A stretch of 64,000 bases of DNA. It comes from a virus. Taxonomy: Duplodnaviria; Caudoviricetes. A model generated the notes under the pieces. It worked only from the letters and a program-made list of their open reading frames with translations, had not been told where the DNA came from and searched no databases. The DNA is taken from positions 20,485 through 84,484 of the IMG/VR virus record IMGVR_UViG_3300014205_000204. One strand, 5' to 3'. This document shows, piece after piece, positions 1-64,000 of the stretch. Made by a program: the position numbers and the translations under genes. Positions within the stretch are counted from its first letter, which is position 1, and every line of letters starts with the position of its first letter.

Positions 1-336
1 TTCACGAACACGAGCGTCGGCACGCAGTGGCTGTTCATCACCAAGCCCGAGGCCAGGAAGCGCGGCATAGTGAAGGCTGTAGGCGACTCTGGTGACGATT
101 ACATCACACCGTCCGAGTCACTCACCCTGAAGGCCGCAACGGTCGCGCTCGTATCGAGCCTGGCCATCATCCTGCGCAACGCGTTCGGGATCGAGATGGC
201 CTCGGAGATGAGGACGGCAGTGTTGGACGGAATCTTTGCCTTCATCGACGTCGCCGCTATCTTTACCGTCATTTACGGTCGCATGAGAGCGACGAAACCT
301 GTGTCGCTATTCAGACCACGGGAGCCCAAGGAGTAA
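1..336 (+). CDS. 5'-truncated protein with holin-like two-TM C-terminus
   Basis: Frame open from base 1 (FTNTSVGTQWLF...) into the 70..336 ORF; two hydrophobic helices followed by IYGRMRATKPV basic tail. Confidence 0.55.
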   Translation, partial: FTNTSVGTQWLFITKPEARKRGIVKAVGDSGDDYITPSESLTLKAATVALVSSLAIILRNAFGIEMASEMRTAVLDGIFAFIDVAAIFTVIYGRMRATKPVSLFRPREPKE

Positions 337-344
337 TCACTTCT

Positions 345-367
345 GCCTCAGCCACAGCGGCTGGGGC
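345..367 (+). terminator. possible weak intrinsic terminator
   Basis: GCCTCAGCC-acagc-GGCTGGGGC hairpin after stop; T-tract poor. Confidence 0.35.
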
Positions 368-455
368 TTCTCGGTTTGAAGATCGACTTCAAAAAATCGG
401 ATATATTAGCGCCGTTTCGTGCCAAGACAAAAAACAAATCTTAATCAAAAACAAC

Positions 456-2615
456 ATGGTAACGGGCAATTCAAGGTTCGAGAAGCTCAGCACGAGACTT
501 CCCCTGCCTATTTCCGACATATCCCAGGCAACTGAGATAGTAAACCACAGTTACACCGCCACCCTGACAGCAGGGTCCGCCGGCGAGCTGGGGTACCTCC
601 AGCTTCCGTTCGGTCCGGTAGCAGCCGCACTCGGCGACAGGATCGGAACTTCGTACGACACGTCGTTGGTTTTTACGGGAACAGCTTTCGGCACTGAGGT
701 GAGCTTCACCGAGCTTAACAACAGGTCAGCGGTAACGTACGTCGACCAGGACGCTGCGGAGACTTCCGTATCCCTCTATAATGAGCTGGACGACGGGGAG
801 TATGTCGTCATCTATGAGACCGGCAAGGTCATCTACATGAGGGACAGCAACGCCGGGACGATAGCCGTCACTTATAAGTACCGCCGTTCGGTGAGCGGAG
901 TAGGAGTCACGTTTGAGGGTGACATCGAGGTCGGCGCCGTCGAGATCAAGGACGGCGTTACCGACACTCGAGCGGTAGTAGGCGCAAACGGCCTTTATGT
1001 CGACGTCCAGGCATCCGCGCTTCCCGCGGGAGCCGCGACGGAAGCGACTCTCTCGTCCATCGACGGGAAGATCGTCGCCTGCGACACGACTAACCTCGCT
1101 ACCGAAGCCACAGTCGGAGACGTGAAGACAGCCGTCGAGCTGATCGACGATGCAATCTACACAAACAGCACTGGTACCCCTTCCAAGGGTCTGCTCATCA
1201 TGGGAAGCGACGGCACCAACCCGCAGGCTCTCAAGGTGAATAGCGACGGCGAGCTGGCCGTCAACCTCGAGACTGCCGACATCGAGATCGGCGCCGTCGA
1301 GATCAAGAACAGCACCGACGACACCAGAGCCACGGTCGGGGCGAACGGACTCTACGTTGACGTCCAGGCTTCCGCATTGCCTACCGGCGCTGCGACCGAA
1401 GCTACTGTCGCCACTCTCGCCACGGAAGCCACTCTTTCTGCGTTGAACGGCAAGGTTACCGCGTGCGACACAGGTTCTGTTACCGTCGCTTCTTCGGCAC
1501 TGCCGACAGGCGCCGCGACGGAAGCTACTGTCGCCACTCTCGCAACGGAAGCTACGCTTTCCTCATTAAACGGCAAGGTTACCGCGTGCGACACTGGTTC
1601 TGTCACCGTCGCTTCCTCAGCGCTTCCGACAGGCGCCGCCACCGAAGCTACTGTCGCCACTCTCGCAACGGAAGCCACGCTCTCTGCGTTGAACGGCAAG
1701 GTTACCGCGTGCGACACAGGTTCTGTTACTGTCGCTTCCTCAGCTCTTCCGACAGGAGCGGCTACCGAGGCAACCCTATCGACTATCGATGCCGACACCT
1801 CGTCGTTGGCCGGGTGCGTAGCTGGCACAGAGGTACAGGTAGACGTCGTAAGCTCAGCGCTTCCGACAGGAGCGGCCACCGAGGCTACACTATCGACTTT
1901 GAACGGCAAGGTTACCGCGTGCGACACAGGTTCTGTTACCGTCGCTTCCTCAGCTCTTCCGACAGGAGCGGCCACCGAGTCCACTCTCGCTACCATTGAC
2001 GCTGACACGTCAGCGTTGGCCGGCTGCGTCGCCGGTACCGAGGTACAGGTAGACGTAGCGTCCATTGCCGCCGGAGACAACAACATCGGAAACGTGGACA
2101 TCGTAAGCCTCCCTGCTGGCAACATCGGGCAGCAGGCCATGGCAGCATCCCTATCCGTAGTCCCGGCCAATAACATCACGGATGCCACCTACATCGGCGA
2201 CATCAAGTTCGGCGAGGCGCTGCCTGCCGGTACCGCTTCCATTGGCACCGTAGGGGAGTCTACGACACCCATCTGGTCAGTCGACCAGTCCGCTGCCCTC
2301 GAAGCTTCCAGTGTGGCTAAGGCATCTGCCGGCGTCATCAGGGAGTTCGACGGGCGCATCGACAGCACGGCGCCGTCCGCCACATACTACATCCAGTTCC
2401 TTGATGCCGCGTCGCTGCCTGCAGATGGGGCAGTCACCATGCTACGCACGCCTGTCAAGGTCATCCACACGACTGGGGCCGACAGCCTCGTGGCAGTCGA
2501 CTTCCTGGCAAACGGGCTGACCGCCTCGTCAGGCATCGTCTGGTGTATCTCCAGCACCGAGTTTATTAAAACGGTCGGGGGCAACTACGTCTCCGCCACC
2601 GTTCGCTTCGTCTAG
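456..2615 (+). CDS. virion fibre-like protein with internal tandem repeats (719 aa)
   Basis: Ala/Thr-rich; seven SALP(T/A)GAATE motifs; lies in structural module. Confidence 0.7.
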   Translation: MVTGNSRFEKLSTRLPLPISDISQATEIVNHSYTATLTAGSAGELGYLQLPFGPVAAALGDRIGTSYDTSLVFTGTAFGTEVSFTELNNRSAVTYVDQDAAETSVSLYNELDDGEYVVIYETGKVIYMRDSNAGTIAVTYKYRRSVSGVGVTFEGDIEVGAVEIKDGVTDTRAVVGANGLYVDVQASALPAGAATEATLSSIDGKIVACDTTNLATEATVGDVKTAVELIDDAIYTNSTGTPSKGLLIMGSDGTNPQALKVNSDGELAVNLETADIEIGAVEIKNSTDDTRATVGANGLYVDVQASALPTGAATEATVATLATEATLSALNGKVTACDTGSVTVASSALPTGAATEATVATLATEATLSSLNGKVTACDTGSVTVASSALPTGAATEATVATLATEATLSALNGKVTACDTGSVTVASSALPTGAATEATLSTIDADTSSLAGCVAGTEVQVDVVSSALPTGAATEATLSTLNGKVTACDTGSVTVASSALPTGAATESTLATIDADTSALAGCVAGTEVQVDVASIAAGDNNIGNVDIVSLPAGNIGQQAMAASLSVVPANNITDATYIGDIKFGEALPAGTASIGTVGESTTPIWSVDQSAALEASSVAKASAGVIREFDGRIDSTAPSATYYIQFLDAASLPADGAVTMLRTPVKVIHTTGADSLVAVDFLANGLTASSGIVWCISSTEFIKTVGGNYVSATVRFV
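1371..2060 (+). repeat. intragenic tandem repeats (3 x 123-bp unit plus related partial units)
   Basis: 41-aa unit SALPTGAATEATVATLATEATLSALNGKVTACDTGSVTVAS near-identical three times, then alternating derived units. Confidence 0.9.
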
Positions 2616-2620
2616 CTCAT

Positions 2621-3193
2621 ATGGCTACTGAAATCACCCGTGAGGCCGGCTACATGCACGATGACCAGCTTGGCGACGTGCAGACCGCCCTCACGGGGGC
2701 GTCCCAGTACACCGAGGCCCAGGTGGGGGACACGGGGTTCATTATTCCGTGGCTTGCCGCAGGCGCTGACGACTACGTCCAGCAGAAGCTCCAGTTCAGC
2801 CACCGGAAGGCACTGGGGACGGCGATTGAGTCAATCCATGTCCATTACCTGCTGTCCGCCCAGCCGACAGCCGGCCAGACGGTTAAGCTCGACTACAAGT
2901 ACGCGTGGGTCGACTTTGGGGCGGCAGTCCCGGCTCTCGTCTCCTGGACGGGAGACACGAAGACGATTACGTTCACCGGAAGCGAGGCGGCCAATACCCA
3001 CTATGTCTCCGACATTGTCGAGGACATAGGTCCCCTGAGCGGGGAGCATAACTCGTCGATCCTGCTGGTGAAGGTGACGCGTAATTCAGCAGGTGACGGC
3101 GCGGATACCTATACGGGAAACTTCGGCCTGCTGTACATGGACGCACACTTCCAGACCAACCGATTAGGGTCGGCTAACGAGTACACCGATTAG
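2621..3193 (+). CDS. putative virion structural protein (190 aa)
   Basis: Beta-rich ORF in structural operon, typical codon bias. Confidence 0.6.
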   Translation: MATEITREAGYMHDDQLGDVQTALTGASQYTEAQVGDTGFIIPWLAAGADDYVQQKLQFSHRKALGTAIESIHVHYLLSAQPTAGQTVKLDYKYAWVDFGAAVPALVSWTGDTKTITFTGSEAANTHYVSDIVEDIGPLSGEHNSSILLVKVTRNSAGDGADTYTGNFGLLYMDAHFQTNRLGSANEYTD

Positions 3194-3203
3194 GTGACGA
3201 CAT

Positions 3204-3410
3204 ATGGACATCCAAAGCATCACGTCATTAGTTGACCTCGGGCTGGGCCCGCTGGCCTTCGTCGCCCTCCTGTACGGTGGGTGGAAGATCATCTGCGGCC
3301 TCCAGACGATGAACACGAACCACTTGACCCACATCCAGGATGGCCTTACGAAAATGAATGAGAAGATGGATATACTCATCTCGCACTTCATGGACGAGGG
3401 CAAGAAGTAA
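3204..3410 (+). CDS. small membrane protein, holin/XhlA-like
   Basis: One TM helix then coiled-coil NHLTHIQDGLTKMNEKMD. Confidence 0.55.
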   Translation: MDIQSITSLVDLGLGPLAFVALLYGGWKIICGLQTMNTNHLTHIQDGLTKMNEKMDILISHFMDEGKK

Positions 3411-3421
3411 CCAAGAACAAC

Positions 3422-3565
3422 ATGGCCAACAGAAACCAAGTCCAGGTGGGGCAGAGGACGTACGTGCCTACGAGAGGCGGATGCAGTACGGAATCCCTCA
3501 TGCTCATGGAGACAGGCGACACTATCCTGCTTGAGTCCGGCGACAGCCTCATCATGGAGGACTAA
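3422..3565 (+). CDS. 47-aa protein (not in ORF track)
   Basis: ATG3422..TAA3565; LMLMETGDTILLESGDSLIME motif of small phage proteins that precede fibre genes. Confidence 0.6.
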   Translation: MANRNQVQVGQRTYVPTRGGCSTESLMLMETGDTILLESGDSLIMED

Positions 3566-3587
3566 TCAAAAATAAAAAAGAGACAGA

Positions 3588-5477
3588 ATGGCAAACACAA
3601 AAATCTCGGCGATGACTGCAGCCTCGTCAGTGACGGGAGCGGAGTACGTGCCGATAGTCCAGGGAGGAGCGAACAAGAAGGCAACTGTCGACGTTATTCT
3701 AGGAGAGGTGCTGCTCACGGGTACGACTCCGACGAACGGGGCAGCGGAACAGCCAGCGGTCAAGGCGAGCGGCACGATAGATAATCTGTCCGGATCGTCG
3801 GATGGGGACACGGTTACCGTGGGTACTGGGACTTACACAAGGCATTATGACCCTGGCATACCTGGCGTAGCCGCCTCCGGGTTCGTCGTGGGTGTCAGCG
3901 GTGCCATCGCGGCGGACACGGTCACCGTGGGTAGCGTGCAGTACACGGCAGCCGGGGGTGCCGGGGGTACGTGGGAAGAGAAGTCTACGCAGACAGGTAT
4001 CGGAAGTAAACAGCTTTCTTTCGGTGGGGACAACGTGGCTTTTGTACCGGGTGGTGAGGCCATATACACGAGCAGTGATTTCGGCACCACTTGGGATAAC
4101 GACTATGTAGCTAACGCATACCTGACGTCCGTATCGGTGTCGGAAGACGGTACGAAGATGGTAATGGGTGGTTATGAGAATAATATGGACACAGGCTCCT
4201 ACCTGTATATGGGTCCTGTCAATGCTCAAGGCCCATTCAACCGTTTCATGGTAAACAGTGAACAAGAGTTGGTACAGGGGTCTTGCATATCTGCAGACGG
4301 GGCGGTCGCGTATGCTGGTGTAGGAAATTACATGAATTACATGTCAGCCTTAGGAGTCTATAAGACCACAGACAGTGGGGTGAACTGGTCTATTGTCAGA
4401 TCGTCACTGGCAGACAACATCTTTAGCAATTCCCTAAATGTCGCCTGCGACGCCGATGGTTCAGTAGTCATCTACTCTGATTGGGAAAGCTCTACTCCAT
4501 ACGGAAGGATATTCAAGTCGGCGGATTCCGGTTCCACTTGGGCAGAATTGCAGCCGCTTGGCGATACGGACCATAATTGGAAGGCAATAGGTTGCAACTC
4601 AGACGGCAGCGTCATAGTCGCCTGTGAGAATAACGGGTATGTCTACATCTCCATAAATGGTGGTACGGACTGGACGACGCTGAAGAGTCAGACTGCTACA
4701 TGGACGAACGTCAGGGTAAGCGATGACGGTCAGAAGATACTCTTAGGAATTTTTGCAGGGACGGTCTACAAGACAGAAAACCAGGGGTCGACGTGGACCA
4801 CTGAACCTGTTACCGGTAACGCCATCGAAGCAAATTCCGATTTCAGTAGGATGGCCGCAGCGGATACTGTCAGTGGCACTTACCTGTACGATTCTAGCGC
4901 TACCCTTCAGTGGCTCAACGGGTCAGCTTCCCCGTACTCCACGCTCGCCGAAGCCATCATTTCCGACAACACCGACATCACGGCCGTGACGAATGCGGAC
5001 AACGTTGACCTGACGGCAAGCGTCGCCGGAGCCGCGGGCAACAGTCTTCCCCTCACCCTCGGCGTAGGGAACACGGGGACAATGTCAGTCTCGCCTGTCT
5101 CGGGACACCTTGAAGGAGGCGTCGACGGTATTCCCGGGCAATACGACGAGTGGCTGAACGGCTCGGCTCAAGGCTTCGGCTCGTTAGCCGACGCCATTCT
5201 CTCTGACAATGCCGACGTGGATGCAGTGCTTGGTGGCAACCAGGTTGACCTGTCTGCCAAGGTGGCTGGCATCGCTGGCAACGACCTCAGTCTCACCACT
5301 ATGTCCGGCAGCATCACGCTAACCCCGGACGACGGGTCCCTCGACGGTGGCTCGGATGTTATTCCCGCTATTCCACCAACCGCAGGCAAGTTCGCCTGCG
5401 ACGGTAACGATTTGTACGTGAACAACGGCACTGACGAGAGCCCGAGCTGGGTGAACGTCACGAACAACATGATGTAA
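3588..5477 (+). CDS. tail fibre/receptor-binding protein with BNR/Asp-box beta-propeller
   Basis: MANTKISAM start; repeated S-x-D-x-G-x-(T/N)-W motifs (SSDFGTTW, TTDSGVNW, SADSGSTW, SINGGTDW, TENQGSTW). Confidence 0.75.
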   Translation: MANTKISAMTAASSVTGAEYVPIVQGGANKKATVDVILGEVLLTGTTPTNGAAEQPAVKASGTIDNLSGSSDGDTVTVGTGTYTRHYDPGIPGVAASGFVVGVSGAIAADTVTVGSVQYTAAGGAGGTWEEKSTQTGIGSKQLSFGGDNVAFVPGGEAIYTSSDFGTTWDNDYVANAYLTSVSVSEDGTKMVMGGYENNMDTGSYLYMGPVNAQGPFNRFMVNSEQELVQGSCISADGAVAYAGVGNYMNYMSALGVYKTTDSGVNWSIVRSSLADNIFSNSLNVACDADGSVVIYSDWESSTPYGRIFKSADSGSTWAELQPLGDTDHNWKAIGCNSDGSVIVACENNGYVYISINGGTDWTTLKSQTATWTNVRVSDDGQKILLGIFAGTVYKTENQGSTWTTEPVTGNAIEANSDFSRMAAADTVSGTYLYDSSATLQWLNGSASPYSTLAEAIISDNTDITAVTNADNVDLTASVAGAAGNSLPLTLGVGNTGTMSVSPVSGHLEGGVDGIPGQYDEWLNGSAQGFGSLADAILSDNADVDAVLGGNQVDLSAKVAGIAGNDLSLTTMSGSITLTPDDGSLDGGSDVIPAIPPTAGKFACDGNDLYVNNGTDESPSWVNVTNNMM

Positions 5478-5545
5478 GAGTGGAAGGCCGCTTCCGCGCC
5501 AACCCGCGGGAGCGGCCGCACCCTCGAAATAACGCAATAACACCC

Positions 5546-5773
5546 ATGGCAAAAACAGAATCCAAGAAGGCCGAGGCCGTCCGCAAGGCCAAGAGCTCCA
5601 AGAGGAGCACGGCTTCCAGGAAGGCCGCGCTGAAGCGCGTAGGCCAGGCAAAATCCACCGGTAACTTCGAGAGAATCTCCGAGAAGGCCGCGAAGAGGTA
5701 CGGTTCCAAGGAGATCAGCGACAAGATCGCCGGCAAGGTCTACTGGGAGAAGGTCAGGCGCTTAGGCAAATAA
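5546..5773 (+). CDS. small highly basic protein (possible core/DNA-binding)
   Basis: ATG5546 in the 5480 frame; K/R/A-rich, KAAKRYGSKE motif. Confidence 0.65.
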   Translation: MAKTESKKAEAVRKAKSSKRSTASRKAALKRVGQAKSTGNFERISEKAAKRYGSKEISDKIAGKVYWEKVRRLGK

Positions 5774-5785
5774 GCGACCACTCAC

Positions 5786-6094
5786 ATGCCTGCTACACAA
5801 TACGTCGTCGAGTGGACGACAGACGTCGACTCGGACTCCCGCGTCGACTACGGCCTGGATACTGATTACGGCAACTTCATCTATCATGCCGAGCTGACCA
5901 AGAACCACTCGGTCACCCTTGCCGACCTGATCCCGACCTACACCTACCATTTCAAGACGACGTCAGTCGGGGTCGACTTTAATGAGGTCTCGGCCGACCA
6001 GACTTTCGTCACTACCTTCACGCTCGACGAGGCATCAAGCCTCGCGGGAACCACGAACTCGCCATCAGGGTCGAACTTCGCTGGGTTAAGCTAA
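5786..6094 (+). CDS. fibronectin type III-like virion protein
   Basis: VEWTTDVDSDSRVDYG...HSVTLADLIPTYTYHFK FN3 pattern. Confidence 0.7.
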   Translation: MPATQYVVEWTTDVDSDSRVDYGLDTDYGNFIYHAELTKNHSVTLADLIPTYTYHFKTTSVGVDFNEVSADQTFVTTFTLDEASSLAGTTNSPSGSNFAGLS

Positions 6095-6103
6095 AAAATA
6101 TCC

Positions 6104-7204
6104 ATGCCTATCCTCCGAGCAGATAATAGGCTGTTGACCAAGTCTCAGCCTTACACGTTCACGGTCGGTAACCTCGCGTCAGGGGTCAATGCCGTCGCCG
6201 CCGCTAGGGTGATGGATTCCGGGTTCTCCGCCGATGACTTCATCCTCGTCGGCGAGATGGGCACGGAAACTGCCGAGATCGTGCAGATCGACAGCTTCGG
6301 CACGTCAACCTTCAACCTGAACGGCACTACGTCATTCGCCCACCCCGACACTACCCGCGTCACCCGCGTCCCGTACGACAAGGTACAGTTCTACTGGACT
6401 GCCACGGACACGTTCGACACCGATAATCCGGTCGGGGCAGCCGTGACGGTCCATACCGATTCCTGGTACACGCAAGTGGATGACACGTCCCATTCCACGG
6501 GGTACGGGTGGGCGGTGTTCCTCAATTCCGACAGCGGCGACATCGCGGCTTCAACGTCGCCGATACCGTACTCCAACTTCTCGCGCCGAACCGTCAAGCG
6601 GGTCCTCGATTCATTCTGGATGACGCTTGGTTCCACCGACCGCAAGCACGTCACCCTCGACATGGCCATGGAGTGGCTGAACGAGGCGTACGACAAGGTC
6701 AGCAACGCCTACGGCATGGTCAACGAGGATCATGCCTCGTCCGACGGCACCGACACCATAGCCGTCGTGTCCGGCACATCTAAGTACCTCCTGCCGGAGG
6801 ACTTCGACGAGATGCTGTACATGACAGTCGACGGCACTAGGCTTGATCCCACGCCGTCGCGCGACACGTACGACAGCGGCGACTGGATTGACACTCGCTA
6901 CACGATCCGCGGGCAGTACATCGAGTTCTCCCCCGCGCCGACGTCGGACTACACCGTCACCTACAGGTACCAGAAGCTCCAGGCTGAGCTGACGTCATAC
7001 CACCAGGTAATCGACCTGCCGAAGCGCGGCTTCAACATCCTCAAGGACTACATGCTCTTCCGCGCCTCCACGGCGACCAAGCGTCCGGACCTTGCCGCGC
7101 ACTACGCGCTCTTCGACAATGAGGTCAAGGAGATAGTGGCCCAGGCGATCAACCTGGATAATTCCATGGACTCGTTCGGAATCTCCGACCAGGCCTGGAG
7201 CTAA
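6104..7204 (+). CDS. head-tail adaptor / tail tubular A-like protein
   Basis: C-terminal half with YLLPEDF...IEFSPAP...YRYQ pattern; position before nozzle-like gene. Confidence 0.6.
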   Translation: MPILRADNRLLTKSQPYTFTVGNLASGVNAVAAARVMDSGFSADDFILVGEMGTETAEIVQIDSFGTSTFNLNGTTSFAHPDTTRVTRVPYDKVQFYWTATDTFDTDNPVGAAVTVHTDSWYTQVDDTSHSTGYGWAVFLNSDSGDIAASTSPIPYSNFSRRTVKRVLDSFWMTLGSTDRKHVTLDMAMEWLNEAYDKVSNAYGMVNEDHASSDGTDTIAVVSGTSKYLLPEDFDEMLYMTVDGTRLDPTPSRDTYDSGDWIDTRYTIRGQYIEFSPAPTSDYTVTYRYQKLQAELTSYHQVIDLPKRGFNILKDYMLFRASTATKRPDLAAHYALFDNEVKEIVAQAINLDNSMDSFGISDQAWS

Positions 7205-7211
7205 AAACGAC

Positions 7212-9080
7212 ATGGACCAGCAACTAACTTCAATCCGCGCCCTTGACGGCATAAACTCATATGCCTCCCCGAACCTGTCGAAGGCCGGGGAGTTTCGGCA
7301 CATGGAGAACGCCACCTGCGACCAGGCCGGCACCGTCAAGACGGCCAAGGGATCGACGCAACTTGGCGACGACGGGACCTCCCATTTCGCGGGCGGTATT
7401 TTTCGTTTTCCGAACGAGTACACGTCCAGCATCAGCGGGTCGCCGAGCGGCAACTGCGGCCTTTACAGGGTCGTCGGGGACGGAAACGGCACCATCCAGT
7501 ACCTAGATTTCGACTATACGACATGGGTACCGCTCGCCGGACACGGCACTAACATAGGATATGAGCTGGAGTACTCCCTGCTGTCGTCGTGCATCGCCGA
7601 CGGGTGCCTGTACGTTGCCGGGGGTGACGTCCCCATCCGCTACGTCATGCCAGACGGCACTACCACGTACGTGGCCCCCGGGGGTAACCTCAACGGGGCC
7701 CCTGAAGGAAGGAAGATCGCCTACTACAAGGGCCGCCTCTACATCGGCGACTATTGGCTAGAGATCGATGGCACGCCGCGCTGGTTCCACGACCACGTGC
7801 GCTTCTCCTCGACCCTTCTCGGCATCGTGTCCCTCGTGGAGGGCGACTTCGCCGCGGGAGCCACGACGCTGAACGTGTCGGACACCAAGTACATCCTCGC
7901 GACGGACACCCTCGAGGTGTGGCGAGGGTCTACCTTGATAGAAACGCTCACGGTCACCGGGAAGTCCGAGGCGACCGGGACGTACACGATCACCGTCAGC
8001 GCCACTACGGCCGACATCCTCAGTTCCGACGAGCTGTGGGTCAGCGGCACCCACGACCTTGACGCCGACCGAGTCTTCCGCTGGGCGGACGCCGGCATCG
8101 GCAACGAGGAGATGAAGCGCTACGACGACTTCGTCCTGCCCGGCGTGGAGGGCGCCAACTCGATAAACACGCTCTGCGTCGTCGGCGACTACCTGGCGAT
8201 AGCGTCCAGGGACAGTTTCGCGTGGTGGGACACCTACAGGCTCACTGGATCCGGTTTGGGCATCGGCGTCTGCTCGCCGAACGGCTTCGTATCGGCCTTC
8301 GGAAGCGGATACGGCCTGGACTATACCGGCGTCTACCAGTGGACTCCCGGATCTGCGTCCCCGAAGGTAATATCCACGCCTGTCGAGGCATACATCACGG
8401 GCGCCAAGAAGACCGACATTGAGAGGGCATCGTCCGTAAGGTCAGGCTTCCACCTCATGTGGCACCTGGGCGAGGTGACGCTCTACAAGGCAGACGGTTC
8501 GGTCGACAAGGTAATAGAAAACTGCACGATTGACTACGACATCCGCCTGGACAACTGGTACGTCCATACGGACAAGGCCATGGACTTCATGTGCAACTGG
8601 TCGGAGGGCGAGAGGGCCAACGCGATCGCCTACCTCCAGCACGAGAGGCAGGTGCCTTACGTCGTCAAGGCGTTCGAGGCATTTTACGGGGACAAGGAGG
8701 ACGACGGCAGCTCCAGCGAGGAGGAGGTCTTCTTCCGCGCGGACACCGTGCCGATCCAGCTGTCCTCGACTCCGGACACCATCGCCTACCCGTCGGCGGT
8801 AGTCATCGAGTGCGACAGGGGCAGCGGCGGGCAGGTGTTCGCCAGGCTCGACGAGGGGGAGTGGTATCAGCTGAAGGGAGAGTTCAACAAGGGCGTGAGC
8901 GTCATACCGGTGACCTCCCCTAACCCCGACGAGCTTACCCCGCCGAAGTGCCGCAGGATATCGTTCTCGCTAAGGCACTCGATGCCGAACGGCACGCGGG
9001 TGACCTCGCTTTCCGTGAGGTTCGCGCAGTCCCTCGAGGACGCTGACGGGCTGCAGATCGAGTCGAACATCACCCAATAG
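7212..9080 (+). CDS. tail tubular B / P22 gp10-like stabilisation (nozzle) protein
   Basis: 622 aa beta-propeller-like (IAYYKGRLY motif); synteny after adaptor. Confidence 0.65.
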   Translation: MDQQLTSIRALDGINSYASPNLSKAGEFRHMENATCDQAGTVKTAKGSTQLGDDGTSHFAGGIFRFPNEYTSSISGSPSGNCGLYRVVGDGNGTIQYLDFDYTTWVPLAGHGTNIGYELEYSLLSSCIADGCLYVAGGDVPIRYVMPDGTTTYVAPGGNLNGAPEGRKIAYYKGRLYIGDYWLEIDGTPRWFHDHVRFSSTLLGIVSLVEGDFAAGATTLNVSDTKYILATDTLEVWRGSTLIETLTVTGKSEATGTYTITVSATTADILSSDELWVSGTHDLDADRVFRWADAGIGNEEMKRYDDFVLPGVEGANSINTLCVVGDYLAIASRDSFAWWDTYRLTGSGLGIGVCSPNGFVSAFGSGYGLDYTGVYQWTPGSASPKVISTPVEAYITGAKKTDIERASSVRSGFHLMWHLGEVTLYKADGSVDKVIENCTIDYDIRLDNWYVHTDKAMDFMCNWSEGERANAIAYLQHERQVPYVVKAFEAFYGDKEDDGSSSEEEVFFRADTVPIQLSSTPDTIAYPSAVVIECDRGSGGQVFARLDEGEWYQLKGEFNKGVSVIPVTSPNPDELTPPKCRRISFSLRHSMPNGTRVTSLSVRFAQSLEDADGLQIESNITQ

Positions 9081-9086
9081 AAAAAT

Positions 9087-11105
9087 ATGAGCATCGCCAA
9101 CGACTTTACGGACCTGATGATCAAGAAGACGTCTCTGCTTCTTGACGAGCGCAAGCTAAAGGACATCGAGTCCCCGCAGCTCCAGAAGGAGGAGGACGAC
9201 GGCGTCATCGTGTCCGACAACTACGTGAAGGGCAGGCAGGGCTTCATGCTCGACCGGCGCACCGGCGACGTCGACCTCGACGGCGTCACGTTCAACGTGG
9301 ATGACGTGACCGGAGAGGTGACCGTGGACGTCGAGGGTGTCGCGGTCGGCGCGACGACCGAGATCGACCTGAAGGCCGCGGACGGCGTGGACATAAGCGC
9401 CGTCCAGCCGATCCCGGACGGGAAGGTCGAGGTGACGATCGGGACTTCCGCGACCAACAGCAGCATCGAGCAGCTTCTCGCGACGAACGACATCGACGTC
9501 GTCCCGATCGACGCGACCACCCCCGGCACGCTGAACTTCCAGGACCTGGCGGCGGTGCCGCATTCGGTGGTGCTTAGGTCCCCGTCCACCAACGACGGCA
9601 CGGTATACGTCCTGCCGGCGGCCAAGGGAACGACGGGAGACTACCTCAAGATGACGCTTACCGGCGGCAGGGCTTACATGTCGTGGGACGACGCCGGGTC
9701 AGGCAGCTCTGACGGCGGCTTTTACGTCCAGAGGAAGATAGTGGACTGGGCTGACAGCGTCGCCGTGGGCGACGGGCAGTTCTACTTCAGGGTCCCCGAG
9801 GGGCTGGACGGCTCGCAGTTCTTCTACCCGTGGGCACGCGTGAACACCGCGGGAGTCACGGGTGACATGACCGTCCAGATCTACAACGTGACCCAGGGTG
9901 GGTATGTGCTCTCGACGCCCCTCACGATAGCTGACGGGGCCGTGGATTCCAGCACTTACGGTATAGCTACCGCCTACAGGTACGTCCATAACGGCGATGA
10001 GCTGCGGATAGACGTGAAGACCGTGCAGGGCACGCCGGCCTTGGGGCTGCGGGTGGGGTTCCTACTGTCACACGTGTACGTGCCGGCAGTGCCCCCGCCG
10101 GTGCCCCTCGACCCTGACTGGACGTGGACAAGTATTACCCCCCCAAGATTAAGTTCAAGTTTTGGTTATCCTTTAATCCATATAACTGGTGATGGAAGTG
10201 TTATAGTTTATAAACCTGCTGTCTCTGGGATAGTTTGTATATCTACTGACGGGGGGACGACATGGAGTGACATAGATTTTAATGTATTAGACGTTCCAAC
10301 TGGCGGACCCTATGGTGTAGCAGGGTTGTGCATGTCTGAAAATGGAGTTTTGTTCGTAAGTTTTTACGATGTTCAATATGTTTATAGGTCAGATGATTAC
10401 GGCATAACTTGGGTGCGGTCAATGGGGTTCCCCACTGGTGGTGCTGGAGACAAAAATAGTCTATGTTGCTCTATAGACGGTTCAGTTGTCGCGTGCCTAT
10501 GCGAGACAAATGACGTGTACCATTTGAGCAGCAGTGCCTACGTATCCGTTGATGGCGGCATGAACTGGTACCTTTCTGATACGATCGATCAGGGTAAAAA
10601 CAGCAGTAATCTAGACTCTAGGTTAAGCATATCGTCAAGCGGTAGGTACATTATTACGTCCGGAGGACCAAATTCTTTAGCATGTTCTATCGACTTTTCG
10701 TCTGATTTTGGCGTATCATTTAGTACCATTTTCACGCCAACTGCTGGTGGCTCGGCACATGCCGTATCATCTGACGGTAAAACTATTATTGTTGAGCCAA
10801 CCTACACTGGCAACATGAAGATAACAAAAGACGGGGGTATCACATGGGCTGATTACTCTCCTTTTCCTGTCAGTGGGAGCTGGACTTCCGCAACTCGTGT
10901 ACTAATTTCAGACGATGGTCAAACTATCGCCATGGCTGGGTCTAAAGGGACAGCACTTAGCGTCGATGGGGGGCTTACTGATACGAACGCTCCTATAAGT
11001 GTGACTGAGCAAGCTTTATATCTTTCAAGAAACGGAGCTTTCGCAATAATATATTATCATAGTACCATTTATCCAAGCAAAATCTACATCGGCTCCCGCA
11101 TCTGA
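9087..11105 (+). CDS. second tail fibre/RBP with C-terminal BNR/Asp-box propeller
   Basis: STDGGTTW, SDDYGITW, SVDGGMNW, TKDGGITW motifs; Pro-rich linker then AT-rich domain from about 10130. Confidence 0.75.
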   Translation: MSIANDFTDLMIKKTSLLLDERKLKDIESPQLQKEEDDGVIVSDNYVKGRQGFMLDRRTGDVDLDGVTFNVDDVTGEVTVDVEGVAVGATTEIDLKAADGVDISAVQPIPDGKVEVTIGTSATNSSIEQLLATNDIDVVPIDATTPGTLNFQDLAAVPHSVVLRSPSTNDGTVYVLPAAKGTTGDYLKMTLTGGRAYMSWDDAGSGSSDGGFYVQRKIVDWADSVAVGDGQFYFRVPEGLDGSQFFYPWARVNTAGVTGDMTVQIYNVTQGGYVLSTPLTIADGAVDSSTYGIATAYRYVHNGDELRIDVKTVQGTPALGLRVGFLLSHVYVPAVPPPVPLDPDWTWTSITPPRLSSSFGYPLIHITGDGSVIVYKPAVSGIVCISTDGGTTWSDIDFNVLDVPTGGPYGVAGLCMSENGVLFVSFYDVQYVYRSDDYGITWVRSMGFPTGGAGDKNSLCCSIDGSVVACLCETNDVYHLSSSAYVSVDGGMNWYLSDTIDQGKNSSNLDSRLSISSSGRYIITSGGPNSLACSIDFSSDFGVSFSTIFTPTAGGSAHAVSSDGKTIIVEPTYTGNMKITKDGGITWADYSPFPVSGSWTSATRVLISDDGQTIAMAGSKGTALSVDGGLTDTNAPISVTEQALYLSRNGAFAIIYYHSTIYPSKIYIGSRI

Positions 11106-11164
11106 AAACCCATGATAAAATATATATAGAGGGGAAGAAGGAAAAAACAAAAAAACAAAACAAA

Positions 11165-13675
11165 ATGCCCATAACACCATTCTACGTCTACAGGCAGGAT
11201 GGGACGTACTACAAGCTCCCCGACGACGTCCCAATGACCCGCGAGGAGATTAGACAGGCAAACTCCGGAGCTTACCCCGTTCGCGTCCTCACGGATCCCA
11301 TGCAGATTGAGATGTTCATCTACGAGGCAAGGAAGGGCAGCGAGGCGCTCAACTCTTTTAGGAACTTCATCGGATCGAACACTTGGACTTCAGAGCAGAA
11401 GCTTGCCTACATCAAAAAACTTAACGACACGATCCAGGGCTACTCGAAGATCGCTTACCAGGCTTCTCCCCAGCTGACTGTGGGAGGAGAGAACGTCGGC
11501 CCAGGGCAGCTGACTAATGAGCTGTCAGGCTGGCACGTCTACCGCGATGCCGGAAAGTATTACGACAGCGAGACGGGGCAGGAGGTGTCGCAAGACGACG
11601 TCCACTCCGCGCTCGAGCAGGGCAGCGTCGTCTTCGATGCTGCCCCTGACGTAAAGAAGGCCACCCTTTACCCGCCGTCAGGCGGCGAACCGGTAGTCGT
11701 GGCAGTGGGTTCGGCCCAGGCATCGCAGCTTCAGTCGAAGGGTTATACTCTGGCGCCGAAACCAGACGCCACTGACTCCTCCACTCCCGCGGAGGGAACG
11801 TCATCCAGCGAAACGAAATATCCTGTCGCCCCGACTGGCATCAAGTCAGTACCGGATTCATCAAACTATTTCCTTGTCGAGTTCACAGACGACCCTACCC
11901 CGCACGACGATTCTACGTCCGCGGGCATTTGGCTTTACGTGAAGAACGAGGGGACGTATAGGCCCATTCCTGACGACGCGACCATGATCAGCCTGTTCGG
12001 AGAGGACAAGTTCAATTCAATCATGAGCAACAGAGTCAAGATGTCGATTTCCGAGGCTCTCGCCTCCCCCGAATGGAAGGGCACCATCCTCGGGACCGAC
12101 TATGCCCCGAGGGGAAACGGCTACCTCCCGACGTTCACGGCCAATACCGCGACCGTGAAGTACGGCTTTAACCGCGACGCCGAGCTTGAGAAGAAGACCC
12201 TCGACAGGACACTGGACATCATGTCCGTATTCGTCGACAAGCAGATCATATCCAAGGAATCTTTCGACAGGATCTTCACCCCTGGCAACAGCGAGGCCGC
12301 CATGTACGTGGAGGCGCTCACCTACGGTGGATACACCCTCGGTGACGTCTGGCGCGACATACGCCTTCAGGAGCTGGCACTGGTCGACCCGAAGTACGCC
12401 GGCCTGCGTGCCGTCAGCCCGGGGATGCAGGCGGTGGACTACAAGCGGACTTCCAACTTCGACGACATCGTCGATCCGGCGATCGACCTCATGATCCCGT
12501 CAGAGGTGATCGCTACGGCGCTAAAGACAAACGTCGGAAATGCCTCCACGCTCGTCAATGCCCCGCTCTACACGATCGCTGACGAGTTTTTCTCTGATGT
12601 TGGCACTACCCCGGACTGGACAGACCCGGCCGTCCGCGAGGAGGCGAGGAAGATCGAGGCGTTCTATTACGACCTGATGGACCAGACGCTCCGTGCGCAG
12701 ACGGAAGAGCAGAAGCAGAAGGCCGATTACGACTGGAAGAGATTCAGGGAGAAGGTCATGAAGCAACTGAACATAACGCTTTCCGATAACGCCATCGAGG
12801 CGTGGGACCAGCTGCAGCAGGCTTTCTCGGCCTTCAGGGAGCGAGGCCTCGCCGATACAGGCGTCCAGAGGGAGGCTACCGACCGCTTCCTCAACAAGGT
12901 AAGGCGCGAGGACCAGAGGAACCGCGAGAATGCCGACGAGAACATATCCGACCAGGAGATCGAGCAGCTAAGGACATACGGCACTCCAGAGGAGATCGCG
13001 GCATACGTGAACCGCGTGGGAGTCGAGAAGGCCAGGGAGGTCGGCCTCATCGCGCCTGATGCCATGAGGAACGCATACTCCATCGAGAACCTCCGTAAGG
13101 TCTCTGCCTCCCACGACAAGAACGGCAATCTGATCTATACCGACGGTAACGGGGCATTCTATTACGGCGCCATGGAGGACGGCAAGCTGGTCTATCGCGA
13201 CAAGGATGGGCGACTGGCCGACACGGCGACCCTGAAGACGGTCACCAACATGACAGACGATGAGCTCAAGAACCTCCAGGGCCAGTACATCGACGATCGG
13301 GGATACCTTACGTCGACAGCCGAGAGGACATTAGCGAAGAACCTTCAATCCAACGCCGTCAGCAGGTTGAAATACCAGCAGGACAAGCAGGCCAGTGACG
13401 CCGACTCCGCCCACAAGGAACTTCTCGACAAGGCAGGAGTGAACCTCAGTAGCTGGCTGAAGACTGACGCTTCCGGAATGCCAAGCGCCGATAAGGCCTA
13501 CCCGTTCTCCAGCGGATTCACCCTCATGAGGAAGGTAAATCCAGGAGAGAAGATCAAGGTTCCGAACGTCGACATCCTAGGGCGTTACGCCGGCGGCAAG
13601 ACATCCATGCTGGAGGAGAAGGACGCTAACGGTGACATTTACCTAAAGGAGGGCGCAGAAGTCCTCTGGCAATAA
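11165..13675 (+). CDS. putative internal virion/ejection protein (836 aa)
   Basis: Large, helical/coiled-coil C-half; position after tail genes. Confidence 0.55.
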   Translation: MPITPFYVYRQDGTYYKLPDDVPMTREEIRQANSGAYPVRVLTDPMQIEMFIYEARKGSEALNSFRNFIGSNTWTSEQKLAYIKKLNDTIQGYSKIAYQASPQLTVGGENVGPGQLTNELSGWHVYRDAGKYYDSETGQEVSQDDVHSALEQGSVVFDAAPDVKKATLYPPSGGEPVVVAVGSAQASQLQSKGYTLAPKPDATDSSTPAEGTSSSETKYPVAPTGIKSVPDSSNYFLVEFTDDPTPHDDSTSAGIWLYVKNEGTYRPIPDDATMISLFGEDKFNSIMSNRVKMSISEALASPEWKGTILGTDYAPRGNGYLPTFTANTATVKYGFNRDAELEKKTLDRTLDIMSVFVDKQIISKESFDRIFTPGNSEAAMYVEALTYGGYTLGDVWRDIRLQELALVDPKYAGLRAVSPGMQAVDYKRTSNFDDIVDPAIDLMIPSEVIATALKTNVGNASTLVNAPLYTIADEFFSDVGTTPDWTDPAVREEARKIEAFYYDLMDQTLRAQTEEQKQKADYDWKRFREKVMKQLNITLSDNAIEAWDQLQQAFSAFRERGLADTGVQREATDRFLNKVRREDQRNRENADENISDQEIEQLRTYGTPEEIAAYVNRVGVEKAREVGLIAPDAMRNAYSIENLRKVSASHDKNGNLIYTDGNGAFYYGAMEDGKLVYRDKDGRLADTATLKTVTNMTDDELKNLQGQYIDDRGYLTSTAERTLAKNLQSNAVSRLKYQQDKQASDADSAHKELLDKAGVNLSSWLKTDASGMPSADKAYPFSSGFTLMRKVNPGEKIKVPNVDILGRYAGGKTSMLEEKDANGDIYLKEGAEVLWQ

Positions 13676-13676
13676 C

Positions 13677-14273
13677 ATGGCAAACATACCAGAAACCAGC
13701 TTTATCCCGCGCGCCGGCACGGATATCGCGAAGAACATGTCCGCCGGCTTCGCTAAGGCTTCCGCTGCGATGAGGGGCATGTTCGGCGCCCAGCCGGGCA
13801 AGACGGCGGCAAATAACCAGGGTTACGCCGCCAAGGCACCGCAGGCGACGTTCAGTTCCATCGCCCCGTTCAAGGCCAAGGACATCGGTACCGTCACTAC
13901 GAGGCCTAACGAGTCGACACGGTTCGAGAAGTCGCATCCCGGCATCGACATCGCGAACAAGGAAGGAACGGCCATCCCGGCATTCACGCCGGGCAAGGTG
14001 ACGAAGGTCGTCAGCGGCCAGAAGCCCGGTACGAAGGGATACGGGAACTATGTGGTGGTCACGGACAGCCAAGGGAACAGGCACCAGTACTCGCACCTCC
14101 TCAAGACGTACGTGAACGTCGGGGATGCCGTGGGTGCCGCGAGTCCCGTGGGTGCCATGGGACGCACGGGCAGCGTTTATTCAACCAGCGGGGGCACTGG
14201 GACGCACCTTGACTATCGTGTCGCTGACGCGTTCGGGAAGTGGATCGACCCTACTAAATACGTCAGCATCTAA
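13677..14273 (+). CDS. M23 family peptidase (virion-associated lysin)
   Basis: HPGIDIA (HxxxD), GYGNYVVV, YSHL, GTHLDY (HxH variant). Confidence 0.85.
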   Translation: MANIPETSFIPRAGTDIAKNMSAGFAKASAAMRGMFGAQPGKTAANNQGYAAKAPQATFSSIAPFKAKDIGTVTTRPNESTRFEKSHPGIDIANKEGTAIPAFTPGKVTKVVSGQKPGTKGYGNYVVVTDSQGNRHQYSHLLKTYVNVGDAVGAASPVGAMGRTGSVYSTSGGTGTHLDYRVADAFGKWIDPTKYVSI

Positions 14274-14275
14274 AT

Positions 14276-16651
14276 ATGGATAAAACAAAAGCGATAAGGG
14301 CGATGATGGCTGACCCAAAGTCCAGGAAGTCCTTGGCTGACGCCCTCAAGGAACCCGGAGGATCGGGCAAGCGGAAGTCTGCCCATTCGACATTAAAGAT
14401 ATACGGTCGTCTTGCCGGAAAGGCGGATGGGCAGGGAGGGAGCGAAGATTTTACGTCAGCGTTCGTGGATAGCCTAAACTCCAGGGTTACTGGTCCAAGA
14501 TCAACCCCAGTGCAGGGTCAGTCGTCTAACGCCGTAGAGGCCATCACTCCGATGTCCGATACCCCGACTATCACTAGGCAGGCACAGGGTTTTGACTGGC
14601 AGGGACTCTTGAAGCCTGATTACTTTGAATATAATGAAACGGACCCGAACATAAAGAGTCTAGGCAAGGCTGTCTCGAACGTCGGTACTTTCGTGGTAAA
14701 GCCTCTTGCTGCAGTCGGGCGCGGCATACCAGTCGCCGGCGACTGGCTGGTATCAGCGCCGTACAGGGCTGCAGTAGGCCTTGGAAGATGGATGGCAACG
14801 GTCCCGAAAGTCGAACAGTCAGTCACTTCAGAAAAACAAGAAGCTGCCACGACATCAACTCCAGGCACGGCTTCCGCCACTGGTTCTCAAGAGACAGCTG
14901 GCACTGGTACGGGCACTGGTACGGGCACTGATACGGAGACCAAGAAAGAATATGAGAAGCCATACGAGGAATGGACTGACGATGAGAAGCAGACAGATGC
15001 GCAGAGCAAGTTTGACGAGCGGAAGACAGGCCTGACCGAAACCGGACAGATTTTGAAACTGGCGGAACAAATCCGTGCCGAGACTGGCAAGACACCGAAT
15101 ACTGGGTACCCGGACGTTGACCTTGCCCTTTCCCTGACGTCGTCGATCGGGTCTGCCGTCACTTCCGGCAATGTTGACGAGTGGTGGGCTGGAATTACTG
15201 CTAACGGGAATACACCCAGCAAGACGCAGGAGATACTGTATAAGTCGGTGAAGCAGGGGACTGGCGAGTCAGGGTTCAGGGCTTCCTTCCTGAGCAACCC
15301 GGACGCGATGGCCGAGGTCCTCGGTATCGAAGCGTCCGTGCTTCGCAAGTTCCCGATCTTCGCCATGGGCACCCCAGACTACGGTGCGCTGCGAAAGATC
15401 GTCGAGCGTGAGTACCAGGTCGACGCGTCATACGACGAGATCATGAACCTGGACTCCAGGCACCGTTTGGCCTCCAACGCGTTCAAGTCATACGTGGTGG
15501 ACAAGGACCTTTACCTCAAGGACATCGAGAAGAAGAAGGCAGAGCTCCGGCAGTTCTACGCCAATAACGACATGTCTGACCCGTTCGTCAGGCAGCAGTA
15601 CGAGACGTACGGGGGATGGCTGGACACGGCATACTCAAACAAGATCGCCGACTATAACGTTCTCCTGACAAATGCCTCGGAGTACGAGACAGAGGACTAC
15701 AACAGGTCGCTTGCCCGACTCAACATCCAGCTGCAGCGCGCAGAGAACCAGTTCACTGCCGTATCGAAGACCGTCGATGACTTCTGGACGGGCGCCAAGG
15801 ATGCCCTTGACGCGGCATACGTCTCGGCGCAGACAGGCATGAACGCCTCAGACAAGACCAGAAAATCGCTGTTGGACATCCTTGAGCAGAATCAGAAGAT
15901 CAAGAACCTCTTCCCGGGCTACGAGGTTGACACCAAAACAAAAGTCACTGCCTTTGATACCGAGAATGCCATGAAGGACTTTATGACAGTAGTGGACGTG
16001 AAGGACAATGAAGGCAATGACATAAAGAAGCAGCAGCCCCTCGTGACCACGTACGGCCAGATGGAGAACTTACTCGCCACCAAGAGGTACAGCGCGACTG
16101 CTGACAACGATCAGTTCAGAAAACTGTGGGCCAACGTGATGGGCCAGTACATCGCCGACGATATCAGATTGGGAGATTTTAGCGGGGCCAAGAGCACCTA
16201 TGCCGCGATGATCTCGGACATCCCAGGTGACGCTGATATGTTGATGCAAAAGTACGCGACCGACGAGAATTCGCTCACGGCAGAAGAAAGGAGATCATGG
16301 GCGAAAATAGAGATGGTGAACAGTGAGGTGGCATCAAGCGTACAGGCGGCGGCCAGTGGTGACCTGAGCAGCAGGCTTAACGACTATGCCGATAAGGTAA
16401 AGGAGGCGTTCAGCTCAAAAGCCATGCCACTTGACGACAACGAGTGGGAGAGAAAGTTCCTCTCCGAGATAAAAGACCAGTTCGCCATTTCCATGCTAAA
16501 GATTTTGAGGCCATCGTATGCTGACGAATACGAGAAAACCGTTCTCAGTTCCGATGACGTCGAGGGTGAGATGAAGAAGTGGAACAGCAGCGACTTTTAC
16601 AAGCAGGTTGTGAATGACCCAAATCTGGTGGACGCTTACATTTCCTTCTAG
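14276..16651 (+). CDS. putative ejection protein (791 aa)
   Basis: Long helical ORF with T/G low-complexity linker. Confidence 0.55.
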   Translation: MDKTKAIRAMMADPKSRKSLADALKEPGGSGKRKSAHSTLKIYGRLAGKADGQGGSEDFTSAFVDSLNSRVTGPRSTPVQGQSSNAVEAITPMSDTPTITRQAQGFDWQGLLKPDYFEYNETDPNIKSLGKAVSNVGTFVVKPLAAVGRGIPVAGDWLVSAPYRAAVGLGRWMATVPKVEQSVTSEKQEAATTSTPGTASATGSQETAGTGTGTGTGTDTETKKEYEKPYEEWTDDEKQTDAQSKFDERKTGLTETGQILKLAEQIRAETGKTPNTGYPDVDLALSLTSSIGSAVTSGNVDEWWAGITANGNTPSKTQEILYKSVKQGTGESGFRASFLSNPDAMAEVLGIEASVLRKFPIFAMGTPDYGALRKIVEREYQVDASYDEIMNLDSRHRLASNAFKSYVVDKDLYLKDIEKKKAELRQFYANNDMSDPFVRQQYETYGGWLDTAYSNKIADYNVLLTNASEYETEDYNRSLARLNIQLQRAENQFTAVSKTVDDFWTGAKDALDAAYVSAQTGMNASDKTRKSLLDILEQNQKIKNLFPGYEVDTKTKVTAFDTENAMKDFMTVVDVKDNEGNDIKKQQPLVTTYGQMENLLATKRYSATADNDQFRKLWANVMGQYIADDIRLGDFSGAKSTYAAMISDIPGDADMLMQKYATDENSLTAEERRSWAKIEMVNSEVASSVQAAASGDLSSRLNDYADKVKEAFSSKAMPLDDNEWERKFLSEIKDQFAISMLKILRPSYADEYEKTVLSSDDVEGEMKKWNSSDFYKQVVNDPNLVDAYISF

Positions 16652-16663
16652 CCACGAAACCTA

Positions 16664-19600
16664 ATGAAAATGACATTTGAGCAGTCAGTGAGGATGCGAA
16701 ACCTTCTCTCCGGCAGGAAGTTCCAGACTCCGCTGGCCGAGCCTCCCGTTGATGTACCACTGGCTAAGACAAAGGAGCGCCGGACAAAGCCGACCGGTCC
16801 TTTTGACGTGCCTGACCAGCCATGGGAGGTCAAGGGAGACGATAAGTCAATGACCTACAACGTGCAGTCAGGGATGCCAGGGTCATTCACCCCGTCCCCC
16901 CCAAACACGGTCGTACCGTCTATCCGGCCGTCGCAGGGGTTCAAGAAGATCGTCAAACCATATAACAGAGGGTCGGGCACGGAACTCGAGCACGCCGTGC
17001 CTGTCTGGCTGGGCGGAACCTCGGAACTGCCCAACCTCGTGAACATGAGCAAGAGCGGGCACGAGAAGAAGACGGCCGTCGAGGCCGTCGGGTGGACTCT
17101 CTGGAATGCTCAGCTCCAGGACCCAGAGAAGTTCGGGAAGATGATCAAGGACGAGATCGGGTATGAGATATCGATACCTGAGCTCCGTGCAAAGTCAATC
17201 GTCATGTCCAATGACCCGAACACCTTTGACGTGTCCGGTCTCTTCAGCAAGGGATACGATTCAAGCATGATCTATGACCTTCCTGGAAAGACCACGGAAG
17301 ATCAGGTGGAGCTGGCGATCAAGACGTGGAAGAAGTGGCATCGCCCCCTCAGCGAGAGGACGACGTGGGAGAAGGTAAAGGAAGCGGCGCACGCTTTTTG
17401 GCTGATCATGCCGGGACGCGACTTGCTCGGGGACATGTCCAAAACCGACAGGGACGTCTTGGATGACGTAAAAAGCACGGTATCAGGATGGACTGAGGAC
17501 AAGTTCGGTGACAATATAGTCTCGTCAACCGCGAAGGGAGTAGTTTCAGGAGCGACACTCGGTTCAGTCGCCCCGGAGTTGTCAGAGTTCGAGGAGGAAC
17601 ACCCACTCCAGATGCTCGCTGGACGAACTGCCGGCGAGCTCGTCGGATCATCAGCGTATTTTCATTTTGGTGGAAAGCTTCTCGGCAAGGCCGTCTCGCC
17701 TCTTTTCAAGATTGCCGACAAAGCCAAGAAAGTGTCTGGATTGGCTGCGACAGGGGAAAAGCTTAAGTGGTACGTAAACGCCCTCGATGATCTTTCGGGG
17801 AACGCCGACAAGCTTGTTACGCTGGTCATGAAAGACCTGAATAAGGCTGAAAAAGCCTTATCGTTAGCCAGGAAGGCCCAGCACGTGGTTACTACCATGG
17901 GTACTTTTGCATTCGTAGGCCAGGCATACGCCGTCGATGATAGGCTTCCCGAGATAGAAGCTCGCTATAATCGCCTTAAGCTGGATACTGCCCTCGGGTT
18001 GGTCCAGGTGGCGCTTCCAGGAGGGTTCCTCCGCGGCGGATACGGCACCAAGCCGACGGGTGCCGAGACGGGGCTTCTCGGCACGCCAAAGGGATCATCG
18101 ATAATCGGGAGGCTGAACCCATGGAACTCGGAGGCCGCTTCCGGATTAGCCGGAATGAACCTTACCGGCAGGGCAAACGCCTTGGGACTGTCGTTCATGG
18201 GAAACAGCGTCGCCGAGTTTATGCTTAGCGACGCGAACGCCATGGAGGCCATGCAGAGCGCCCTCGTAATGACGGCCATGCACGGCCTAGGCACCGTATC
18301 GAGGACGCCTGACGCGTCCCTGGTCGTCAGGTCCCGCGCCATCGAGCTCATACGCGCAAGGACCCCTAGGTCCTATGAGTCACTGGTAACCGGGAAGTCC
18401 AGCCCTGATTCCTTCAGGGTTGAGTCGACCGCCGAACTCGTCTCGTCATACGAGGCCGCCGGCATGACCCCCGAGGCCTCAGCCGAGCTGCTTAGTGGGA
18501 GGGTTGCCGCGGAATGGGAGGTGGCGTACAGGCTTCACCCGACCGACGAGGCCGCCCGCAACCAGTACATGAGCGAAAGGTACGTGACGATCCTCCGCGA
18601 GGAGATCAGCCGCAGCGGCATGGCTGCCGTAACCGGCAAGGCCGACGCTGATGCGGCGTATTCCTCAGTCGTCGACGCTGTCGAGGCCCCCCAGGACACC
18701 AATAGGGCCATCGTGGAGCTTGAGGCGGCCAAGACAATGCCGACTGAGGAAGCCAAGTCACTCGGCCTGGTTTCCGGTGACGGCAAGCTAAACCTGAGCG
18801 TCAGGTACTTCGCGGAGAGGGACACGACAGGCTCCCTAGTCATCAAGGCCGTACGGGATGACGGGACGACCTTTCCGGTCAATCGCCTGACCGGCCGGGC
18901 GGCACAGGACTTCAACGAGGCCACGGGCAGCGCGAAGATCACGGAAGTCCTGCCGATCAGGTTCAGCGATGAGAGCGGGAAGACGACCATCTCCGTTGCC
19001 CCAACGGAAGAATCAATCAGTAAAATAATACCTCTTAACGATGCGTACGACGTAGCCGTAAGCTCCCTCAAGGAATTGCGCGGGCAGCCTGACATACCAG
19101 TCACCGATTTCAGCAGGATCGACGTCCTGAACGACTTGTCCCTGTCCGGCCTCAACAAGACGACAGCCAATGAGCTCTCGAACGCGATCTCGACACTGTA
19201 CCGGACTTCGGTGGGCAACGACCCGGCGGCCTTCCAGAAGGCCATAGCCAACGTCCACGCCAAGGCAGGCGTTGAAGTGCCTTGGTACTACAAGACGGCC
19301 AAGTACGTCGCCAATCGTGACGCCAACAGGGTGATCGGGGAAGTCATGGCTGCCGTGGGGAAGCAGGGAACCAAGACATCGCCCATAAGGGCCGAGTACA
19401 TCAGGTCTGTCGCCAGGATGGCGACTTCAAGACCGCCTGCGGACGGGGGCGCGAAGGCTACCGGCGAGGTGATCTCTTCAGCGACGAAGGCAGTGAAGGC
19501 CGTCACCCGCGGCGCGAAGTTCGACAATGCCATGGACACTGACCTCTCATACGGCTTCCAGGACAGGAAGTCCGACATAACCGAGAGGTCTAGGGCCATC

Positions 19601-20542
19601 GTGGAGTCATTAAGGGACGAGGGATATTCTAACGTGACTGCCGATGAGGCAAGGAAGATAGCGGAATTCCCTGTAGGCGAGAGACGGGAGGCGTATGAGA
19701 GCCTCAAGTACCAGAAGGACCTCAAGAGGGCATCCGCCGAGATGTCTTCCTACGACGTCACGGGTGCTGCCGCGTTCGCGGTGGTCCCAAGGCCGTCTGA
19801 GGGAAGCTATTGGATAGAGATGCGTGCCGCGCTTGACCAGCTGGAAGTGGCGTTAGCATCTGAAATAAACCCCATTGACAGGAATGCCGTCATGAGGGCT
19901 ACCAACCAGGTGGACAGGCTCGCCGAGATCTCCAAGATAGTCAGGAAGAAGGCCAAAGACATGGAGATCGACGCCAGGGAGCGCCTGACGAGACTGGCCG
20001 ACGACATGGATGCCGAAGTCGAGATCAATAGGGAATACGAGAGGATGCGCCTGGATCGCCTTGAAAAAGGAGAGGCTTCCAGCAGGGAAGCCGAGTATTT
20101 CCTGATCACCGGCAACGTCAGGGCCATGGCCGACAGGTGGGAGAACCTGGCCTTCAGGGACTTCAACGAGATGGTGGCGGGGGCAGTCAAGTCCAGGCGC
20201 ATTACTGGCAGGGAGGCAACGGCCCTAAGGGGATACCAGAAGGCCAAGGTCAGGGAGACGCGCGATGCCGTATCCAGGATAGGCATCGATGAGATGAAGG
20301 TCGCCATATCAACCGATGCCGGATTGGGCAAGAAGTTCAAGAGGCACGCGAATGCCGCGTTGGGGGAAAAATGGAGAGACGACATGCTCTTGGATCCTGA
20401 CCTGTCAAATACCGAAAGGATCCTGCTGTTAGAGCTCCGCAAGAAAGTCCTTGACGATCCCATGCAGAGGGAACTCGACATCGAGAACGAAAGGGCAAGA
20501 AACGCAGGGTGCACTTACGGTCCCGCTGCGATCATCAACTAG
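16664..20542 (+). CDS. large virion protein (1292 aa) with N-terminal HNH-like motif
   Basis: ELEHAVPVWLGGTSELPNLVNMSKSGHEKKT at about 16982-17075; hydrophobic central region. Confidence 0.65.
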   Translation: MKMTFEQSVRMRNLLSGRKFQTPLAEPPVDVPLAKTKERRTKPTGPFDVPDQPWEVKGDDKSMTYNVQSGMPGSFTPSPPNTVVPSIRPSQGFKKIVKPYNRGSGTELEHAVPVWLGGTSELPNLVNMSKSGHEKKTAVEAVGWTLWNAQLQDPEKFGKMIKDEIGYEISIPELRAKSIVMSNDPNTFDVSGLFSKGYDSSMIYDLPGKTTEDQVELAIKTWKKWHRPLSERTTWEKVKEAAHAFWLIMPGRDLLGDMSKTDRDVLDDVKSTVSGWTEDKFGDNIVSSTAKGVVSGATLGSVAPELSEFEEEHPLQMLAGRTAGELVGSSAYFHFGGKLLGKAVSPLFKIADKAKKVSGLAATGEKLKWYVNALDDLSGNADKLVTLVMKDLNKAEKALSLARKAQHVVTTMGTFAFVGQAYAVDDRLPEIEARYNRLKLDTALGLVQVALPGGFLRGGYGTKPTGAETGLLGTPKGSSIIGRLNPWNSEAASGLAGMNLTGRANALGLSFMGNSVAEFMLSDANAMEAMQSALVMTAMHGLGTVSRTPDASLVVRSRAIELIRARTPRSYESLVTGKSSPDSFRVESTAELVSSYEAAGMTPEASAELLSGRVAAEWEVAYRLHPTDEAARNQYMSERYVTILREEISRSGMAAVTGKADADAAYSSVVDAVEAPQDTNRAIVELEAAKTMPTEEAKSLGLVSGDGKLNLSVRYFAERDTTGSLVIKAVRDDGTTFPVNRLTGRAAQDFNEATGSAKITEVLPIRFSDESGKTTISVAPTEESISKIIPLNDAYDVAVSSLKELRGQPDIPVTDFSRIDVLNDLSLSGLNKTTANELSNAISTLYRTSVGNDPAAFQKAIANVHAKAGVEVPWYYKTAKYVANRDANRVIGEVMAAVGKQGTKTSPIRAEYIRSVARMATSRPPADGGAKATGEVISSATKAVKAVTRGAKFDNAMDTDLSYGFQDRKSDITERSRAIVESLRDEGYSNVTADEARKIAEFPVGERREAYESLKYQKDLKRASAEMSSYDVTGAAAFAVVPRPSEGSYWIEMRAALDQLEVALASEINPIDRNAVMRATNQVDRLAEISKIVRKKAKDMEIDARERLTRLADDMDAEVEINREYERMRLDRLEKGEASSREAEYFLITGNVRAMADRWENLAFRDFNEMVAGAVKSRRITGREATALRGYQKAKVRETRDAVSRIGIDEMKVAISTDAGLGKKFKRHANAALGEKWRDDMLLDPDLSNTERILLLELRKKVLDDPMQRELDIENERARNAGCTYGPAAIIN

Positions 20543-20548
20543 AGTGAT

Positions 20549-23500
20549 ATGCCAAAAATAGAATGTCCAGAGATCCTGGGAAACATCAGGGAGATATCGG
20601 AACGTAACGCCAAGGAGAAGGATAAGTTAGACGCGATAATGGGCGATCTGCTTGGTTTTGACGTACCCAAGGCACGGGCCGGGGGTAACGAAAGGCCAAC
20701 CGTAAGGATGGTTCCCCTACCGGCGGATGACATCGCCAGCTTACCTGACGTCGGCAAGAAGATTGCCGACGTGGTTTCAGATAACAGGAATACGAAAACC
20801 CTTCCGGAAGTGATCAGCGAGATCCCCAAGGATAAGGCCTACCTCTATGACGCCGTCCCGAAGGGACATTCCGTCACGGTGACTGATCCGGTCACGGGGG
20901 AAAAACGGCCGGAGACGGTACTGTACGGCGAGGAGGTCATGAAGGACGCGGCAACCATCATCGCCGAGGGATCCAAGTCCGGAAAGTCCATCAAGGAGAT
21001 CGATGACGGGGTTATGGGCATGATCTACAAGACCTATCCGGAGACTGTCCCACAGTACCTTTCCCAGAAGTTCGGCATCGCCCGGGCAAGTTCAGACCGC
21101 TTGACTGCCGAGTTCCTGAGCAGGTCGTTCGCCACCGTAGCCCCTGAGAGGGTGACGGCCATGATGAACGGCGGAGTCGTAAAAGGAGAGTTCAATTATC
21201 ATGAGCTTCATGCGCTCAACGATTCCCAGCTCAACAATGTCGCCCAGCAGCTGAGCACGGAGATGACCAGACTGCTCTCGGAGATAGGAACCCTTAGGAA
21301 CATCGCCGAAAAGGCCAAGTCAGGAAGCAGGGGCGGGACCAGGGGAATCAGCAAGGCCAATGTGCTCGAGGCCAAGTTACCGCCAGAACTCCTTGACGCC
21401 CTTGATCCGGGTCAGAGAAGCAGGTATCACGTGGCGTACAACAGGCTGATGAAAAACAGCGGAGGAAAAAAAGGCGTAGGCAGGTCAATCATGGAGGTCG
21501 TAAAGGCCAAGAACCTTTTGGATTCTAAAACATCCTCGTTCAGGGACTTGGGCATATCCTCATCCATTGAACATCCGATCTACAACCCCGATGAGGCGCT
21601 TGCCAGCATGGCGAGATCATTTGGCGAGTTCGATTACCTGGGAGCCAGGCTGAGAAAGGCCATCGACGACGGGCATCCTGCCGTGACCGAGTTCCTCGAC
21701 CCTGAATCAGGCATGACGCCAAACCAGTTGCTTGAGCAGATAGACAAGACCGACAAGGTCAGGATAACCCAGGCGATGGAGTCGGCCCCATCCGTGGAGA
21801 TAAACGCCAGGAACATCGCCAGCAGAAGGGCAGGGAATGTCACCACCGAGAAGATGGCGGTTGGCAAGACGGCTGAGGGCCCGAAGAAGACTGCCCCGCA
21901 AAAAGCCTCCCTAAAGGACTACTTTACCGGTGATGAGATCGAGGAGTTCAGGGTTTCAGTCGAGAATCGCGTAGCCGTCATGCCTAAGGATACCCTCATG
22001 AAGACCCACCTCATGGAGATGGAACTTAACGAGATGGAGAACGCGTTTTTCGACCGCGTCAAGAACAGGCTGTACAACTCTAGGCGAAATTACGGTGGAA
22101 AGAAAAAGTCGACGGCATCTTCTCAAGTCACGATAAACCCCTTCGACCTGGTCGACCTTCGCTTCGAGCTGAGGAAGGTCGCGGCCGATACGATCGACAA
22201 GGCAACAGGCCCCGGGTTCGTCGAGAGCGAGCAGGCCAACAGGCTCTCGTCCATGCTGAGGGAAGTCATAACGCCGAAGCAGATGAAGGAGACCCTCGAC
22301 AGGTACATCAGTACCGTAAACCCAGACCTCGAGACCGTGGCCGCTTACAGGGTATTCGAGAGGATGTATGACTCTGGGGAGATAACAGGCACCAGGAGAG
22401 AGTGGGAGGACATAGTGAACCTCCAGAAACCGGGAGCCTATCCCATCCAGTCCGACAGGGTGCTGATGAGCACCCTCCCGAAGGAAACGAGGGACATGTT
22501 CGATGACATCTACGCTAGGGTAGGACGGTTCGAGAGCGGCTACACGATCACCGAGGATGGGATAAGGAAGAGGTACCGCACTGAAGTTGACGGCAAGCCA
22601 GAACCGATCGTCGCCAGGAAGGTCAGCCGAGCCCTTTCAGAGCTGATACTCAACAACAGGATCACCACCGACTTCAAGGCCAAGTGGGTCACCCCGAACC
22701 CTGAAGGCCAGTACCTGAGCAACGATCTCGTGCGCCTTTACCTGAACGCCAAGAGGGGCCAGGCAGGCAGCGAGAGGCTCGTCGATTACGGTGGCACTAC
22801 CATTGACGTCGGCCACGGCAAGGTAACCGACAAGAGGAACTGGTCAAAGAGGGAAGATACCTACGAGACCGAGGCGGCCTTCACCGTCAACGGCAGTGAC
22901 ATCACGGCGACGTTCACTGGCATCGGCGGGGAGAGGGTAACGAGCAATTTCAGGCTTGACTTCAGGGAGGCCATCGACAAGGTGATCGTGACATACGACC
23001 CTGCAGGTAAGTACCACGTCACCGCATACCGCGAGATTCCCGGGGGGTCGCGCAGGAAGAGCCTGTACGATTCGCTCAGCGCCGACGAGTGGGAGGACAG
23101 GTGGGATTACCTCAAGGCTGATGACGATGTCGCGATCGCCGACGTCACAAGGAAAATTGACGAGAGCGGGAAGGTCGTCACCTCCGAGGGATGGCTATCC
23201 CGCATCCTGAACAAAAAGGCCCTGGTCAACGACGGTATAGACAAGAGGACGGCAGCGATTTTTGCAAGGCGGGCGCTCCGGTCCGTAACAGACGAGAAGG
23301 TCATGTCAAAGCCCATAGTCGAGCAGATGACGCTGTTCAACAACGGATTGTACGAGAGAGGCTTCAGGCTGCCGGATGAATTGCCGAACGAGCCGGAATG
23401 GCTGACTAACCTCAGGGCGATAAGGAAGGTTATCGGAGACCGCGAGACTTACATGACCCAAGAGCCTGACCCGACACAACCTACGTCGTTCGGGCCGAAC

Positions 23501-26500
23501 GACACGAAAGTCAACGTAAGGAACCTGTTCGAGAGGCTTAAGCCCAAGGTTCAGGAAGAGGTCAGGTCCCTTCGTCTTGCCCATGAGAAGGGGTACCTTG
23601 CCGAGGACACTCCAATTACCTTAGCCATAGGTGAAGCCGTCAAGGCGACTGAGGGGAAGGAACTTGGGGTCATAAGGGATGCCATCCGGCAGGCCATCGA
23701 GAAGGCCGAACCGGACCATGCTGAAAACGTCCGTGTAGTGACCATGCAGGCCCTTCTTGAGGGTAAATCGATAGATCACGTTGCGAAGGTCGCGAGGGAA
23801 GGGTATAAGGTCAAGCTGGATAACGAGATCGAGAAGTACATGCAGTACGGTGACGATGCGTACCTGTCGGACAAGTCACGCGAGTATGTCGAGGATTACC
23901 GCAATTACTTCAGCAAGGAGGCCCTGTCGGAGATTGGGGCCGTCCAACGGGCAGACGCGGAGGATGGCGATGCCGGTTCAGCCGCAAGCGACAGGACGCT
24001 CTCGAGATACGAGGAAGCAGCGAGCAGGGGAGTCGAGATCGAGACCGTCAATGATGAGGGCAAGCCCTCCGGAGCTATCGGCATGAACGTGATCGACGGG
24101 GAATCCACGATGTTCAGTGGGGAGACCAGCCTGGTCGATACCTATTTCATTGATACCGTCCCCGGGCTTAGGAAATGGCTGGACGGAAACAACATGGTAG
24201 CGGAAGCGGAAGGCAGGGCCATGTCGAAACTCGAGGACACGATCGCCTCCAGGATAACCGGTGATGACAGCATGATCAGGCTCGATGAGGCCTTGACCCG
24301 GGCAGATACCGAATCCAGCCTTGAGGCTCGCGCTGAAAAGTGGAACGAGGGAATGAAGCCGATGGACAGGGCCAGCAGGGAACTGGACGATAACCCGGCT
24401 CATCCGCTCCGGATGCTTTCCGGCAATTCCGGCATGTTCTCCCGTGAAGTGGCAGCATCCGACGCGAGAGTCGCGATAAGAGAATCCACCGGGGAAACGC
24501 AGGATTACGCCAACGTGAACATCATAGAGAGAATGATGTCAGAGATGGAACCGCCCCTCGGAGCGGACATGAAACCGCTGGTCATGCCTCTTGATGGAAT
24601 GCGTCCAGACTATTACGCGACAGCCATCAGTTCCCCGGGGGAGCACGGCCTGACGCAGCTGCTCATGACAGGTGAGGGACGTGAATGGTCAGCCAGGGTC
24701 ATGAGGTGGAAGCCGCTTGCCGACGTGTTCTACCCTGAGTTCAGGGTAGCTAGGCTGAAGAACGCCCGAGACCCATTCGACAGTGCCGTGCGCACGATTT
24801 CCGAATACTTGTACGGCGGCAAGGGCATCGAGAACATGGGGAGGGATGTTATAAAAAGGGAAAACGGTGAGGAAGCAGTCTCGACGAAGCCCGACAACGT
24901 ATCTGGGCTGCTGGACGATGCCATCGCATCTGCCGTGATCTACGGCGTGAAGAAAGGCATGGTTGACGGCAGGTATATGGTCACCCTTGACGAGTCAAAC
25001 GGCGGCAGGTTCCTCAAGGAGTCTGACTTCGGCAGGGACGGGATCATAAGGAAGTCTGCCGTGATGCCTGAAACTCTACGGGAGAAGGCTGACAGCCATG
25101 GGGCTGCCAATCCGGAGTGGCTGGCAAGCCTGAACGATTCCATTGCCTCTGGGGACATGGCGAAGGCGTATGACCTGCTCATCTCCGCTCCGTTTGGCAA
25201 GACGCCTGTTGAGGTTGCCTGGATGCGTGATGCCGAGCGGCTTTCCGGCCTGGTTAAGCTTGTCGTTAATGCGGACAGAGCGGGCATCAACCCAACGGAT
25301 CTTTTCCTCAAGGCTACCGAGCTGGGCGAGAGAAGGGCAAGGCTGTTCGGAGACGAAGCGACACGGCTAGAGGACACAAGCTACAGCAGGGAGAAGTCGT
25401 CAGAATGGCGTGCCAAGCTGTTGGACATCAGGAAAGGGGAGGGCAGCGGGCCGCGACAAGATAGTCAAAGCGTTTTACTAAAGGCAACCGAAGAGCAAAA
25501 GAAACTCGCTATAGACCTTGATCGACACCTTGATGGCGAAGTGACGCTCAAAGACGAGGAAATCTCCAGGATACGCTCCAGGATGGACGAGCTCCAGAGG
25601 GAAATCGATACCGAGATGGACAGGAGAGGGGCAGGGAAGGGTCTCGGAGTCAAGGCGACACGGCTAGAGAGCGTAAGATCCAGCGGGGAGAAGCCGTCAG
25701 AGCGGCCCGCCAATCAACCGGAAGAGAGCCTTAGAGACGTGATAAGCCTTGCCCTCGATGTCAGCGACGGGAACGAGGCTGCAGCGAAAAACCTCGTTGA
25801 TGCCGTCAGAGGACGTCCGGAGATGACAAGGGAGGCTGACAAAGTCCTCAGGGACATGTCAGATGCCCTCGAGAAGGACATCTCCCGCATGAGGAATGCC
25901 GGGGAGGACGGTGAGGCTGCCCGCCTCGCCAAGGTGAAGGATACCGTAGACGGAACCAACGACACGATAAGGAGGCCGTTCGTCGAAAGCCTGCCCAAGG
26001 GCACGAAGGTCAGGTACCCGACTAAAGAGAATAAACTGAAGGTCGAGAACATCTCCGACAGGATCATCGAGACGACTGGCGAGGCCACGGTGGCGTCTCC
26101 TGAGGTCATCGAGGCCCAGAACGCGGGAACGGTCAAGGCGAGGGTCGCCGCGACCGTCAGCCAAGTGAAGGCCCATAAGGTCAACTTCCCTAAGGAGTAC
26201 GCCGTCGTCGACATCGAGACGAACGCCAGGAAGATGGATGACCCCGACGCCAAGATCAAGCAGATCGGCGGCGTCGTGGTGAAGGACGGGAAGGAGGTCA
26301 GGAGGTTCGACTTTCGGATAGACGAGGAACTTGCCGGCACTGACCGCAGCAACCGGATGGCGGAAGTCCTGGACGGTTTCGAGAAGGAGACGTCGGGGCT
26401 CCCCGTCGTCGGCCACAACTTCTTCCGTTTCGATGCCCCGTTCATCGCCATGGAAGCCAAGAGGATCGGCAGGGCCGCCCCGAAGGAGATAACCGATCCC

Positions 26501-26920
26501 GACAACATCTATGACACAGGGTTCCTTTACCTGGGTCTGAAGGAGGGTGTCTACAAGGACGACGTAATGTCCTTGGGCGACTTCTACAACCTGATGGGCA
26601 GCAACAGGTCCGGTAACTGGGCGCTGCAGCATCTTAAGGATCACCTGCTCACCAGGCTGGGCCACATGACTGCCGAGGAGGGGACGGCCCTCGAGGCCCA
26701 TGAGGCCGTGGGAGATTCCATCGTAACGTGGAAGCTCCTCCAGTTCCTTGAGGCCGAGAACGCCAAGAGGTCCGCGGGGGAGAAGGGCACGGACCTGGAA
26801 GAGGTGACCAGGCTCATCCAGGAGGCTAAGGCCGGCGAGGAGGCTGAGGCCAGGAGAAAGAGGGGCGAAGATGTCTTCGCGTCTTTCGCCAGGATGGTCA
26901 GGGAAAAGGCAGGAGAATAG
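20549..26920 (+). CDS. giant virion protein (2123 aa) with C-terminal DEDDh 3'-5' exonuclease domain
   Basis: YAVVDIET (ExoI), VGHNFFRFD (ExoII), AHEAVGD (ExoIII) at about 26195-26750. Confidence 0.75.
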   Translation: MPKIECPEILGNIREISERNAKEKDKLDAIMGDLLGFDVPKARAGGNERPTVRMVPLPADDIASLPDVGKKIADVVSDNRNTKTLPEVISEIPKDKAYLYDAVPKGHSVTVTDPVTGEKRPETVLYGEEVMKDAATIIAEGSKSGKSIKEIDDGVMGMIYKTYPETVPQYLSQKFGIARASSDRLTAEFLSRSFATVAPERVTAMMNGGVVKGEFNYHELHALNDSQLNNVAQQLSTEMTRLLSEIGTLRNIAEKAKSGSRGGTRGISKANVLEAKLPPELLDALDPGQRSRYHVAYNRLMKNSGGKKGVGRSIMEVVKAKNLLDSKTSSFRDLGISSSIEHPIYNPDEALASMARSFGEFDYLGARLRKAIDDGHPAVTEFLDPESGMTPNQLLEQIDKTDKVRITQAMESAPSVEINARNIASRRAGNVTTEKMAVGKTAEGPKKTAPQKASLKDYFTGDEIEEFRVSVENRVAVMPKDTLMKTHLMEMELNEMENAFFDRVKNRLYNSRRNYGGKKKSTASSQVTINPFDLVDLRFELRKVAADTIDKATGPGFVESEQANRLSSMLREVITPKQMKETLDRYISTVNPDLETVAAYRVFERMYDSGEITGTRREWEDIVNLQKPGAYPIQSDRVLMSTLPKETRDMFDDIYARVGRFESGYTITEDGIRKRYRTEVDGKPEPIVARKVSRALSELILNNRITTDFKAKWVTPNPEGQYLSNDLVRLYLNAKRGQAGSERLVDYGGTTIDVGHGKVTDKRNWSKREDTYETEAAFTVNGSDITATFTGIGGERVTSNFRLDFREAIDKVIVTYDPAGKYHVTAYREIPGGSRRKSLYDSLSADEWEDRWDYLKADDDVAIADVTRKIDESGKVVTSEGWLSRILNKKALVNDGIDKRTAAIFARRALRSVTDEKVMSKPIVEQMTLFNNGLYERGFRLPDELPNEPEWLTNLRAIRKVIGDRETYMTQEPDPTQPTSFGPNDTKVNVRNLFERLKPKVQEEVRSLRLAHEKGYLAEDTPITLAIGEAVKATEGKELGVIRDAIRQAIEKAEPDHAENVRVVTMQALLEGKSIDHVAKVAREGYKVKLDNEIEKYMQYGDDAYLSDKSREYVEDYRNYFSKEALSEIGAVQRADAEDGDAGSAASDRTLSRYEEAASRGVEIETVNDEGKPSGAIGMNVIDGESTMFSGETSLVDTYFIDTVPGLRKWLDGNNMVAEAEGRAMSKLEDTIASRITGDDSMIRLDEALTRADTESSLEARAEKWNEGMKPMDRASRELDDNPAHPLRMLSGNSGMFSREVAASDARVAIRESTGETQDYANVNIIERMMSEMEPPLGADMKPLVMPLDGMRPDYYATAISSPGEHGLTQLLMTGEGREWSARVMRWKPLADVFYPEFRVARLKNARDPFDSAVRTISEYLYGGKGIENMGRDVIKRENGEEAVSTKPDNVSGLLDDAIASAVIYGVKKGMVDGRYMVTLDESNGGRFLKESDFGRDGIIRKSAVMPETLREKADSHGAANPEWLASLNDSIASGDMAKAYDLLISAPFGKTPVEVAWMRDAERLSGLVKLVVNADRAGINPTDLFLKATELGERRARLFGDEATRLEDTSYSREKSSEWRAKLLDIRKGEGSGPRQDSQSVLLKATEEQKKLAIDLDRHLDGEVTLKDEEISRIRSRMDELQREIDTEMDRRGAGKGLGVKATRLESVRSSGEKPSERPANQPEESLRDVISLALDVSDGNEAAAKNLVDAVRGRPEMTREADKVLRDMSDALEKDISRMRNAGEDGEAARLAKVKDTVDGTNDTIRRPFVESLPKGTKVRYPTKENKLKVENISDRIIETTGEATVASPEVIEAQNAGTVKARVAATVSQVKAHKVNFPKEYAVVDIETNARKMDDPDAKIKQIGGVVVKDGKEVRRFDFRIDEELAGTDRSNRMAEVLDGFEKETSGLPVVGHNFFRFDAPFIAMEAKRIGRAAPKEITDPDNIYDTGFLYLGLKEGVYKDDVMSLGDFYNLMGSNRSGNWALQHLKDHLLTRLGHMTAEEGTALEAHEAVGDSIVTWKLLQFLEAENAKRSAGEKGTDLEEVTRLIQEAKAGEEAEARRKRGEDVFASFARMVREKAGE

Positions 26921-26926
26921 CAAATC

Positions 26927-26971
26927 AAAAAAGCGCGTGACCCATAAGCCTCTTGGGTCCGCGCTTTTTTT
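26927..26971. terminator. bidirectional intrinsic terminator between convergent arms
   Basis: AAAAAAGCGCG-TGACCCA...TGGGTC-CGCGCTTTTTTT. Confidence 0.85.
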
Positions 26972-26976
26972 AATCG

Positions 26977-28035
26977 CTATTTTTTCTTCGTGGCGTTGCC
27001 CTTCTTGGCTTGGGCGGGTGCGTCCCCATTCTGCGGAGCGTTGACTTCCTTGATGAAGGCCATCTCCGCATCGTAGATCTTCTTCCTGAGCTCGGCGTTC
27101 TCCTTGACTGCGGTGATCGCGGCTTCCCTGCCTATCGCTATCCTCTCGTCGCCGAAGTAATAGCTTGTCCCCCTCATCGTGACCACCCCATCCTCGAGCG
27201 CGGCGTCGATCATCTCCATGGCCATGTTGAAACCCCCCTTGAACATCATCTCCGTCTCGTACGTCCTGTAGGGCGTGGAGCACTTGTTCTTGGTGTTCTT
27301 GAGGGCGATCCTGATGCCGACCTTCTCCTGCCCGCTCTTGATGTCTTCCTTCTTCCTGCACTCTATCCTGATCGAGCTGTAGAACTCGATGGCCTTTCCT
27401 CCGCTCGTGACCGTCTTCGGCCCGTACATGGACATGGTGTCGCGGAGCTGGTTGATCGCGAGGATCGTCGTGCCGGTACGGGCCATCAGCTGGATCGCCC
27501 TTCGCGCCCACTTGGAGACCAGACGCGCGCGAAGCGCCATGCTGTCCTTGCCCAGGTCCTCGTCGAACTCCTTCTGGGAGACGAGCGCGTCGATCGAGTC
27601 GATGACGATGAGGTCGATCGCGCCGGACTCGATCAGCTCGTTCACCGCGTCAAGGGCCGTCTCCCCTATCTCCGGGGAAAGGAACACCAGGCCCTTCGTG
27701 TCCAGTCCCACGTTGCGGGCGTACCGGGAGTCGAACGACTTCTCCATGTCGACGAGCGCGACCGTGCCGCCGCTCTTCTGGATCGACGCCGCTATCCACG
27801 AGCAGAGGACGCTCTTGCCGCCGGATGGCAGGCCGGCGACCTCGATGAGCTTGCCCTTCGGCAGCCCGCCTCCGGCCATCCTGGCGAAGCCGACGGACTC
27901 GATGTCCATCCAGGTCGGAACGACCTCCTCGCCCTCCTCGAGTATGGACGCGAAGTCGTCTTCCTTGTTGATCTTCCCCAGCGCGCTCATGAGGGCCCGC
28001 TTCCTTTCCTCAGGAGTCATTTCTTCTTTTTGCAT
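26977..28035 (-). CDS. recA: RecA/UvsX-like recombinase
   Basis: GGGLPKGKLIEVAGLPSGGKS, LIVIDSIDALV, INQLRD, TSGGKAIEFYSSIRIE. Confidence 0.95.
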   Translation of the reverse strand: MQKEEMTPEERKRALMSALGKINKEDDFASILEEGEEVVPTWMDIESVGFARMAGGGLPKGKLIEVAGLPSGGKSVLCSWIAASIQKSGGTVALVDMEKSFDSRYARNVGLDTKGLVFLSPEIGETALDAVNELIESGAIDLIVIDSIDALVSQKEFDEDLGKDSMALRARLVSKWARRAIQLMARTGTTILAINQLRDTMSMYGPKTVTSGGKAIEFYSSIRIECRKKEDIKSGQEKVGIRIALKNTKNKCSTPYRTYETEMMFKGGFNMAMEMIDAALEDGVVTMRGTSYYFGDERIAIGREAAITAVKENAELRKKIYDAEMAFIKEVNAPQNGDAPAQAKKGNATKKK

Positions 28036-28340
28036 GTTTTCTTTCGTTTATTTTTCCTCTCCCCGAAGAACTGGTAGGTTCCGGTGTCCCTGACCTCCCT
28101 CATGCCTTTCCTGTGCGTCCACTTCGTGCCGTCGCAGTTGCTCGCGCAGACGACCTCCCGTGGGTACGCGAGCTCCAGCTCCTTCTTGCCTACCTGGAAC
28201 GACTTGAGGACAGTCGCGGCCCCGCAGACGGCGCATGGGCTGTCCAGTAGCCCCTGTATCCGCTCTTCGTATACGGCGACCCTGTGGTCCCGGTCAAGGA
28301 AGTTCGGAGTGATTCCGTTGTTTTGCATAAAACTTTTCAC
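28017..28340 (-). CDS. hypothetical Zn-binding protein
   Basis: CAVC and CASNC motifs; coupled to primase-helicase stop. Confidence 0.55.
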   Translation of the reverse strand: MKSFMQNNGITPNFLDRDHRVAVYEERIQGLLDSPCAVCGAATVLKSFQVGKKELELAYPREVVCASNCDGTKWTHRKGMREVRDTGTYQFFGERKNKRKKTCKKKK

Positions 28341-30694
28341 CAGTCGATGGTGGTTACGTCCACCCTCTGCTCGTCGCGCTTTTCCGTCCTTTCCTCGCCG
28401 TACTTCGGGGTGTCGACATAGTCTCCCCTCTCCCGGTCGAACTGCACGACTATGTGCTTCTCCCCGTTCGGGTTCCTGGCCTTGGGTACGATGATGTGGG
28501 TGTTCACGTACCTTCCGGAATTGTCCGCCATGATCTTCTTCATGGCGTCCATCTTTGTCTCCTTGCCCTTTTTCTGCGCGTCCGACGCCGATTCCCCCCT
28601 CTCCCTCCAGAGGTTGATCACGTAGGACGCGTTCTGCCCGAGCGCCGCGGAATCCTTGAACGATTCGATAGTCGGCAGTTCCCCGTTGGTCTTCCTGTAA
28701 TGGGCGACGATGGGAAGCCTGAGCCCGTTCTTGTTGATCTCGTGCTTGGCCTCGACCATGAACCTCTCGATGGCGTCGTTCTTGTTCCCCTTGCCCTCCT
28801 CGAAGTCCATGTGGTGCAAGTGGTCAAGGCAGAGGACCTTGTACCCGCCGTCGACCGCCCTGGCCATCAGCTCCTTCAGCTGCCTGAACGACAGCCTGCC
28901 GTCGCAGGTCACGAGGGTCATCCCGCACTTCTTGACGTCGCTCCTGGCCTCGTCCATCATCTCGCGGAAGGCGTCACCCGACAGCTCGTTCCTGCGGAAG
29001 GCGTTCCATGGGTATCTCGGACGGCCCCGTGACTTCGCGATCTCGTTGATCCTGTAGTAGAGCGCCCTGATCGCGTAGTCCTGCACCCTGTCCTCGAGCG
29101 CGGCCAGCATGACCTTCGTGCCTGCCGCGTCGGCTCGCCTCAGGATGTTCTGGATCAGCGTGGTCTTGCCGCTGTTGTGGTGGCAGATGCCGTAGCCGTC
29201 GACGTAAAGCCTGTCGCCCTCCTCCAGCTCGAAGCCGTAGTACTCCCCGACGCCGGCGTCCTCGAGCGTGAAGTCGAACGTCACGTCGACGTAGTAGCCA
29301 CCGGCCCGCCTGCATTCCCTCACGCTGTCCTTGACCAGGGTCGTCCTGTTCAGCCTGTTTACCATATACTCCGGGATGCGCGGCTTCCAAAGCTTCCATA
29401 TGTCCCTCCTGGGCAGGTCCTTCTCGTCGAACACGTACCTCTTGAGGGTTGACGCCTTGATGTTCATCAGGTGCCTTCCGTTCCTGCTGTGGTGCGATCC
29501 GCCGCCGGCGTTGTTCTCTTCCAGCCAGACGCTGAAGACGTGGTCGCGGTTGACGACGAACGGCGGGCACTGGCCTTCGGCGGGGACTACCCTGATCATC
29601 TTGTCCAGGCCGTAGTGCAGCCTGCCTACCTTCCTTGACTTGCCGTCCGGTCCCATGACGAAATCCCCGACCATGACCTTCTCGACGGCCTTCAGCTCCC
29701 CGTCCCACATCCTTATCGGGTGGCCCTTCTCATGGCAGCCAGTCGATCCGCCGAACAGGGGAAGCTCGCCGGGCATCATGCCCGTCAGCGCCTCGTCAAG
29801 GAAGTTATAGCCGTACGAGACGATGTCCTCCGGCCTAGTCGAGGCCAGCTCGCTGTAGCCCATGTCCATGGCCTCTCCCCAGCTGATGACGTTGACGCTC
29901 GACGGCGGCTTCCTGGGGGTGTCCTTGGCTATCTCCCTCTCCCATGCCGGCTGGTCGTTTACCGCCCTTTTCGCCACGCTCTCGAAAACGCTCCTCAACT
30001 CCCTTTCCGTCAGTTGCGGCTCGCACTGCTCCCTGTTCCACCTCAGCATCCTCGGCCAGACCTTTCCCTCCCAGTCGTACGGCCTCGTGAACCTCATGAG
30101 CTTTCCGCAGGCGCTCGCGGCCACCGTGTTCCTGTTACCTTGGGACGCCGATTCAAGCTCAACCTCGAACTCACCCAGCATCACCCCCGGGGGATGCGCG
30201 ACGCCGGTCGCGAACAGGTCGATCTCCTTCCTGAAAAGATGCTCCGGGAAAGGCCGTATCTCCATGTCATTCATGAACTCGTACCTGTTGCCTGACCTGT
30301 GCAGCGAGGGCGGCGCGACGACCTGCCCGCCGTCGCCGCGGATGTCCGTGAGCGGCATGATCCTCGCGGCGTTCCCCCTCCCCGGTGAGTGCCTGTAATA
30401 GAGGTGGTAGCCTCCCCCTCCCGTCCTGACCATCAGTGTCGGAGGGAAGTGGGAGCAGTCCCCTCCCTTCTCGACGTCGATCACGGTGAGGTCGCTTACC
30501 CTTCCGGTAACTATCCCGACATTGACGTACTTGCCTTCCCCGAACCACTCGACAAGCTCCTCGTCGGTCGGCGTCCTCTCCTGGTAAACCTTCCAGGATA
30601 TGATGGGGTACTTGTCGTCTCCCAAGGGGACGACTGACCACCCGCGGCGCACGTACCCCCGTGCAGCCTCGAGCGTGTTAATGAAAATGCCCAT
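28337..30694 (-). CDS. primase-helicase (Prim-Pol + DnaB-like) containing an intein
   Basis: GWSVVPLG..NVGIVTG..VIDVE..TGGGGYHLYY; Walker A GGSTG|SGKT split by intein; LDHLH; KARN. Confidence 0.9.
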   Translation of the reverse strand: MGIFINTLEAARGYVRRGWSVVPLGDDKYPIISWKVYQERTPTDEELVEWFGEGKYVNVGIVTGRVSDLTVIDVEKGGDCSHFPPTLMVRTGGGGYHLYYRHSPGRGNAARIMPLTDIRGDGGQVVAPPSLHRSGNRYEFMNDMEIRPFPEHLFRKEIDLFATGVAHPPGVMLGEFEVELESASQGNRNTVAASACGKLMRFTRPYDWEGKVWPRMLRWNREQCEPQLTERELRSVFESVAKRAVNDQPAWEREIAKDTPRKPPSSVNVISWGEAMDMGYSELASTRPEDIVSYGYNFLDEALTGMMPGELPLFGGSTGCHEKGHPIRMWDGELKAVEKVMVGDFVMGPDGKSRKVGRLHYGLDKMIRVVPAEGQCPPFVVNRDHVFSVWLEENNAGGGSHHSRNGRHLMNIKASTLKRYVFDEKDLPRRDIWKLWKPRIPEYMVNRLNRTTLVKDSVRECRRAGGYYVDVTFDFTLEDAGVGEYYGFELEEGDRLYVDGYGICHHNSGKTTLIQNILRRADAAGTKVMLAALEDRVQDYAIRALYYRINEIAKSRGRPRYPWNAFRRNELSGDAFREMMDEARSDVKKCGMTLVTCDGRLSFRQLKELMARAVDGGYKVLCLDHLHHMDFEEGKGNKNDAIERFMVEAKHEINKNGLRLPIVAHYRKTNGELPTIESFKDSAALGQNASYVINLWRERGESASDAQKKGKETKMDAMKKIMADNSGRYVNTHIIVPKARNPNGEKHIVVQFDRERGDYVDTPKYGEERTEKRDEQRVDVTTIDW
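29174..29737 (-). mobile_element. mini-intein (188 aa) in helicase Walker A
   Basis: Starts CHEKGHPIRMWDG, block B NRDHVF, ends YYGFELE...CHHN followed by Ser; no LAGLIDADG motif seen. Confidence 0.9.
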
Positions 30695-30706
30695 TATTGT
30701 TTTACC

Positions 30707-31207
30707 TTATTCCGCGGGTTCAAGCTCCCCCCACGGCAGGCTGTCCCTCATCCACTCCGTCCTCATCGCCTCGTCGACGTCCACGAGCGTCATGTTTCGC
30801 GCAAAATTCCTCACCTCGTCCGTGGAAGTCTCCTCGTCGACGCTCAGGTCATGCGGTCGCTTGACGTTCACCTCCGACCACCTGTACCCGTCGTTGTCCC
30901 TTTGCCTCACGTACACGGCCGCCCTCCGGTACTCCCGGTTGTCCTCCCCCACCGCTGGTTTCCTGATCGCGAACCATCCGGCCTCGAACGCCGTCCAGTT
31001 CTCGTTGTAGTTGGCGAGAGCCCAGTAGACATCCAGCCCCCTATGCTCGGGCGGGGTGCCTGCGGGGCTCTTGGGCGGCGGCAGGAGGTCGTTGAACGTC
31101 GACGACGAGCAGTATGACTGCCCCCTTCCCCACGCCTCTATGGCCTGGGTGAACTGCTCGTCGGTCAGGAACCTCCACCCGTCGCCGTAGTATTTGACAA
31201 GCTTCAT
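30707..31207 (-). CDS. hypothetical protein
   Basis: 166-aa ORF in replication operon. Confidence 0.6.
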   Translation of the reverse strand: MKLVKYYGDGWRFLTDEQFTQAIEAWGRGQSYCSSSTFNDLLPPPKSPAGTPPEHRGLDVYWALANYNENWTAFEAGWFAIRKPAVGEDNREYRRAAVYVRQRDNDGYRWSEVNVKRPHDLSVDEETSTDEVRNFARNMTLVDVDEAMRTEWMRDSLPWGELEPAE

Positions 31208-31210
31208 TGT

Positions 31211-31804
31211 TTATCCGCTGACAATTTTGTTAGACTTCCCCTCGTCGTTCCTCTTCTTCCAGGCGACGGCCTTGTGCCACCGTAGCTCGAGGTCCCTTAA
31301 CGACTTGAACGTGGGCGCGAACTGGTCAAAGCTGGCGTAGCCGGCGGACAGCGAGTCTATCATGCCGATGACGGAATTTTCCCCGAACTGCCTCACGAGG
31401 CTGACTGCCGAGTCGCTGTTGTACTTCGCCCCCCAGAACGTCGCCTTGGCGATTTTCGTGGCGTCGCCCAGGCATGCCTTCTCGAACTTCGCCATTATGG
31501 CCCTTGCCTCGGGTACCGCGACCACCATGTCGCTGACCTCGACCTTCGGTGCCTCCTTCCTTAACGGGACGGAGAGCGTGTACGTGGCCGCGCCGGTTTC
31601 CCTTATGTACCCATGAGCCACGAGCCTCGACAGAGATTCCCTCGCCTCATTGACCTTCCTGCCTGACCTGGACGCCAGGGCAGGGACGGTGACCTTTCCC
31701 TCCCCGCGCGACATGAACGTACTGGCTGCCGCCAGTGTCCGGACGTCGGCATCGCTCAGCTCCTTGTCGGAGAGAGCGCTTTCCTCGATGATCGCGAAGG
31801 CCAT
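31211..31804 (-). CDS. winged-HTH replication initiator-like protein
   Basis: LSDKELSDADVRTL...TVPALASRSG...LSRLVAHGYI wHTH pattern; upstream of primase-helicase. Confidence 0.6.
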   Translation of the reverse strand: MAFAIIEESALSDKELSDADVRTLAAASTFMSRGEGKVTVPALASRSGRKVNEARESLSRLVAHGYIRETGAATYTLSVPLRKEAPKVEVSDMVVAVPEARAIMAKFEKACLGDATKIAKATFWGAKYNSDSAVSLVRQFGENSVIGMIDSLSAGYASFDQFAPTFKSLRDLELRWHKAVAWKKRNDEGKSNKIVSG

Positions 31805-31845
31805 GGGTGTGCGCGGGTTAGGACATGATGAGAAGTTGGTGCCTC

Positions 31846-31874
31846 TTGACAGTTTCTAAATTAACATATAACAT
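31846..31874 (+). promoter_or_regulatory. possible sigma70-type promoter
   Basis: TTGACA-17 nt-TAACAT. Confidence 0.4.
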
Positions 31875-32107
31875 TTTGTGGCATGACTGGCAATACCCCC
31901 ATATTGCCACTGTGTTGTGCGTTTTTTGGCCTACGCTACATGATCATATCCACAAGTAACTTGCGCGTCGTAATCCCAGGTTTCCTGCCCGTTTCCCTGG
32001 GACAACATTTTTTTCCCATTTCACGCGCGATGTGAGACTTCAGTGCGACAGATCATGACGAGGCAACAGCGAGAAGGCCAGATCGCTACTGTGCCTACAG
32101 AAGAACC

Positions 32108-32163
32108 AAAAAAGGAGACTGCCTGCCGCTTTGTCCAAGCCGGCTGCCGATGTCTCCTTTTTT
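32108..32163. terminator. bidirectional terminator-like hairpin
   Basis: AAAAAAGGAGAC...GTCTCCTTTTTT. Confidence 0.7.
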
Positions 32164-32231
32164 GCGTTATTCAGTTGTGAAAGAGCTAAAGAACAGAAGG
32201 GGGAACTGACTTTTCATCAAACATTTTTCGG

Positions 32232-32516
32232 CTATCCGCCGTTTTCGATACGCTCGATCTCCTGGTTGACCTTCGTCTTCAGTGACCGCTGGTGGGTTAC
32301 GAACACCTTGGGCTCCACGAGGCACTTGGAGGACCAGTAGTCCTTCTCGCATGCCCTGAGCTCCTCGGTGTCCTGGAAAAGAAACCACCCCTTTGCCCGT
32401 TTCCTCTCGCCTTCCAGAATGATCTGGATGCCATCGATCCCGTGTCCCAGCGACATTAGAGTCGCTGCGAGCGCCAGGTCGGTCGTGGCCATTGGCTTGT
32501 CGGTTTTTAATGTCAT
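32232..32516 (-). CDS. DUF5659-like protein
   Basis: TTDLALAATL...KGWFLF...YWSSKCLVEPKVF pattern recalled for this family. Confidence 0.6.
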   Translation of the reverse strand: MTLKTDKPMATTDLALAATLMSLGHGIDGIQIILEGERKRAKGWFLFQDTEELRACEKDYWSSKCLVEPKVFVTHQRSLKTKVNQEIERIENGG

Positions 32517-32559
32517 ATCCTTTTTTGTTTTTGTTTTTACCCTTTCCCCCTCTACTTAA

Positions 32560-32608
32560 ATTATATCACATCTTTTCGCGGAAAATGACCTTTTTTTCAT
32601 GGTATAAT
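32560..32608. promoter_or_regulatory. back-to-back extended -10 promoters around an inverted repeat
   Basis: TGATATAAT on - (32560-32568), TGGTATAAT on + (32600-32608), TTTTCGCGGAAAA between. Confidence 0.65.
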
Positions 32609-32651
32609 TAAGGTGTAGGGAAGGAGAGATCTCCCTGCAAACTACTAACAT

Positions 32652-32777
32652 ATGGAAAACGTAACGAATGCCTGGTCGGTACTCGATTCCTCGAGGGAGG
32701 GCAGCCTTAAGCCCGACTTCGGGAAGTCGCGGAAGGCGCGGGCAGTGAGGAAGACAAGGCGCAGCAAGAAAAAGTAA
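32652..32777 (+). CDS. 41-aa basic peptide (not in ORF track)
   Basis: MENVTNAW...RKTRRSKKK; first ORF after + promoter. Confidence 0.5.
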   Translation: MENVTNAWSVLDSSREGSLKPDFGKSRKARAVRKTRRSKKK

Positions 32778-32793
32778 ATAATAAAAAACAAAT

Positions 32794-33138
32794 ATGGCTT
32801 GTAAGAGCAAAAAAGGCAAGGCAGTACGCGCGGTCAAGAAAGGCAAGAAGGATGGTAAGGGAGGACCGGGCATGGAAATGATGATGGGTAGTGCCCCTTC
32901 AATGGGTGCACGTCCCCCGATGGGTGGCGCCCCTTCAATGGGTGCACGTCCCCCGATGGGTGGCGCCCCTTCAATGGGTGCACGTCCCCCGATGGCACCG
33001 GCCAAGGGCATCTCCTCGGTCGCCGCTGCAGTCAAGGCGGCCGTCGCCGGCCTCTCCCCCGAGGACCGCGCCCGCGTCGGCAAGATGACCGTCGATGAGC
33101 TTCTTTCCGGCGGTGCCGCATCCCCTGAAGTAGAGTAG
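32794..33138 (+). CDS. basic low-complexity protein with 12-aa repeats
   Basis: K-rich N-terminus; APSMGARPPMGG repeated about three times. Confidence 0.7.
   Translation: MACKSKKGKAVRAVKKGKKDGKGGPGMEMMMGSAPSMGARPPMGGAPSMGARPPMGGAPSMGARPPMAPAKGISSVAAAVKAAVAGLSPEDRARVGKMTVDELLSGGAASPEVE
32893..32995 (+). repeat. 36-bp tandem repeat, about 2.9 copies
   Basis: GCCCCTTCAATGGGTGCACGTCCCCCGATGGGTGGC repeated exactly. Confidence 0.9.
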
Positions 33139-33140
33139 TA

Positions 33141-33509
33141 ATGTCCATCTCAAGCACCGTCCGCGACTTTAAGGCAACCGTCAGGGAAACGCCGTCAAGG
33201 ATGGGCGATGCCGTTCGCGGACTGAAGAAGGACCTCAAGGCTTCCTCCGAGTCAAGGAAGGGCCTCACGAAAGCTAACATGGTCGCCGACGGCCGGGACA
33301 AGGAAAAGTTCGACGCTTCGGCCAAGGCTGAAGGCAACTTGAAGGACGCCTACTCTTCCGGAGAGACGCTTGCCGACCGGGTCAACATGGCCCATACGAC
33401 CAGCGACCGCGGGAGGAAGTCCCTCGAGAGGGAACAGAAAAAGTCGAGGTTCGGCGCGGCTCTGGCCGGCAGGTACAATGTAGGGCAGGCGCGCCGGAAG
33501 GTAAAATAG
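33141..33509 (+). CDS. basic helical hypothetical protein
   Basis: 122 aa, K/R-rich, tight coupling. Confidence 0.65.
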   Translation: MSISSTVRDFKATVRETPSRMGDAVRGLKKDLKASSESRKGLTKANMVADGRDKEKFDASAKAEGNLKDAYSSGETLADRVNMAHTTSDRGRKSLEREQKKSRFGAALAGRYNVGQARRKVK

Positions 33510-33522
33510 TAAAACAAAAAGT

Positions 33523-33714
33523 ATGCAAAAACAAAAGAAATCCAAGCTAATCCGAGAGGCGCCGTACTTTTCTGGCAAGTGCAAGAAGTGCGACGGAAAG
33601 GGAGGCTTTGCCTCCAGCCTTACGTCTTCCGGCAGCCAGTCCGCGATGGGCAAGGCCATCGGCTCTCTCGCCAAGCCGACAGGGATGAGGAAGCCTAAGC
33701 CGCGGGTGGTGTGA
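33523..33714 (+). CDS. small basic protein
   Basis: 63 aa, CKKC, A-rich leader. Confidence 0.55.
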   Translation: MQKQKKSKLIREAPYFSGKCKKCDGKGGFASSLTSSGSQSAMGKAIGSLAKPTGMRKPKPRVV

Positions 33715-34580
33715 ACAAGTCCCTAGGGGAGAAGAGTAAGGACGTCGGAAGGAATATCTATGACTTCCTCGGAAACGCGGCCCTGGGTGCCCGTCGCAGA
33801 CTGGACGAGCTGAAGGGCGATATCCAGTTGGCGAAGGATGTCGCGACCATCCCGGAAGCGCGGGAGTGGTACGCCGGCGAGAAGAGGAAGAACCTCAAGG
33901 ACATGGGTGCCGCCGTCCGCAGGACTCTTGCCGGCAGGAAGGGAAAGGAGTACGAGGAGGAGACGAGGAGGATCAACCGTGAGCTTGTCAACCAGCTGTA
34001 CGACCGCAAAGAAACAGGGAAGTTCTCACCGGAGGAGACAGCGGACCTTGTCATGGGTCTTCCTTCTCTCCACAGCGGGGAGAATATGGGCGTCTATGGC
34101 GACGTGATCAGCGAAAGGGAGTTCAAGCCTTATGAAGGCCGGAACGTTCTGGACCTGGGGCGTGGCTACAAGGGGAACCGTGAAATGAGGTCTGAGTGGA
34201 TCGCGGCATATTACGACCCCTCGCACAGTACGCTGGCAATGGATCCGTCCCTTGACTTCAGTGACGTGAACGTGCTTCACGAGCGTGCCCATGAGTACCA
34301 GGACAAGACGTCCGGGATGACCAAGTTCTACGACTCGACCACCGGGAAAACGGTCAACCGACAGGAGTTCTACGCCCGCCTCAAGCAGGCGGAGTACAAT
34401 GACCCGCTCGCCGCCGAAATCATAGGGTGGGCGAAGAAAGAAGCCGCAATGTATTCCAATGACCCAAGCCACATACCGAGTGAGATCTACGCCAGACTGG
34501 CTACGGCAAAGCTAATGATGCCGAAGGAGCAGTTTAAGAGCATAATGCCGGAAGTCTACGCACTCCTCCCCTGGAAGTGA
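33711..34580 (+). CDS. zincin-like (HExxH) protein
   Basis: VLHERAHEYQD plus downstream SEIYARL. Confidence 0.65.
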   Translation: MNKSLGEKSKDVGRNIYDFLGNAALGARRRLDELKGDIQLAKDVATIPEAREWYAGEKRKNLKDMGAAVRRTLAGRKGKEYEEETRRINRELVNQLYDRKETGKFSPEETADLVMGLPSLHSGENMGVYGDVISEREFKPYEGRNVLDLGRGYKGNREMRSEWIAAYYDPSHSTLAMDPSLDFSDVNVLHERAHEYQDKTSGMTKFYDSTTGKTVNRQEFYARLKQAEYNDPLAAEIIGWAKKEAAMYSNDPSHIPSEIYARLATAKLMMPKEQFKSIMPEVYALLPWK

Positions 34581-34586
34581 ATAGAC

Positions 34587-34620
34587 AAAAAAAAAGCGCG
34601 ATATTCTCGCGCTTTTTTTT
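34587..34620. terminator. bidirectional intrinsic terminator
   Basis: A9-GCGCGA-tattc-TCGCGC-T8 between convergent genes. Confidence 0.9.
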
Positions 34621-34626
34621 GCTATC

Positions 34627-35022
34627 CTAGTAGCCGTTGCCTCCGTAAGACTTTGTGATGGCGACCTGGGCGATCTTCAATGCGTCGATCTGCCTGACGA
34701 TGACGTTGGCCTCTGATTCGGCTTCCGCGGCTTCCGCGTAGGCGCAGATTTCCCTGTCACCCACCCTGACCGTGTCGGCCTTGGCCATGGCCTCGGCCTT
34801 GACCGCCGACTGGGCCTTGCCGGTCTGCGAGTCGTTCTCGTTCATGCGGGCAGCGAGGGTGGCGTGGTAGGCGCGCCTTGCGGCCGTCTCTACCTTTGCC
34901 ACCTCGCTGAGGCACCCGGCGAGGCTGACGATGGCCTGGGAGATGGCGATCGGGTTGGCCGAGTCGCCGTTTACTTCCTTCTGGATCTGGGCGTAGATTT
35001 CGTCGTGGTTAGTGAATGTCAT
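34627..35022 (-). CDS. coiled-coil protein, possibly UvsY-like recombination mediator
   Basis: 131 aa helical, adjacent to SbcCD; family call is inference. Confidence 0.4.
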   Translation of the reverse strand: MTFTNHDEIYAQIQKEVNGDSANPIAISQAIVSLAGCLSEVAKVETAARRAYHATLAARMNENDSQTGKAQSAVKAEAMAKADTVRVGDREICAYAEAAEAESEANVIVRQIDALKIAQVAITKSYGGNGY

Positions 35023-35030
35023 GGTAATGG

Positions 35031-35435
35031 CTACTCGTTTATCTTTAGCTTGCCGGTGATCTCATTCCTGCTGGCCTCGCTGATGGTTGGCTCCAGCAGC
35101 CGGTACTCGAGCACCCCGACCTGGGCCAGCAGCTCGATTACGTTGGCCCCGATGACGATGACGTCCATCGCCTCCATCTTGCTCAGGCGTCCGTTTTCGG
35201 CGACGATCCTTTCCACAAGTCCGTTCGTGTTGCCGATGAAGTTGATGCCCTCGAACGAATTGATCTCCTCATGGAACTTGAGATGCTGCTGGAACGCGGT
35301 GATGGTCTCCCTGATGTTCTCGCTGATCTCCTCGTTAATCGTCTCGGCCAGCTTGTCAGCCTGCCCTATGTCCGGGAGGCCGTTGGCATCGATGTGGCGC
35401 CTGAACGCCGAAGTCTTCATTTTACTTTCAGTCAC
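35031..35435 (-). CDS. hypothetical protein
   Basis: 134-aa ORF in operon. Confidence 0.6.
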   Translation of the reverse strand: MTESKMKTSAFRRHIDANGLPDIGQADKLAETINEEISENIRETITAFQQHLKFHEEINSFEGINFIGNTNGLVERIVAENGRLSKMEAMDVIVIGANVIELLAQVGVLEYRLLEPTISEASRNEITGKLKINE

Positions 35436-35446
35436 AGTTTTGTTGG

Positions 35447-37513
35447 TTAATTACGGTTGACTCTCGACTTTCCACCGGCCTTCTCGACGGTGAGGACGTC
35501 GTCGAACAGAGTCTTGACCGCGGCGACGTGCGATATGCACATGACCTGCGGGAACCGCTTGCCTAGCCCGACGAGTATCTCGCTGAACCGCTCCACGCTC
35601 TCGTCGTCCAGGCCGATGAAGGTCTCGTCGAAGATGCGGAAGCGGCACTTCTGCATGGAGGCGAGGGCTTCCGTGATGGCCACGGACACCTTCATCCTCT
35701 CGCCGCCGCTGTACCCGTCGTAGTCGATCTCCCGGCCTTCCGCGTTCGTCACCGTGATGAACAGCCCTTCTACCGATTTCTTGCCGTCGGCCGATGGCTT
35801 CTGCGTGGAGAGCGACACCCGCATCCCCGAGAGCGATGACAGGATCTCGTTCGCCCGCGCCTCCAGCCTCGGGATGAGGCGGTCGACGACCATGGCCTTT
35901 ACGCCGTTGGTGCCCAAGGCATCCTTGACCAGCGTGACGTCATCAAGAGTCGAGGACAGGGATTCCGCTGAAGCTCTTGCGACTTTCAGCGCCTCTTTGC
36001 TCGCCTCGACCTCCTTCCTGACCTTCTCGATCTCACGGGTGACAGCCTCAGCCTCGCTGAGCTCCCTGTCGGCATTGCGCAGGGAAAGCGAGAGGTCGTC
36101 CTCCCTTGACTTCTGGTCCCTGTACGCTGCCTCAAGCGCCGGGACGGCCGAGACGTAGCCTGAGGTCTCTCTACCAAGGATGTCCAGCTCGCTTGAAATG
36201 GATTCCCTTTCGGCGTTCAGCCTTTCGGCCGCGGACTTCTCTTCCTCCAGGGCGGAGAGCATGGCTTTCGCCGTCACCCCCTGGACCATGAGGTTTTTTT
36301 CCTCGGCGCTGAGGGCGATTGAGTCAGCTTCGCCCTTCATCCTAGCGATCTCCGCGGAAACCCTGGCGTTCTCTGACTTCAGGGCATCGAGGTCGGCGCG
36401 GGCCCTCGCGACTGCCTCGTCAACCTCCGCCTTCCGGGAGTCGCGCGCCTTGGCCGCTATCGGGCACTCCTTGCCGATCACGGGGCATTCCTCGGCGTTC
36501 TCGACGGCGATGCCGGCTGACTTCACTGACAGCCTGACTATCTCGTCCTCGAGCCCCTTCGTGCCCCTTACGGCAGGGGCTAGGAGCCTTACCGTCTCGT
36601 AGAGCTCGCTGGCGCGCCTGTCGCGCTCCACGAGCCTCTCAGACTCCTTCTGGCGTTCCTTGAACGCTTTGATGTCATTGTCTATGTCATCGACGCTCCT
36701 GACGCTCCTGAGGGCCTGGAGGCGGTCGTTGAGGGCGTTCAGCCGGTCCTTCTTGGATTGAATGACGGCATCGGCCGACTTTGCCCCCGAAAGGGACGAG
36801 GCTGCCTCTTCGGATGCCCTCTTCGCGTCGGCGAGTTCGGCAGTGACTGACGATACCCTGGACTTCAGCTGGTTGATGTCGGCAGTGAAGATGGACTCAA
36901 GCGCCTCCAGTTGCGGAGTCTTGTCCATCCTCTCGAGCACCGCGACTTCCGACTTCCTCTCGGACAGCAAGATCGACATTTCCGAACCCTTCAGCTTGGC
37001 CTTCTCCAGCCATCCGTCGATGACCTCGCCGCCGGCCATCTCGAGGAGCAGCTCCTTGCGCCTTGCGGCCGTGGCCTTCACGAACGAGTCAGGAGTTTCC
37101 TGCGGGGAGACGACGGAGTTCACGAAGAGCCCGTACGAGCACCCTGTGATCTCCCTCTCGATGAACGCCTGCCTCTCCTTGGTCCCCTCGAGGGGTGGAA
37201 GAGTCCGCATGGGCGAGTCCAGCGTGATGGCGATAGACTGCGTTCCCTTTGACGAGCACGACCTGAAGATCGTCCACCTGTCGTCGCCGTCGTCGAGGGT
37301 GAGCGTGACGGACATGCCGTCCTTTCCCTTCATGACGAGCCCGCGCGTGTCCGTGCGGCCCACGCCGTAGAGGGCGAAGGCGATCGAGTCAGCCACTGAT
37401 GTTTTCCCTGACCCGCTGGCCCCGTCGATGAGCAGCCTGAGCTCGCCGTCGAAGTCGATCTCGGTAGCCTCATGGGACAGGAAGTTATTCAGCTTTAGTT
37501 TCTTCAGCAGCAT
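35447..37513 (-). CDS. sbcC: SbcC/Rad50-like (gp46-like) ATPase
   Basis: KLKLNNFLSH, GASGSGKTS, coiled coil with CPVIGKEC hook, YSGGE signature, IFDE Walker B, ISH. Confidence 0.92.
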   Translation of the reverse strand: MLLKKLKLNNFLSHEATEIDFDGELRLLIDGASGSGKTSVADSIAFALYGVGRTDTRGLVMKGKDGMSVTLTLDDGDDRWTIFRSCSSKGTQSIAITLDSPMRTLPPLEGTKERQAFIEREITGCSYGLFVNSVVSPQETPDSFVKATAARRKELLLEMAGGEVIDGWLEKAKLKGSEMSILLSERKSEVAVLERMDKTPQLEALESIFTADINQLKSRVSSVTAELADAKRASEEAASSLSGAKSADAVIQSKKDRLNALNDRLQALRSVRSVDDIDNDIKAFKERQKESERLVERDRRASELYETVRLLAPAVRGTKGLEDEIVRLSVKSAGIAVENAEECPVIGKECPIAAKARDSRKAEVDEAVARARADLDALKSENARVSAEIARMKGEADSIALSAEEKNLMVQGVTAKAMLSALEEEKSAAERLNAERESISSELDILGRETSGYVSAVPALEAAYRDQKSREDDLSLSLRNADRELSEAEAVTREIEKVRKEVEASKEALKVARASAESLSSTLDDVTLVKDALGTNGVKAMVVDRLIPRLEARANEILSSLSGMRVSLSTQKPSADGKKSVEGLFITVTNAEGREIDYDGYSGGERMKVSVAITEALASMQKCRFRIFDETFIGLDDESVERFSEILVGLGKRFPQVMCISHVAAVKTLFDDVLTVEKAGGKSRVNRN

Positions 37514-37820
37514 TTTCTTGCATGATTACCTTGGCATCCTCCGTCTGGCTCCTGATGCCGTTCACGACGACCTCGGCCATCGACGGGGAGATCTTGCGCC
37601 TGCCGATCTCGCTTACGTACAGGTCCTTGATCTGCTGAGGAGCCTTCGACTCATCGAGTGCCGCAATGACGTCCTGCATGGCCTTGTCGGACTGCTCGTC
37701 AGTGAAGGTCTCGACGACCGACGGGCCGCTGATGATGCAGCCGATTATGACGTTGGCCTTCTTACCGCAGTGCGGGCACAGTGCCTCGCCGTTTACCGTG
37801 ACGTTAGTCTGTTCGTCCAT
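37485..37820 (-). CDS. hypothetical Zn-ribbon protein
   Basis: CPHCG motif. Confidence 0.55.
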   Translation of the reverse strand: MDEQTNVTVNGEALCPHCGKKANVIIGCIISGPSVVETFTDEQSDKAMQDVIAALDESKAPQQIKDLYVSEIGRRKISPSMAEVVVNGIRSQTEDAKVIMQENAAEETKAE

Positions 37821-38355
37821 ATGAGTTGTAGGAATGGCGGGCGATTAGTATCGCGTCGCTTATGCCGTGGTTCCGGCCGATTTTAATCGTTGGGTAAAGC
37901 CTCACTGCCTCAATGAGCGATTCCTTCTTGGTGTCCTCGACCTTACCGCCGAAGATCTCCCTCTGCCACTTTGGCGGGTCATGGTGGTTCACTTCAGTGC
38001 AGGTCAGCTCCAGGAAGCACCTCATCGTCCCGTATGACTGCCCGAAGGTGAACATCGACCTGACTCCCTGGCCGGGCATGGCATGGGCGACCTCGATGGC
38101 GCCTATGACCGTCCCCCTAAGGAGCGGTAGGACCAGCGACGCTAGGGACGTGACGTCTATCTCCCGCCTCGTCTTGCCCTTGCCCTGAAGCTTCCTGATC
38201 GGCATCTTGCCGTACCCGAGCAGCTTTCCCCTCCCGTCGATCACCGCCCAGCCCCCTGACAGGCCGTTATCGATCCCAACGTGACGGTCAGGACTTGTCG
38301 ATCTCGTTCCATCCGTTGATGATCCTTTCCTTGTCGACGCCTTTTTTCTCGGCAT
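37804..38355 (-). CDS. RuvC-like Holliday junction resolvase
   Basis: HVGIDNG, AIEVAH, SMFTFGQSYG, PPKWQ, GISDAILIA; true start uncertain. Confidence 0.85.
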   Translation of the reverse strand: MPRKKASTRKGSSTDGTRSTSPDRHVGIDNGLSGGWAVIDGRGKLLGYGKMPIRKLQGKGKTRREIDVTSLASLVLPLLRGTVIGAIEVAHAMPGQGVRSMFTFGQSYGTMRCFLELTCTEVNHHDPPKWQREIFGGKVEDTKKESLIEAVRLYPTIKIGRNHGISDAILIARHSYNSYGRTD

Positions 38356-39328
38356 ATTCGGTCAGGAGTTCGGTTGGGTTAATGGATATCGGGCCGTCGT
38401 CCGCAGATTCCGTTCGCTCCCGAGAGGCGGCAGACACGCACGACACCTCGACGTTCGCGGGAAGCGCGGCGATCTCGGCGTCAGTCGGGGGAACGGTAAC
38501 CACGATGCGGTAGAAGTCCGCGTCGCCTATTCCTTCCATTGCCTCCTTGACCGTCTCTGCCTTGACGCGCCTCATGGCACGCCCTGGGAGCGTCACCTCG
38601 CTGACCGCCGTACCGTCGACGACGAACACTTTTTTCGGGGTGTCGTCACCGGCCTCCTCAGACATGATTGACCCGGCGACGATCACGTTCCCGTACGTCC
38701 CAGGCCTATGGATATGCCCGTGGAAGGACAGCTTGGACTTTTCCGACACGATCTCCCTTGGCAGGACGGGCTCGCCCTTCAGCATATCGGTGGTGCCGTT
38801 GGCCATCGCCGTCCCGGAGACGGAATGGTGGGTGAACAGCATGTCGCACCCTTCCGCGACTCCCGTGACGATCTCGTCGGCTAGCGCCCTGGTGTCCTGG
38901 CCTGATCCGCACCTCATGTACGGCACGAAGTGGAGCGTCCTGCCTCCCGCCACTGACGTTTCCGGCTTCCCGGACACCACGTGCCACTTCTTTCCGGACA
39001 GCGCGCGTATGTAGTCGAGGGCGCCTGAACCGTCGGCGTACGTGTCGTGGTTCCCGCCGAGGATGACTATCTCAGGGTAGCTGCCGAGGCTCTCGAGGAA
39101 CGCGGTGGCCGAGAACAGAGCGGATGACGGGTTGGACCGGTGGTCGAACATGTCACCGAGGATGACCACAAGGTCACATGCCCTCGCGGCTTCGGCGACA
39201 GACAGCTCGATGCCTGCCCGCTCGGTGACGCGCCTGTCAGAAAACGACGCGGCATGGCCGTATGTCTCCTTGAAGTGCATGTCGCCTATCACGCAGGTCG
39301 TGAACCCCTCTTTGAGATTAAGTTCCAT
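38288..39328 (-). CDS. sbcD: SbcD/Mre11-like metallophosphoesterase nuclease
   Basis: GDMH, LGDMFD, GGNHD, FTHH, GHIH. Confidence 0.92.
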   Translation of the reverse strand: MELNLKEGFTTCVIGDMHFKETYGHAASFSDRRVTERAGIELSVAEAARACDLVVILGDMFDHRSNPSSALFSATAFLESLGSYPEIVILGGNHDTYADGSGALDYIRALSGKKWHVVSGKPETSVAGGRTLHFVPYMRCGSGQDTRALADEIVTGVAEGCDMLFTHHSVSGTAMANGTTDMLKGEPVLPREIVSEKSKLSFHGHIHRPGTYGNVIVAGSIMSEEAGDDTPKKVFVVDGTAVSEVTLPGRAMRRVKAETVKEAMEGIGDADFYRIVVTVPPTDAEIAALPANVEVSCVSAASRERTESADDGPISINPTELLTEYAEKKGVDKERIINGWNEIDKS

Positions 39329-39350
39329 TATCGTTGATTGTTAGCAAATC

Positions 39351-39391
39351 AAGAGGGGCCTGCCAGTTAAAGAGCAGACCCCTCTTTTTTT
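39351..39391. terminator. terminator-like hairpin
   Basis: AAGAGGGGCCTGC...GCAGACCCCTCTT followed by T-run on +. Confidence 0.6.
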
Positions 39392-39394
39392 CTC

Positions 39395-40198
39395 CTAGGA
39401 GTTCAGCTTGTCGAAGATGGCCTTGTAGTTCTCCGGGACGAGCTCGAGCCCGGTAAACGAGGCAATGAACGCCTTGGCCTTGTCCTCTTCCTTGATGCCG
39501 TACTTGCTGTTGGCGAGCGCGAGGGCTGCCATCAGCAAGTCGTCAGCGTCGCCGGAGAAAGCCTCCTCTACGGACACGGCGTCAGGCGCGGCGTCCTCCT
39601 TGGCTTCCTCGGAATACGGCTTGCCGTTCTTGGTCACGACCTTGAAATGGCGCTTCCCGTCGATGAAGTCACCCGGGATCTCCTGCTTCTCGAAGAGGGT
39701 TGAGCCTAGGTTCCCGTTGCCCTTGCCGATCACGTCAGGCGAGCCGATGAGCTTCACGGAGTGGACGTCGAAGCCCTTCTTCGACTTGACCTTGCCCTCA
39801 TAGAAGAAGCCGGCGTAGTCTCCGACGCTGAGGTCCTTCATGGCCTGTTCGGCACAGATGCGACTGGACTGGAGGGAGAACAAGCCAATGTGCTTGGTCT
39901 CGCTGGCCGTCTCGCCGGTCTGGTGGTTGCCGTCGATGACGCCCTTGCGCTCGGTGATCTTGACGTCCTCGATGGTGATCGAGAAGGTCTTGGAACCGAA
40001 ATCCTTAGTGTCGGTGTTGTAGAACTGAACGCTGGTTACTTCCTTGACCGTGCCGGAGACGAGGGTGCCTACGCCGTAGTCGCGGTTGCCCTTGATGACG
40101 ATGTCGTTCTGGTTCTTGCTGGCGCCGAGACGGATGTTGGTCGGGATCTCGACGTTTGACGGAGTGGCTGCCACTCCGGTGCTGAGTAGGTCTTCCAT
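39395..40198 (-). CDS. putative ssDNA-binding (OB-fold) protein
   Basis: Beta-rich N-half (VGDYAGFFYEGKVKSKKG), acidic linker; in recombination cluster. Confidence 0.5.
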   Translation of the reverse strand: MEDLLSTGVAATPSNVEIPTNIRLGASKNQNDIVIKGNRDYGVGTLVSGTVKEVTSVQFYNTDTKDFGSKTFSITIEDVKITERKGVIDGNHQTGETASETKHIGLFSLQSSRICAEQAMKDLSVGDYAGFFYEGKVKSKKGFDVHSVKLIGSPDVIGKGNGNLGSTLFEKQEIPGDFIDGKRHFKVVTKNGKPYSEEAKEDAAPDAVSVEEAFSGDADDLLMAALALANSKYGIKEEDKAKAFIASFTGLELVPENYKAIFDKLNS

Positions 40199-40263
40199 AT
40201 GGGAAGTGTGTCTTAGTGTGTATTATGTCGCTTCGTGCCGCTGTCTGCGGAACGAAGTTCATT

Positions 40264-40738
40264 CTAGCAATTCTTTTTTGACCTGTCAAGCGGATTGCTC
40301 ACGGGGACTTTCGACATGTCGTAGGAGCGGTAGTTCACGCCACCCTTCCTAATGAGATTTAGCTTGGTTGAGCCACATTTCGAGCAGAATGCGTCAAGCT
40401 TGTGTGACCAGCAGGCGACTGCCTTCTTGCACCCGCGGCAGTAGTACATGTCCGGGTCAGGCAGCCCCTTGCTGCGGAAATGGTTACGGATGGAGGAGGC
40501 GTTGGCCATGATCTTCGCCTTGAAGTTGGTATGGTATTTTTCCCTGGCATAGTCCACCCTCTCCCTCTTCTTCTCGGGGATCAGCGACGCGTAAGCCTTT
40601 CTCTTCCTCTCATTGACGGCCTCCCTGTTGGTCGGGTCGCTTCGCCATTTCCTGTTGCGCTCGTTCTCCTTTTCACGGTTGTTGACCCTCCACCTTCTTC
40701 GTGACTCTTTTTTTCTTGCCTTCTCCTCGTCGTCCATG
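40264..40738 (-). CDS. basic protein with C-terminal Zn ribbon
   Basis: R/K-rich helix, CRGC/CSKC; likely start MDDEEK. Confidence 0.6.
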
Positions 40739-42574
40739 CTGCTGGTGGTTCTTGGCCTCTTCAAGGGCCATCTTTATTATCTCCTTCTCGCTCATGCCGA
40801 ATACCGCGTCGTTGATTCCCTCCTTGACGTCATGAATTTTCCTGTGGAACATGTCGATCCACGTGCCCTTGGCCGTCAGCTGGTAGACGGTCACGGGCTT
40901 GTCCTGTCCGATGCGGTGGGCGCGCGAGTACGCCTGCTTGTGGACGTCCGGCAGCCAGTCGTAGTCGCAGAACACCACGGCGGAGGCGGCGTTGAGGGTA
41001 AGGCCCTCTCCCGCGCTCCTCATGCCTCCCACGAACACGCGGCACTCAGGGTCCTCGTTGAAGCGCCTCATCAGCTCCTTCCTCTCCTCGTTGGGAACCT
41101 CGCCGTTCACGGTGACGCAACGGTCGCCGTAGTATTCCGACATCTGGCCCATGGCCTCGCGGAAGCACGAGAAGACGATGACCTTCTCCGACCCGATCAT
41201 GTCGTCGATGAGGTCAATGGCCAGCTCCGCCTTGGCCGCCGAGCAGGCCATCCTCATTGCCGTCAGCTGCGCGAGCTGGCCCCCGCCGTCGTCCGACAGG
41301 TACTCCCTCTCGGCTTCCCTGTACGCCTTGCCCGTGTCGTCCGGCAGGTCGACGTCGACCGTGACGAAGGTTATCGGCGGGAGTTCCTTGCACACTTCAT
41401 TCTTCATGCGTCGGACGTAGAACGGCTCGATTAACTTGGCCAGCTCGTCCTGGTTCCTGACTCCCTTGAACTCGGTGCCGAACCTGTTCTTGACGGCGTT
41501 CGTGTACCTGTTGAGGAACCCCCAACGGCTCGGGAAGACCTTGGGAGCCACGGCGCTGACCAGCGGGTAGAAGTCCTCCATCCGATTGGGGATCGGCGTG
41601 CCGGTCAGCCCGATCACCTTTTTCGAGACGTCTATCAGCCCCTTGCACGCGTTGCCCATCCTTGACCCACCGACCAGCTTGGGCGGGTTCATGACCCTCT
41701 CCCTTGCCTTACGGATGGCTGCCGTCATCGCCGCCGTGGGGGTCCTGCCGATCGACCTCATGGCCTTGTCGCGCGACAGCAGCATGTTGAGCTTGTCCCT
41801 GTCCTTCTGGAGGGCGGCCATGGACGGCGGGTGTCCAGTCGACTTTACCCTATGGAACTCATCGCCCACGAAGCACTCGAACCCCCTCCTCTTGAACTCC
41901 TCCTCGAAGGCGTAGACGATGTCGTAGTTGACGATGAATATGTCGTGACTGTCCCACGTGTCGTCGTCGATCGTACCCTTCGTGCCGGACAGCACGGTCG
42001 CCTTGAGCGTCGTGTGCTTGGCGACCTCGGCCATCCAGACGTGCTTGATGACGGCCGGGCAGACGACGACCGTCTTTCCGGCCACCTGGTCGGCGACATA
42101 GGCGAGCGTCTGGAGGGTTTTCCCGAGCCCGGGCTGGTCGCAGTTCAGCAGCCTCCCGCCGTTCCTCCTGCACTTGTCGACCGCGAGGGACTGGTAGGGA
42201 CGCAGCTGGGTCTTGACGTTTTTGTAGTTCTGCGGAGGATCCTCCACTAACGCCTCCTCCGCAGGGTACTCCCATCCCTTGGGTACCTCTAGCTTGCCCC
42301 TGATCCCCCCCGCGAACCCCTCGGCGTGCTGCCTGGTATCGGCGTCGCGCAGCTCGCGCATGTCCGCGGCAGTCGCGGGATCGAGGGACGGGTGAAGGTA
42401 GGACAAGATGTCGAACATCGCGTGCCGGTCAAGGACTATGAGCCTGCCGTTCGCGTTGACGACGACGCCATTGTCGTAAAGGCCGGCCACCTTGTTGATC
42501 ATCGTCACCCCCCGGAAGTCAGTCGCCTTTACCTCGTAACCGAACGGCATCTTGAACGCGTTGCTAGAAGCCAT
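40673..42574 (-). CDS. SNF2-family helicase
   Basis: LRPYQ, DQPGLGKT, DEFH, LTGTPIPN, GEGLTL, QAYSRAHRIGQ. Confidence 0.92.
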   Translation of the reverse strand: MASSNAFKMPFGYEVKATDFRGVTMINKVAGLYDNGVVVNANGRLIVLDRHAMFDILSYLHPSLDPATAADMRELRDADTRQHAEGFAGGIRGKLEVPKGWEYPAEEALVEDPPQNYKNVKTQLRPYQSLAVDKCRRNGGRLLNCDQPGLGKTLQTLAYVADQVAGKTVVVCPAVIKHVWMAEVAKHTTLKATVLSGTKGTIDDDTWDSHDIFIVNYDIVYAFEEEFKRRGFECFVGDEFHRVKSTGHPPSMAALQKDRDKLNMLLSRDKAMRSIGRTPTAAMTAAIRKARERVMNPPKLVGGSRMGNACKGLIDVSKKVIGLTGTPIPNRMEDFYPLVSAVAPKVFPSRWGFLNRYTNAVKNRFGTEFKGVRNQDELAKLIEPFYVRRMKNEVCKELPPITFVTVDVDLPDDTGKAYREAEREYLSDDGGGQLAQLTAMRMACSAAKAELAIDLIDDMIGSEKVIVFSCFREAMGQMSEYYGDRCVTVNGEVPNEERKELMRRFNEDPECRVFVGGMRSAGEGLTLNAASAVVFCDYDWLPDVHKQAYSRAHRIGQDKPVTVYQLTAKGTWIDMFHRKIHDVKEGINDAVFGMSEKEIIKMALEEAKNHQQHGRRGEGKKKRVTKKVEGQQP

Positions 42575-42884
42575 AGACCCGATTGTGCAGCTTGATCCAC
42601 CCCTCGGCCCTCCTCATGAGGTCATACGCGTATTCTTTCCTGCCGTCGGCTTCAGCCGTACTCGATGCCTTCAGGAGCATGCTGATGTCCTCAAGCATGA
42701 CACTGCGCGGAATGCGCACTATCATGTTCCTCAGCCGGTAACTCTCGAAGTACATCCTCTTGTGCTCCATTATCTGGTACGCCATCCTGACCTGCTGGAT
42801 CGTGAACCACGACATCTCAAACGACGGGTCGTCGACGGAGGCCATGGCTACCAGGTCGTTTGCCAGGTTTCTCTTAGAGATCAC
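42564..42884 (-). CDS. hypothetical protein
   Basis: 106-aa coupled ORF. Confidence 0.6.
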   Translation of the reverse strand: MISKRNLANDLVAMASVDDPSFEMSWFTIQQVRMAYQIMEHKRMYFESYRLRNMIVRIPRSVMLEDISMLLKASSTAEADGRKEYAYDLMRRAEGWIKLHNRVYGF

Positions 42885-43903
42885 AGGCCAACCACCTCAT
42901 TAACCAGTGTTTTCTTGACGGCTTCCCTGACGGAAGAGTATTCGCCGCTGCTGCCGTAGGCGTCAAGGTCCTCGATAAGCGAGATCATCGATCGGATGAC
43001 CCTAATCTTGCCGTCAGCTGACGGCTTCTCGCTTGTTGAGCCAATTCCAAATGCTTCACTGCCGATCGCGGGCGGGGAGACGGGAGTTCCAGCCTCGACT
43101 CCGCATTCAGCGGCCTCTTCCGGTGCATCGTCCGTGGACTCTTCGATTTCCCTGACTATCGTCCCCATGGCGACAGCGAGCAGGTAGTCCATCTTCTCAT
43201 CGCCTGGATAGCAGAAAATACGGTCAAACTCCTCTAACCCGTCCTTCTTCAGGCCAGCCTCGACAATCTCATTAGTCTCGGACGTGACGGGGATTACGGC
43301 GCCTTTTTCGATCGCGTAAGCCATGGCCGCCGACGTGAACTTGAAAATCCTGCCTGAAACGCCGATGTTCATCGCCAAGAGCTTGGCCGAGAACGGAAGC
43401 ATCTGTGCCGTCAAATCGAACCTCCTCATCATGGCGTAGATGACGTTTGACGAGTACAGGAAGATCGACGTGTTGTCGAACCTGTCGACGCCGCACGCCA
43501 AGTCGAACTTAGTCTCTATGGACGAGCAGAAGTTTATCAGTTGCCCTACCGTGGCTTTTTCAAGCACCTTCACCGGTCTGGCCTCTGGGGGAGCTGCCTT
43601 AATGGTTTTGGCCTTTTTTTGCCTTACGGCCCCTACCCTTTCTTTCTGCACGTGCGAAGACTCGTTCGGCTTGGGATCAAGACCGACAGTGCCGGAAAGC
43701 GGGTATTCCGTGATGAACTCGTCGATCTCCCCCTTTGGGACCCTGATCTTGCCGTCCTCGTTCTCTATGACCGTAAATGACTTTGACCTGTCTCCCGTCA
43801 TGACTCCTTTTATTTCCTTCCCGTCTTTCATTATTATCCTGACTTTCTTTCCCTTGTAAGTCACTAGATGTTGTGACGATTTTGTCGTAGATGGTATGCT
43901 CAT
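42881..43903 (-). CDS. protein with N-terminal Sm/LSm-like domain
   Basis: YKGKKVRIIMKDGKEIKGVMTG resembles the Sm1 motif; remainder unassigned. Confidence 0.45.
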   Translation of the reverse strand: MSIPSTTKSSQHLVTYKGKKVRIIMKDGKEIKGVMTGDRSKSFTVIENEDGKIRVPKGEIDEFITEYPLSGTVGLDPKPNESSHVQKERVGAVRQKKAKTIKAAPPEARPVKVLEKATVGQLINFCSSIETKFDLACGVDRFDNTSIFLYSSNVIYAMMRRFDLTAQMLPFSAKLLAMNIGVSGRIFKFTSAAMAYAIEKGAVIPVTSETNEIVEAGLKKDGLEEFDRIFCYPGDEKMDYLLAVAMGTIVREIEESTDDAPEEAAECGVEAGTPVSPPAIGSEAFGIGSTSEKPSADGKIRVIRSMISLIEDLDAYGSSGEYSSVREAVKKTLVNEVVGL

Positions 43904-43949
43904 ACTTTTATGATTTAATGTAATGAATTTGCCCTTGTACCTAAACGGT

Positions 43950-44065
43950 AATCAGTGAGGTAATGTCCCCAGGACAGGACATCACGGTCAGGGATACCGA
44001 AGCCGTAGCTGCGGATATCCTGAGTGAGCGAGCCACGTTTGAATGGGGACATTACTCCCCTGACT
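43950..44065 (-). ncRNA. 116-nt long-hairpin structured RNA candidate
   Basis: 22-position terminal helix (2 G-U, 2 mismatches), central bubble, apical stem capped by C(UACG)G. Confidence 0.6.
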
Positions 44066-44267
44066 AACTCAGGGAAAGGAATGCCTGTGCCGTCGAGACG
44101 GCTATTGCCATCGCAACGACCAGCGTCGACAGGGCAATGATTATCTTTAACACGATGTGCTTTTCCATGAGTTCGCTTGCGCTAGGACTGGTCCTCAAGT
44201 TTTGTCTCAATGGCGAGGATGTCGCTGTAATTGACGGCAAGGACCAGGTCATCACCGTCGACAGCAA
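44064..44267 (-). CDS. small membrane protein
   Basis: Hydrophobic C-terminal helix; start uncertain. Confidence 0.4.
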   Translation of the reverse strand: MLSTVMTWSLPSITATSSPLRQNLRTSPSASELMEKHIVLKIIIALSTLVVAMAIAVSTAQAFLSLS

Positions 44268-44472
44268 GCGGGTGAGCGGCAGCCCTGATGAAGTAAACCC
44301 TGTTGCCGGCCTCGTCCGTACCGCACGGCGTCATTGGAAATCGCGGGATCATCTCGAGGGCGCTTGCCTCCTTGCGGTGGCCCTCGAGGTTATAGAGGTC
44401 GAGGGTGGCGCGGGGAATCGGGTAGCGGATTATGGCATGGGTCGCGTAGGGTGTGAAAATCTTGTCTGTCAT
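44182..44472 (-). CDS. hypothetical protein
   Basis: 96-aa ORF with typical codon bias. Confidence 0.55.
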   Translation of the reverse strand: MTDKIFTPYATHAIIRYPIPRATLDLYNLEGHRKEASALEMIPRFPMTPCGTDEAGNRVYFIRAAAHPLAVDGDDLVLAVNYSDILAIETKLEDQS

Positions 44473-44512
44473 AACGTGGCTATTTTAATTAGGCGTTCAC
44501 GTTGTGTCGTTA

Positions 44513-44803
44513 CTATCGTTTATCGATAGAGAACCATGACGACTTCGTGTCTTTGCACTTACGACACACCGAAACGGTCGTCATACCGATCTTACGGGTG
44601 TCCTTGGTAACGTCTCCACTATCCGATCTAATTATGTCCAAGGTCTCTACTTCCTCCCAAACGTGTAGGTGCTTGATCGTCCCGCACTTCCGGCAGATGA
44701 AATCACCGGATAGATCTTCTATCTCGAAGGCGTGGCGACACCTGACGGACAGGTAGGCATATGTGATGAAGAACGGGATGACAAGGGCTAAGACGTAAGG
44801 CAT
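44513..44803 (-). CDS. membrane-anchored Zn-finger protein
   Basis: N-terminal TM; CRKC twice. Confidence 0.6.
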   Translation of the reverse strand: MPYVLALVIPFFITYAYLSVRCRHAFEIEDLSGDFICRKCGTIKHLHVWEEVETLDIIRSDSGDVTKDTRKIGMTTVSVCRKCKDTKSSWFSIDKR

Positions 44804-44945
44804 ATGTTTAGGTTATCGACTTTTTTTGCTCCTTACCGAGTTTTTCACGTGTCCTGTCGGACGATGTGATCCTCCTCTTCCTCCTCCCCTTTGGTCCTAG
44901 TTCCTGGAAATCACGACTGGCTCTCATAGGTGTGACGAAGGCATT

Positions 44946-45413
44946 TTAGTCAAGGGTACGGTTGGCTGCGGCGTTCCTCCTTAGCATCATGGAGTGCCGT
45001 CTCGTGAGGTCCGCGAAGTTCTTGGCATCTTCGCTTGTCCTGAAGCAGAGGATGCTCCTGAACTTGGCCAGTGGGTCTGAGTCTGTCAAGTTGTGAACTA
45101 ACATGACCACTTCTCCGCCTTCCTGGAAGCAAAAATATGTCTCAAACGGGGAAGGTTCGTAGCTCTTGGCCGTCATCAGCGCCCTGACGTATTCGGCCTG
45201 GAGTTCCGCATCCTCCCTGTTATCGTATACCCCCAGGAACTTCCTCCTCTTGGCGATCTTCGCCCCGACGGCCGGGACATCGCATACTGCCCCCTGCCCG
45301 GTGACGATGAACACCTTCCCTGTTGGCTTGGGCTCATCAGGTACTTCCCTCAGCTCGTACCTCCTGCCGTCCAGCATAATGTAATTTCCTACCATGACGT
45401 TATTCCCACACAT
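44946..45413 (-). CDS. hypothetical protein
   Basis: 155-aa ORF. Confidence 0.6.
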   Translation of the reverse strand: MCGNNVMVGNYIMLDGRRYELREVPDEPKPTGKVFIVTGQGAVCDVPAVGAKIAKRRKFLGVYDNREDAELQAEYVRALMTAKSYEPSPFETYFCFQEGGEVVMLVHNLTDSDPLAKFRSILCFRTSEDAKNFADLTRRHSMMLRRNAAANRTLD

Positions 45414-45451
45414 AGGGGTGGGGTTAGCATGAATTAGTTGATTTCTGCCCT

Positions 45452-45578
45452 GGCTGAGCGGTGAAAATGACCTAGAAAGACAGATACGTTAAGCGTTTTC
45501 GGTCACCTCCACCACTCAGCCCCCATTACCCTCCACAAAGGCAATGGGAACCGGAGACACTAATATTTTTTCCTGGTC
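45452..45578 (-). ncRNA. three abutting hairpins, including a 21-bp uninterrupted helix
   Basis: 45452-45521 helix with 4 G-U pairs only on -; 45522-45548 and 45549-45578 adjoin with no linker. Confidence 0.55.
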
Positions 45579-45614
45579 AAGTTTATGCGGTCGTTCCGGG
45601 ACCGTCTGGTTTGG

Positions 45615-45980
45615 CTATTCCTTGACTACTGGGATACCTGCCAGACCTGCGGCCTCGAGAGCCTCATCATATCCCTCATCTCCCGGTCTTAGGATAGCGG
45701 AATCTGGGGAAAAAACCACTTCACCAACCTCGGCGCCAGCTTCGATGAGCTCGGTATCTTCTTCGGTAACTACATGGATGATACCGTCTTCTTTCGGAAA
45801 AGTCTCATCCACCACCTTCTTGGCGGCGGCGATCCAGTTGTTCCTTACCTTCTCTCCTACCTCGGAGAACGGCGGGATTTCCTTGCCGTCCCATGTCTTG
45901 CCTCCAGCCTCCTCGTTGTAGGCACTGAAGGCCTTTTCCGCAAGGTCGGCGTAATCGTTGGCGTCTTTTTCCGTGATCAT
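45615..45980 (-). CDS. acidic hypothetical protein
   Basis: 121 aa; TWDGKEIPPFSEVGEKVRNNWIAAA motif. Confidence 0.65.
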   Translation of the reverse strand: MITEKDANDYADLAEKAFSAYNEEAGGKTWDGKEIPPFSEVGEKVRNNWIAAAKKVVDETFPKEDGIIHVVTEEDTELIEAGAEVGEVVFSPDSAILRPGDEGYDEALEAAGLAGIPVVKE

Positions 45981-46004
45981 AATGCTCGTTTAGTTGAATT
46001 TTCT

Positions 46005-46079
46005 TGGAGGCCGATACTGGAATCGAACCAGTTTAGGGCGCTTTGCAGGCGCTTAGCTTGACCATTCACTCAATCGGCC
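46005..46079 (-). tRNA. tRNA-Cys(GCA)
   Basis: GGCCGAT/ATCGGCC acceptor, loop CTGCAAA, GGTTCGATTCC, encoded CCA. Confidence 0.92.
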
Positions 46080-46080
46080 A

Positions 46081-46156
46081 TGGTGGGAAGCGAGAGGGTC
46101 GAACTCTCCCTGAAGGTTCCACAAACCTCCGTGCAAACCGCTACACTAGAATCCCC
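46081..46156 (-). tRNA. tRNA-His(GTG)
   Basis: Loop TTGTGGA, G-1, GTTCGAC, CCA; acceptor has two mismatches. Confidence 0.85.
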
Positions 46157-46173
46157 ATGACTTGTACATTGAC

Positions 46174-46259
46174 TGGCGGAGGGCGTGGGACTCGAACCCA
46201 CAAGCGCTTTCGCGCGACGGTTTTCAAGACCGTTTCAATAACCATTCTGACAACCCTCC
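46174..46259 (-). tRNA. tRNA-Ser(TGA)
   Basis: ACGGT-CTTGAAA-ACCGT, long variable arm, GGTTCGAGTCC, CCA. Confidence 0.95.
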
Positions 46260-46263
46260 GTAT

Positions 46264-46338
46264 TGGGCCCGGGGGCGGGAGTCGAACCCGCTACCTGAAG
46301 CTTATGAGGCTTCCGAGATGCCGTTTCTCTACCCCGGG
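46264..46338 (-). tRNA. tRNA-Met/Ile2(CAT)
   Basis: GAAGC-CTCATAA-GCTTC; no initiator GGG/CCC stem; CCA. Confidence 0.9.
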
Positions 46339-46382
46339 AAGATGTACCTTCAATCCGACACCGAAGATACCAAGAGTGTTGC

Positions 46383-46628
46383 CTACCAATTTATTATGTC
46401 CCAGTGGTAGGAGGAAGTATACTTGTTAGCCATACCTCCGTTGTAGACCTCACTGGAACGTCGTAGCTTCCTGCGTGCCGCTTCCTTGGCTGTCTGTGAC
46501 CTTCCTGTAACGCTACTGGAAAAGTTATGCCTCCAGTCTTTCCTTGTCGGCTTTTCCTTTGTCCACCTCCGACGCGGGAAATTTTGCCATTTCCTCTTCT
46601 TGTTGAAGTCTATCTCTATGAACCCCAT
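46383..46628 (-). CDS. small basic hypothetical protein within tRNA cluster
   Basis: 81-aa ORF between tRNA-Tyr and tRNA-Met. Confidence 0.45.
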   Translation of the reverse strand: MGFIEIDFNKKRKWQNFPRRRWTKEKPTRKDWRHNFSSSVTGRSQTAKEAARRKLRRSSEVYNGGMANKYTSSYHWDIINW

Positions 46629-46694
46629 GGTAATGGGTGGTTAGGCCCATTACATATCCGCTGCGCTTAAGTTTTTCATGTGGTTTGTCGTTTA

Positions 46695-46780
46695 TGGTGC
46701 GTCGCCCAGGTAATGCTCCTGACCAGCCTTGAGGCAGCGGATTTACAGTCCGCCCCGCGTCTTTAGCGGAATACCGACGC
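46695..46780 (-). tRNA. non-canonical tRNA-Tyr(GTA)
   Basis: GCGGA-CTGTAAA-TCCGC, variable arm, CCA; T-loop AGCATTA and D-loop lacking GG. Confidence 0.8.
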
Positions 46781-46792
46781 ACGTTGCTTATC

Positions 46793-46938
46793 TGGCCGCC
46801 GCCGCTGGACACTGGCTTAACCGCTTGACTCCTTTATCACGGCCGGCTCTATGGGTCTTGCGATCCTAGTCACGTGACCGCTTCTGCCCGGGCTGGCGGT
46901 AAGGCGACTTGACGCGAGCCAATGTCCAACGGCGACGG
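46793..46938 (-). ncRNA. 146-nt structured RNA with 6S-like topology, 3' CCA
   Basis: 22-bp uninterrupted terminal helix with 3 G-U pairs (strand-specific), asymmetric central bubble, apical GCAA-capped stem. Confidence 0.7.
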
Positions 46939-46986
46939 ATACGGAATCACGTTGACTCCGCAGCTGCCTGCTCCTAACTCCTCCTA

Positions 46987-46995
46987 ATCATACCA
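46987..46995 (-). promoter_or_regulatory. extended -10 promoter for ncRNA/tRNA cluster
   Basis: TGGTATGAT on -. Confidence 0.55.
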
Positions 46996-46999
46996 CACT

Positions 47000-47476
47000 T
47001 CACTTTTCGAGGATGTGGATAACCTTCTCTACTATTTCCTCGGTGAGGCCAACCATATGATTGACTATCACCTTATTGTTGGCCTGTTCGGGTAGGAACT
47101 CATCGAAATCGTCAATGATTACGTACCCCTCAACCGGGTCATGCTTCTCCAGCCAGTCCCGGATCTCGTACCCTCGCTCCAGTCTGTTGACTCTGGCAAG
47201 GTTGACCTCGTGATCAGGAAGGTCCAGCTTGTGGAATGACTCAGTTCGGCCAAGGAAATTGAACACCAGCCCATTCGCCTTCAACACGTCCTCCCAGTTT
47301 TTCATGTGCCTCCAGTCAGACGAGAGTACGAAGCGGTATCCATTGATCTCCGCCATCCTGTTGATCAGGAAGACCTTGTACGGATCAGTAGCCAGGAGAT
47401 ACCCCTTCTTTGACGTCCTGGTTGGTGTCATCTGGGTGTTCAGGACGCCGTCGATGTCGAGGAATATTACTTTCAC
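47000..47476 (-). CDS. HAD-superfamily hydrolase (HAD_SAK_2-like)
   Basis: KVIFLDIDGVLN, LSSDWR, RGYEI..WL, YVIIDD. Confidence 0.85.
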   Translation of the reverse strand: MKVIFLDIDGVLNTQMTPTRTSKKGYLLATDPYKVFLINRMAEINGYRFVLSSDWRHMKNWEDVLKANGLVFNFLGRTESFHKLDLPDHEVNLARVNRLERGYEIRDWLEKHDPVEGYVIIDDFDEFLPEQANNKVIVNHMVGLTEEIVEKVIHILEK

Positions 47477-47543
47477 ATTTTATATCTCTTGTTTACACCC
47501 CAATCTTTAGCTTGCTCAACATGGTAATGTCTCTTTCCATGGG

Positions 47544-48365
47544 TTATTTGGTGGTGGTGAGGTTTAGGAAGGGAAGGGTGGAGCCAGGGATCATCTGCAC
47601 TGGGAGAATGCCGTTCCACTTGGTGATGGCCTGAAGCTGGACATAATTTTCCCCGCCTTGCTGCTGGATGGCCTCTGCCTGGATCTTGATGGCTCTTGCC
47701 TCAGCTTCGGCCTGGGCTACCCTCTGTTCTGCTTCCATCTGCACCTTGACGAGGACGTTCTTGGCCTTCTCGGCATCCTGCTGGGCTACTTGCTTGGACT
47801 CGATTGCTTTCTCGTACTCATCGGAGAAGTCCTCATTGACCAGTGAATAGTTCGTCACGGTGAACAGTTCTTTCGGTATCTTTTCCATGAAGGCGAACTC
47901 GATCTGTGACTGTGCCTCTGAACGCTTGGAGATGAGTTCCTCAGCCGTGAACCTAGCGATGGTGGTCTTGACGCTGGTCTCCAGAATCGGAACAAGGACA
48001 CGGTCTTCATAGTCCAGGCCAAGCTGCTTATACAAGTCTCCGACGGCGCTTGGGTTGAGGTTATAGTTGACAGCTGAATGGATAGTGACTAACTGGAGGT
48101 CTTTTGAGTATGACTTGGACTCATTCACCTCAAGCTTTTGGGTCCGGATGTTGTACTTTACCACTCTCTGCATCACCGGAACCTTCACGTGCAGGCCAGG
48201 CTGGACGACCTGCTCCCCGACCTTCCCCCAAGTCAGCACGAGGCCGCGCTCGGAGGAGTCGATCTTGTAGAACGGGTTGAAGACGAACAGGATGATCAGG
48301 CCGACGATAGCCGCAATCAAACCGAGTATCACCTTGGCCTCGACCGGTATTTCCTTTAAGGTCAT
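47544..48365 (-). CDS. SPFH/prohibitin family membrane protein
   Basis: N-TM, GLVLTWGKV, PGLHVKVP, SKDLQ, AIESKQVAQQ, KWNGILP. Confidence 0.92.
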   Translation of the reverse strand: MTLKEIPVEAKVILGLIAAIVGLIILFVFNPFYKIDSSERGLVLTWGKVGEQVVQPGLHVKVPVMQRVVKYNIRTQKLEVNESKSYSKDLQLVTIHSAVNYNLNPSAVGDLYKQLGLDYEDRVLVPILETSVKTTIARFTAEELISKRSEAQSQIEFAFMEKIPKELFTVTNYSLVNEDFSDEYEKAIESKQVAQQDAEKAKNVLVKVQMEAEQRVAQAEAEARAIKIQAEAIQQQGGENYVQLQAITKWNGILPVQMIPGSTLPFLNLTTTK

Positions 48366-48380
48366 GTCTTTTGTCTTAGG

Positions 48381-48584
48381 TTAGTTATTATCCTCTTTCC
48401 ATGCCTCATACTTGTCGGAGCACCTGTCGTAACCGCGCTCATCCTCGCCTGTCTTGATGCCTCGCTTAGCGCACCATGCCGTCATCTTTGCGGAGTTGAA
48501 GGCAAATACGACTGTAGTGGAGAGCAAGCCGATGATAGCGATCACGATCAAGAGCTCGATCAAAGTGAAGCCTTTGTTCCTCAT
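48381..48584 (-). CDS. minimal type IV prepilin-like protein (67 aa)
   Basis: MRNKG|FTLIELLIVIAIIGLLSTTVV class III signal (G-1, F+1, E+5); short two-Cys tail. Confidence 0.85.
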   Translation of the reverse strand: MRNKGFTLIELLIVIAIIGLLSTTVVFAFNSAKMTAWCAKRGIKTGEDERGYDRCSDKYEAWKEDNN

Positions 48585-48588
48585 AGCG

Positions 48589-49017
48589 TTATTTCTTTTT
48601 CCGTTCCTCCTCATCCATCAGTGGTTTGGCTACTTCCTGGTAGAACTTTTCAGCAGTCTCCTTGTTGGAGAACAGCCAATCAATGAAGGTGTCTCTCCCC
48701 TCGTCAGTGAGGAGCTCCTCTCCATCGATTATGTCGAGCTTCCGGAAAGTCTTGTATGGTTCCTTCGCGAGCAGCTGTTTGAACGTCTTCCTTATGGACA
48801 TAATAGTCTTGTTTATTGGGTTAGCATCCTTGTCGATGTTCTTTCCTTCCTCTCCCACTATTTCCAATGCTCTTTTGGCGCAGCGACCGCAGATTACAGC
48901 TGCTGTCTCTCCAGTGGAGACTGGCATCATGATGTCGGAGGCGACTAGACTTACCTTGTGGCCAAAGGTCCCACAGAAGTCGCATTTTCCTCGAGAGCCG
49001 GTGTCGGACAGCCTCAT
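48589..49017 (-). CDS. hypothetical protein with N-terminal Zn finger
   Basis: CDFC...CGRC. Confidence 0.55.
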   Translation of the reverse strand: MRLSDTGSRGKCDFCGTFGHKVSLVASDIMMPVSTGETAAVICGRCAKRALEIVGEEGKNIDKDANPINKTIMSIRKTFKQLLAKEPYKTFRKLDIIDGEELLTDEGRDTFIDWLFSNKETAEKFYQEVAKPLMDEEERKKK

Positions 49018-49910
49018 AAACCGATGACCCTCCTTAGCCTGGTTGCGAGGCCCTCCTTGGACTTCGACTCCTTTCTCTCAACCCTCTCCCCTTCCGCGAT
49101 GCCCTTGACCAGCTCGCTCCACGTCAGGTCGCACTTCTCGTCGATCCAGTCGGCGATGAACCACATTCGGTCACTGCCGTCATGAACTCCGAACAGTATC
49201 GGGTCCTTCTTTCCGACGCTCCTTTGGGCTTGGTCCTGGGTGGCTCCTGCCTTGATCGCTTCCTTCTCCGAGGTGCAGTGCATGATCACGAACCCATCGA
49301 AGAACGGCTCCGCCTCCACCTTGGCGCTGTAGACGTCATCGGGCACGTCCCTCAGGTACTCGCCGTACTCGCAGATGCCGATCTTCCCGTCCTTGACGTA
49401 CTTGAAGAACTTGGCGACCTTACCCAATTCAAGATAGTCCTCATAACCTCCAGCGACAGCGGCGATCTCCTTCAGCCGGAGCTTGGTCTCGTTAGCCAGC
49501 GCCTTTGATTGCGTCTTGAGTCCCTTTACGGTAAGTGCGTTTTCAGCATCCCCGAACTTCTTGGCCTCTTCCCTCATTGCGTCAAGCCCTTCCTTCCCGA
49601 CCTTCTCGGCCAAACGCTTTGACACCTTGAAGATTATCTCATGCCCCAGTGGCTTGGCTGGTTGTTTTTTGTTGGGTGCTTTGACGGGGACCGAGTTGCC
49701 CGTGAGGCTGTTCGTGAAGGAGGCACTTTCAAAGGTGATCCAGTCGAGGCTAGTGTCAATTCCACGACTAACGAAGGGGACCTCAATGTTGGCTTCTCTC
49801 GTCTTCATGTCAATTGCGACGAACTCCCTAAGGCGAAAAGCGTACTCATTGGCGTGCCACCTCTTCTTGAACTCATCCGGTCGGTAGGACTTCCTGATGT
49901 TTTTTTCCAT
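49014..49910 (-). CDS. hypothetical protein (298 aa)
   Basis: C-terminal KDPILFG...WFIADWIDEKCDLT motif; typical codon bias. Confidence 0.65.
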   Translation of the reverse strand: MEKNIRKSYRPDEFKKRWHANEYAFRLREFVAIDMKTREANIEVPFVSRGIDTSLDWITFESASFTNSLTGNSVPVKAPNKKQPAKPLGHEIIFKVSKRLAEKVGKEGLDAMREEAKKFGDAENALTVKGLKTQSKALANETKLRLKEIAAVAGGYEDYLELGKVAKFFKYVKDGKIGICEYGEYLRDVPDDVYSAKVEAEPFFDGFVIMHCTSEKEAIKAGATQDQAQRSVGKKDPILFGVHDGSDRMWFIADWIDEKCDLTWSELVKGIAEGERVERKESKSKEGLATRLRRVIGL

Positions 49911-50010
49911 ATCGTTAGATTGAATTGCATGTTATTCCAGCTACCTCGCACAGTTCCGTGAATGATCTCTGGATCTCACTGGTGAAAATTTCCGTCATAC
50001 TATTGGCGTC

Positions 50011-50202
50011 TCATTTAGTCGTTATGATCTTCAAGTAGTCTTGTAAGCACCTCATCGCGCAGGAATGGATCAACTTCCCCCGTAATTCTATGTCGAAGTT
50101 CCCCTTGCACCTGTTCCCGCACCCGCAACAGTCGTATGGGTAATCGGTCCTTGGGAACAGCCTGTCATTCGCCTCCTCCCGTTCCTTCTTGCTGTCGATC
50201 AT
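50011..50202 (-). CDS. small Cys-rich protein
   Basis: CCGC...CAMRC. Confidence 0.55.
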   Translation of the reverse strand: MIDSKKEREEANDRLFPRTDYPYDCCGCGNRCKGNFDIELRGKLIHSCAMRCLQDYLKIITTK

Positions 50203-50402
50203 AAGATCCTAGAAGTTCCCGTCAGCTCCGGGCAGTCCCAACCGCGAGCCTTCGCCTCCGCTATTATGGCCCTGGATACGTAACCGTCCTTGATGATGTC
50301 CCTGAGGTGGTCGTCCGACAGGTCCCTCATCTTGGTCTTCCTGCCGTCCAGTGATCCCCAGAGGGAGTCGCGAAGGTCTATGGTCTCCTTTTTCTTCTCC
50401 AT
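50199..50402 (-). CDS. hypothetical protein
   Basis: 67 aa; WGSLDGRKTKMRDLSDDHL. Confidence 0.55.
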   Translation of the reverse strand: MEKKKETIDLRDSLWGSLDGRKTKMRDLSDDHLRDIIKDGYVSRAIIAEAKARGWDCPELTGTSRIL

Positions 50403-50406
50403 GTTA

Positions 50407-50688
50407 TTAGGAAGTTATCACTACGTCCAGCCCTAACCTCTCGCAAGCCTCTTCCAGTTCCTCCCGTGACCCGAAATCTGAGAACACGACGCAAGAGTAC
50501 TGGTCCGGCTTCCCCGCATAGCTCATGTCGATCGTGTAGGCCAAGCCGAACTCATCATTCTCCCTGTCGACAACCCCGATCAGCGTCTGCCTCCTGTGGG
50601 TTACCCGATCGCTTCCGTAGTCCCCATGGCAGTCCGACATGAACGGGACCCTGAAGACGATCTCATCCCCCTCCTTGGTGATTTTCAT
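50407..50688 (-). CDS. hypothetical protein
   Basis: 93-aa ORF. Confidence 0.55.
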   Translation of the reverse strand: MKITKEGDEIVFRVPFMSDCHGDYGSDRVTHRRQTLIGVVDRENDEFGLAYTIDMSYAGKPDQYSCVVFSDFGSREELEEACERLGLDVVITS

Positions 50689-50695
50689 ATTTGTT

Positions 50696-51409
50696 TTACC
50701 AGTTATCCTTCCGTACCTTCAGAAGGAATGAGTTTACGGATTCCATGTCGCATTTCTTGTCCTTGTCGGGGAACCTGTCGTAGGCTCCTTCAACTAGGTT
50801 ACGGTAGTGGGATGCCATTGTGGTCACTTCCCCAACCATTTCCGGGGTTACTTCCTTGGCGTTCTTCCATTTTAGCAGCTTCTTCCTCAGCTCTTCGTCG
50901 TCCACCAGGATTTTTAGTTCTCCGGTTTCCAGGAGGACCTTGCACTGCCACAGAGCTCTCACATCCTCCACCGAGTACTTCTGAACCCTGTCGTCGTGCC
51001 GGTCCATGAACTTCTTCTCCTGGTTCTTGGAATAGCCCATGAATGCGTCCATGACCCTCTTCGGCTCCCAAATGACGGGGAACAGGGACCGGAGTTCCAT
51101 GCCAAGTTCCGTCGTCTCGTCCTCCTTGACCGGCGAACACATGACCTCAAGGATCGCCGGGTTGCACTTGGTGGCGAGATAGAGGAACCTCCCCAGCTCG
51201 TACTGCGTGTCGTCCTCCTTTCCTTCCACCCACGAAGTGTCCCTGGCGCTGCTGTTGAGCTTGAGGATCTCGGAGGTCGGCTCGATGAACACTCCCCTCC
51301 AGTCGAAGTCAGAGTCCTCCCGGTTCAGCCCGTGAGCCCTGCTTCCCACAAGCGTCTTCAGTATCGTTTTCATATTTTTAGCCATCTTGAGATTAACCTC
51401 TTCCACCAC
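50696..51409 (-). CDS. Pol-beta superfamily nucleotidyltransferase
   Basis: VGSRAHGLNREDSDFDWRGVF, YELGRF, KCNPAILE. Confidence 0.88.
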   Translation of the reverse strand: MVEEVNLKMAKNMKTILKTLVGSRAHGLNREDSDFDWRGVFIEPTSEILKLNSSARDTSWVEGKEDDTQYELGRFLYLATKCNPAILEVMCSPVKEDETTELGMELRSLFPVIWEPKRVMDAFMGYSKNQEKKFMDRHDDRVQKYSVEDVRALWQCKVLLETGELKILVDDEELRKKLLKWKNAKEVTPEMVGEVTTMASHYRNLVEGAYDRFPDKDKKCDMESVNSFLLKVRKDNW

Positions 51410-51585
51410 GGGTACCTGACCCCTTCCATGGTCGCCATGCTGTCGGCGATCATCCTGAACAGCTCAGCCTGATCCTTCCCCTGCGTTATCCCCGACCCGT
51501 TCCTGTACTTCAGCCGGGCGATCCACCAGCCATCCTCGAACCAGTAGGTGACGCTGATCCTCTCTTTCTTAATATTGTTGCCCAT
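51370..51585 (-). CDS. HicB-like small protein
   Basis: EDGWWIA...ITQGKDQAELFRMIADSM resembles the HicB N-domain. Confidence 0.5.
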   Translation of the reverse strand: MGNNIKKERISVTYWFEDGWWIARLKYRNGSGITQGKDQAELFRMIADSMATMEGVRYPWWKRLISRWLKI

Positions 51586-51603
51586 AGTAATTTCAATTAT
51601 CAG

Positions 51604-51762
51604 TTAGCCTTTCAGCCTGTTGATTATGCAAGCAATGGTGTCAGTAAGAAGTTCTCGCTCATCGTCAAGCTCGGTATCGGTGGTGAATCTCTTCAGACCC
51701 TTGAGGTATAGGGGGTTGGTAATTCTACCCTCCTTGGGCTGACTTGCCGTCGGTATCCCCAT
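51604..51762 (-). CDS. 52-aa ORF built from a duplicated gene 3' end
   Basis: Last 38 residues nearly identical to the C-terminus of 52946..53320. Confidence 0.4.
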   Translation of the reverse strand: MGIPTASQPKEGRITNPLYLKGLKRFTTDTELDDERELLTDTIACIINRLKG

Positions 51763-51772
51763 CTCCTCTTCC

Positions 51773-51928
51773 TCATTTACTCCAACAGCACTTAGCGCAT
51801 GAGGCAGGTGTTCTAGAGGCCATGTCGAGGTCAAAAACTGGTACACCTTTGAACTTGACTTTATTTTCACACAGGTCGTAGATGTGATTCTTGCAGTTCG
51901 GGCACTCGTAGTGCAGGTAAAATCTCAT
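51773..51928 (-). CDS. 51-aa Zn-finger peptide (not in ORF track)
   Basis: CPNC...CAKC. Confidence 0.5.
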   Translation of the reverse strand: MRFYLHYECPNCKNHIYDLCENKVKFKGVPVFDLDMASRTPASCAKCCWSK

Positions 51929-51930
51929 GC

Positions 51931-52245
51931 TTAATTGATCATTGACTTAATCTCCAGCTCCAGCCTCTCCTTTTCGGTTAGCAACAGAGGCTCAACCGTG
52001 TCGAAGAGCTTAACCAGCAGTGCCCTGTCCTGGATTCCGTACCCATAAGAGTCTCCTCGTTCGACAAAGTCTGATCCGGTGCATTCCTTGGCTACGAGCT
52101 TGAATAATTCAGGGTAGGAATCATACCTTAAGCTGCCTACTTTTTTCGTACGAGACGCTGAGATCACCATTAACTGGTTGTTGACTCTCTCCAGATTGAA
52201 TTTTAGCCTCTGGAGTAGCTTTATTTTTTCTTCTAATTCTTTCAT
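51931..52245 (-). CDS. hypothetical coiled-coil protein
   Basis: 104-aa ORF. Confidence 0.55.
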   Translation of the reverse strand: MKELEEKIKLLQRLKFNLERVNNQLMVISASRTKKVGSLRYDSYPELFKLVAKECTGSDFVERGDSYGYGIQDRALLVKLFDTVEPLLLTEKERLELEIKSMIN

Positions 52246-52246
52246 A

Positions 52247-52393
52247 TCACTTGGTTATTTTCTCAACCTCCCGCCTAATCCTCATCACCGTCGCTCCCCA
52301 AGCACCGACCTTATCATCGGTCTTCTCGGTCAGGCAGCAGTCCTCGAACGTGAGGCGGTTGAGGAAGTCGAGGATTTGGTTGGTCTTGTCCAT
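52247..52393 (-). CDS. 48-aa hypothetical protein (not in ORF track)
   Basis: MDKTNQILDFLNRL...; fills gap on the coding strand. Confidence 0.45.
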   Translation of the reverse strand: MDKTNQILDFLNRLTFEDCCLTEKTDDKVGAWGATVMRIRREVEKITK

Positions 52394-52398
52394 GTTGG

Positions 52399-52569
52399 TC
52401 ACATTGTCGGATTACTTACTGATACTGTTATTTCGGCGCCGCAAGAAGGGCATCTGTGCGTGTAGTTTCCGTTCTTGAATGACTGATGGGATGGGAATGA
52501 GTGTTCTGGATGTCGGCATTCTTTCGGGTCTTCTACATGGAAGTAGTTATTCTGTGATTGGTCTTTCAT
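52399..52569 (-). CDS. 56-aa Zn-ribbon peptide (not in ORF track)
   Basis: CRHPEH...HRCPSCG. Confidence 0.5.
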   Translation of the reverse strand: MKDQSQNNYFHVEDPKECRHPEHSFPSHQSFKNGNYTHRCPSCGAEITVSVSNPTM

Positions 52570-52776
52570 GATAGTTACATCTTATCCCCTATGTTAGACA
52601 GTTCATCAGCTATGCGTGTCAGAACAGCAGTAATGGTGAGAACAAATATCAACAATAGGCCAGACGTAAAGCATCCAATTTCGACTTCTCTTTTCTCTGC
52701 CATAATTTACCTAATTACCGGTATTTCCCTGCTGATTTCGCTTGAGGTCTTGGTTGGTTTGGTCATAGTTGTTTTA

Positions 52777-52944
52777 TTAGTCCTCGTAAAACAAGTCCCT
52801 GAACCCGCTGCCATCTGGGTTTTCAGCCGTGCCGAGAAAACCATTGTCGCAAAACAAAATCAATGCCGCCTGCCAGAACCTCATCTCGGGGTGTTCCATG
52901 AGGTAGTCGAGCAGACGTAGGGCTTTTAGTTGGTGCTTGTTCAT
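52777..52944 (-). CDS. 55-aa hypothetical protein (not in ORF track)
   Basis: LDYLMEHPEMRFWQA...DLFYED. Confidence 0.5.
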   Translation of the reverse strand: MNKHQLKALRLLDYLMEHPEMRFWQAALILFCDNGFLGTAENPDGSGFRDLFYED

Positions 52945-52945
52945 G

Positions 52946-53320
52946 TTATCCTTTTAGCCTGTTGATTATGCAAGCAATGGTGTCAGTAAGAAGTTCTCGC
53001 TCATCGTCAAGTTCGGTATCGGTGGTGAATCTCTTCCTACCCTTTAGGTATAGGGGGTTGGTGAGGACGTGGCACATCTCATGGAGCATGCAGCTCATGT
53101 CCAGCTTACCTTTCTTGAAGTCTAAAACAGCTTTGTCATTGAACCTTATGACATGGTTAAGGTATGGGTATCGATTGCTGATTTCGATGTATTGGCAAAC
53201 GTCACTGTGCTCAAACTCGAAAGAATTGTTTGCCAGACCGAGTATAGGCTGCCACTTTCTTATCTCTCTGTTGGCCCATTCGAGGAAATCGTTAGTGTCC
53301 TGTTGTGTAGGTTGTTCCAT
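52946..53320 (-). CDS. small zincin-like HExxH protein
   Basis: Start MEQPTQQ; LHEMCHV motif. Confidence 0.65.
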   Translation of the reverse strand: MEQPTQQDTNDFLEWANREIRKWQPILGLANNSFEFEHSDVCQYIEISNRYPYLNHVIRFNDKAVLDFKKGKLDMSCMLHEMCHVLTNPLYLKGRKRFTTDTELDDERELLTDTIACIINRLKG

Positions 53321-53324
53321 ACCC

Positions 53325-53774
53325 CTAGTTATACCTCCCACACATCTCGGCGTGCCTGATCGCAATCTCCGAGAATGCCTTGGCCTTGGCTTCAGTGGGG
53401 AAATATTGGTCGAAATATATTTGGTCAGAAGAAATAGTACATTTTTCAATCTCACCAGTATCAGTCGTCGTGTACCAAGCCTCATTATCCTTTTTTGGCA
53501 GCCAGCGACTAGCTTCCGTCACGGCGCAAAGGTACTCGAAGTGAAGCCTTGCGTCTTCCAGTCCTTGTGAAGTATTGGGGAAGATACCTAGGCGTGCGTG
53601 GTTAGAGGTTTCTTGTTCATAGCCATTAACGCACGCAACGATACCATCAGATTTGTCTAGGTCAATCGACCAGTAACCTTCATTGTGCTTCGGCATCCAC
53701 CTATCCTTGATTTCCCTGATTACCTCGACCTCATACGTCTTTCCGTCCTCTGCCTTGATTATTTTTGTGGGCAT
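53325..53774 (-). CDS. hypothetical protein
   Basis: 149 aa; YFPTEAKAKAF motif. Confidence 0.6.
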   Translation of the reverse strand: MPTKIIKAEDGKTYEVEVIREIKDRWMPKHNEGYWSIDLDKSDGIVACVNGYEQETSNHARLGIFPNTSQGLEDARLHFEYLCAVTEASRWLPKKDNEAWYTTTDTGEIEKCTISSDQIYFDQYFPTEAKAKAFSEIAIRHAEMCGRYN

Positions 53775-53913
53775 AACTACACGTTAAAGTAAATTACCTT
53801 GCCGCACTTGACGCATATCTTATTTGGTTTGCAAACTCCTTTGTTAGAACAAAGGCATGTACTATATAACCAGCGATGCCGACAGAACAGTCTCCTGATG
53901 TATTTGAGTAGCT

Positions 53914-54087
53914 TCATATGCAGACAATTGGCGACATTTTCTTAATGCAGTCAACGCAGACGTACCTGCCACCTTCCAGAGCCCTGATGTTGGAGTCTGT
54001 CATGTATGCCGTAAAAACTAACCCTTTACAGACAGGACAGTGGACTTGGACTTCGTGCTTTTCCTCAATGGTTTTGTTTCTGGTCAT
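53914..54087 (-). CDS. 57-aa Zn-finger peptide (not in ORF track)
   Basis: CPVC...CVDC. Confidence 0.5.
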   Translation of the reverse strand: MTRNKTIEEKHEVQVHCPVCKGLVFTAYMTDSNIRALEGGRYVCVDCIKKMSPIVCI

Positions 54088-55936
54088 ATCTCATTCTCTG
54101 TCAGGCCGCTTTGGGCTAGTTTAGAGCCTTGAATATCAATAATATTTCTCGCCCTTTCGATGCCTCCGTTCCATTGTTCATTGCCATCGATACGTTTACC
54201 CATGATGATAGATTTTGTTTTCTCCAGCCACTTCTTTTCTTCATTTTTTGCCTTCCGCCACGTCCTCTCCCGTTCCTCGGCTAGGGCTTGGGCAATCACT
54301 TTTGCCAGTTCGGAACAGCACTTGCAGTTATCAAACTTAACGTCGCAGTAAGAGTGCTTCTTGGCGATGTCTTCTGCCCTCTCGATGTCCTGTTGTGTCG
54401 GTGTCATAGGTCACTTGCGGTCACGTATTAGCTGTACGGCGGCGGTAGCGTCATTGAGCATTGAGTCGTATACGTTCGTGCAGTTTGTCTTGTACGCGTT
54501 TTCCACCGCCCTCTCCACCGCCTCAGCCCCGCGAAGCTCAGCGTCGTTGACTGCCTTGGAGACCAGTTCCTTCACCGAATCCAAGTCAACATGTATTGCG
54601 TTGTCGTTGATTTCATTGTCCCTGACCATCGAACGGAACGGCTTGAGGCTGTCGATTTCAGCCATTACGTCGTTTAGCGTATTAGGCATATTATTTACCA
54701 GTCAAGTAGAATGTCATCCTTTCCACGAATGACCCAAAGTTAGTGAGAATTATCCACAATCCGACAACCGCGATTATTGACGTGAGGCAGCCGAAGCATG
54801 AGCAGGAAACGTTGCCGTTGTTATCGATGTCTTGCATATAACTATCTCTCGCAGACCGTCACGCTGATGTCCTTGGGGTCGAACACGCCGATTATCTCGA
54901 ATGGTGACGAGCACCCAAGGGCGACCGCATGGACGTATGCCTTACCGAAGGTGTCGAACTCAATACGCTTGTTGTCTTTGTCGGTAGCGAAGTAGTACTG
55001 ATGGATTGGGACGAACAGGATTGCGTATTTCATATCTTACTTGTTCAACCCCAGCATGTAGTCGCACGCCTCGGGTGTGGTGAGTATCGTGTCGATGCTG
55101 TTTGTCTTTGGGCAGTCAACGAATCCTTGCGAGCGAAGGGAGTCATTGTATCTTTCAAAATCTAAATATAATCTTATGAGTCCATTAACGGAAACTCCGA
55201 TTAGGAGAAGCGCCGCAAAGATGAACGGACTTGGGTCGTTACTGCCTTTTGATTCCTTCCATGCCCCGTAGAACACGAGTGCTACGGCTAGGATTACGAG
55301 TAGGTATGTCATATTTCCTTGGTTAAGTCATGAACCGCCATTCCGTAAACGAAGGCAATAGCTAAGTCCCATCCATCTATCCTGTAGCGCCTCAAGATGC
55401 CATAGGCAACGAACAGCAGGACCATGTAGGAACAGACGTAAAATCTTTTCTTTGTCATATCTTTATTTACATCTAAAGGAATCGGTAAAACACGTATGTG
55501 TCGAAGATGATTGGGCTTTTCGGACATACGATTGCGCCTTCCTCTAGCGGTGAAGTCCAGCAGTCGCTTGGTCTGGTGAACCTAACAGTTTTGCCGGCTA
55601 GGAACCCAAAGCTGAGTATCGACAACGCCATAACGACACCGAACGCAAGTTTCTTTATTTCCATATCTCCTTGGTTAATTTAGCGGATTATTTACTTTTC
55701 CAGTCTGGGAAATACTTATCGAGCATTTGGATGCAGTCTTCTTCAGCTTCTTTCTTCGTCCTACCCCTACCACCAGCTTGGGCTACAGTTGTCTTATCTT
55801 CCGTATAAATATAGTTGACGAACCAAAATGATTTTTCTATCAAATGCCCACACTCACTGCATCTTTCTGCTTCTTCTCTATTCCACGTCTTGACGCATTT
55901 TTTGCCGCCAAGGACTAGGTTTTTTGGTAGTGTCAT
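54084..55936 (-). other. cluster of small hypothetical early ORFs (54084-54407, 54411-54689, 54842-55033, 55037-55312, 55309-55527, 55473-55664, 55688-55936)
   Basis: Tightly packed co-oriented ORFs of 60-107 aa, several with TM helices. Confidence 0.55.
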
Positions 55937-55957
55937 ATTCTTTGGAATTGGTTATTT

Positions 55958-56101
55958 TCCCTCTCCTGCTCGGGAATGAAGCATTTACCAACACGTGCTC
56001 CATTTGCTCCCGAGCATGAGACGGGAGGCGAGTTGATGCTCGCCAGCTGCATTGTCTATTTGAACGCAAGCCACATTAACACAGCAAAATAGATTGCAGC
56101 T
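55958..56101 (-). ncRNA. three abutting hairpins upstream of 55688..55936
   Basis: 56045-56101, 56027-56044 and 55958-56026 with zero-nt linkers. Confidence 0.5.
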
Positions 56102-56358
56102 GCCGTGTCTTTACCTCAGATCAGTGGTTTTGACAGAAATACTACGATTGCGATCATTACCATCAATTTCAGTAAGCAGATTATCAATTCTTGAGTTTCC
56201 ATGATGTTGATGTTATTTTAATCCGTCTTTCATTCGCTCCCGTCCTCGTCATACCCAGGTGCGTACTCATTCGGACCTAGGTCGTCGTTGACCGGCGATT
56301 GTTCCTCTGTTTCTTCTGGCATGCGCTTGAAGTTAGGTTATAAATGAGCCTAAGAATT

Positions 56359-56865
56359 TCATAATTTAATTTCTACTGTGACGATAGTATCGTTCCTACT
56401 TCCGCCATGCGGGACAAGCAGTATCTTGGTCATCTCGAAGCCCCTGTTCTTTCCGAGTCCCATGCTGTTCCAGCCGAAGCAGATGACCTTGCCTCCATTC
56501 TTGGTAATGCGGTTAATCTCGTCCTTGATTGCCGACCAGTAGCCCATGTTCGCCACGTTGATTTCCAGCTTCTCCTTTCCGTAGGACTTGTAGCACTCGG
56601 CGGCTTGGCTGATTGAATACGGCGGGTCGAACAGAACGCCATCAAAGGACTCGCTGGGCTGGACTTTCAGAAACTCCAAGGCGTCCATGTGGTGCGTGGT
56701 GTCACGCTCGGGATTAAGGTCGTTGGTGATGGTCGCTGGTGACAGCCAGCCGGCAAATGGGTCGCACCAAAGGCCGTCCGTGACTTCCTCTTTCAGCAAG
56801 GCCGCAATCGGGATTATGCTGAACGTTTTTGAATTTGGCATCGCCCATTTTCGTTCTATTCTCAT
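56359..56865 (-). CDS. small N6-adenine/N4-cytosine DNA methyltransferase-like protein
   Basis: DPFAG motif I, DALEFL, LFDPPY motif IV. Confidence 0.8.
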   Translation of the reverse strand: MRIERKWAMPNSKTFSIIPIAALLKEEVTDGLWCDPFAGWLSPATITNDLNPERDTTHHMDALEFLKVQPSESFDGVLFDPPYSISQAAECYKSYGKEKLEINVANMGYWSAIKDEINRITKNGGKVICFGWNSMGLGKNRGFEMTKILLVPHGGSRNDTIVTVEIKL

Positions 56866-56874
56866 AAATATTAT

Positions 56875-57396
56875 GTAAATGTGGGGGCAGGGCTAGACCG
56901 TACCCCCAGAAGAAAGAGCTACCCGAGAAAGACGTACCTGACGCTCATGCCGCTCCACCTGCGTCTGCTCATCGGTTTCGTCTGACATGAGATTATCGTT
57001 TAGACTCGGTGAGTGAGTCTAGGGCTTCAACAACCAAATCGTAAGCGTCAGTATCCTTTAGCGACTCCCCGCAATCACATACACTAGCCTTAAGGTCTAA
57101 CTCTATTCTTTTTAGCTGTTCCAAATACTTGTCCATCTGCCTGTCAAGCTCGGACTGGATGAAGGTCTTGACCACGACCTCATCGTTAACTACATCATGA
57201 GAGCAAGTGTGGTAGCACCCTGAACCTCCGCAACCGTTTTCTCCACCTCCGCAACATCCATCTTTATCACATTGGATTAGCTCTTTGTCGAACCTATCCT
57301 GCCATGTTTCCTTGGGTTGTAGGTCGTTTATATTGGTCATATTAGTTTAGGTAAATGTGGGGGCAGGGCTAGACCGTACCCCCAAGAAAAGAGCTA
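56875..57396. repeat. repeated 46-47-bp leader hairpin (56875-56921, 57351-57396)
   Basis: First 34 bp identical; GGGGGTACGG-TCTAG-CCCTGCCCCC hairpin on -, 9-10 nt upstream of ATGs. Confidence 0.85.
56993..57340 (-). CDS. hypothetical Cys-rich protein
   Basis: CDKDGCCGGGENGCGGSGCYHTC. Confidence 0.55.
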   Translation of the reverse strand: MTNINDLQPKETWQDRFDKELIQCDKDGCCGGGENGCGGSGCYHTCSHDVVNDEVVVKTFIQSELDRQMDKYLEQLKRIELDLKASVCDCGESLKDTDAYDLVVEALDSLTESKR

Positions 57397-57455
57397 TCCG
57401 CTATGGGTGACTAACCCACCGCACGCCACCGACGTAAATCGGCGGTAGCGAGGGG

Positions 57456-57896
57456 CTAGCTGAGTAGCTTCCTAATCCCGTCTGCCGCAGTCCGCATGTC
57501 AGTTACATTGGCGGTTAGTGCGTCACGCTTCTTGGTGTCCGAAGCGATGAGCCTGTCGAGGCGTGCCAGTTCAGCGGTCATGTCCTTGGTTAGCTTTGGC
57601 GAGAGGACTGACTTTTTCTTGGGCTGATTTGGTGTCGGGTATGGTGCAAGGTCTGACCATCCCACCCACTGTTCTTCGCCTGTATCAGTGGACCTAAATC
57701 GTGGACAAGATGAGCCATCGTCGTTACATAGCTTCAACGCCTCGCCTAAAGCAAACTCATGATTACTTTTATTTCCGACGACCACATACACCTTTCCTGA
57801 TATCTCCTCTGGCTCGCCGAGTTCCTTACGTGTCTTGTCTTCTGGAAACGGCGTCAGCTTGCTGATTTGTTCCGACGTGAGTTTTGGGTATTGCAT
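57456..57896 (-). CDS. hypothetical protein, paralogue A
   Basis: KVYVVV...LGEALKLCNDDGS...WSDL domain plus coiled coil. Confidence 0.6.
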   Translation of the reverse strand: MQYPKLTSEQISKLTPFPEDKTRKELGEPEEISGKVYVVVGNKSNHEFALGEALKLCNDDGSSCPRFRSTDTGEEQWVGWSDLAPYPTPNQPKKKSVLSPKLTKDMTAELARLDRLIASDTKKRDALTANVTDMRTAADGIRKLLS

Positions 57897-57901
57897 GATG
57901 G

Positions 57902-58309
57902 TTAGTGTTCAAGCCTCCTTAATGCCTCCTTGTTGGCCTCAAGCCTATCGATTAAATGCTCGTTCCTTGCAATCAGTTTCCTCAACCTATCTGCTTCATC
58001 GTCCCTAGCCTTGATGTATTCCTTGGAGTAGGTTTGCGTCTTTTTCTTAGTGGCTTCCTCTTTGGCTTCTTCTGGAAGGTAGGCTAATTGGCTCCAACAC
58101 CAAGGATGAAGAGACACATCCTTGGTATGAATGAACCAAGGCCAAAAAGTTTCATCATCTTCTTTTAACTTGATAACTTCGCCAAGATTTTTTTCATCAT
58201 TAGCACCTTGTTTAACAACCACGAACTTTCGCTTCAGGTCTATCCCAAGCATTGTCGCGTTCTTTCCTCTTGCGAACGGCTTTAGGTCTTTCCAGTTTTC
58301 GTATCGCAT
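57902..58309 (-). CDS. hypothetical protein, paralogue B
   Basis: KFVVV...LGEVIKLKEDDET...WSQL domain plus coiled coil. Confidence 0.6.
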   Translation of the reverse strand: MRYENWKDLKPFARGKNATMLGIDLKRKFVVVKQGANDEKNLGEVIKLKEDDETFWPWFIHTKDVSLHPWCWSQLAYLPEEAKEEATKKKTQTYSKEYIKARDDEADRLRKLIARNEHLIDRLEANKEALRRLEH

Positions 58310-58357
58310 ACCTAGAATGTTACTGCCGCCCCATCGATCAGGAGCGTGATTAATCTC

Positions 58358-58666
58358 CTACTTGTGGTTCAATACCAAGTCATAAAGGTCATCCAGCGTC
58401 TCGGACGGGATCTCTTTCTTGTCCTTGTCGAATGCCGTTATTTCTTTACTTGTGCCGAATCCCTTCTCGTATACCCACCAGGAGATCCATTCACCGCTGT
58501 CCTCCATTGCCGCCTCGATCGCCTCAAGCGCCAGTGATGAGCCCCTAGTGAATATCACGTATGAGTCCTCGCTGAACTCCTCCACGGCCTGGCTGAACTT
58601 CCTCTCCCTTTCATCCAGCTCCCTGAACTTTCCCATCAGATCCTTGAACTTTTCCAGCGTGATCAT
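58358..58666 (-). CDS. hypothetical protein (start codon rebuilt by IS right end)
   Basis: 102 aa; WISWWVYEKGFG...ETLDDLYDL. Confidence 0.7.
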   Translation of the reverse strand: MITLEKFKDLMGKFRELDERERKFSQAVEEFSEDSYVIFTRGSSLALEAIEAAMEDSGEWISWWVYEKGFGTSKEITAFDKDKKEIPSETLDDLYDLVLNHK

Positions 58667-60023
58667 GACATTCTCCCCATGCCTAAAGGCAGGGGTTTCT
58701 AAGAGTTAGACGATTCCTGCTTCATCGAGGCGACTTACCTGATCCGCTGAGCGAACTAGGCAGAGGTCATTCTCTCCACAGGCTTGAAATCCGGCGTGCC
58801 CCGCCGTACTGATCGCTGCCTTCAGGATGTTGATGGCCGCGTTATGGTCTCTGTCGATGCTGATGCCGCAGGCAGGGCAACTGTGAACCCTTACAGACAG
58901 GCTCTTAGGTACCATCTCACCGCAACTTGAGCACTTCTGGCTGGTGTTCCTCGGATCGACTTTTACGATGATCCGGCCGAACCTCTTGCCGTAGTTCTCC
59001 AGGCTGGTGAAAAATTCTCCCCATGCGACGTCAGCGATGCTCCTAGCCAACGAATGGTTACCCATCATGTTGATTATCCTCAAGTCCTCGTGAGCCACGA
59101 GGTCGTTAGACCTCACAACGCATCTTGCAGCCTTGACGGCAAAATCCTTACGCTGGCGACTTAGCCTGAGGAACAGGCGGGCCTTTCTCACGTTGGCATT
59201 CCTCCTGTTGGAGGAGCTTTTTTTCTTTCTTGATGACGACCTGCTCATCCTCCTCACCTTGTCCATAGACTTGGCGAGTGGCTTAGGAGAATCGATGCTG
59301 TCTCCATTGCTGTCGACGTAGAAATGCCTTATCCCCACGTCTATGCCGATTGTCCGGCCGGTTGGCATCAGCGGATCGCTCTTCGTCTCGTCGACGATGA
59401 ATTGGGCGAACAGCATGTCTGCCCTCGTGAGGAGACGGACACGGCTGATCTTCTTTCCTGTCAAGCTTTCCGATGTCCTCATCCTCATCCGACCGATGCC
59501 GATCTTGTCCGTGAGCTCGATGAACTTGCCGTCGTAGGATACTGACCATCCTGACTGCTTGTATTCCACCGAACGGTTACCCTTACGGTACTTCGGGTAC
59601 CCCTTCTTCTTGATTCCTCGCTTACAGTTGTCATAGAACTTGGCTACGGAACTCCAAGCCCTTTCGGCGGCAGCCTGCCTCGCTTGCGCTGACAGCTTGT
59701 TGACGAAGCCGAACTCCTTACCCAGCCGGTTACTGGCAGTGAGCCGGTTGAAGTCGTACTTGCCGATCTTTTGTCGCTCGTCAAGCGGCTTCTTGCCCTC
59801 CTCCTCCCACATGGCGATGCACTTGTTTCGGACGAATTGGCCAATCCTAAACGCCTCGTTGGCCTTCTCCATCTGCTCAGGCTTCGGGTAGAGTTTTGCT
59901 TCGATGATATACATACTTCCTATGCTAGGTCAGTGAGAATATGATAGCATGATAGCCTTCAAAATATCAATCGTAATGCCTCATATCCCCATAGCTGAAG
60001 CAAGGGGTTTTACGGCATTATTG
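58665..60023 (-). mobile_element. TnpB-only IS200/IS605-family (IS1341-type) element, 1359 bp
   Basis: Left-end hairpin CCCCTTGCTTCAGCTATGGGG; right-end hairpin CCCCTGCCTTTAGGCATGGGG ending TGTCAT; TTAT immediately 5' of left end; no tnpA. Confidence 0.85.
58706..59914 (-). CDS. tnpB: RNA-guided endonuclease TnpB
   Basis: IGIDVG, VAHEDL, CSSC/CPAC, DRDHNAAINI; all three RuvC acidic residues present. Confidence 0.95.
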   Translation of the reverse strand: MYIIEAKLYPKPEQMEKANEAFRIGQFVRNKCIAMWEEEGKKPLDERQKIGKYDFNRLTASNRLGKEFGFVNKLSAQARQAAAERAWSSVAKFYDNCKRGIKKKGYPKYRKGNRSVEYKQSGWSVSYDGKFIELTDKIGIGRMRMRTSESLTGKKISRVRLLTRADMLFAQFIVDETKSDPLMPTGRTIGIDVGIRHFYVDSNGDSIDSPKPLAKSMDKVRRMSRSSSRKKKSSSNRRNANVRKARLFLRLSRQRKDFAVKAARCVVRSNDLVAHEDLRIINMMGNHSLARSIADVAWGEFFTSLENYGKRFGRIIVKVDPRNTSQKCSSCGEMVPKSLSVRVHSCPACGISIDRDHNAAINILKAAISTAGHAGFQACGENDLCLVRSADQVSRLDEAGIV

Positions 60024-60057
60024 ATAAGTTGATAAATCCAGGTCCCCGTTAAGTTGA

Positions 60058-60243
60058 TTAGGCCTTCCTCCCCATGATAATCCTAAAGATCTCACTGTCC
60101 TCAACGTGTATCCTTCTTCCTTCCCTGACGGCCGTGATCTTGCCTTCCCTAACCAGCCTATAAGCCTTCACCGGCGGGTTCCTGCTGCCCGGGAAGAGGA
60201 TCTCGGCCGCCTCCTTCAGGGTGAATGTTTTTTGGTTTTCCAT
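60058..60243 (-). CDS. excisionase-like HTH DNA-binding protein
   Basis: TFTLKEAAEIL...AYRLVREGKITAVREGRRIHV. Confidence 0.75.
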   Translation of the reverse strand: MENQKTFTLKEAAEILFPGSRNPPVKAYRLVREGKITAVREGRRIHVEDSEIFRIIMGRKA

Positions 60244-60259
60244 ATTATCTAACTTAACC

Positions 60260-60288
60260 ACTATAGCATTTATCACGAACCTTGTCAA
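60260..60288 (-). promoter_or_regulatory. strong sigma70-type promoter
   Basis: TTGACA-17 nt-TATAGT with TG extension; TTATCCACA box at 60330-60338. Confidence 0.8.
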
Positions 60289-60376
60289 CTGTGCCAACCT
60301 AAGCCAAATCCTTTTATCGTTTTAGCTACTTATCCACAACTAAAAAGGATGAGGACTAATCCCCATCCTTCTTGCT

Positions 60377-61633
60377 TTAGTCGATGACGCTGCGAAGCTC
60401 CTGCTTGATCGCGTCGAACTCCACCTGATGCGTCACCTCGTATGTCCCGTCGATGGAGACCTTGCCGTGCTCGCTGGAAGGCCCACGGTGCTCAATGAAG
60501 GCGTCAGTTGCGGCACAGACGTATTCCTTTCCCTCATCCTTCCAGTGGTAGACTGCCTTCCCTCCTACAACGTGGCTGTTTCCGGTGATGGGAGAAACCT
60601 GAACGGCCGCCTCCTTGACTTCTGAACCATTTATCGGCTGAACGTCGCAAGGATTGAGAACGATATCACCGTGGATCACGTGCCGGCGCTTCCCCTCGAT
60701 CGGCTTGTCCTCCGGGAAATCCTTGTCGTCCTTGTGGGCGGCCCTGAACTCGTCGACGGTGAGACCGAACATGGTGGCTACAGAGGTGATGGCGTCAGTG
60801 CTTTCCTTGGGGACGAAATGCGCGTAATCGTGACCGGAAGACCATCCCTTGAATGTCAAAACCTTGGCCGTCCCGAGTCCTGCCACCTCGATCTCATGCA
60901 GCTCATACCCGCCGAACTCTTCGCTGCGGCTGACTACCTTGGACTCGCACTCCTTCAAGAGCTCTGATACCGGCCTCTCGCGGAGAAGGACGGAACGCTG
61001 CTCGATGTCAGGCCAGTTGATGACTTCAGTGGCAGTGGCCTTGACGGCCTTCCAGTAGTCCTCCGGCTTGAAGTAGACGCCGTGGATGAAGTGAGACCCG
61101 CACCTGACCCTCTTGCCGTCTACTTCCTCATCCGGCCATTCTACCGCCTTGCCTGTCATGCAGTGCATCTCATTCTCGGAGTCGGTGTTCAGCGAGATCG
61201 GGCGCCGGCAGACGAACGCCTTGCCTTCGAGGGCGATCATGGACCAGATGCCTGAATCGACGATGGCCTCCTTGATCCTCTGGAAGTCCTTGTCGTCTTC
61301 CGTTATGTCCGCCTTAATCCCGAACATGGCATAGGCAATCCAGTAGAAGTCTCCGATGTTCCCGTACCATGACTCGGAAGTGTCGTCGGAGAACTCCTTT
61401 GCCCTATTCTTCATGTCGAGTGGTGAGGCGCAAACAGTGACTTCAGGCTCCTTTTCCCCTCCCAAGTCGTAAATCGTCTTGACCGCCTTGATCAGGGTCT
61501 CGTCGCTGGTGTCGTTCAGCATCACCTTTGAAATCATCTCATCATGAATCTCGTCCATGAGGGCGTAATCTTCCTTGGTGAAATCCTGCAAATTCTTCAT
61601 GTCTCGCATATTGTTGGTGGGTTTATTCGTCAT
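60377..61633 (-). CDS. DUF6745-like protein with fused C-terminal domain
   Basis: VTVCASP, DFYWIAY, CRRPISL...MHCMTGKAVEWPD; start likely 61633 or 61609 rather than 61744. Confidence 0.6.
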   Translation of the reverse strand: MTNKPTNNMRDMKNLQDFTKEDYALMDEIHDEMISKVMLNDTSDETLIKAVKTIYDLGGEKEPEVTVCASPLDMKNRAKEFSDDTSESWYGNIGDFYWIAYAMFGIKADITEDDKDFQRIKEAIVDSGIWSMIALEGKAFVCRRPISLNTDSENEMHCMTGKAVEWPDEEVDGKRVRCGSHFIHGVYFKPEDYWKAVKATATEVINWPDIEQRSVLLRERPVSELLKECESKVVSRSEEFGGYELHEIEVAGLGTAKVLTFKGWSSGHDYAHFVPKESTDAITSVATMFGLTVDEFRAAHKDDKDFPEDKPIEGKRRHVIHGDIVLNPCDVQPINGSEVKEAAVQVSPITGNSHVVGGKAVYHWKDEGKEYVCAATDAFIEHRGPSSEHGKVSIDGTYEVTHQVEFDAIKQELRSVID

Positions 61634-61802
61634 AAGTAAGGTTGTTCTCAAGCCTGTCCCAGAGCCTGCCCCAGAGCCTGCCCCAGAGACTGTCGTTGAG
61701 CCTGTTCCAGAGCCTGCCATTGAGCCTGCCATTGAGCCTGCCATTGAGCCTGCCGCAGATACTGTTCCAGAGCCTGCCTATGTTGGTTGATTTATTCGTC
61801 AT
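61623..61802 (-). CDS. 59-aa tetrapeptide-repeat peptide (not in ORF track)
   Basis: MTNKSTNIGRLWNSICGRLNGRLNGRLNGRLWNRLNDSLWGRLWGRLWDRLENNLTYDE. Confidence 0.6.
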   Translation of the reverse strand: MTNKSTNIGRLWNSICGRLNGRLNGRLNGRLWNRLNDSLWGRLWGRLWDRLENNLTYDE

Positions 61803-61959
61803 AGGTGAGTTTGTCGTTGAGCCTGACGTTGAGCCTGACGTCGAGCCTGCCCCAGAGACTGACGTCGAGCCTGTCCCAGAGCCTTCTGTCTTGCCTGACC
61901 CAGAGCCTGCCCCAGATGCTGTCCCTGAGCCTACCTATGTTATTGGTCTTGCTCGTCAT
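61792..61959 (-). CDS. 55-aa tetrapeptide-repeat peptide (not in ORF track)
   Basis: MTSKTNNIGRLRDSIWGRLWVRQDRRLWDRLDVSLWGRLDVRLNVRLNDKLTYDE. Confidence 0.6.
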   Translation of the reverse strand: MTSKTNNIGRLRDSIWGRLWVRQDRRLWDRLDVSLWGRLDVRLNVRLNDKLTYDE

Positions 61960-62233
61960 AGGCAGACCCCCATCCCTCGACGATCATGATGCTGTAGACG
62001 TTACGTACCCGTATCGTGCAGGTCGAACTCAAGGTAAAATATTCTACTGTGGTGTGTTCTTCGTTAAGGAAATTCTTCCATCTTCCTGTGAGTTCCGTTA
62101 AAGCCTGCTTAAGCGTCTTCTCGCCGGCAAGGTCCCGCTCGTCGATGTAGACGTCCATGGGGAAGGGTTTGGAGTCAGAAGCGAACACGTAGCTGACCTT
62201 GATTCTCGACTTCTTGGGCTTATTGCTTTCCAT
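61940..62233 (-). CDS. hypothetical protein
   Basis: 97-aa ORF overlapping the next start. Confidence 0.55.
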   Translation of the reverse strand: MESNKPKKSRIKVSYVFASDSKPFPMDVYIDERDLAGEKTLKQALTELTGRWKNFLNEEHTTVEYFTLSSTCTIRVRNVYSIMIVEGWGSAYDEQDQ

Positions 62234-62254
62234 GCGATTTAGGGGTTAGTTGAC

Positions 62255-62842
62255 TTAGTTATATTCTCCTTTTCCTCCCCGTGTTCCAAGCAATGATCGA
62301 AAGGGGTCACTGCTCACCTCTAACGTCCTGATGTCCCTCTCCAGTGACTCAATCCTCAACCGCATGGCGAGCTCCCTTTCCGTCTCCCCCTCCACCTCCC
62401 TAAGGACCTTGTTTATGGCATAAGGCAGCTCCCTGATGATTTGGATCGCCCTTGAGACCTGCTCGTCGCTCATGTCCTCCCCTCCCTTGACCCAGCCGAG
62501 TATCCTCCCGACGCTGCTGTAGACGTAACTTTCCCCAAATGGCCTCTTTCCATCAACCCCGATCAGAACGCAGCCTCCCCCATCGTCGAAGAGCCTGAAC
62601 TCCATCTCCCTCATCAGCTTCCGGTGGTCGTCAGTGACCGGTAACCCAGACAGCCTGACGCGTTCCCTTCGGGTAATCTCATCCTGTATCCTCATCCTCT
62701 CCTGCTTCACCCGGTAAAGTTGGTCATTGAACACCTTAATCTCCCCCTCCGTTATCTTTTGCTTAACCAGGACATCCGTCATCCTTTCCCCAAGCTCCTC
62801 ACTTGTCATTTTTCCGTACATATTACTGTGTTCACTCGTCAT
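62255..62842 (-). CDS. hypothetical coiled-coil protein
   Basis: 195 aa; KRPFGES..YSSVGRILGW motif. Confidence 0.6.
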   Translation of the reverse strand: MTSEHSNMYGKMTSEELGERMTDVLVKQKITEGEIKVFNDQLYRVKQERMRIQDEITRRERVRLSGLPVTDDHRKLMREMEFRLFDDGGGCVLIGVDGKRPFGESYVYSSVGRILGWVKGGEDMSDEQVSRAIQIIRELPYAINKVLREVEGETERELAMRLRIESLERDIRTLEVSSDPFRSLLGTRGGKGEYN

Positions 62843-62860
62843 AGGTGAAGTTCCGCTCGT

Positions 62861-63406
62861 TTACCGCCTCCTGCCCTTGTAGGTCCTCATGTACTCCCTC
62901 TGCTTCCTCTTGCGCTCCCCGTACCTCTCCGGGTCCGCCTTAAGCCTCTCCCAAGCGCTCACTCCCCTCTCCCTCGCGCACTCATAGCAGACGTAAGCCT
63001 GTTTCCCGGACTTGAACCCTCCCTTAAGCATCCTCTCCTTCCTCTCGTGGCAGATGTAGCAGGCCAGGTCATCCTTCCTCCGGTCGGCCTTGAAGCAATC
63101 CCATCCGCAGTAGATCGGGTCCTTCCTGCATCCCCCGATGACGTACTCAAACTCCTTCCCGCACTTCCCGCATGCCATCATCCCCCTCTCCTTCATCTTG
63201 GTCTTCCTCACGACGGCAATCCCCCTTCTCTTGACGTAGTAGCTGAGAAGCTGTGACGACACCCCATACAGGACGGAAGCCTCGCACAACGGCATCCCCC
63301 CCCTGATTGATTCCATGATCTGCTCAAGCCTCTCAGCCGAACCGATGCGACTCAGCCTATACCCATCTCTCCTGCAGTTTATCGGTCTTGAATCCACCAT
63401 AAACAT
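62861..63406 (-). CDS. HTH + Zn-finger DNA-binding protein
   Basis: LCEASVLYGVSSQLLSYY helix-turn-helix; CGKC, CGWDC, CYIC, CYEC. Confidence 0.65.
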   Translation of the reverse strand: MFMVDSRPINCRRDGYRLSRIGSAERLEQIMESIRGGMPLCEASVLYGVSSQLLSYYVKRRGIAVVRKTKMKERGMMACGKCGKEFEYVIGGCRKDPIYCGWDCFKADRRKDDLACYICHERKERMLKGGFKSGKQAYVCYECARERGVSAWERLKADPERYGERKRKQREYMRTYKGRRR

Positions 63407-64000
63407 GTTCCAATGCCGTTAAACTAACGGCGGTTAAAGGTTAGCCTGATGCTTTTTCCCATCAAACAACCGCTTTTACGTTCTTCCGCTACAGTACCAC
63501 CTAATCGTCCTTTTGTTAAATAGCAAAACTAGTATATTATAAGAGGCCAGAGGTCAAAATCAGGGCTTATTTTAGCTTTTTTTGATGGCCTAACCCCGAA
63601 GGGAAACATGAGACGTTCCGCTAAAGACATGACCCCATAACCAGATAGGTAAGTGATGGTCCATACCCATTGACCCGATAAAGACATGTAGTCCTTTTAC
63701 CGATAGGTTCCGATATGTAAGATCTGAAGCCATCCATTGAACCCTTATGCACGATAGAGATAAGAGCTGAAAACCAATAGGTTTATGGTTAGACAAGATT
63801 ATTAGGATAGATCCACGATAGGATAATGGTCAAGCAGACATAACGCAGTAATGAGACAGATGTCAGCCCAAGCAACAATACGACAATGCAGGCCCGCATA
63901 AGGTAATGGTGGAGCGCGGAATAACGCAAAGAGGCGAGGCCCGCGTAAAAGTATGGGGAGGCGCGGGAGGCGAGAAGGGCGAAATGGGCTGTGGAAAAGC

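Follow-up and report, generated by a model that had tools for sequence, protein, structure and literature searches.

A DnaQ-like exonuclease domain ends a 2123-residue protein that is probably delivered with the DNA of a short-tailed phage

Why does the largest gene in the structural block of a phage end in an exonuclease of the proofreading family? The question is raised by an uncultured, short-tailed phage with a 98-kb circular contig, of which the window analysed here is a stretch of 64,000 nucleotides. On its plus strand, a single open reading frame (20549-26920) encodes a 2123-residue protein (P0001, hereafter the giant), the final and largest product of a structural/ejection block. The giant consists of an acidic body with no recognisable fold (residues 1-1599; 20549-25345), a charged, coiled-coil-like and poorly conserved linker (residues about 1600-1875; 25346-26173), a DEDDh (DnaQ-like) 3'-5' exonuclease domain (residues 1876-2072; 26174-26764) and a charged C-terminal tail of 51 residues (2073-2123; 26765-26917), all on the plus strand; the tail has no counterpart in the giant's homologue P0002.

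The initial annotation claimed an intact DEDDh set within 26195-26750, and all five residues are found there in the expected order D-x-E, D, H-x4-D: D1888 (26210-26212) and E1890 (26216-26218) in ExoI (VVDIETN), D1962 (26432-26434) in ExoII (VGHNFFRFD), and H2051 (26699-26701) and D2056 (26714-26716) in ExoIII (AHEAVGD). The PHROG family phrog_192, annotated as "DNA polymerase exonuclease subunit", matches giant residues 1877-2080 at E=1.2e-9. A profile of the clade (A2), built from the exonuclease domain and its 10 closest relatives and run against PDB chains, matched solved DnaQ-type exonucleases at E=6e-24 to 4e-10 (Cas2-DnaQ 6e-24, PolC 4e-23, DinG 1e-16, epsilon 1e-13) and was far weaker on the RNA-specific enzymes ERI1 (1.6e-4) and CRN-4 (4.5e-3); a profile of the P0001/P0002 alignment alone (A1) reached Cas2-DEDDh at 8e-5. 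Pfam RNase_T (PF00929, gathering threshold 24 bits) gave no match at E<=1, either with the domain alone or in the genome-wide scan of the contig (C4), and we regard the domain as a divergent family member because PF00929 reaches no threshold on it; 8 of the 10 small relatives scanned match this family, seven of them above the 24-bit cut-off.

Domain dissection with a structure search, the check named in the initial annotation, gave a confident AlphaFold model (mean pLDDT 85.7) with an RNase H-like alpha/beta fold, which Foldseek matched at probability 1.0 to Cas2-DnaQ, the DinG exonuclease, PolC, TREX1/2, Pol III epsilon and RNase T (best E=4e-6). Sequence profiles and the fold model together take the assignment beyond a fortuitous motif match. 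The domain is a complete, if divergent, DEDDh (DnaQ-like) exonuclease, and we hold with high confidence that it is a true member of the family and probably active.

The giant has a single full-length homologue, the collinear 1865-aa P0002 of a fully syntenic second phage, which retains both the exonuclease fusion and all five catalytic residues. The two proteins are about 29% identical overall, and the exonuclease is their best conserved part (34% identity vs 21% elsewhere). Between the giant's gene and that of a near-identical lagoon strain there are 25 synonymous vs 13 non-synonymous codon changes and no indels, and the exonuclease part differs by 3 synonymous changes and K1912R. The nearest sequence relatives are stand-alone, mostly viral phage exonucleases, from phrog_192 and viral RNase_T clusters (P0003-P0012), which are 28-32% identical to the giant's domain and have extra motifs in common with it; an insertion in the exonuclease carries a conserved DTG.LY.G common only to a clade of small phage exonucleases. 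One of these relatives, P0012, is encoded in a module of head genes, two genes on from a portal-MuF fusion; the gene neighbourhoods of the others are uninformative.

Conservation of the active site bears on whether the domain might instead be catalytically silent, binding DNA ends or playing a structural part, as in a pilot protein that grips the end of the genome. Its divergence beyond the reach of Pfam would suit such a role, and end-binding pilot proteins exist in other phages (e.g., T4 gp2). Silent domains usually lose their catalytic residues, however, whereas here all five are kept between two phages at about 29% identity and are invariant or nearly so in nine stand-alone relatives, making a silent domain very unlikely.

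An SU10-type portal and capsid protein are encoded elsewhere on the same circular contig, and an SU10-type head-to-tail adaptor, a marker of phage type, is encoded at 6104-7204 on the plus strand (Pfam SU10_adaptor, E=5e-21). The block itself, also on the plus strand, opens with an 836-aa cysteine-free protein (11165-13675), followed by a 198-aa M23 peptidase (13677-14273), a 791-aa protein (14276-16651), a 1292-aa protein (16664-20542) and the giant. The M23 peptidase, claimed upstream by the initial annotation, is confirmed as the block's peptidoglycan cutter (PF01551, E=2.5e-17; PHROG metallo-endopeptidase, 1.4e-20) and has no cysteine. The gene of the 791-aa protein, likewise cysteine-free and 36% identical to its L004 homologue, starts after a separation of 2 nt; neither this protein nor the 836-aa protein matches any Pfam or PHROG family. 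Intergenic gaps within the block are 1-12 nt, promoter and terminator signals inside it do not rise above chance, hydropathy (KD) revealed no strong membrane segments in its proteins, and the gene order is identical in the syntenic second phage.

The description of the giant as the last structural ORF also stands. The plus-strand block stops at a bidirectional intrinsic terminator (26916-26981), a 22-nt inverted repeat flanked on the outside by an A-run and a T-run, beyond which a convergent recA lies on the opposite strand in a replication/recombination module with PrimPol-helicase, SbcCD-like and SNF2 genes. The giant's gene adjoins this module, the phage contig encodes no detectable family A, B or C DNA polymerase (its large ORFs match none), the closest PHROG family bears a polymerase-subunit annotation and the nearest clusters are stand-alone phage exonucleases. 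These observations would suit a giant that is made late, stays unpackaged in the cytoplasm and uses its exonuclease in replication, recombination or DNA maturation. It could proofread in trans for a replisome poor in polymerase (PrimPol or host Pol III), or trim concatemer ends or packaging ends. Yet the gene is on the structural strand with the terminator between it and the replication genes, a non-enzymatic body of 1850 aa is hard to reconcile with a proofreader, and the C-terminal tail, a possible clamp- or polymerase-binding peptide, is missing in P0002. With neither a partner polymerase nor a conserved tail, the domain does not conform to a Pol III epsilon-type proofreader. The near absence of cysteine from the giant and its total absence from the domain, described next, fit ejected proteins instead, and we consider the cytoplasmic role quite unlikely.

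The block contains 2 cysteines in 5240 aa, compared with 1.4% in opposite-strand genes (binomial P about 2e-29); one is among the 2123 residues of the giant and one in the 1292-aa protein, and the second phage repeats the cysteine-poor pattern. The depletion extends to the enzyme: the stand-alone relatives P0003-P0012, unfused proteins of 140-260 aa, hold 2-4 cysteines (in each of nine), whereas the fused domains, the giant's included, hold none. Two proven ejection sets behave similarly, with 0 Cys in the 2956 aa of SU10 gp20-24 and none in T7 gp15 and gp16. Some virion proteins that are not ejected, such as the T7 scaffold and the SU10 needle, are depleted too, and cysteine depletion is an empirical correlate of ejection, neither a proof nor a formal criterion.

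Gene order points the same way. In the SU10 study, gp20-24, encoded by the five genes after the tail needle, proved to leave the virion upon genome release, gp20 being a wall-degrading enzyme and gp24 a protein of 1473 aa (PMC9509320). The gp24 gene is the last before a terminator, after which opposite-strand genes follow, and the giant's gene has the layout of an ejection-protein gene: after the tail genes, with the wall enzyme first, at the end of the structural operon. Direct similarity was not detected by tblastn against 50,697 phage records (no match to a known ejection protein), by hhalign against SU10 gp24 (probability 0.2%, with no sequence or profile similarity) or among PHROG structural families, none of which matches the giant. 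Of the injected enzyme package proposed in the initial annotation, the domain, its fusion and its position are confirmed; virion association and injection we infer because of synteny with the proven SU10 gp20-24 and the cysteine-free composition. By this analogy the giant is likely an ejected virion protein, and a nuclease is probably part of the phage particle and enters the host cell along with the DNA.

A large virion protein of this kind might alternatively be an RNA polymerase, carried in the virion with an exonuclease attached and resembling the N4 and crAss-type virion polymerases, as its size and position are compatible with one and its body has no recognisable fold. The body matches nothing in Pfam, PHROG, NCBIfam, PDB or the ESM Atlas, polymerase families included, and AlphaFold failed to fold residues 780-1600 (pLDDT 33); conserved blocks lie at about residues 172-228, 427-622, 794-1000 and 1315-1445. 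Two-barrel (double-psi beta-barrel) polymerases are defined by the metal-binding signature DxDxD (PMC10770324), but neither that motif nor DxDG occurs anywhere in P0001, P0001 and P0002 have no conserved acidic cluster in common, and the few invariant histidines outside the exonuclease form no T7-type HD motif, making a polymerase extremely improbable. Between body and exonuclease, giant residues 1601-1800 are 13-18% identical to P0002 with many gaps, and the linker's matches are of the coil-type chance kind. A match of P0006 to the linker was rejected as a repeat artefact. The giant has one recognisable domain only, and Pfam and PHROG revealed no MuF or other known packaging anchor.

How might such a protein work? 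In the mechanism we propose, the giant would share the phage head with the M23 peptidase and the proteins of 791 and 1292 aa, and at infection the whole set would leave through the tail, either before the DNA or together with it. The M23 peptidase would cleave the cell wall, and the other two proteins would probably form a conduit, through which the giant could enter the cytoplasm, its DEDDh domain refolding there on its long flexible linker. Two Mg2+ ions would be held by D1888, E1890, D1962 and D2056, with H2051 as general base, and the domain would remove nucleotides from free 3' ends. The substrate would most likely be DNA, in favour of which we count that the nearest relatives with solved structures are exonucleases acting on DNA. 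Few copies would be delivered, located beside the entering genome end, and we lean to that end of the phage's own genome as the target. Its resection could lead to annealing, to a recombination-dependent start, or to shielding from RecBCD-type enzymes. Packaging, ejection, activity and target are alike steps that we infer. Action on DNA 3' ends early in infection seems somewhat favoured over the contrary, whereas the phage's own genome end as the specific target is doubtful; the account as a whole, a terminal ejection protein whose exonuclease trims free 3' ends, is tentative and falls a little short of an even chance.

The same ejection evidence applies equally to a giant that acts on the host. 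It might be an anti-defence or host-takeover effector that degrades, on arrival, host nucleic acids with free 3' ends, such as retron msDNA, CRISPR prespacers or guides, Argonaute guides, linear oligonucleotide messengers or nicked host DNA. Packaged counter-defence has precedents in P1 DarB and T4 IPI*, the exonuclease is tethered via a poorly conserved linker, and it might cooperate with the conserved HNH-like motif of the neighbouring 1292-aa protein, which the initial annotation had noticed. This motif (residues 103-141; 16970-17086), ELEH..GG..NL..H.KK, is indeed unchanged in the homologue, but its assignment to HNH is weak: two PHROG HNH families match the protein at E=0.003 and 0.008, hhalign aligns the motif, in register, to a genuine HNH protein at E=0.028, the zinc cysteines are replaced, and Pfam gives no HNH match.

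Other considerations weigh against a host target. Ejection proteins are few per particle, as established for T7 and N4, leaving little for bulk degradation, and no defence-related partner or target is visible. DEDDh enzymes require a free 3' end and cannot open cyclic nucleotides, so that, of the signals suggested earlier as a target, cyclic nucleotides are unlikely on mechanism; linear oligonucleotides or DNA or RNA ends are possible substrates. The "polyvalent protein" concept fits an anti-defence giant, although the catalogue of polyvalent-protein domains is without DnaQ/DEDD (PMC5512222). Overall, we judge an anti-defence role unlikely, and tentatively retain the trimming of free 3' ends by a terminal ejection protein.

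An active domain that is indeed delivered would represent a new enzyme class brought into the cell before any gene expression. This would bear on the survival of an incoming genome under RecBCD-type attack, on the start of replication in a phage without its own polymerase, and on packaged nucleases that disarm nucleic-acid-based defences. A literature search found no paper on a proofreading-family nuclease as injected cargo; a virion-delivered DEDDh exonuclease acting in the first minute, in counter-defence or genome-end processing, could conceivably be the first documented, a claim we make with considerable reserve. The cysteine-free signature, common to the SU10 and T7 ejection proteins and reaching here an enzyme domain whose free relatives hold cysteines, could cheaply flag ejected proteins in uncultured phage genomes.

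Among known systems, SU10 (Kuravirus) has the same type of portal, capsid protein and adaptor as this phage. In SU10 gp20-24 as in the present block, a wall enzyme leads and the largest protein ends the series, with a terminator and opposite-strand genes following; the SU10 set is cysteine-free and the present one almost so. The wall enzyme is a transglycosylase in SU10 and an M23 peptidase here, and a nuclease domain is neither annotated in the SU10 record nor mentioned in the available text of the paper (PMC9509320).

In length, the three proteins encoded directly before the giant come near T7 gp14, gp15 and gp16 (198, 791 and 1292 aa vs 196, 747 and 1318 aa), and, as T7 gp15 and gp16 lack cysteine, two of them have none and the third has one. 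T7, in contrast, lacks both a fourth member of 2000 aa and a nuclease, and homology to this block was not detected. The solved DnaQ-like enzymes (Cas2-DnaQ, 8h18 and 8fy9; PolC, 2p1j; DinG, 8zef; Pol III epsilon; RNase T; TREX1/2) have the fold and the five residues found here, but are stand-alone or fused to polymerases, helicases or Cas2, and none ends a virion giant. Among short-tailed phages, ejection proteins are known to bring cell-wall enzymes with them and, in a few lineages, RNA polymerases; T7 gp16, a transglycosylase, illustrates that an ejection protein can bear an enzyme domain at one end. P1 DarB and the N4 virion RNA polymerase are giant particle-packed enzymes that enter the cell with the DNA.

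Gp96 of Thermus phage P23-45 is a virion-delivered giant RNA polymerase (PMC10770324), and polyvalent proteins combine at least two effector domains, are virion- or conjugation-delivered and often have a MuF-type anchor (Iyer et al. 2017; PMC5512222). A DnaQ/DEDD exonuclease was not found in the text of either paper. The delivered giants of these systems carry methyltransferase/helicase or RNA polymerase domains, whereas the giant described here has one recognisable domain and no MuF; what it has in common with P1 DarB, the N4 polymerase, P23-45 gp96 and the polyvalent proteins is the concept of a large, packed, enzyme-bearing protein.

The open reading frame at window 20549-26920 (+) encodes a giant protein of 2123 amino acids containing VVDIETN, VGHNFFRFD and AHEAVGD, which provide the DEDDh signature residues D1888/E1890, D1962 and H2051/D2056, respectively. 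In single-sequence searches, phrog_192 "DNA polymerase exonuclease subunit" matched residues 1877-2080 (E = 1.2e-9), several NCBIfam DEDD models matched the giant at 1e-4 to 1e-2, and TREX2 was matched in the PDB at E of about 0.6; Pfam RNase_T gave no match on the domain. As sequence comparisons, these matches to exonuclease families appear weak but mutually consistent. When the domain is aligned with small relatives, the catalytic D, E, D, H and D show little or no variation, and the sequences have an additional DTG.LY.G block in common. Compared with solved DnaQ-type exonucleases, the alignment profile matched Cas2-DnaQ (6e-24), the PolC exonuclease (4e-23) and the DinG exonuclease (1e-16) best, followed by Pol III epsilon (1e-13), RNase T (1e-12), ExoX (1e-10) and TREX1 (4e-10), whereas the RNA-specific ERI1 (1.6e-4) and CRN-4 (4.5e-3) scored far lower. 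An AlphaFold model of the domain built from the alignment had a mean pLDDT of 85.7, and Foldseek matched it with probability 1.0 to the same DnaQ-type families. Among predicted viral structures, it was best matched by exonucleases that are either small phage proteins or attached to a polymerase; a virion giant was never among these best matches. The initial annotation had proposed an intact DEDDh exonuclease at the C-terminus of the giant; the five residues lie where it had placed them, and profile, AlphaFold and Foldseek agree, confirming a real, complete and divergent DEDDh domain.

A word-indexed search of 5.8 billion proteins returned only the query itself, and nothing for the exonuclease domain alone. 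Residues 925-2123, used as the query in an exhaustive HMMER scan against 1.84 billion representatives, gave one long homologue, P0002 (1865 aa), together with proteins of 142-263 aa that mostly match Pfam RNase_T. The 1410-aa P0006, with 13 matched stretches, was discarded as an artefact, being a repeat protein that matches 38 linker residues 13 times. No further homologue of the giant was found in IMG/VR, in GTDB genomes or with a degenerate WKPL.D..YPE DNA pattern, the sole result from JGI metagenomes was the same second phage, and no paralogue turned up when the whole bin was searched locally with an HMM. The known lineage is rare, comprising two phages.

P0002 belongs to a second phage, represented by one Logan contig of 56 kb and one JGI contig of 59 kb. 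Its sequence follows that of the giant collinearly from around residue 170 through to the C-terminus, and the shared terminal domain retains all five of the signature residues; the exonuclease domains are 34% identical, compared with 21% for the remainder. Across the giant gene, contigs of a lagoon strain differ at 38 codons (25 synonymous and 13 non-synonymous changes), with no indel or stop; changes in the exonuclease domain are three synonymous ones and K1912R. The domain kept in P0002 and the mostly synonymous lagoon changes indicate that the fusion is under purifying selection. The giant has a single cysteine, Cys6, within MPKIEC (window 20549-20566); M1, I4 and C6 are invariant in P0002, although the following ~160 residues barely align. 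A beta-clamp motif in the C-terminal tail of the giant was considered and rejected, because the tail lacks a motif of the Q type and has no counterpart in P0002.

Window 1189-64000 corresponds to positions 1-62812 of C4, a 98,690-nt contig of a 4.85-Mb metagenomic bin, and window 1-1188 to the far end of the same contig, the ends of which overlap by 127 nt. The window therefore sits on a circularly assembled replicon of ~98.56 kb. This replicon is a tailed phage: the contig encodes a large terminase (PHROG 8.8e-38), a SU10-type portal (Pfam 1.2e-19), a SU10-type major capsid protein (Pfam 6.3e-31) and, at window 6104-7204, a SU10-type adaptor (Pfam 5e-21). Near-identical DNA is carried by landfill, groundwater and lagoon metagenome runs from three studies, two of them possibly the source of this assembly, so the sequence is not a one-off assembly product. 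The listed runs include no RNA dataset. RecA, PrimPol-helicase, SbcCD-like and SNF2 proteins are encoded on the 98.5-kb phage. The PrimPol and DnaB-type helicase fusion (window 28337-30694, -) is split by a Hint/intein domain, an arrangement also present in the second phage (L004 17035-19398). A 402-aa protein at window 58706-59914 (-) matches the PHROG transposase family phrog_506 at 3e-92, placing a transposase-like gene within the phage genome. Leaders of + strand genes (e.g. 3568-3587 and 11145-11164) are A-rich and lack a Shine-Dalgarno sequence ahead of the start codon, which suggests that translation initiation in the host is of the Bacteroidota type. The bin, G000, has 11 family A DNA polymerase matches over nine contigs and a contamination rating of 6.4%; it probably holds several phage contigs, and the host of this phage is therefore not fixed by the bin.

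Gene order, sizes and composition suggest that the giant is an ejection protein. A study of phage SU10 (PMC9509320) reports that gp20-24, encoded after the tail needle, are in virions and gone after genome release, and names gp20 as the wall-degrading enzyme. The SU10 record shows gp24 (1473 aa) as the final gene ahead of a terminator and opposite-strand genes. The order here is adaptor, 622 aa, 672 aa (BNR), 836 aa, M23 peptidase, 791 aa, 1292 aa and 2123 aa; the M23 peptidase noted upstream of the giant was upheld (Pfam 2.5e-17). The last three proteins before the giant, of 198, 791 and 1292 aa, compare with 196, 747 and 1318 aa for T7 gp14, gp15 and gp16. Gaps between genes of the block are 1-12 nt, with no promoter or terminator signals above chance between them, and between the giant and a convergent recA lies a 22-nt inverted repeat bordered by A and T runs (26916-26981). 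The second phage has the order BNR protein, 848 aa, M23 peptidase (232 aa), 833 aa, 1237 aa and the 1865-aa giant, with recA and then an intein-bearing PrimPol-helicase convergent past it.

The five block proteins (836, 198, 791, 1292 and 2123 aa; window 11165-26920, +) contain 2 cysteines in 5240 residues vs. 1.4% in the opposite-strand genes (P about 2e-29 for the depletion); the tail proteins immediately upstream have 5-10 each. Counts of 0/0/0/1/1 in the block of the second phage (L004) match this pattern. Proven ejection proteins served as controls: SU10 gp20-24 contain no cysteine in 2956 residues and T7 gp14/15/16 contain 1/0/0, compared with 1.3-2.7% in T7 cytoplasmic enzymes. The two fused exonuclease domains are free of cysteine, whereas the nine stand-alone relatives contain 2-4 apiece. 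Near-absence of cysteine may be a usable signature of ejected proteins. The earlier designation of the giant as a virion protein thus gains from its last-gene position and from a cysteine-poor block like those of SU10 and T7, but none of the known ejection proteins showed detectable similarity. Kyte-Doolittle hydropathy (19-residue window, threshold 1.6) gave no membrane segment in the block, which weighs neither way.

The neighbouring 1292-aa protein contains an HNH-like motif, ELEH..GG..NL..H.KK, at residues 103-141 (window 16970-17086, +), which is invariant in its homologue. Pfam gave no match for the motif, two PHROG HNH families match the protein weakly (0.003 and 0.008), and the motif, in which other residues stand in for the zinc cysteines, is aligned in register by hhalign to a genuine HNH protein at a weak E = 0.028.

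Residues 1-1875 of the giant had no match in Pfam, PHROG, NCBIfam, PDB profiles or the ESM Atlas, where residues 1160-1600 likewise gave no usable match, and an AlphaFold model of residues 780-1600 from a two-sequence alignment was unusable (pLDDT 33). DxDxD is the defining signature of two-barrel RNA polymerases (PMC10770324). That the giant is such a polymerase with an attached exonuclease is not supported, as neither a DxDxD nor a DxDG string occurs in P0001 (the giant), and no cluster of acidic residues is conserved between it and P0002.

A role in proofreading in trans would suit a phage whose contig lacks any recognisable DNA polymerase of family A, B or C and whose only detectable DEDDh domain is that of the giant, but it fits poorly with the strand, terminator, composition and 1850-aa body. 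No other large open reading frame matches a polymerase of these families. A 1202-aa protein from another part of the phage contig (L003 3461-7069, +) adjoining a Cpn60/GroEL-type chaperonin (L003 1316-2908, +; Pfam 2.4e-25) has no Pfam, PHROG or PDB match; it is not called a polymerase, yet may be one. Since the nearest solved relatives of the domain in the profile search are DNA-acting enzymes, the most likely mechanism is a predicted DNA 3'-5' exonuclease, delivered in few copies with the genome. Ejection proteins number few per particle and are located at the leading DNA end, and for this reason we lean towards the phage's own genome end as the target. The delivered exonuclease would process this end, either by resecting it to allow annealing and a recombination-dependent start, or so as to shield it from RecBCD-type enzymes. 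An anti-defence role, also raised in the initial annotation, is nearly as likely as genome-end processing. DEDDh enzymes require a free 3' end, which makes cyclic nucleotide messengers unlikely substrates.

Our literature search for DEDDh, exonuclease or nuclease domains on virion and ejection proteins brought up no report of a DnaQ-type exonuclease in such a protein; DnaQ and DEDD are absent from a catalogue of polyvalent-protein domains (PMC5512222), and the P23-45 paper (PMC10770324) does not mention a nuclease. P0012, a 215-aa stand-alone relative, is encoded in the head-gene module of an unrelated phage (54-kb contig; L023 3403-6648), with a portal-MuF fusion two genes upstream, a single case that hints at more than one link between this exonuclease clade and the particle. 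Enzyme-carrying ejection proteins are known from other phages, among them the transglycosylase gp16 of T7, the virion RNA polymerase of N4, DarB of P1 and gp96 of P23-45.

What the first reader, a model, noticed from the sequence alone, without database searches (positions are those of the whole stretch)
48381..48584. Phage-encoded minimal type IV pilin: possible pilus decoy
The ORF has an intact prepilin-peptidase signal (KG|FTLIELLIVIAIIGLL) followed by only about 40 residues with two cysteines and no pilin head, next to an SPFH membrane protein. Incorporation could stall or alter host pili, giving superinfection exclusion or, in a CPR host, changing attachment to its own host cell.
Basis: partly seen in the sequence, partly recalled or inferred. 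Interest (0 to 1): 0.7.

Follow-up and report, generated by a model that had tools for sequence, protein, structure and literature searches.

The report
Phage headless pilin paired with SPFH
A 98.6-kb uncultured phage encodes a 67-residue pilin with an intact processing signal but no head domain, fixed next to a prohibitin-like membrane scaffold gene; the pair recurs in many unrelated phages and probably tampers with the host's pili, but no one has tested this.

Summary
Window 48381-48584 (-) encodes a 67-aa protein with a textbook prepilin signal (MRNKG|FTLIELL; Pfam N_methyl 36 bits). It has two conserved cysteines and no room for a head domain. The contig is a circular 98.6-kb phage.

- **Already in print:** headless phage pilins and the decoy idea were noted, untested, in 2026 (PMC12952977).
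- **SPFH pairing:** the neighbouring SPFH gene is a fixed partner, not a bystander. Ten viral contigs fetched by the pilin alone carry an SPFH homologue beside the mini-pilin. Fifteen of 80 viral SPFH loci carry a mini-pilin, against about 0.7 expected by chance. The cultured Aeromonas phage 44RR2.8t has the same pair. No cellular SPFH locus examined has it, and I found no paper on the pairing. This scan had already noted the pair on other DNA.
- **Family:** four relatives of 66-73 aa share a W-C...G-I...C...Y hairpin.
- **Host:** the pilin stalk matches Patescibacteria (CPR) pilins in 50 of 201 genomes, and in 0 of 200 genomes of the phylum it was binned with. A CPR host is plausible, about 50%, but unproven.
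- **Function:** interference with type IV pili is inferred only.

The parts
48381..48584 (-). Headless mini-pilin gene (67 aa, P0001). The leader MRNKG is at 48570-48584. The predicted mature protein of 62 aa has a hydrophobic alpha1 helix followed by a short helical hairpin with Cys38 and Cys55.
   Evidence: Translation. PF07963 scores 36 bits and TIGR02532 scores 35.3 bits. The AlphaFold2 model has helix 8-41, a loop, and helix 54-66, with mean pLDDT 79. Homologues P0002 and P0014-P0016 keep W37, C38, G42, I43, C55 and Y59.
47544..48365 (-). Prohibitin-like SPFH/Band_7 membrane protein (273 aa) with one N-terminal transmembrane helix. It is the conserved partner of the mini-pilin and starts 15 nt downstream of it.
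   Evidence: Pfam Band_7 scores 104 bits and phrog_200 gives E 1.6e-46. A profile search of solved structures is closest to prohibitin-2 (E 4.8e-44), then HflK/HflC. The gene is adjacent to mini-pilins in 10 viral loci from the pilin side and 15 of 80 from the SPFH side.
48589..49017 (-). Upstream 142-aa Cys-rich (zinc-ribbon-like) protein. Its stop codon lies 4 nt before the mini-pilin start. It is possibly co-translated; whether it belongs to the module is uncertain.
   Evidence: ORF list and sequence. Only sub-threshold zinc-finger Pfam hits. One weak homologue sits upstream of the SPFH gene in L119. No promoter- or terminator-like site lies on the minus strand between 50198 and 46800.

Best explanation
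This is a two-gene phage membrane module. One gene encodes a headless type IV pilin; the other encodes a prohibitin-like SPFH scaffold. They lie in one leftward gene run with the phage's replication, repair and tRNA genes, with no promoter- or terminator-like site between them.

**Shown**
- The pilin has a complete class III signal.
- Its stalk is of the Patescibacteria pilin type.
- Its 30-residue tail carries two conserved cysteines.
- It is linked to an SPFH gene across otherwise unrelated phages.

**Inferred from established pilin biology**
- The host prepilin peptidase cuts after Gly5 and methylates Phe6.
- The 62-residue product then sits in the cytoplasmic membrane with its disulfide-stapled hairpin outside.
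- Because it keeps Glu+5 and a host-like alpha1N, it enters the same assembly pathway as the host pilins.
- Lacking a head, it either poisons or competes for the assembly machine, or it is built into altered fibres.

**Inferred for the partner**
- By homology to prohibitin and HflK/C, the SPFH protein would form a cage on the outer face of the membrane.
- This cage could corral the mini-pilin, the pilin pool or the pilus machine.

**Expected outcome**
- Loss or change of type IV filament function early in infection.
- This would exclude pilus-dependent rival phages.
- In a CPR host it would also change DNA uptake and attachment to the CPR cell's own host.
For: **Signal.** Family HMMs score above their cut-offs. 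G-1, F+1, T+2 and E+5 are invariant in all 15 SPFH-linked mini-pilins, while their tails are hypervariable and mostly carry 2 or 4 cysteines. Conservation of Glu+5 points to pilus-assembly chemistry rather than a plain membrane anchor; this step is inference.

**Real gene family.** P0002 is 69% identical. P0014-P0016 are 66-73 aa and share W37, C38, G42, I43, C55 and Y59.

**Module.**
- The mini-pilin and the SPFH are the only two gene families shared by all 11 loci.
- 15 of 80 viral SPFH loci carry a mini-pilin, usually 15-430 nt downstream on the same strand. About 0.7 loci would be expected from the motif rate in G000.
- Aeromonas phage 44RR2.8t has ORF098c (SPFH) followed by ORF097c, a 72-aa two-Cys mini-pilin.
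- The 16 cellular SPFH loci examined have no adjacent pilin: none found within about 1.5 kb.

**Compartment.** The SPFH is closest to prohibitin and HflK/C, whose cages face the periplasm-equivalent side. Paired cysteines in the pilin tails suggest the same side.

**Stalk mimicry.** Matches occur in 50 of 201 Patescibacteria genomes against 0 of 200 genomes of the bin's phylum. The 44RR2.8t stalk differs from this one (14 of 36 positions shared). By recall only, it looks like the proteobacterial pilin type.

**Precedent.** Phage P-FimU replaces host FimU in the pilus and blocks rival phages. Truncated phage PilA proteins have been proposed to act likewise (PMC12952977).
Against: - No experiment exists for any headless phage pilin.
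- Most phage SPFH genes of this subfamily are followed by other small membrane proteins or lipoproteins, not pilins. The partner slot may therefore be generic and unrelated to pili.
- Gene order here (pilin then SPFH) is the reverse of every other locus found.
- Two SPFH-linked mini-pilins have no cysteines.
- The host is unknown, so the presence of a matching peptidase and pilus machine cannot be checked.
- In Pseudomonas aeruginosa, deleting all nine SPFH genes left swarming, which needs type IV pili, unchanged (PMC13086221). SPFH proteins have no established link to type IV pili.
Confidence: 0.45

Rival explanations
1. The mini-pilin is only a small bitopic partner of the SPFH scaffold, filling the role NfeD plays in cellular SPFH operons. 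The module then acts on the membrane in general, for example by stabilising it, timing lysis or modulating FtsH-type proteolysis. The prepilin signal would serve only for insertion and maturation, with no effect on pili.
For: The slot downstream of phage SPFH genes holds varied small membrane proteins and lipoproteins, often 2 nt after the SPFH stop codon. SPFH operons with a small membrane partner are an established pattern (PMC13086221). The closest solved relatives are prohibitin and HflK/C. By established knowledge these enclose AAA proteases, and HflK/C sets lambda CII stability.
Against: The peptidase and assembly residues G-1, F+1 and E+5 are strictly conserved while the tails are hypervariable. 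The stalk tracks a particular host pilin type. The mini-pilin has no NfeD domain. Headless pilins also occur in phages without an SPFH neighbour: KVP40.0030, PX29 gp038 and several IMG/VR loci.
Confidence: 0.27
2. The mini-pilin helps rather than harms a type IV filament. It might act as a priming or tip subunit, or as a Geobacter PilA-N-like short pilin. It would keep a pilus or pseudopilus working during infection, for example for DNA uptake that supplies nucleotides or to keep an epibiont host attached.
For: The best matches among solved structures are the 61-residue Geobacter PilA-N pilins, which do assemble. P-FimU is incorporated without loss of pilus function.
Against: PilA-N needs a separate head protein encoded next to it (established knowledge). 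Here the only neighbours are the SPFH and a zinc-ribbon protein. The helix is about 34 residues, which by recall is shorter than a full pilin stalk.
Confidence: 0.12
3. The ORF is a decaying remnant of a captured host pilin gene and has no function.
For: Phages do carry full-length pilins.
Against: Five clusters at 50% identity keep the same length and both cysteines. There is no downstream pilin-head remnant, only 15 nt before the next gene. The pairing with SPFH recurs in unrelated phages.
Confidence: 0.03

Closest known systems
Truncated phage PilA-like proteins (about 60 residues) of six virulent Pseudomonas phages, and P-FimU of F10-like prophages (Sztanko et al., Cell Rep 2026, PMC12952977)
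   Same: A phage-encoded pilin with an intact N-terminus, and for the truncated set, no head domain. The proposed role is the same: enter or block the type IV pilus and exclude rival phages. P-FimU is shown experimentally to be incorporated and to protect.
   Different: A protein search of 50,697 phage records gave no Pseudomonas phage match at E<=0.01, so this is not the same sequence family. The paper never mentions SPFH or prohibitin. This protein has a conserved disulfide hairpin and a CPR-type stalk. P-FimU is a full-length minor pilin.
Aeromonas phage 44RR2.8t ORF098c (SPFH, 307 aa) plus ORF097c (72-aa N-methyl-motif protein)
   Same: The same two-gene arrangement in a cultured T4-like phage. 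An SPFH gene is followed 53 nt later by a mini-pilin with two cysteines. Both Pfam hits were tabulated in 2006 without comment (PMC1524935).
   Different: The gene order is SPFH then pilin. The SPFH is only 32% identical over 60 residues. By recall the stalk looks proteobacterial; it shares 14 of 36 positions with the window's stalk. The tail is unrelated.
PHROG phrog_13280 (Vibrio phage KVP40 gene KVP40.0030 and relatives, 66 aa)
   Same: Phage mini-pilins of the same length. The HMM match covers positions 1-65 of the protein (E 1.3e-8). Identity is 32-35% across 97% of the query.
   Different: Similarity beyond the signal is weak and there is one cysteine rather than two. There is no SPFH neighbour; the flanking genes include a thymidylate synthase and a hydrolase.
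Geobacter PilA-N (geopilin domain 1; PDB 2M7G, 6VK9, 7TGG)
   Same: A naturally short (61-residue) type IV pilin made almost only of alpha1. It is the best sequence match among solved structures (E 6e-6 to 5e-4).
   Different: The match covers only residues 3-39. By established knowledge, PilA-N pairs with a separately encoded head protein, PilA-C. No such partner is present here, and PilA-N has no disulfide hairpin.
Cellular SPFH-NfeD operons (QmcA-YbbJ, FloA-NfeD) and the HflK/C and prohibitin cages
   Same: An SPFH scaffold is encoded beside a small membrane-anchored partner. The phage SPFH is a clear prohibitin and HflK/C relative.
   Different: The partner is a prepilin, not an NfeD OB-fold protein. 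None of the 16 cellular SPFH homologue loci examined has a pilin beside it.

Membership tests
Type IV pilin / pseudopilin (class III signal proteins) | Short basic leader ending in Gly-1, then Phe/Met+1 and Glu+5, then about 20 hydrophobic residues; family HMM above cut-off | tested here: met
   The sequence reads MRNKG|FTLIELLIVIAIIGLL. PF07963 scores 36 bits against a cut-off of 21.2. TIGR02532 scores 35.3 bits against 16.3.
Type IV pilin / pseudopilin (class III signal proteins) | Globular alpha-beta head domain packed on the C-terminal half of alpha1 | tested here: not met
   Only about 38 residues follow the hydrophobic helix, and the next gene starts 15 nt after the stop. The AlphaFold2 model is helix 8-41, a loop, and helix 54-66. 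All 80 cellular pilins with the same leader that are complete have 100 aa or more.
Type IV pilin / pseudopilin (class III signal proteins) | C-terminal disulfide-bonded loop (typical of type IVa pilins) | tested here: inconclusive
   Cys38 and Cys55 are invariant in five homologues.
Type IV pilin / pseudopilin (class III signal proteins) | Cleavage and N-methylation by a prepilin peptidase, and assembly into a filament | not testable with these tools
   The host is unknown. The bin genome has one A24 peptidase next to a pilin, but it is probably not the host.
Truncated phage P-PilA family of Pseudomonas phages (PMC12952977) | Sequence relatedness to the roughly 60-residue PilA N-terminal proteins of six Pseudomonas phages | tested here: not met
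   A tblastn search of the phage collection gave no Pseudomonas phage record at E<=0.01. The protein is the same kind of thing but not the same family.
phrog_13280 (KVP40.0030-like mini-pilins) | Full-length HMM match with similarity beyond the shared signal | tested here: inconclusive
   E 1.3e-8 over positions 1-65. However, the KVP40 tail shares little with this one and has one Cys, and the genomic context differs.
SPFH / prohibitin family (neighbouring gene) | Band_7 domain above cut-off, N-terminal membrane helix and C-terminal coiled-coil region | tested here: met
   PF01145 scores 104 bits against a cut-off of 23.6. The profile matches prohibitin-2 at E 4.8e-44 over residues 31-252. A hydrophobic stretch at roughly residues 12-29 is seen directly in the sequence.
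SPFH-NfeD operon | Partner protein carries an NfeD domain | tested here: not met
   The Pfam scan of the mini-pilin returns only N_methyl above cut-off.

The most novel reading that the evidence does not exclude
The SPFH plus headless-pilin cassette is a widespread, phage-specific two-component device. The prohibitin-like cage and the processed pilin stub act together to shut down or rewire type IV filament machines. In this phage it targets the pili of a Patescibacteria (CPR) host. Infection would then alter the epibiont's DNA uptake and its attachment to its own host cell. This would be a virus manipulating a bacterium-on-bacterium symbiosis.
Probability: 0.2. Interest if true: 0.8.

Novelty: new variant of a known kind. 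Interest (0 to 1): 0.5.

Why it matters
Type IV pili are common phage receptors. In CPR bacteria they are also the organs of host attachment and DNA uptake. Headless phage pilins are common but functionally untested.

A fixed SPFH partner gives the first mechanistic handle on them. It would also give phage SPFH ("prohibitin") genes, which are widespread and unexplained, a candidate job.

The 44RR2.8t pair makes the question testable in a cultured Aeromonas system today. If the CPR-host reading holds, this is one of the few concrete candidate host-takeover genes for a CPR phage.

Tried and rejected
**Tools and searches that gave nothing**
I therefore could not read the genomic context of P0002 or P0014-P0016.
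- A word search limited to residues 28-67 found only the query itself.
- Foldseek against the PDB found no match for the 67-residue model.
- PADLOC gave no hit for the pilin, the SPFH or the two upstream genes.
- Complex prediction on SPFH plus mini-pilin gave no verdict. This is evidence neither for nor against binding.
- The look-up of sequencing runs listed no RNA holder.

**Host tests that were uninformative**
- No 22-mer is shared between the phage contig and the rest of the bin, so there is no spacer or att match.
- The phage RecA is 34% identical to the bin's RecA and 35-40% identical to CPR RecAs.
- No close TnpB was found in 301 CPR genomes at E<=1e-50.

**Readings rejected**
- Pseudogene or remnant: the length and cysteines are conserved and there is no downstream remnant.
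- Membership of the KVP40 family as a true orthologue.
- The bin genome as the host (see the host section of the full report).
- SPFH adjacency as coincidence.

Full report
**1. The observation**

Window 48381-48584 on the minus strand encodes 67 residues. They begin MRNKG|FTLIELLIVIAIIGLL and end in a polar, highly charged tail with Cys38 and Cys55.

- The prepilin motif passes both curated models: Pfam N_methyl at 36 bits (cut-off 21.2) and NCBIfam TIGR02532 at 35.3 bits (cut-off 16.3).
- The upstream gene stops 4 nt before this ATG. A longer 77-codon start would overlap that gene. The closest homologue also starts MRNKG. I therefore take the 5-residue leader as real.
- The stop codon lies 15 nt before the next gene, so no head domain or frameshifted remnant can follow.
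- The next gene, 47544-48365 (-), is an SPFH/Band_7 protein (104 bits).

**2. The replicon**

The window lies on contig C4 of a 4.85-Mb, 295-contig assembly. C4 has a 127-bp terminal overlap, which makes it a circle of 98,563 bp. It carries an SU10-adaptor-like structural gene, primase-helicase, SbcCD, a RecA, an IS200/IS605-type transposase gene and four tRNAs. It is a phage.

The pilin and SPFH genes sit in the long leftward arm among replication, RNA-repair and tRNA genes. No promoter- or terminator-like site lies between 50198 and 46800 on that strand.

**3. Relatives of the mini-pilin**

An exhaustive profile search of 1.84 billion representative proteins returned 31,580 pilin N-termini. 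Only a handful matched over the full length.

- P0002 is 66 aa and 69% identical.
- P0014, P0015 and P0016 are 69-73 aa.
- Beyond the signal, all of them share W37, C38, G42, I43, C55 and Y59.
- The C-terminal pattern was found in no other genome among 185,579 species representatives. All complete cellular pilins with the same leader have 100 aa or more.
- AlphaFold2 gives a helix (8-41), a loop and a second helix (54-66), with mean pLDDT 79. This is a stalk with a small stapled hairpin and no head.
- The best solved relatives by sequence are the short Geobacter PilA-N pilins, and only over the stalk.

**4. The SPFH partner**

I fetched 80 IMG/VR loci using only the pilin N-terminus. Ten of the 17 complete mini-pilin loci (mature length 115 aa or less) carry a homologue of the window's SPFH protein directly beside the pilin, at 33-47% identity. 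None of the loci with larger pilin-like proteins does.

- All-against-all clustering shows that the mini-pilin and the SPFH are the only two gene families shared by all 11 loci. The flanking genes differ.
- Searching from the SPFH side, 15 of the 80 best viral SPFH loci carry a prepilin ORF. It usually lies 15-430 nt downstream on the same strand.
- The motif rate in the 4.85-Mb bin genome predicts about 0.7 such loci.
- Five SPFH homologue loci from the bin's phylum and eleven from Patescibacteria have no pilin within about 1.5 kb.
- The same pair exists in a cultured phage. In Aeromonas phage 44RR2.8t, ORF098c (SPFH) is followed 53 nt later by ORF097c, a 72-aa MKG|FTLIELM protein with two cysteines. 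Both Pfam hits were listed without comment in 2006 (PMC1524935).
- In the window the order is pilin then SPFH. Everywhere else it is SPFH then pilin.
- The other viral SPFH loci are followed by different small membrane proteins or lipoproteins.
- KVP40.0030, PX29 gp038 and Acibel004 gp97 have no SPFH neighbour.

**5. What the conserved features say**

Across the 15 SPFH-linked mini-pilins, G-1, F+1, T+2 and E+5 are invariant. The tails are hypervariable in length and sequence, and mostly hold two or four cysteines.

- From established pilin biology, Gly-1 is needed for cleavage and Glu+5 for assembly. I read this conservation as selection for entry into the pilin pathway; that reading is inference.
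- Paired cysteines suggest an extracytoplasmic tail.
- The SPFH profile is closest to prohibitin-2 (E 4.8e-44), then HflK/HflC. The cages of these proteins face the periplasm-equivalent side. The two proteins probably share a compartment; this too is inference.

**6. The host**

The contig was binned with a 4.85-Mb genome. That genome's class contains closed genomes of 1.3-1.9 Mb. It has only one Mur-ligase-family gene at 95% completeness. I infer, without proof, a wall-less Dehalococcoidia-like organism.

Evidence against this genome as the host:
- No 22-mer is shared with the phage contig.
- The phage RecA is only 34% identical to the bin's RecA.
- The phage carries a Peptidase_M23 domain in its particle gene block, which suggests a host with peptidoglycan.
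- The bin's pilins share 13-16 of 36 stalk positions with the mini-pilin, against 19-21 for CPR pilins.

Evidence for a CPR host:
- In matched samples at E<=1e-7, the mini-pilin matches 0 of 200 other genomes of the bin's phylum. It matches 50 of 201 Patescibacteria genomes, at up to 66% identity over residues 2-42.
- Across all species genomes with the same leader, the top matches are Kaiserbacteria, Woesebacteria, Saccharibacteria and Paceibacterota.
- The best one, a groundwater Kaiserbacteria genome, has 55.4% GC at that locus, against 55.8% for the phage.
- The best cellular SPFH matches in Patescibacteria score 195 bits in open frames of about 273 aa, the same length as the phage protein. 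The bin's phylum gives 168 bits in longer frames.
- The phage DNA is held by a groundwater run and a landfill run.

I put a CPR host at about 50%. Each of the two large tallies includes one unpublished genome: G173 and G359. No conclusion depends on either.

**7. Comparison with the literature**

Sztanko et al. (PMC12952977) showed that prophage P-FimU is built into the Pseudomonas pilus and blocks tip-binding phages. They also noted a family of roughly 60-residue truncated PilA proteins in six virulent Pseudomonas phages. They proposed, without testing, that these either incorporate or block assembly.

That paper never mentions SPFH or prohibitin. No paper in the library combines SPFH, bacteriophage and prepilin, or prohibitin, pilin and phage genome.

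Earlier agents of this scan had already noted an SPFH-plus-pilin-start pair on other DNA. I found and tested the pairing independently here.

**8. Verdict**

The decoy reading is reasonable but is neither new nor tested.

What this window adds:
- a distinct disulfide-hairpin subfamily;
- a CPR-type stalk;
- quantitative evidence that headless pilins and prohibitin-like SPFH proteins form a recurrent, phage-specific cassette, with a cultured example in which it can be tested.

Noticed in passing
window 13677-14273 (+), domain at 13932-14252: A 198-aa protein with a Peptidase_M23 domain (64 bits) sits inside the particle and ejection gene block. It is probably a virion-borne peptidoglycan endopeptidase. 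This implies a walled host and argues against the apparently Mur-ligase-poor bin genome as host.
   Followed up: partly
G000 contig C4 (whole phage), other contigs of the bin: Amidase_2, Phage_lysozyme, SLT, GH25, Amidase_3 and CHAP domains are not found on the phage contig. Several small contigs of the bin do carry them (C8, C13, C19, C22, C45, C65, C67, C68, C165). Contigs C20, C23, C25, C216 and C223 carry homologues of this phage's genes. The bin, at 6.4% contamination, probably holds other phage fragments.
   Followed up: no
L294, L299, L304, L340, L344, L346, L347 (IMG/VR), gene just after the SPFH gene: A second recurrent SPFH partner is a protein of about 150-180 aa starting MKLFDRTGGHWLFW... 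with hydrophobic stretches. It often starts about 2 nt after the SPFH stop codon. Other loci have lipoprotein-like partners. Phage SPFH genes seem to come with interchangeable small envelope partners.
   Followed up: no
L105-L165 and others (IMG/VR loci): Dozens of large viral contigs encode prepilin-signal proteins of about 300-320 aa with the motif ...LLPAVQ.AREAARR..C.NNLKQ.... By recall this looks like the DUF1559 type seen in Planctomycetes. It would be a separate class of phage-borne pilin-like proteins.
   Followed up: no
window 47000-47476 (-) and 50696-51409 (-): A HAD_SAK_2 domain protein and an RlaP nucleotidyltransferase, both from the 'Swiss Army Knife' RNA-repair system families, flank the pilin-SPFH pair near the tRNA cluster.
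   Followed up: no
L103, L104, L308, L334, L335, L337 (IMG/VR): Another mini-pilin subfamily, about 75-86 aa mature, has a conserved tail ...GINGxTESRCIxGYKFxxxxxGxxxQxxDEFGxGVxC.... In L308, L334/L335 and L337 it lies within 2.5 kb of an SPFH gene but is not always directly adjacent.
   Followed up: no
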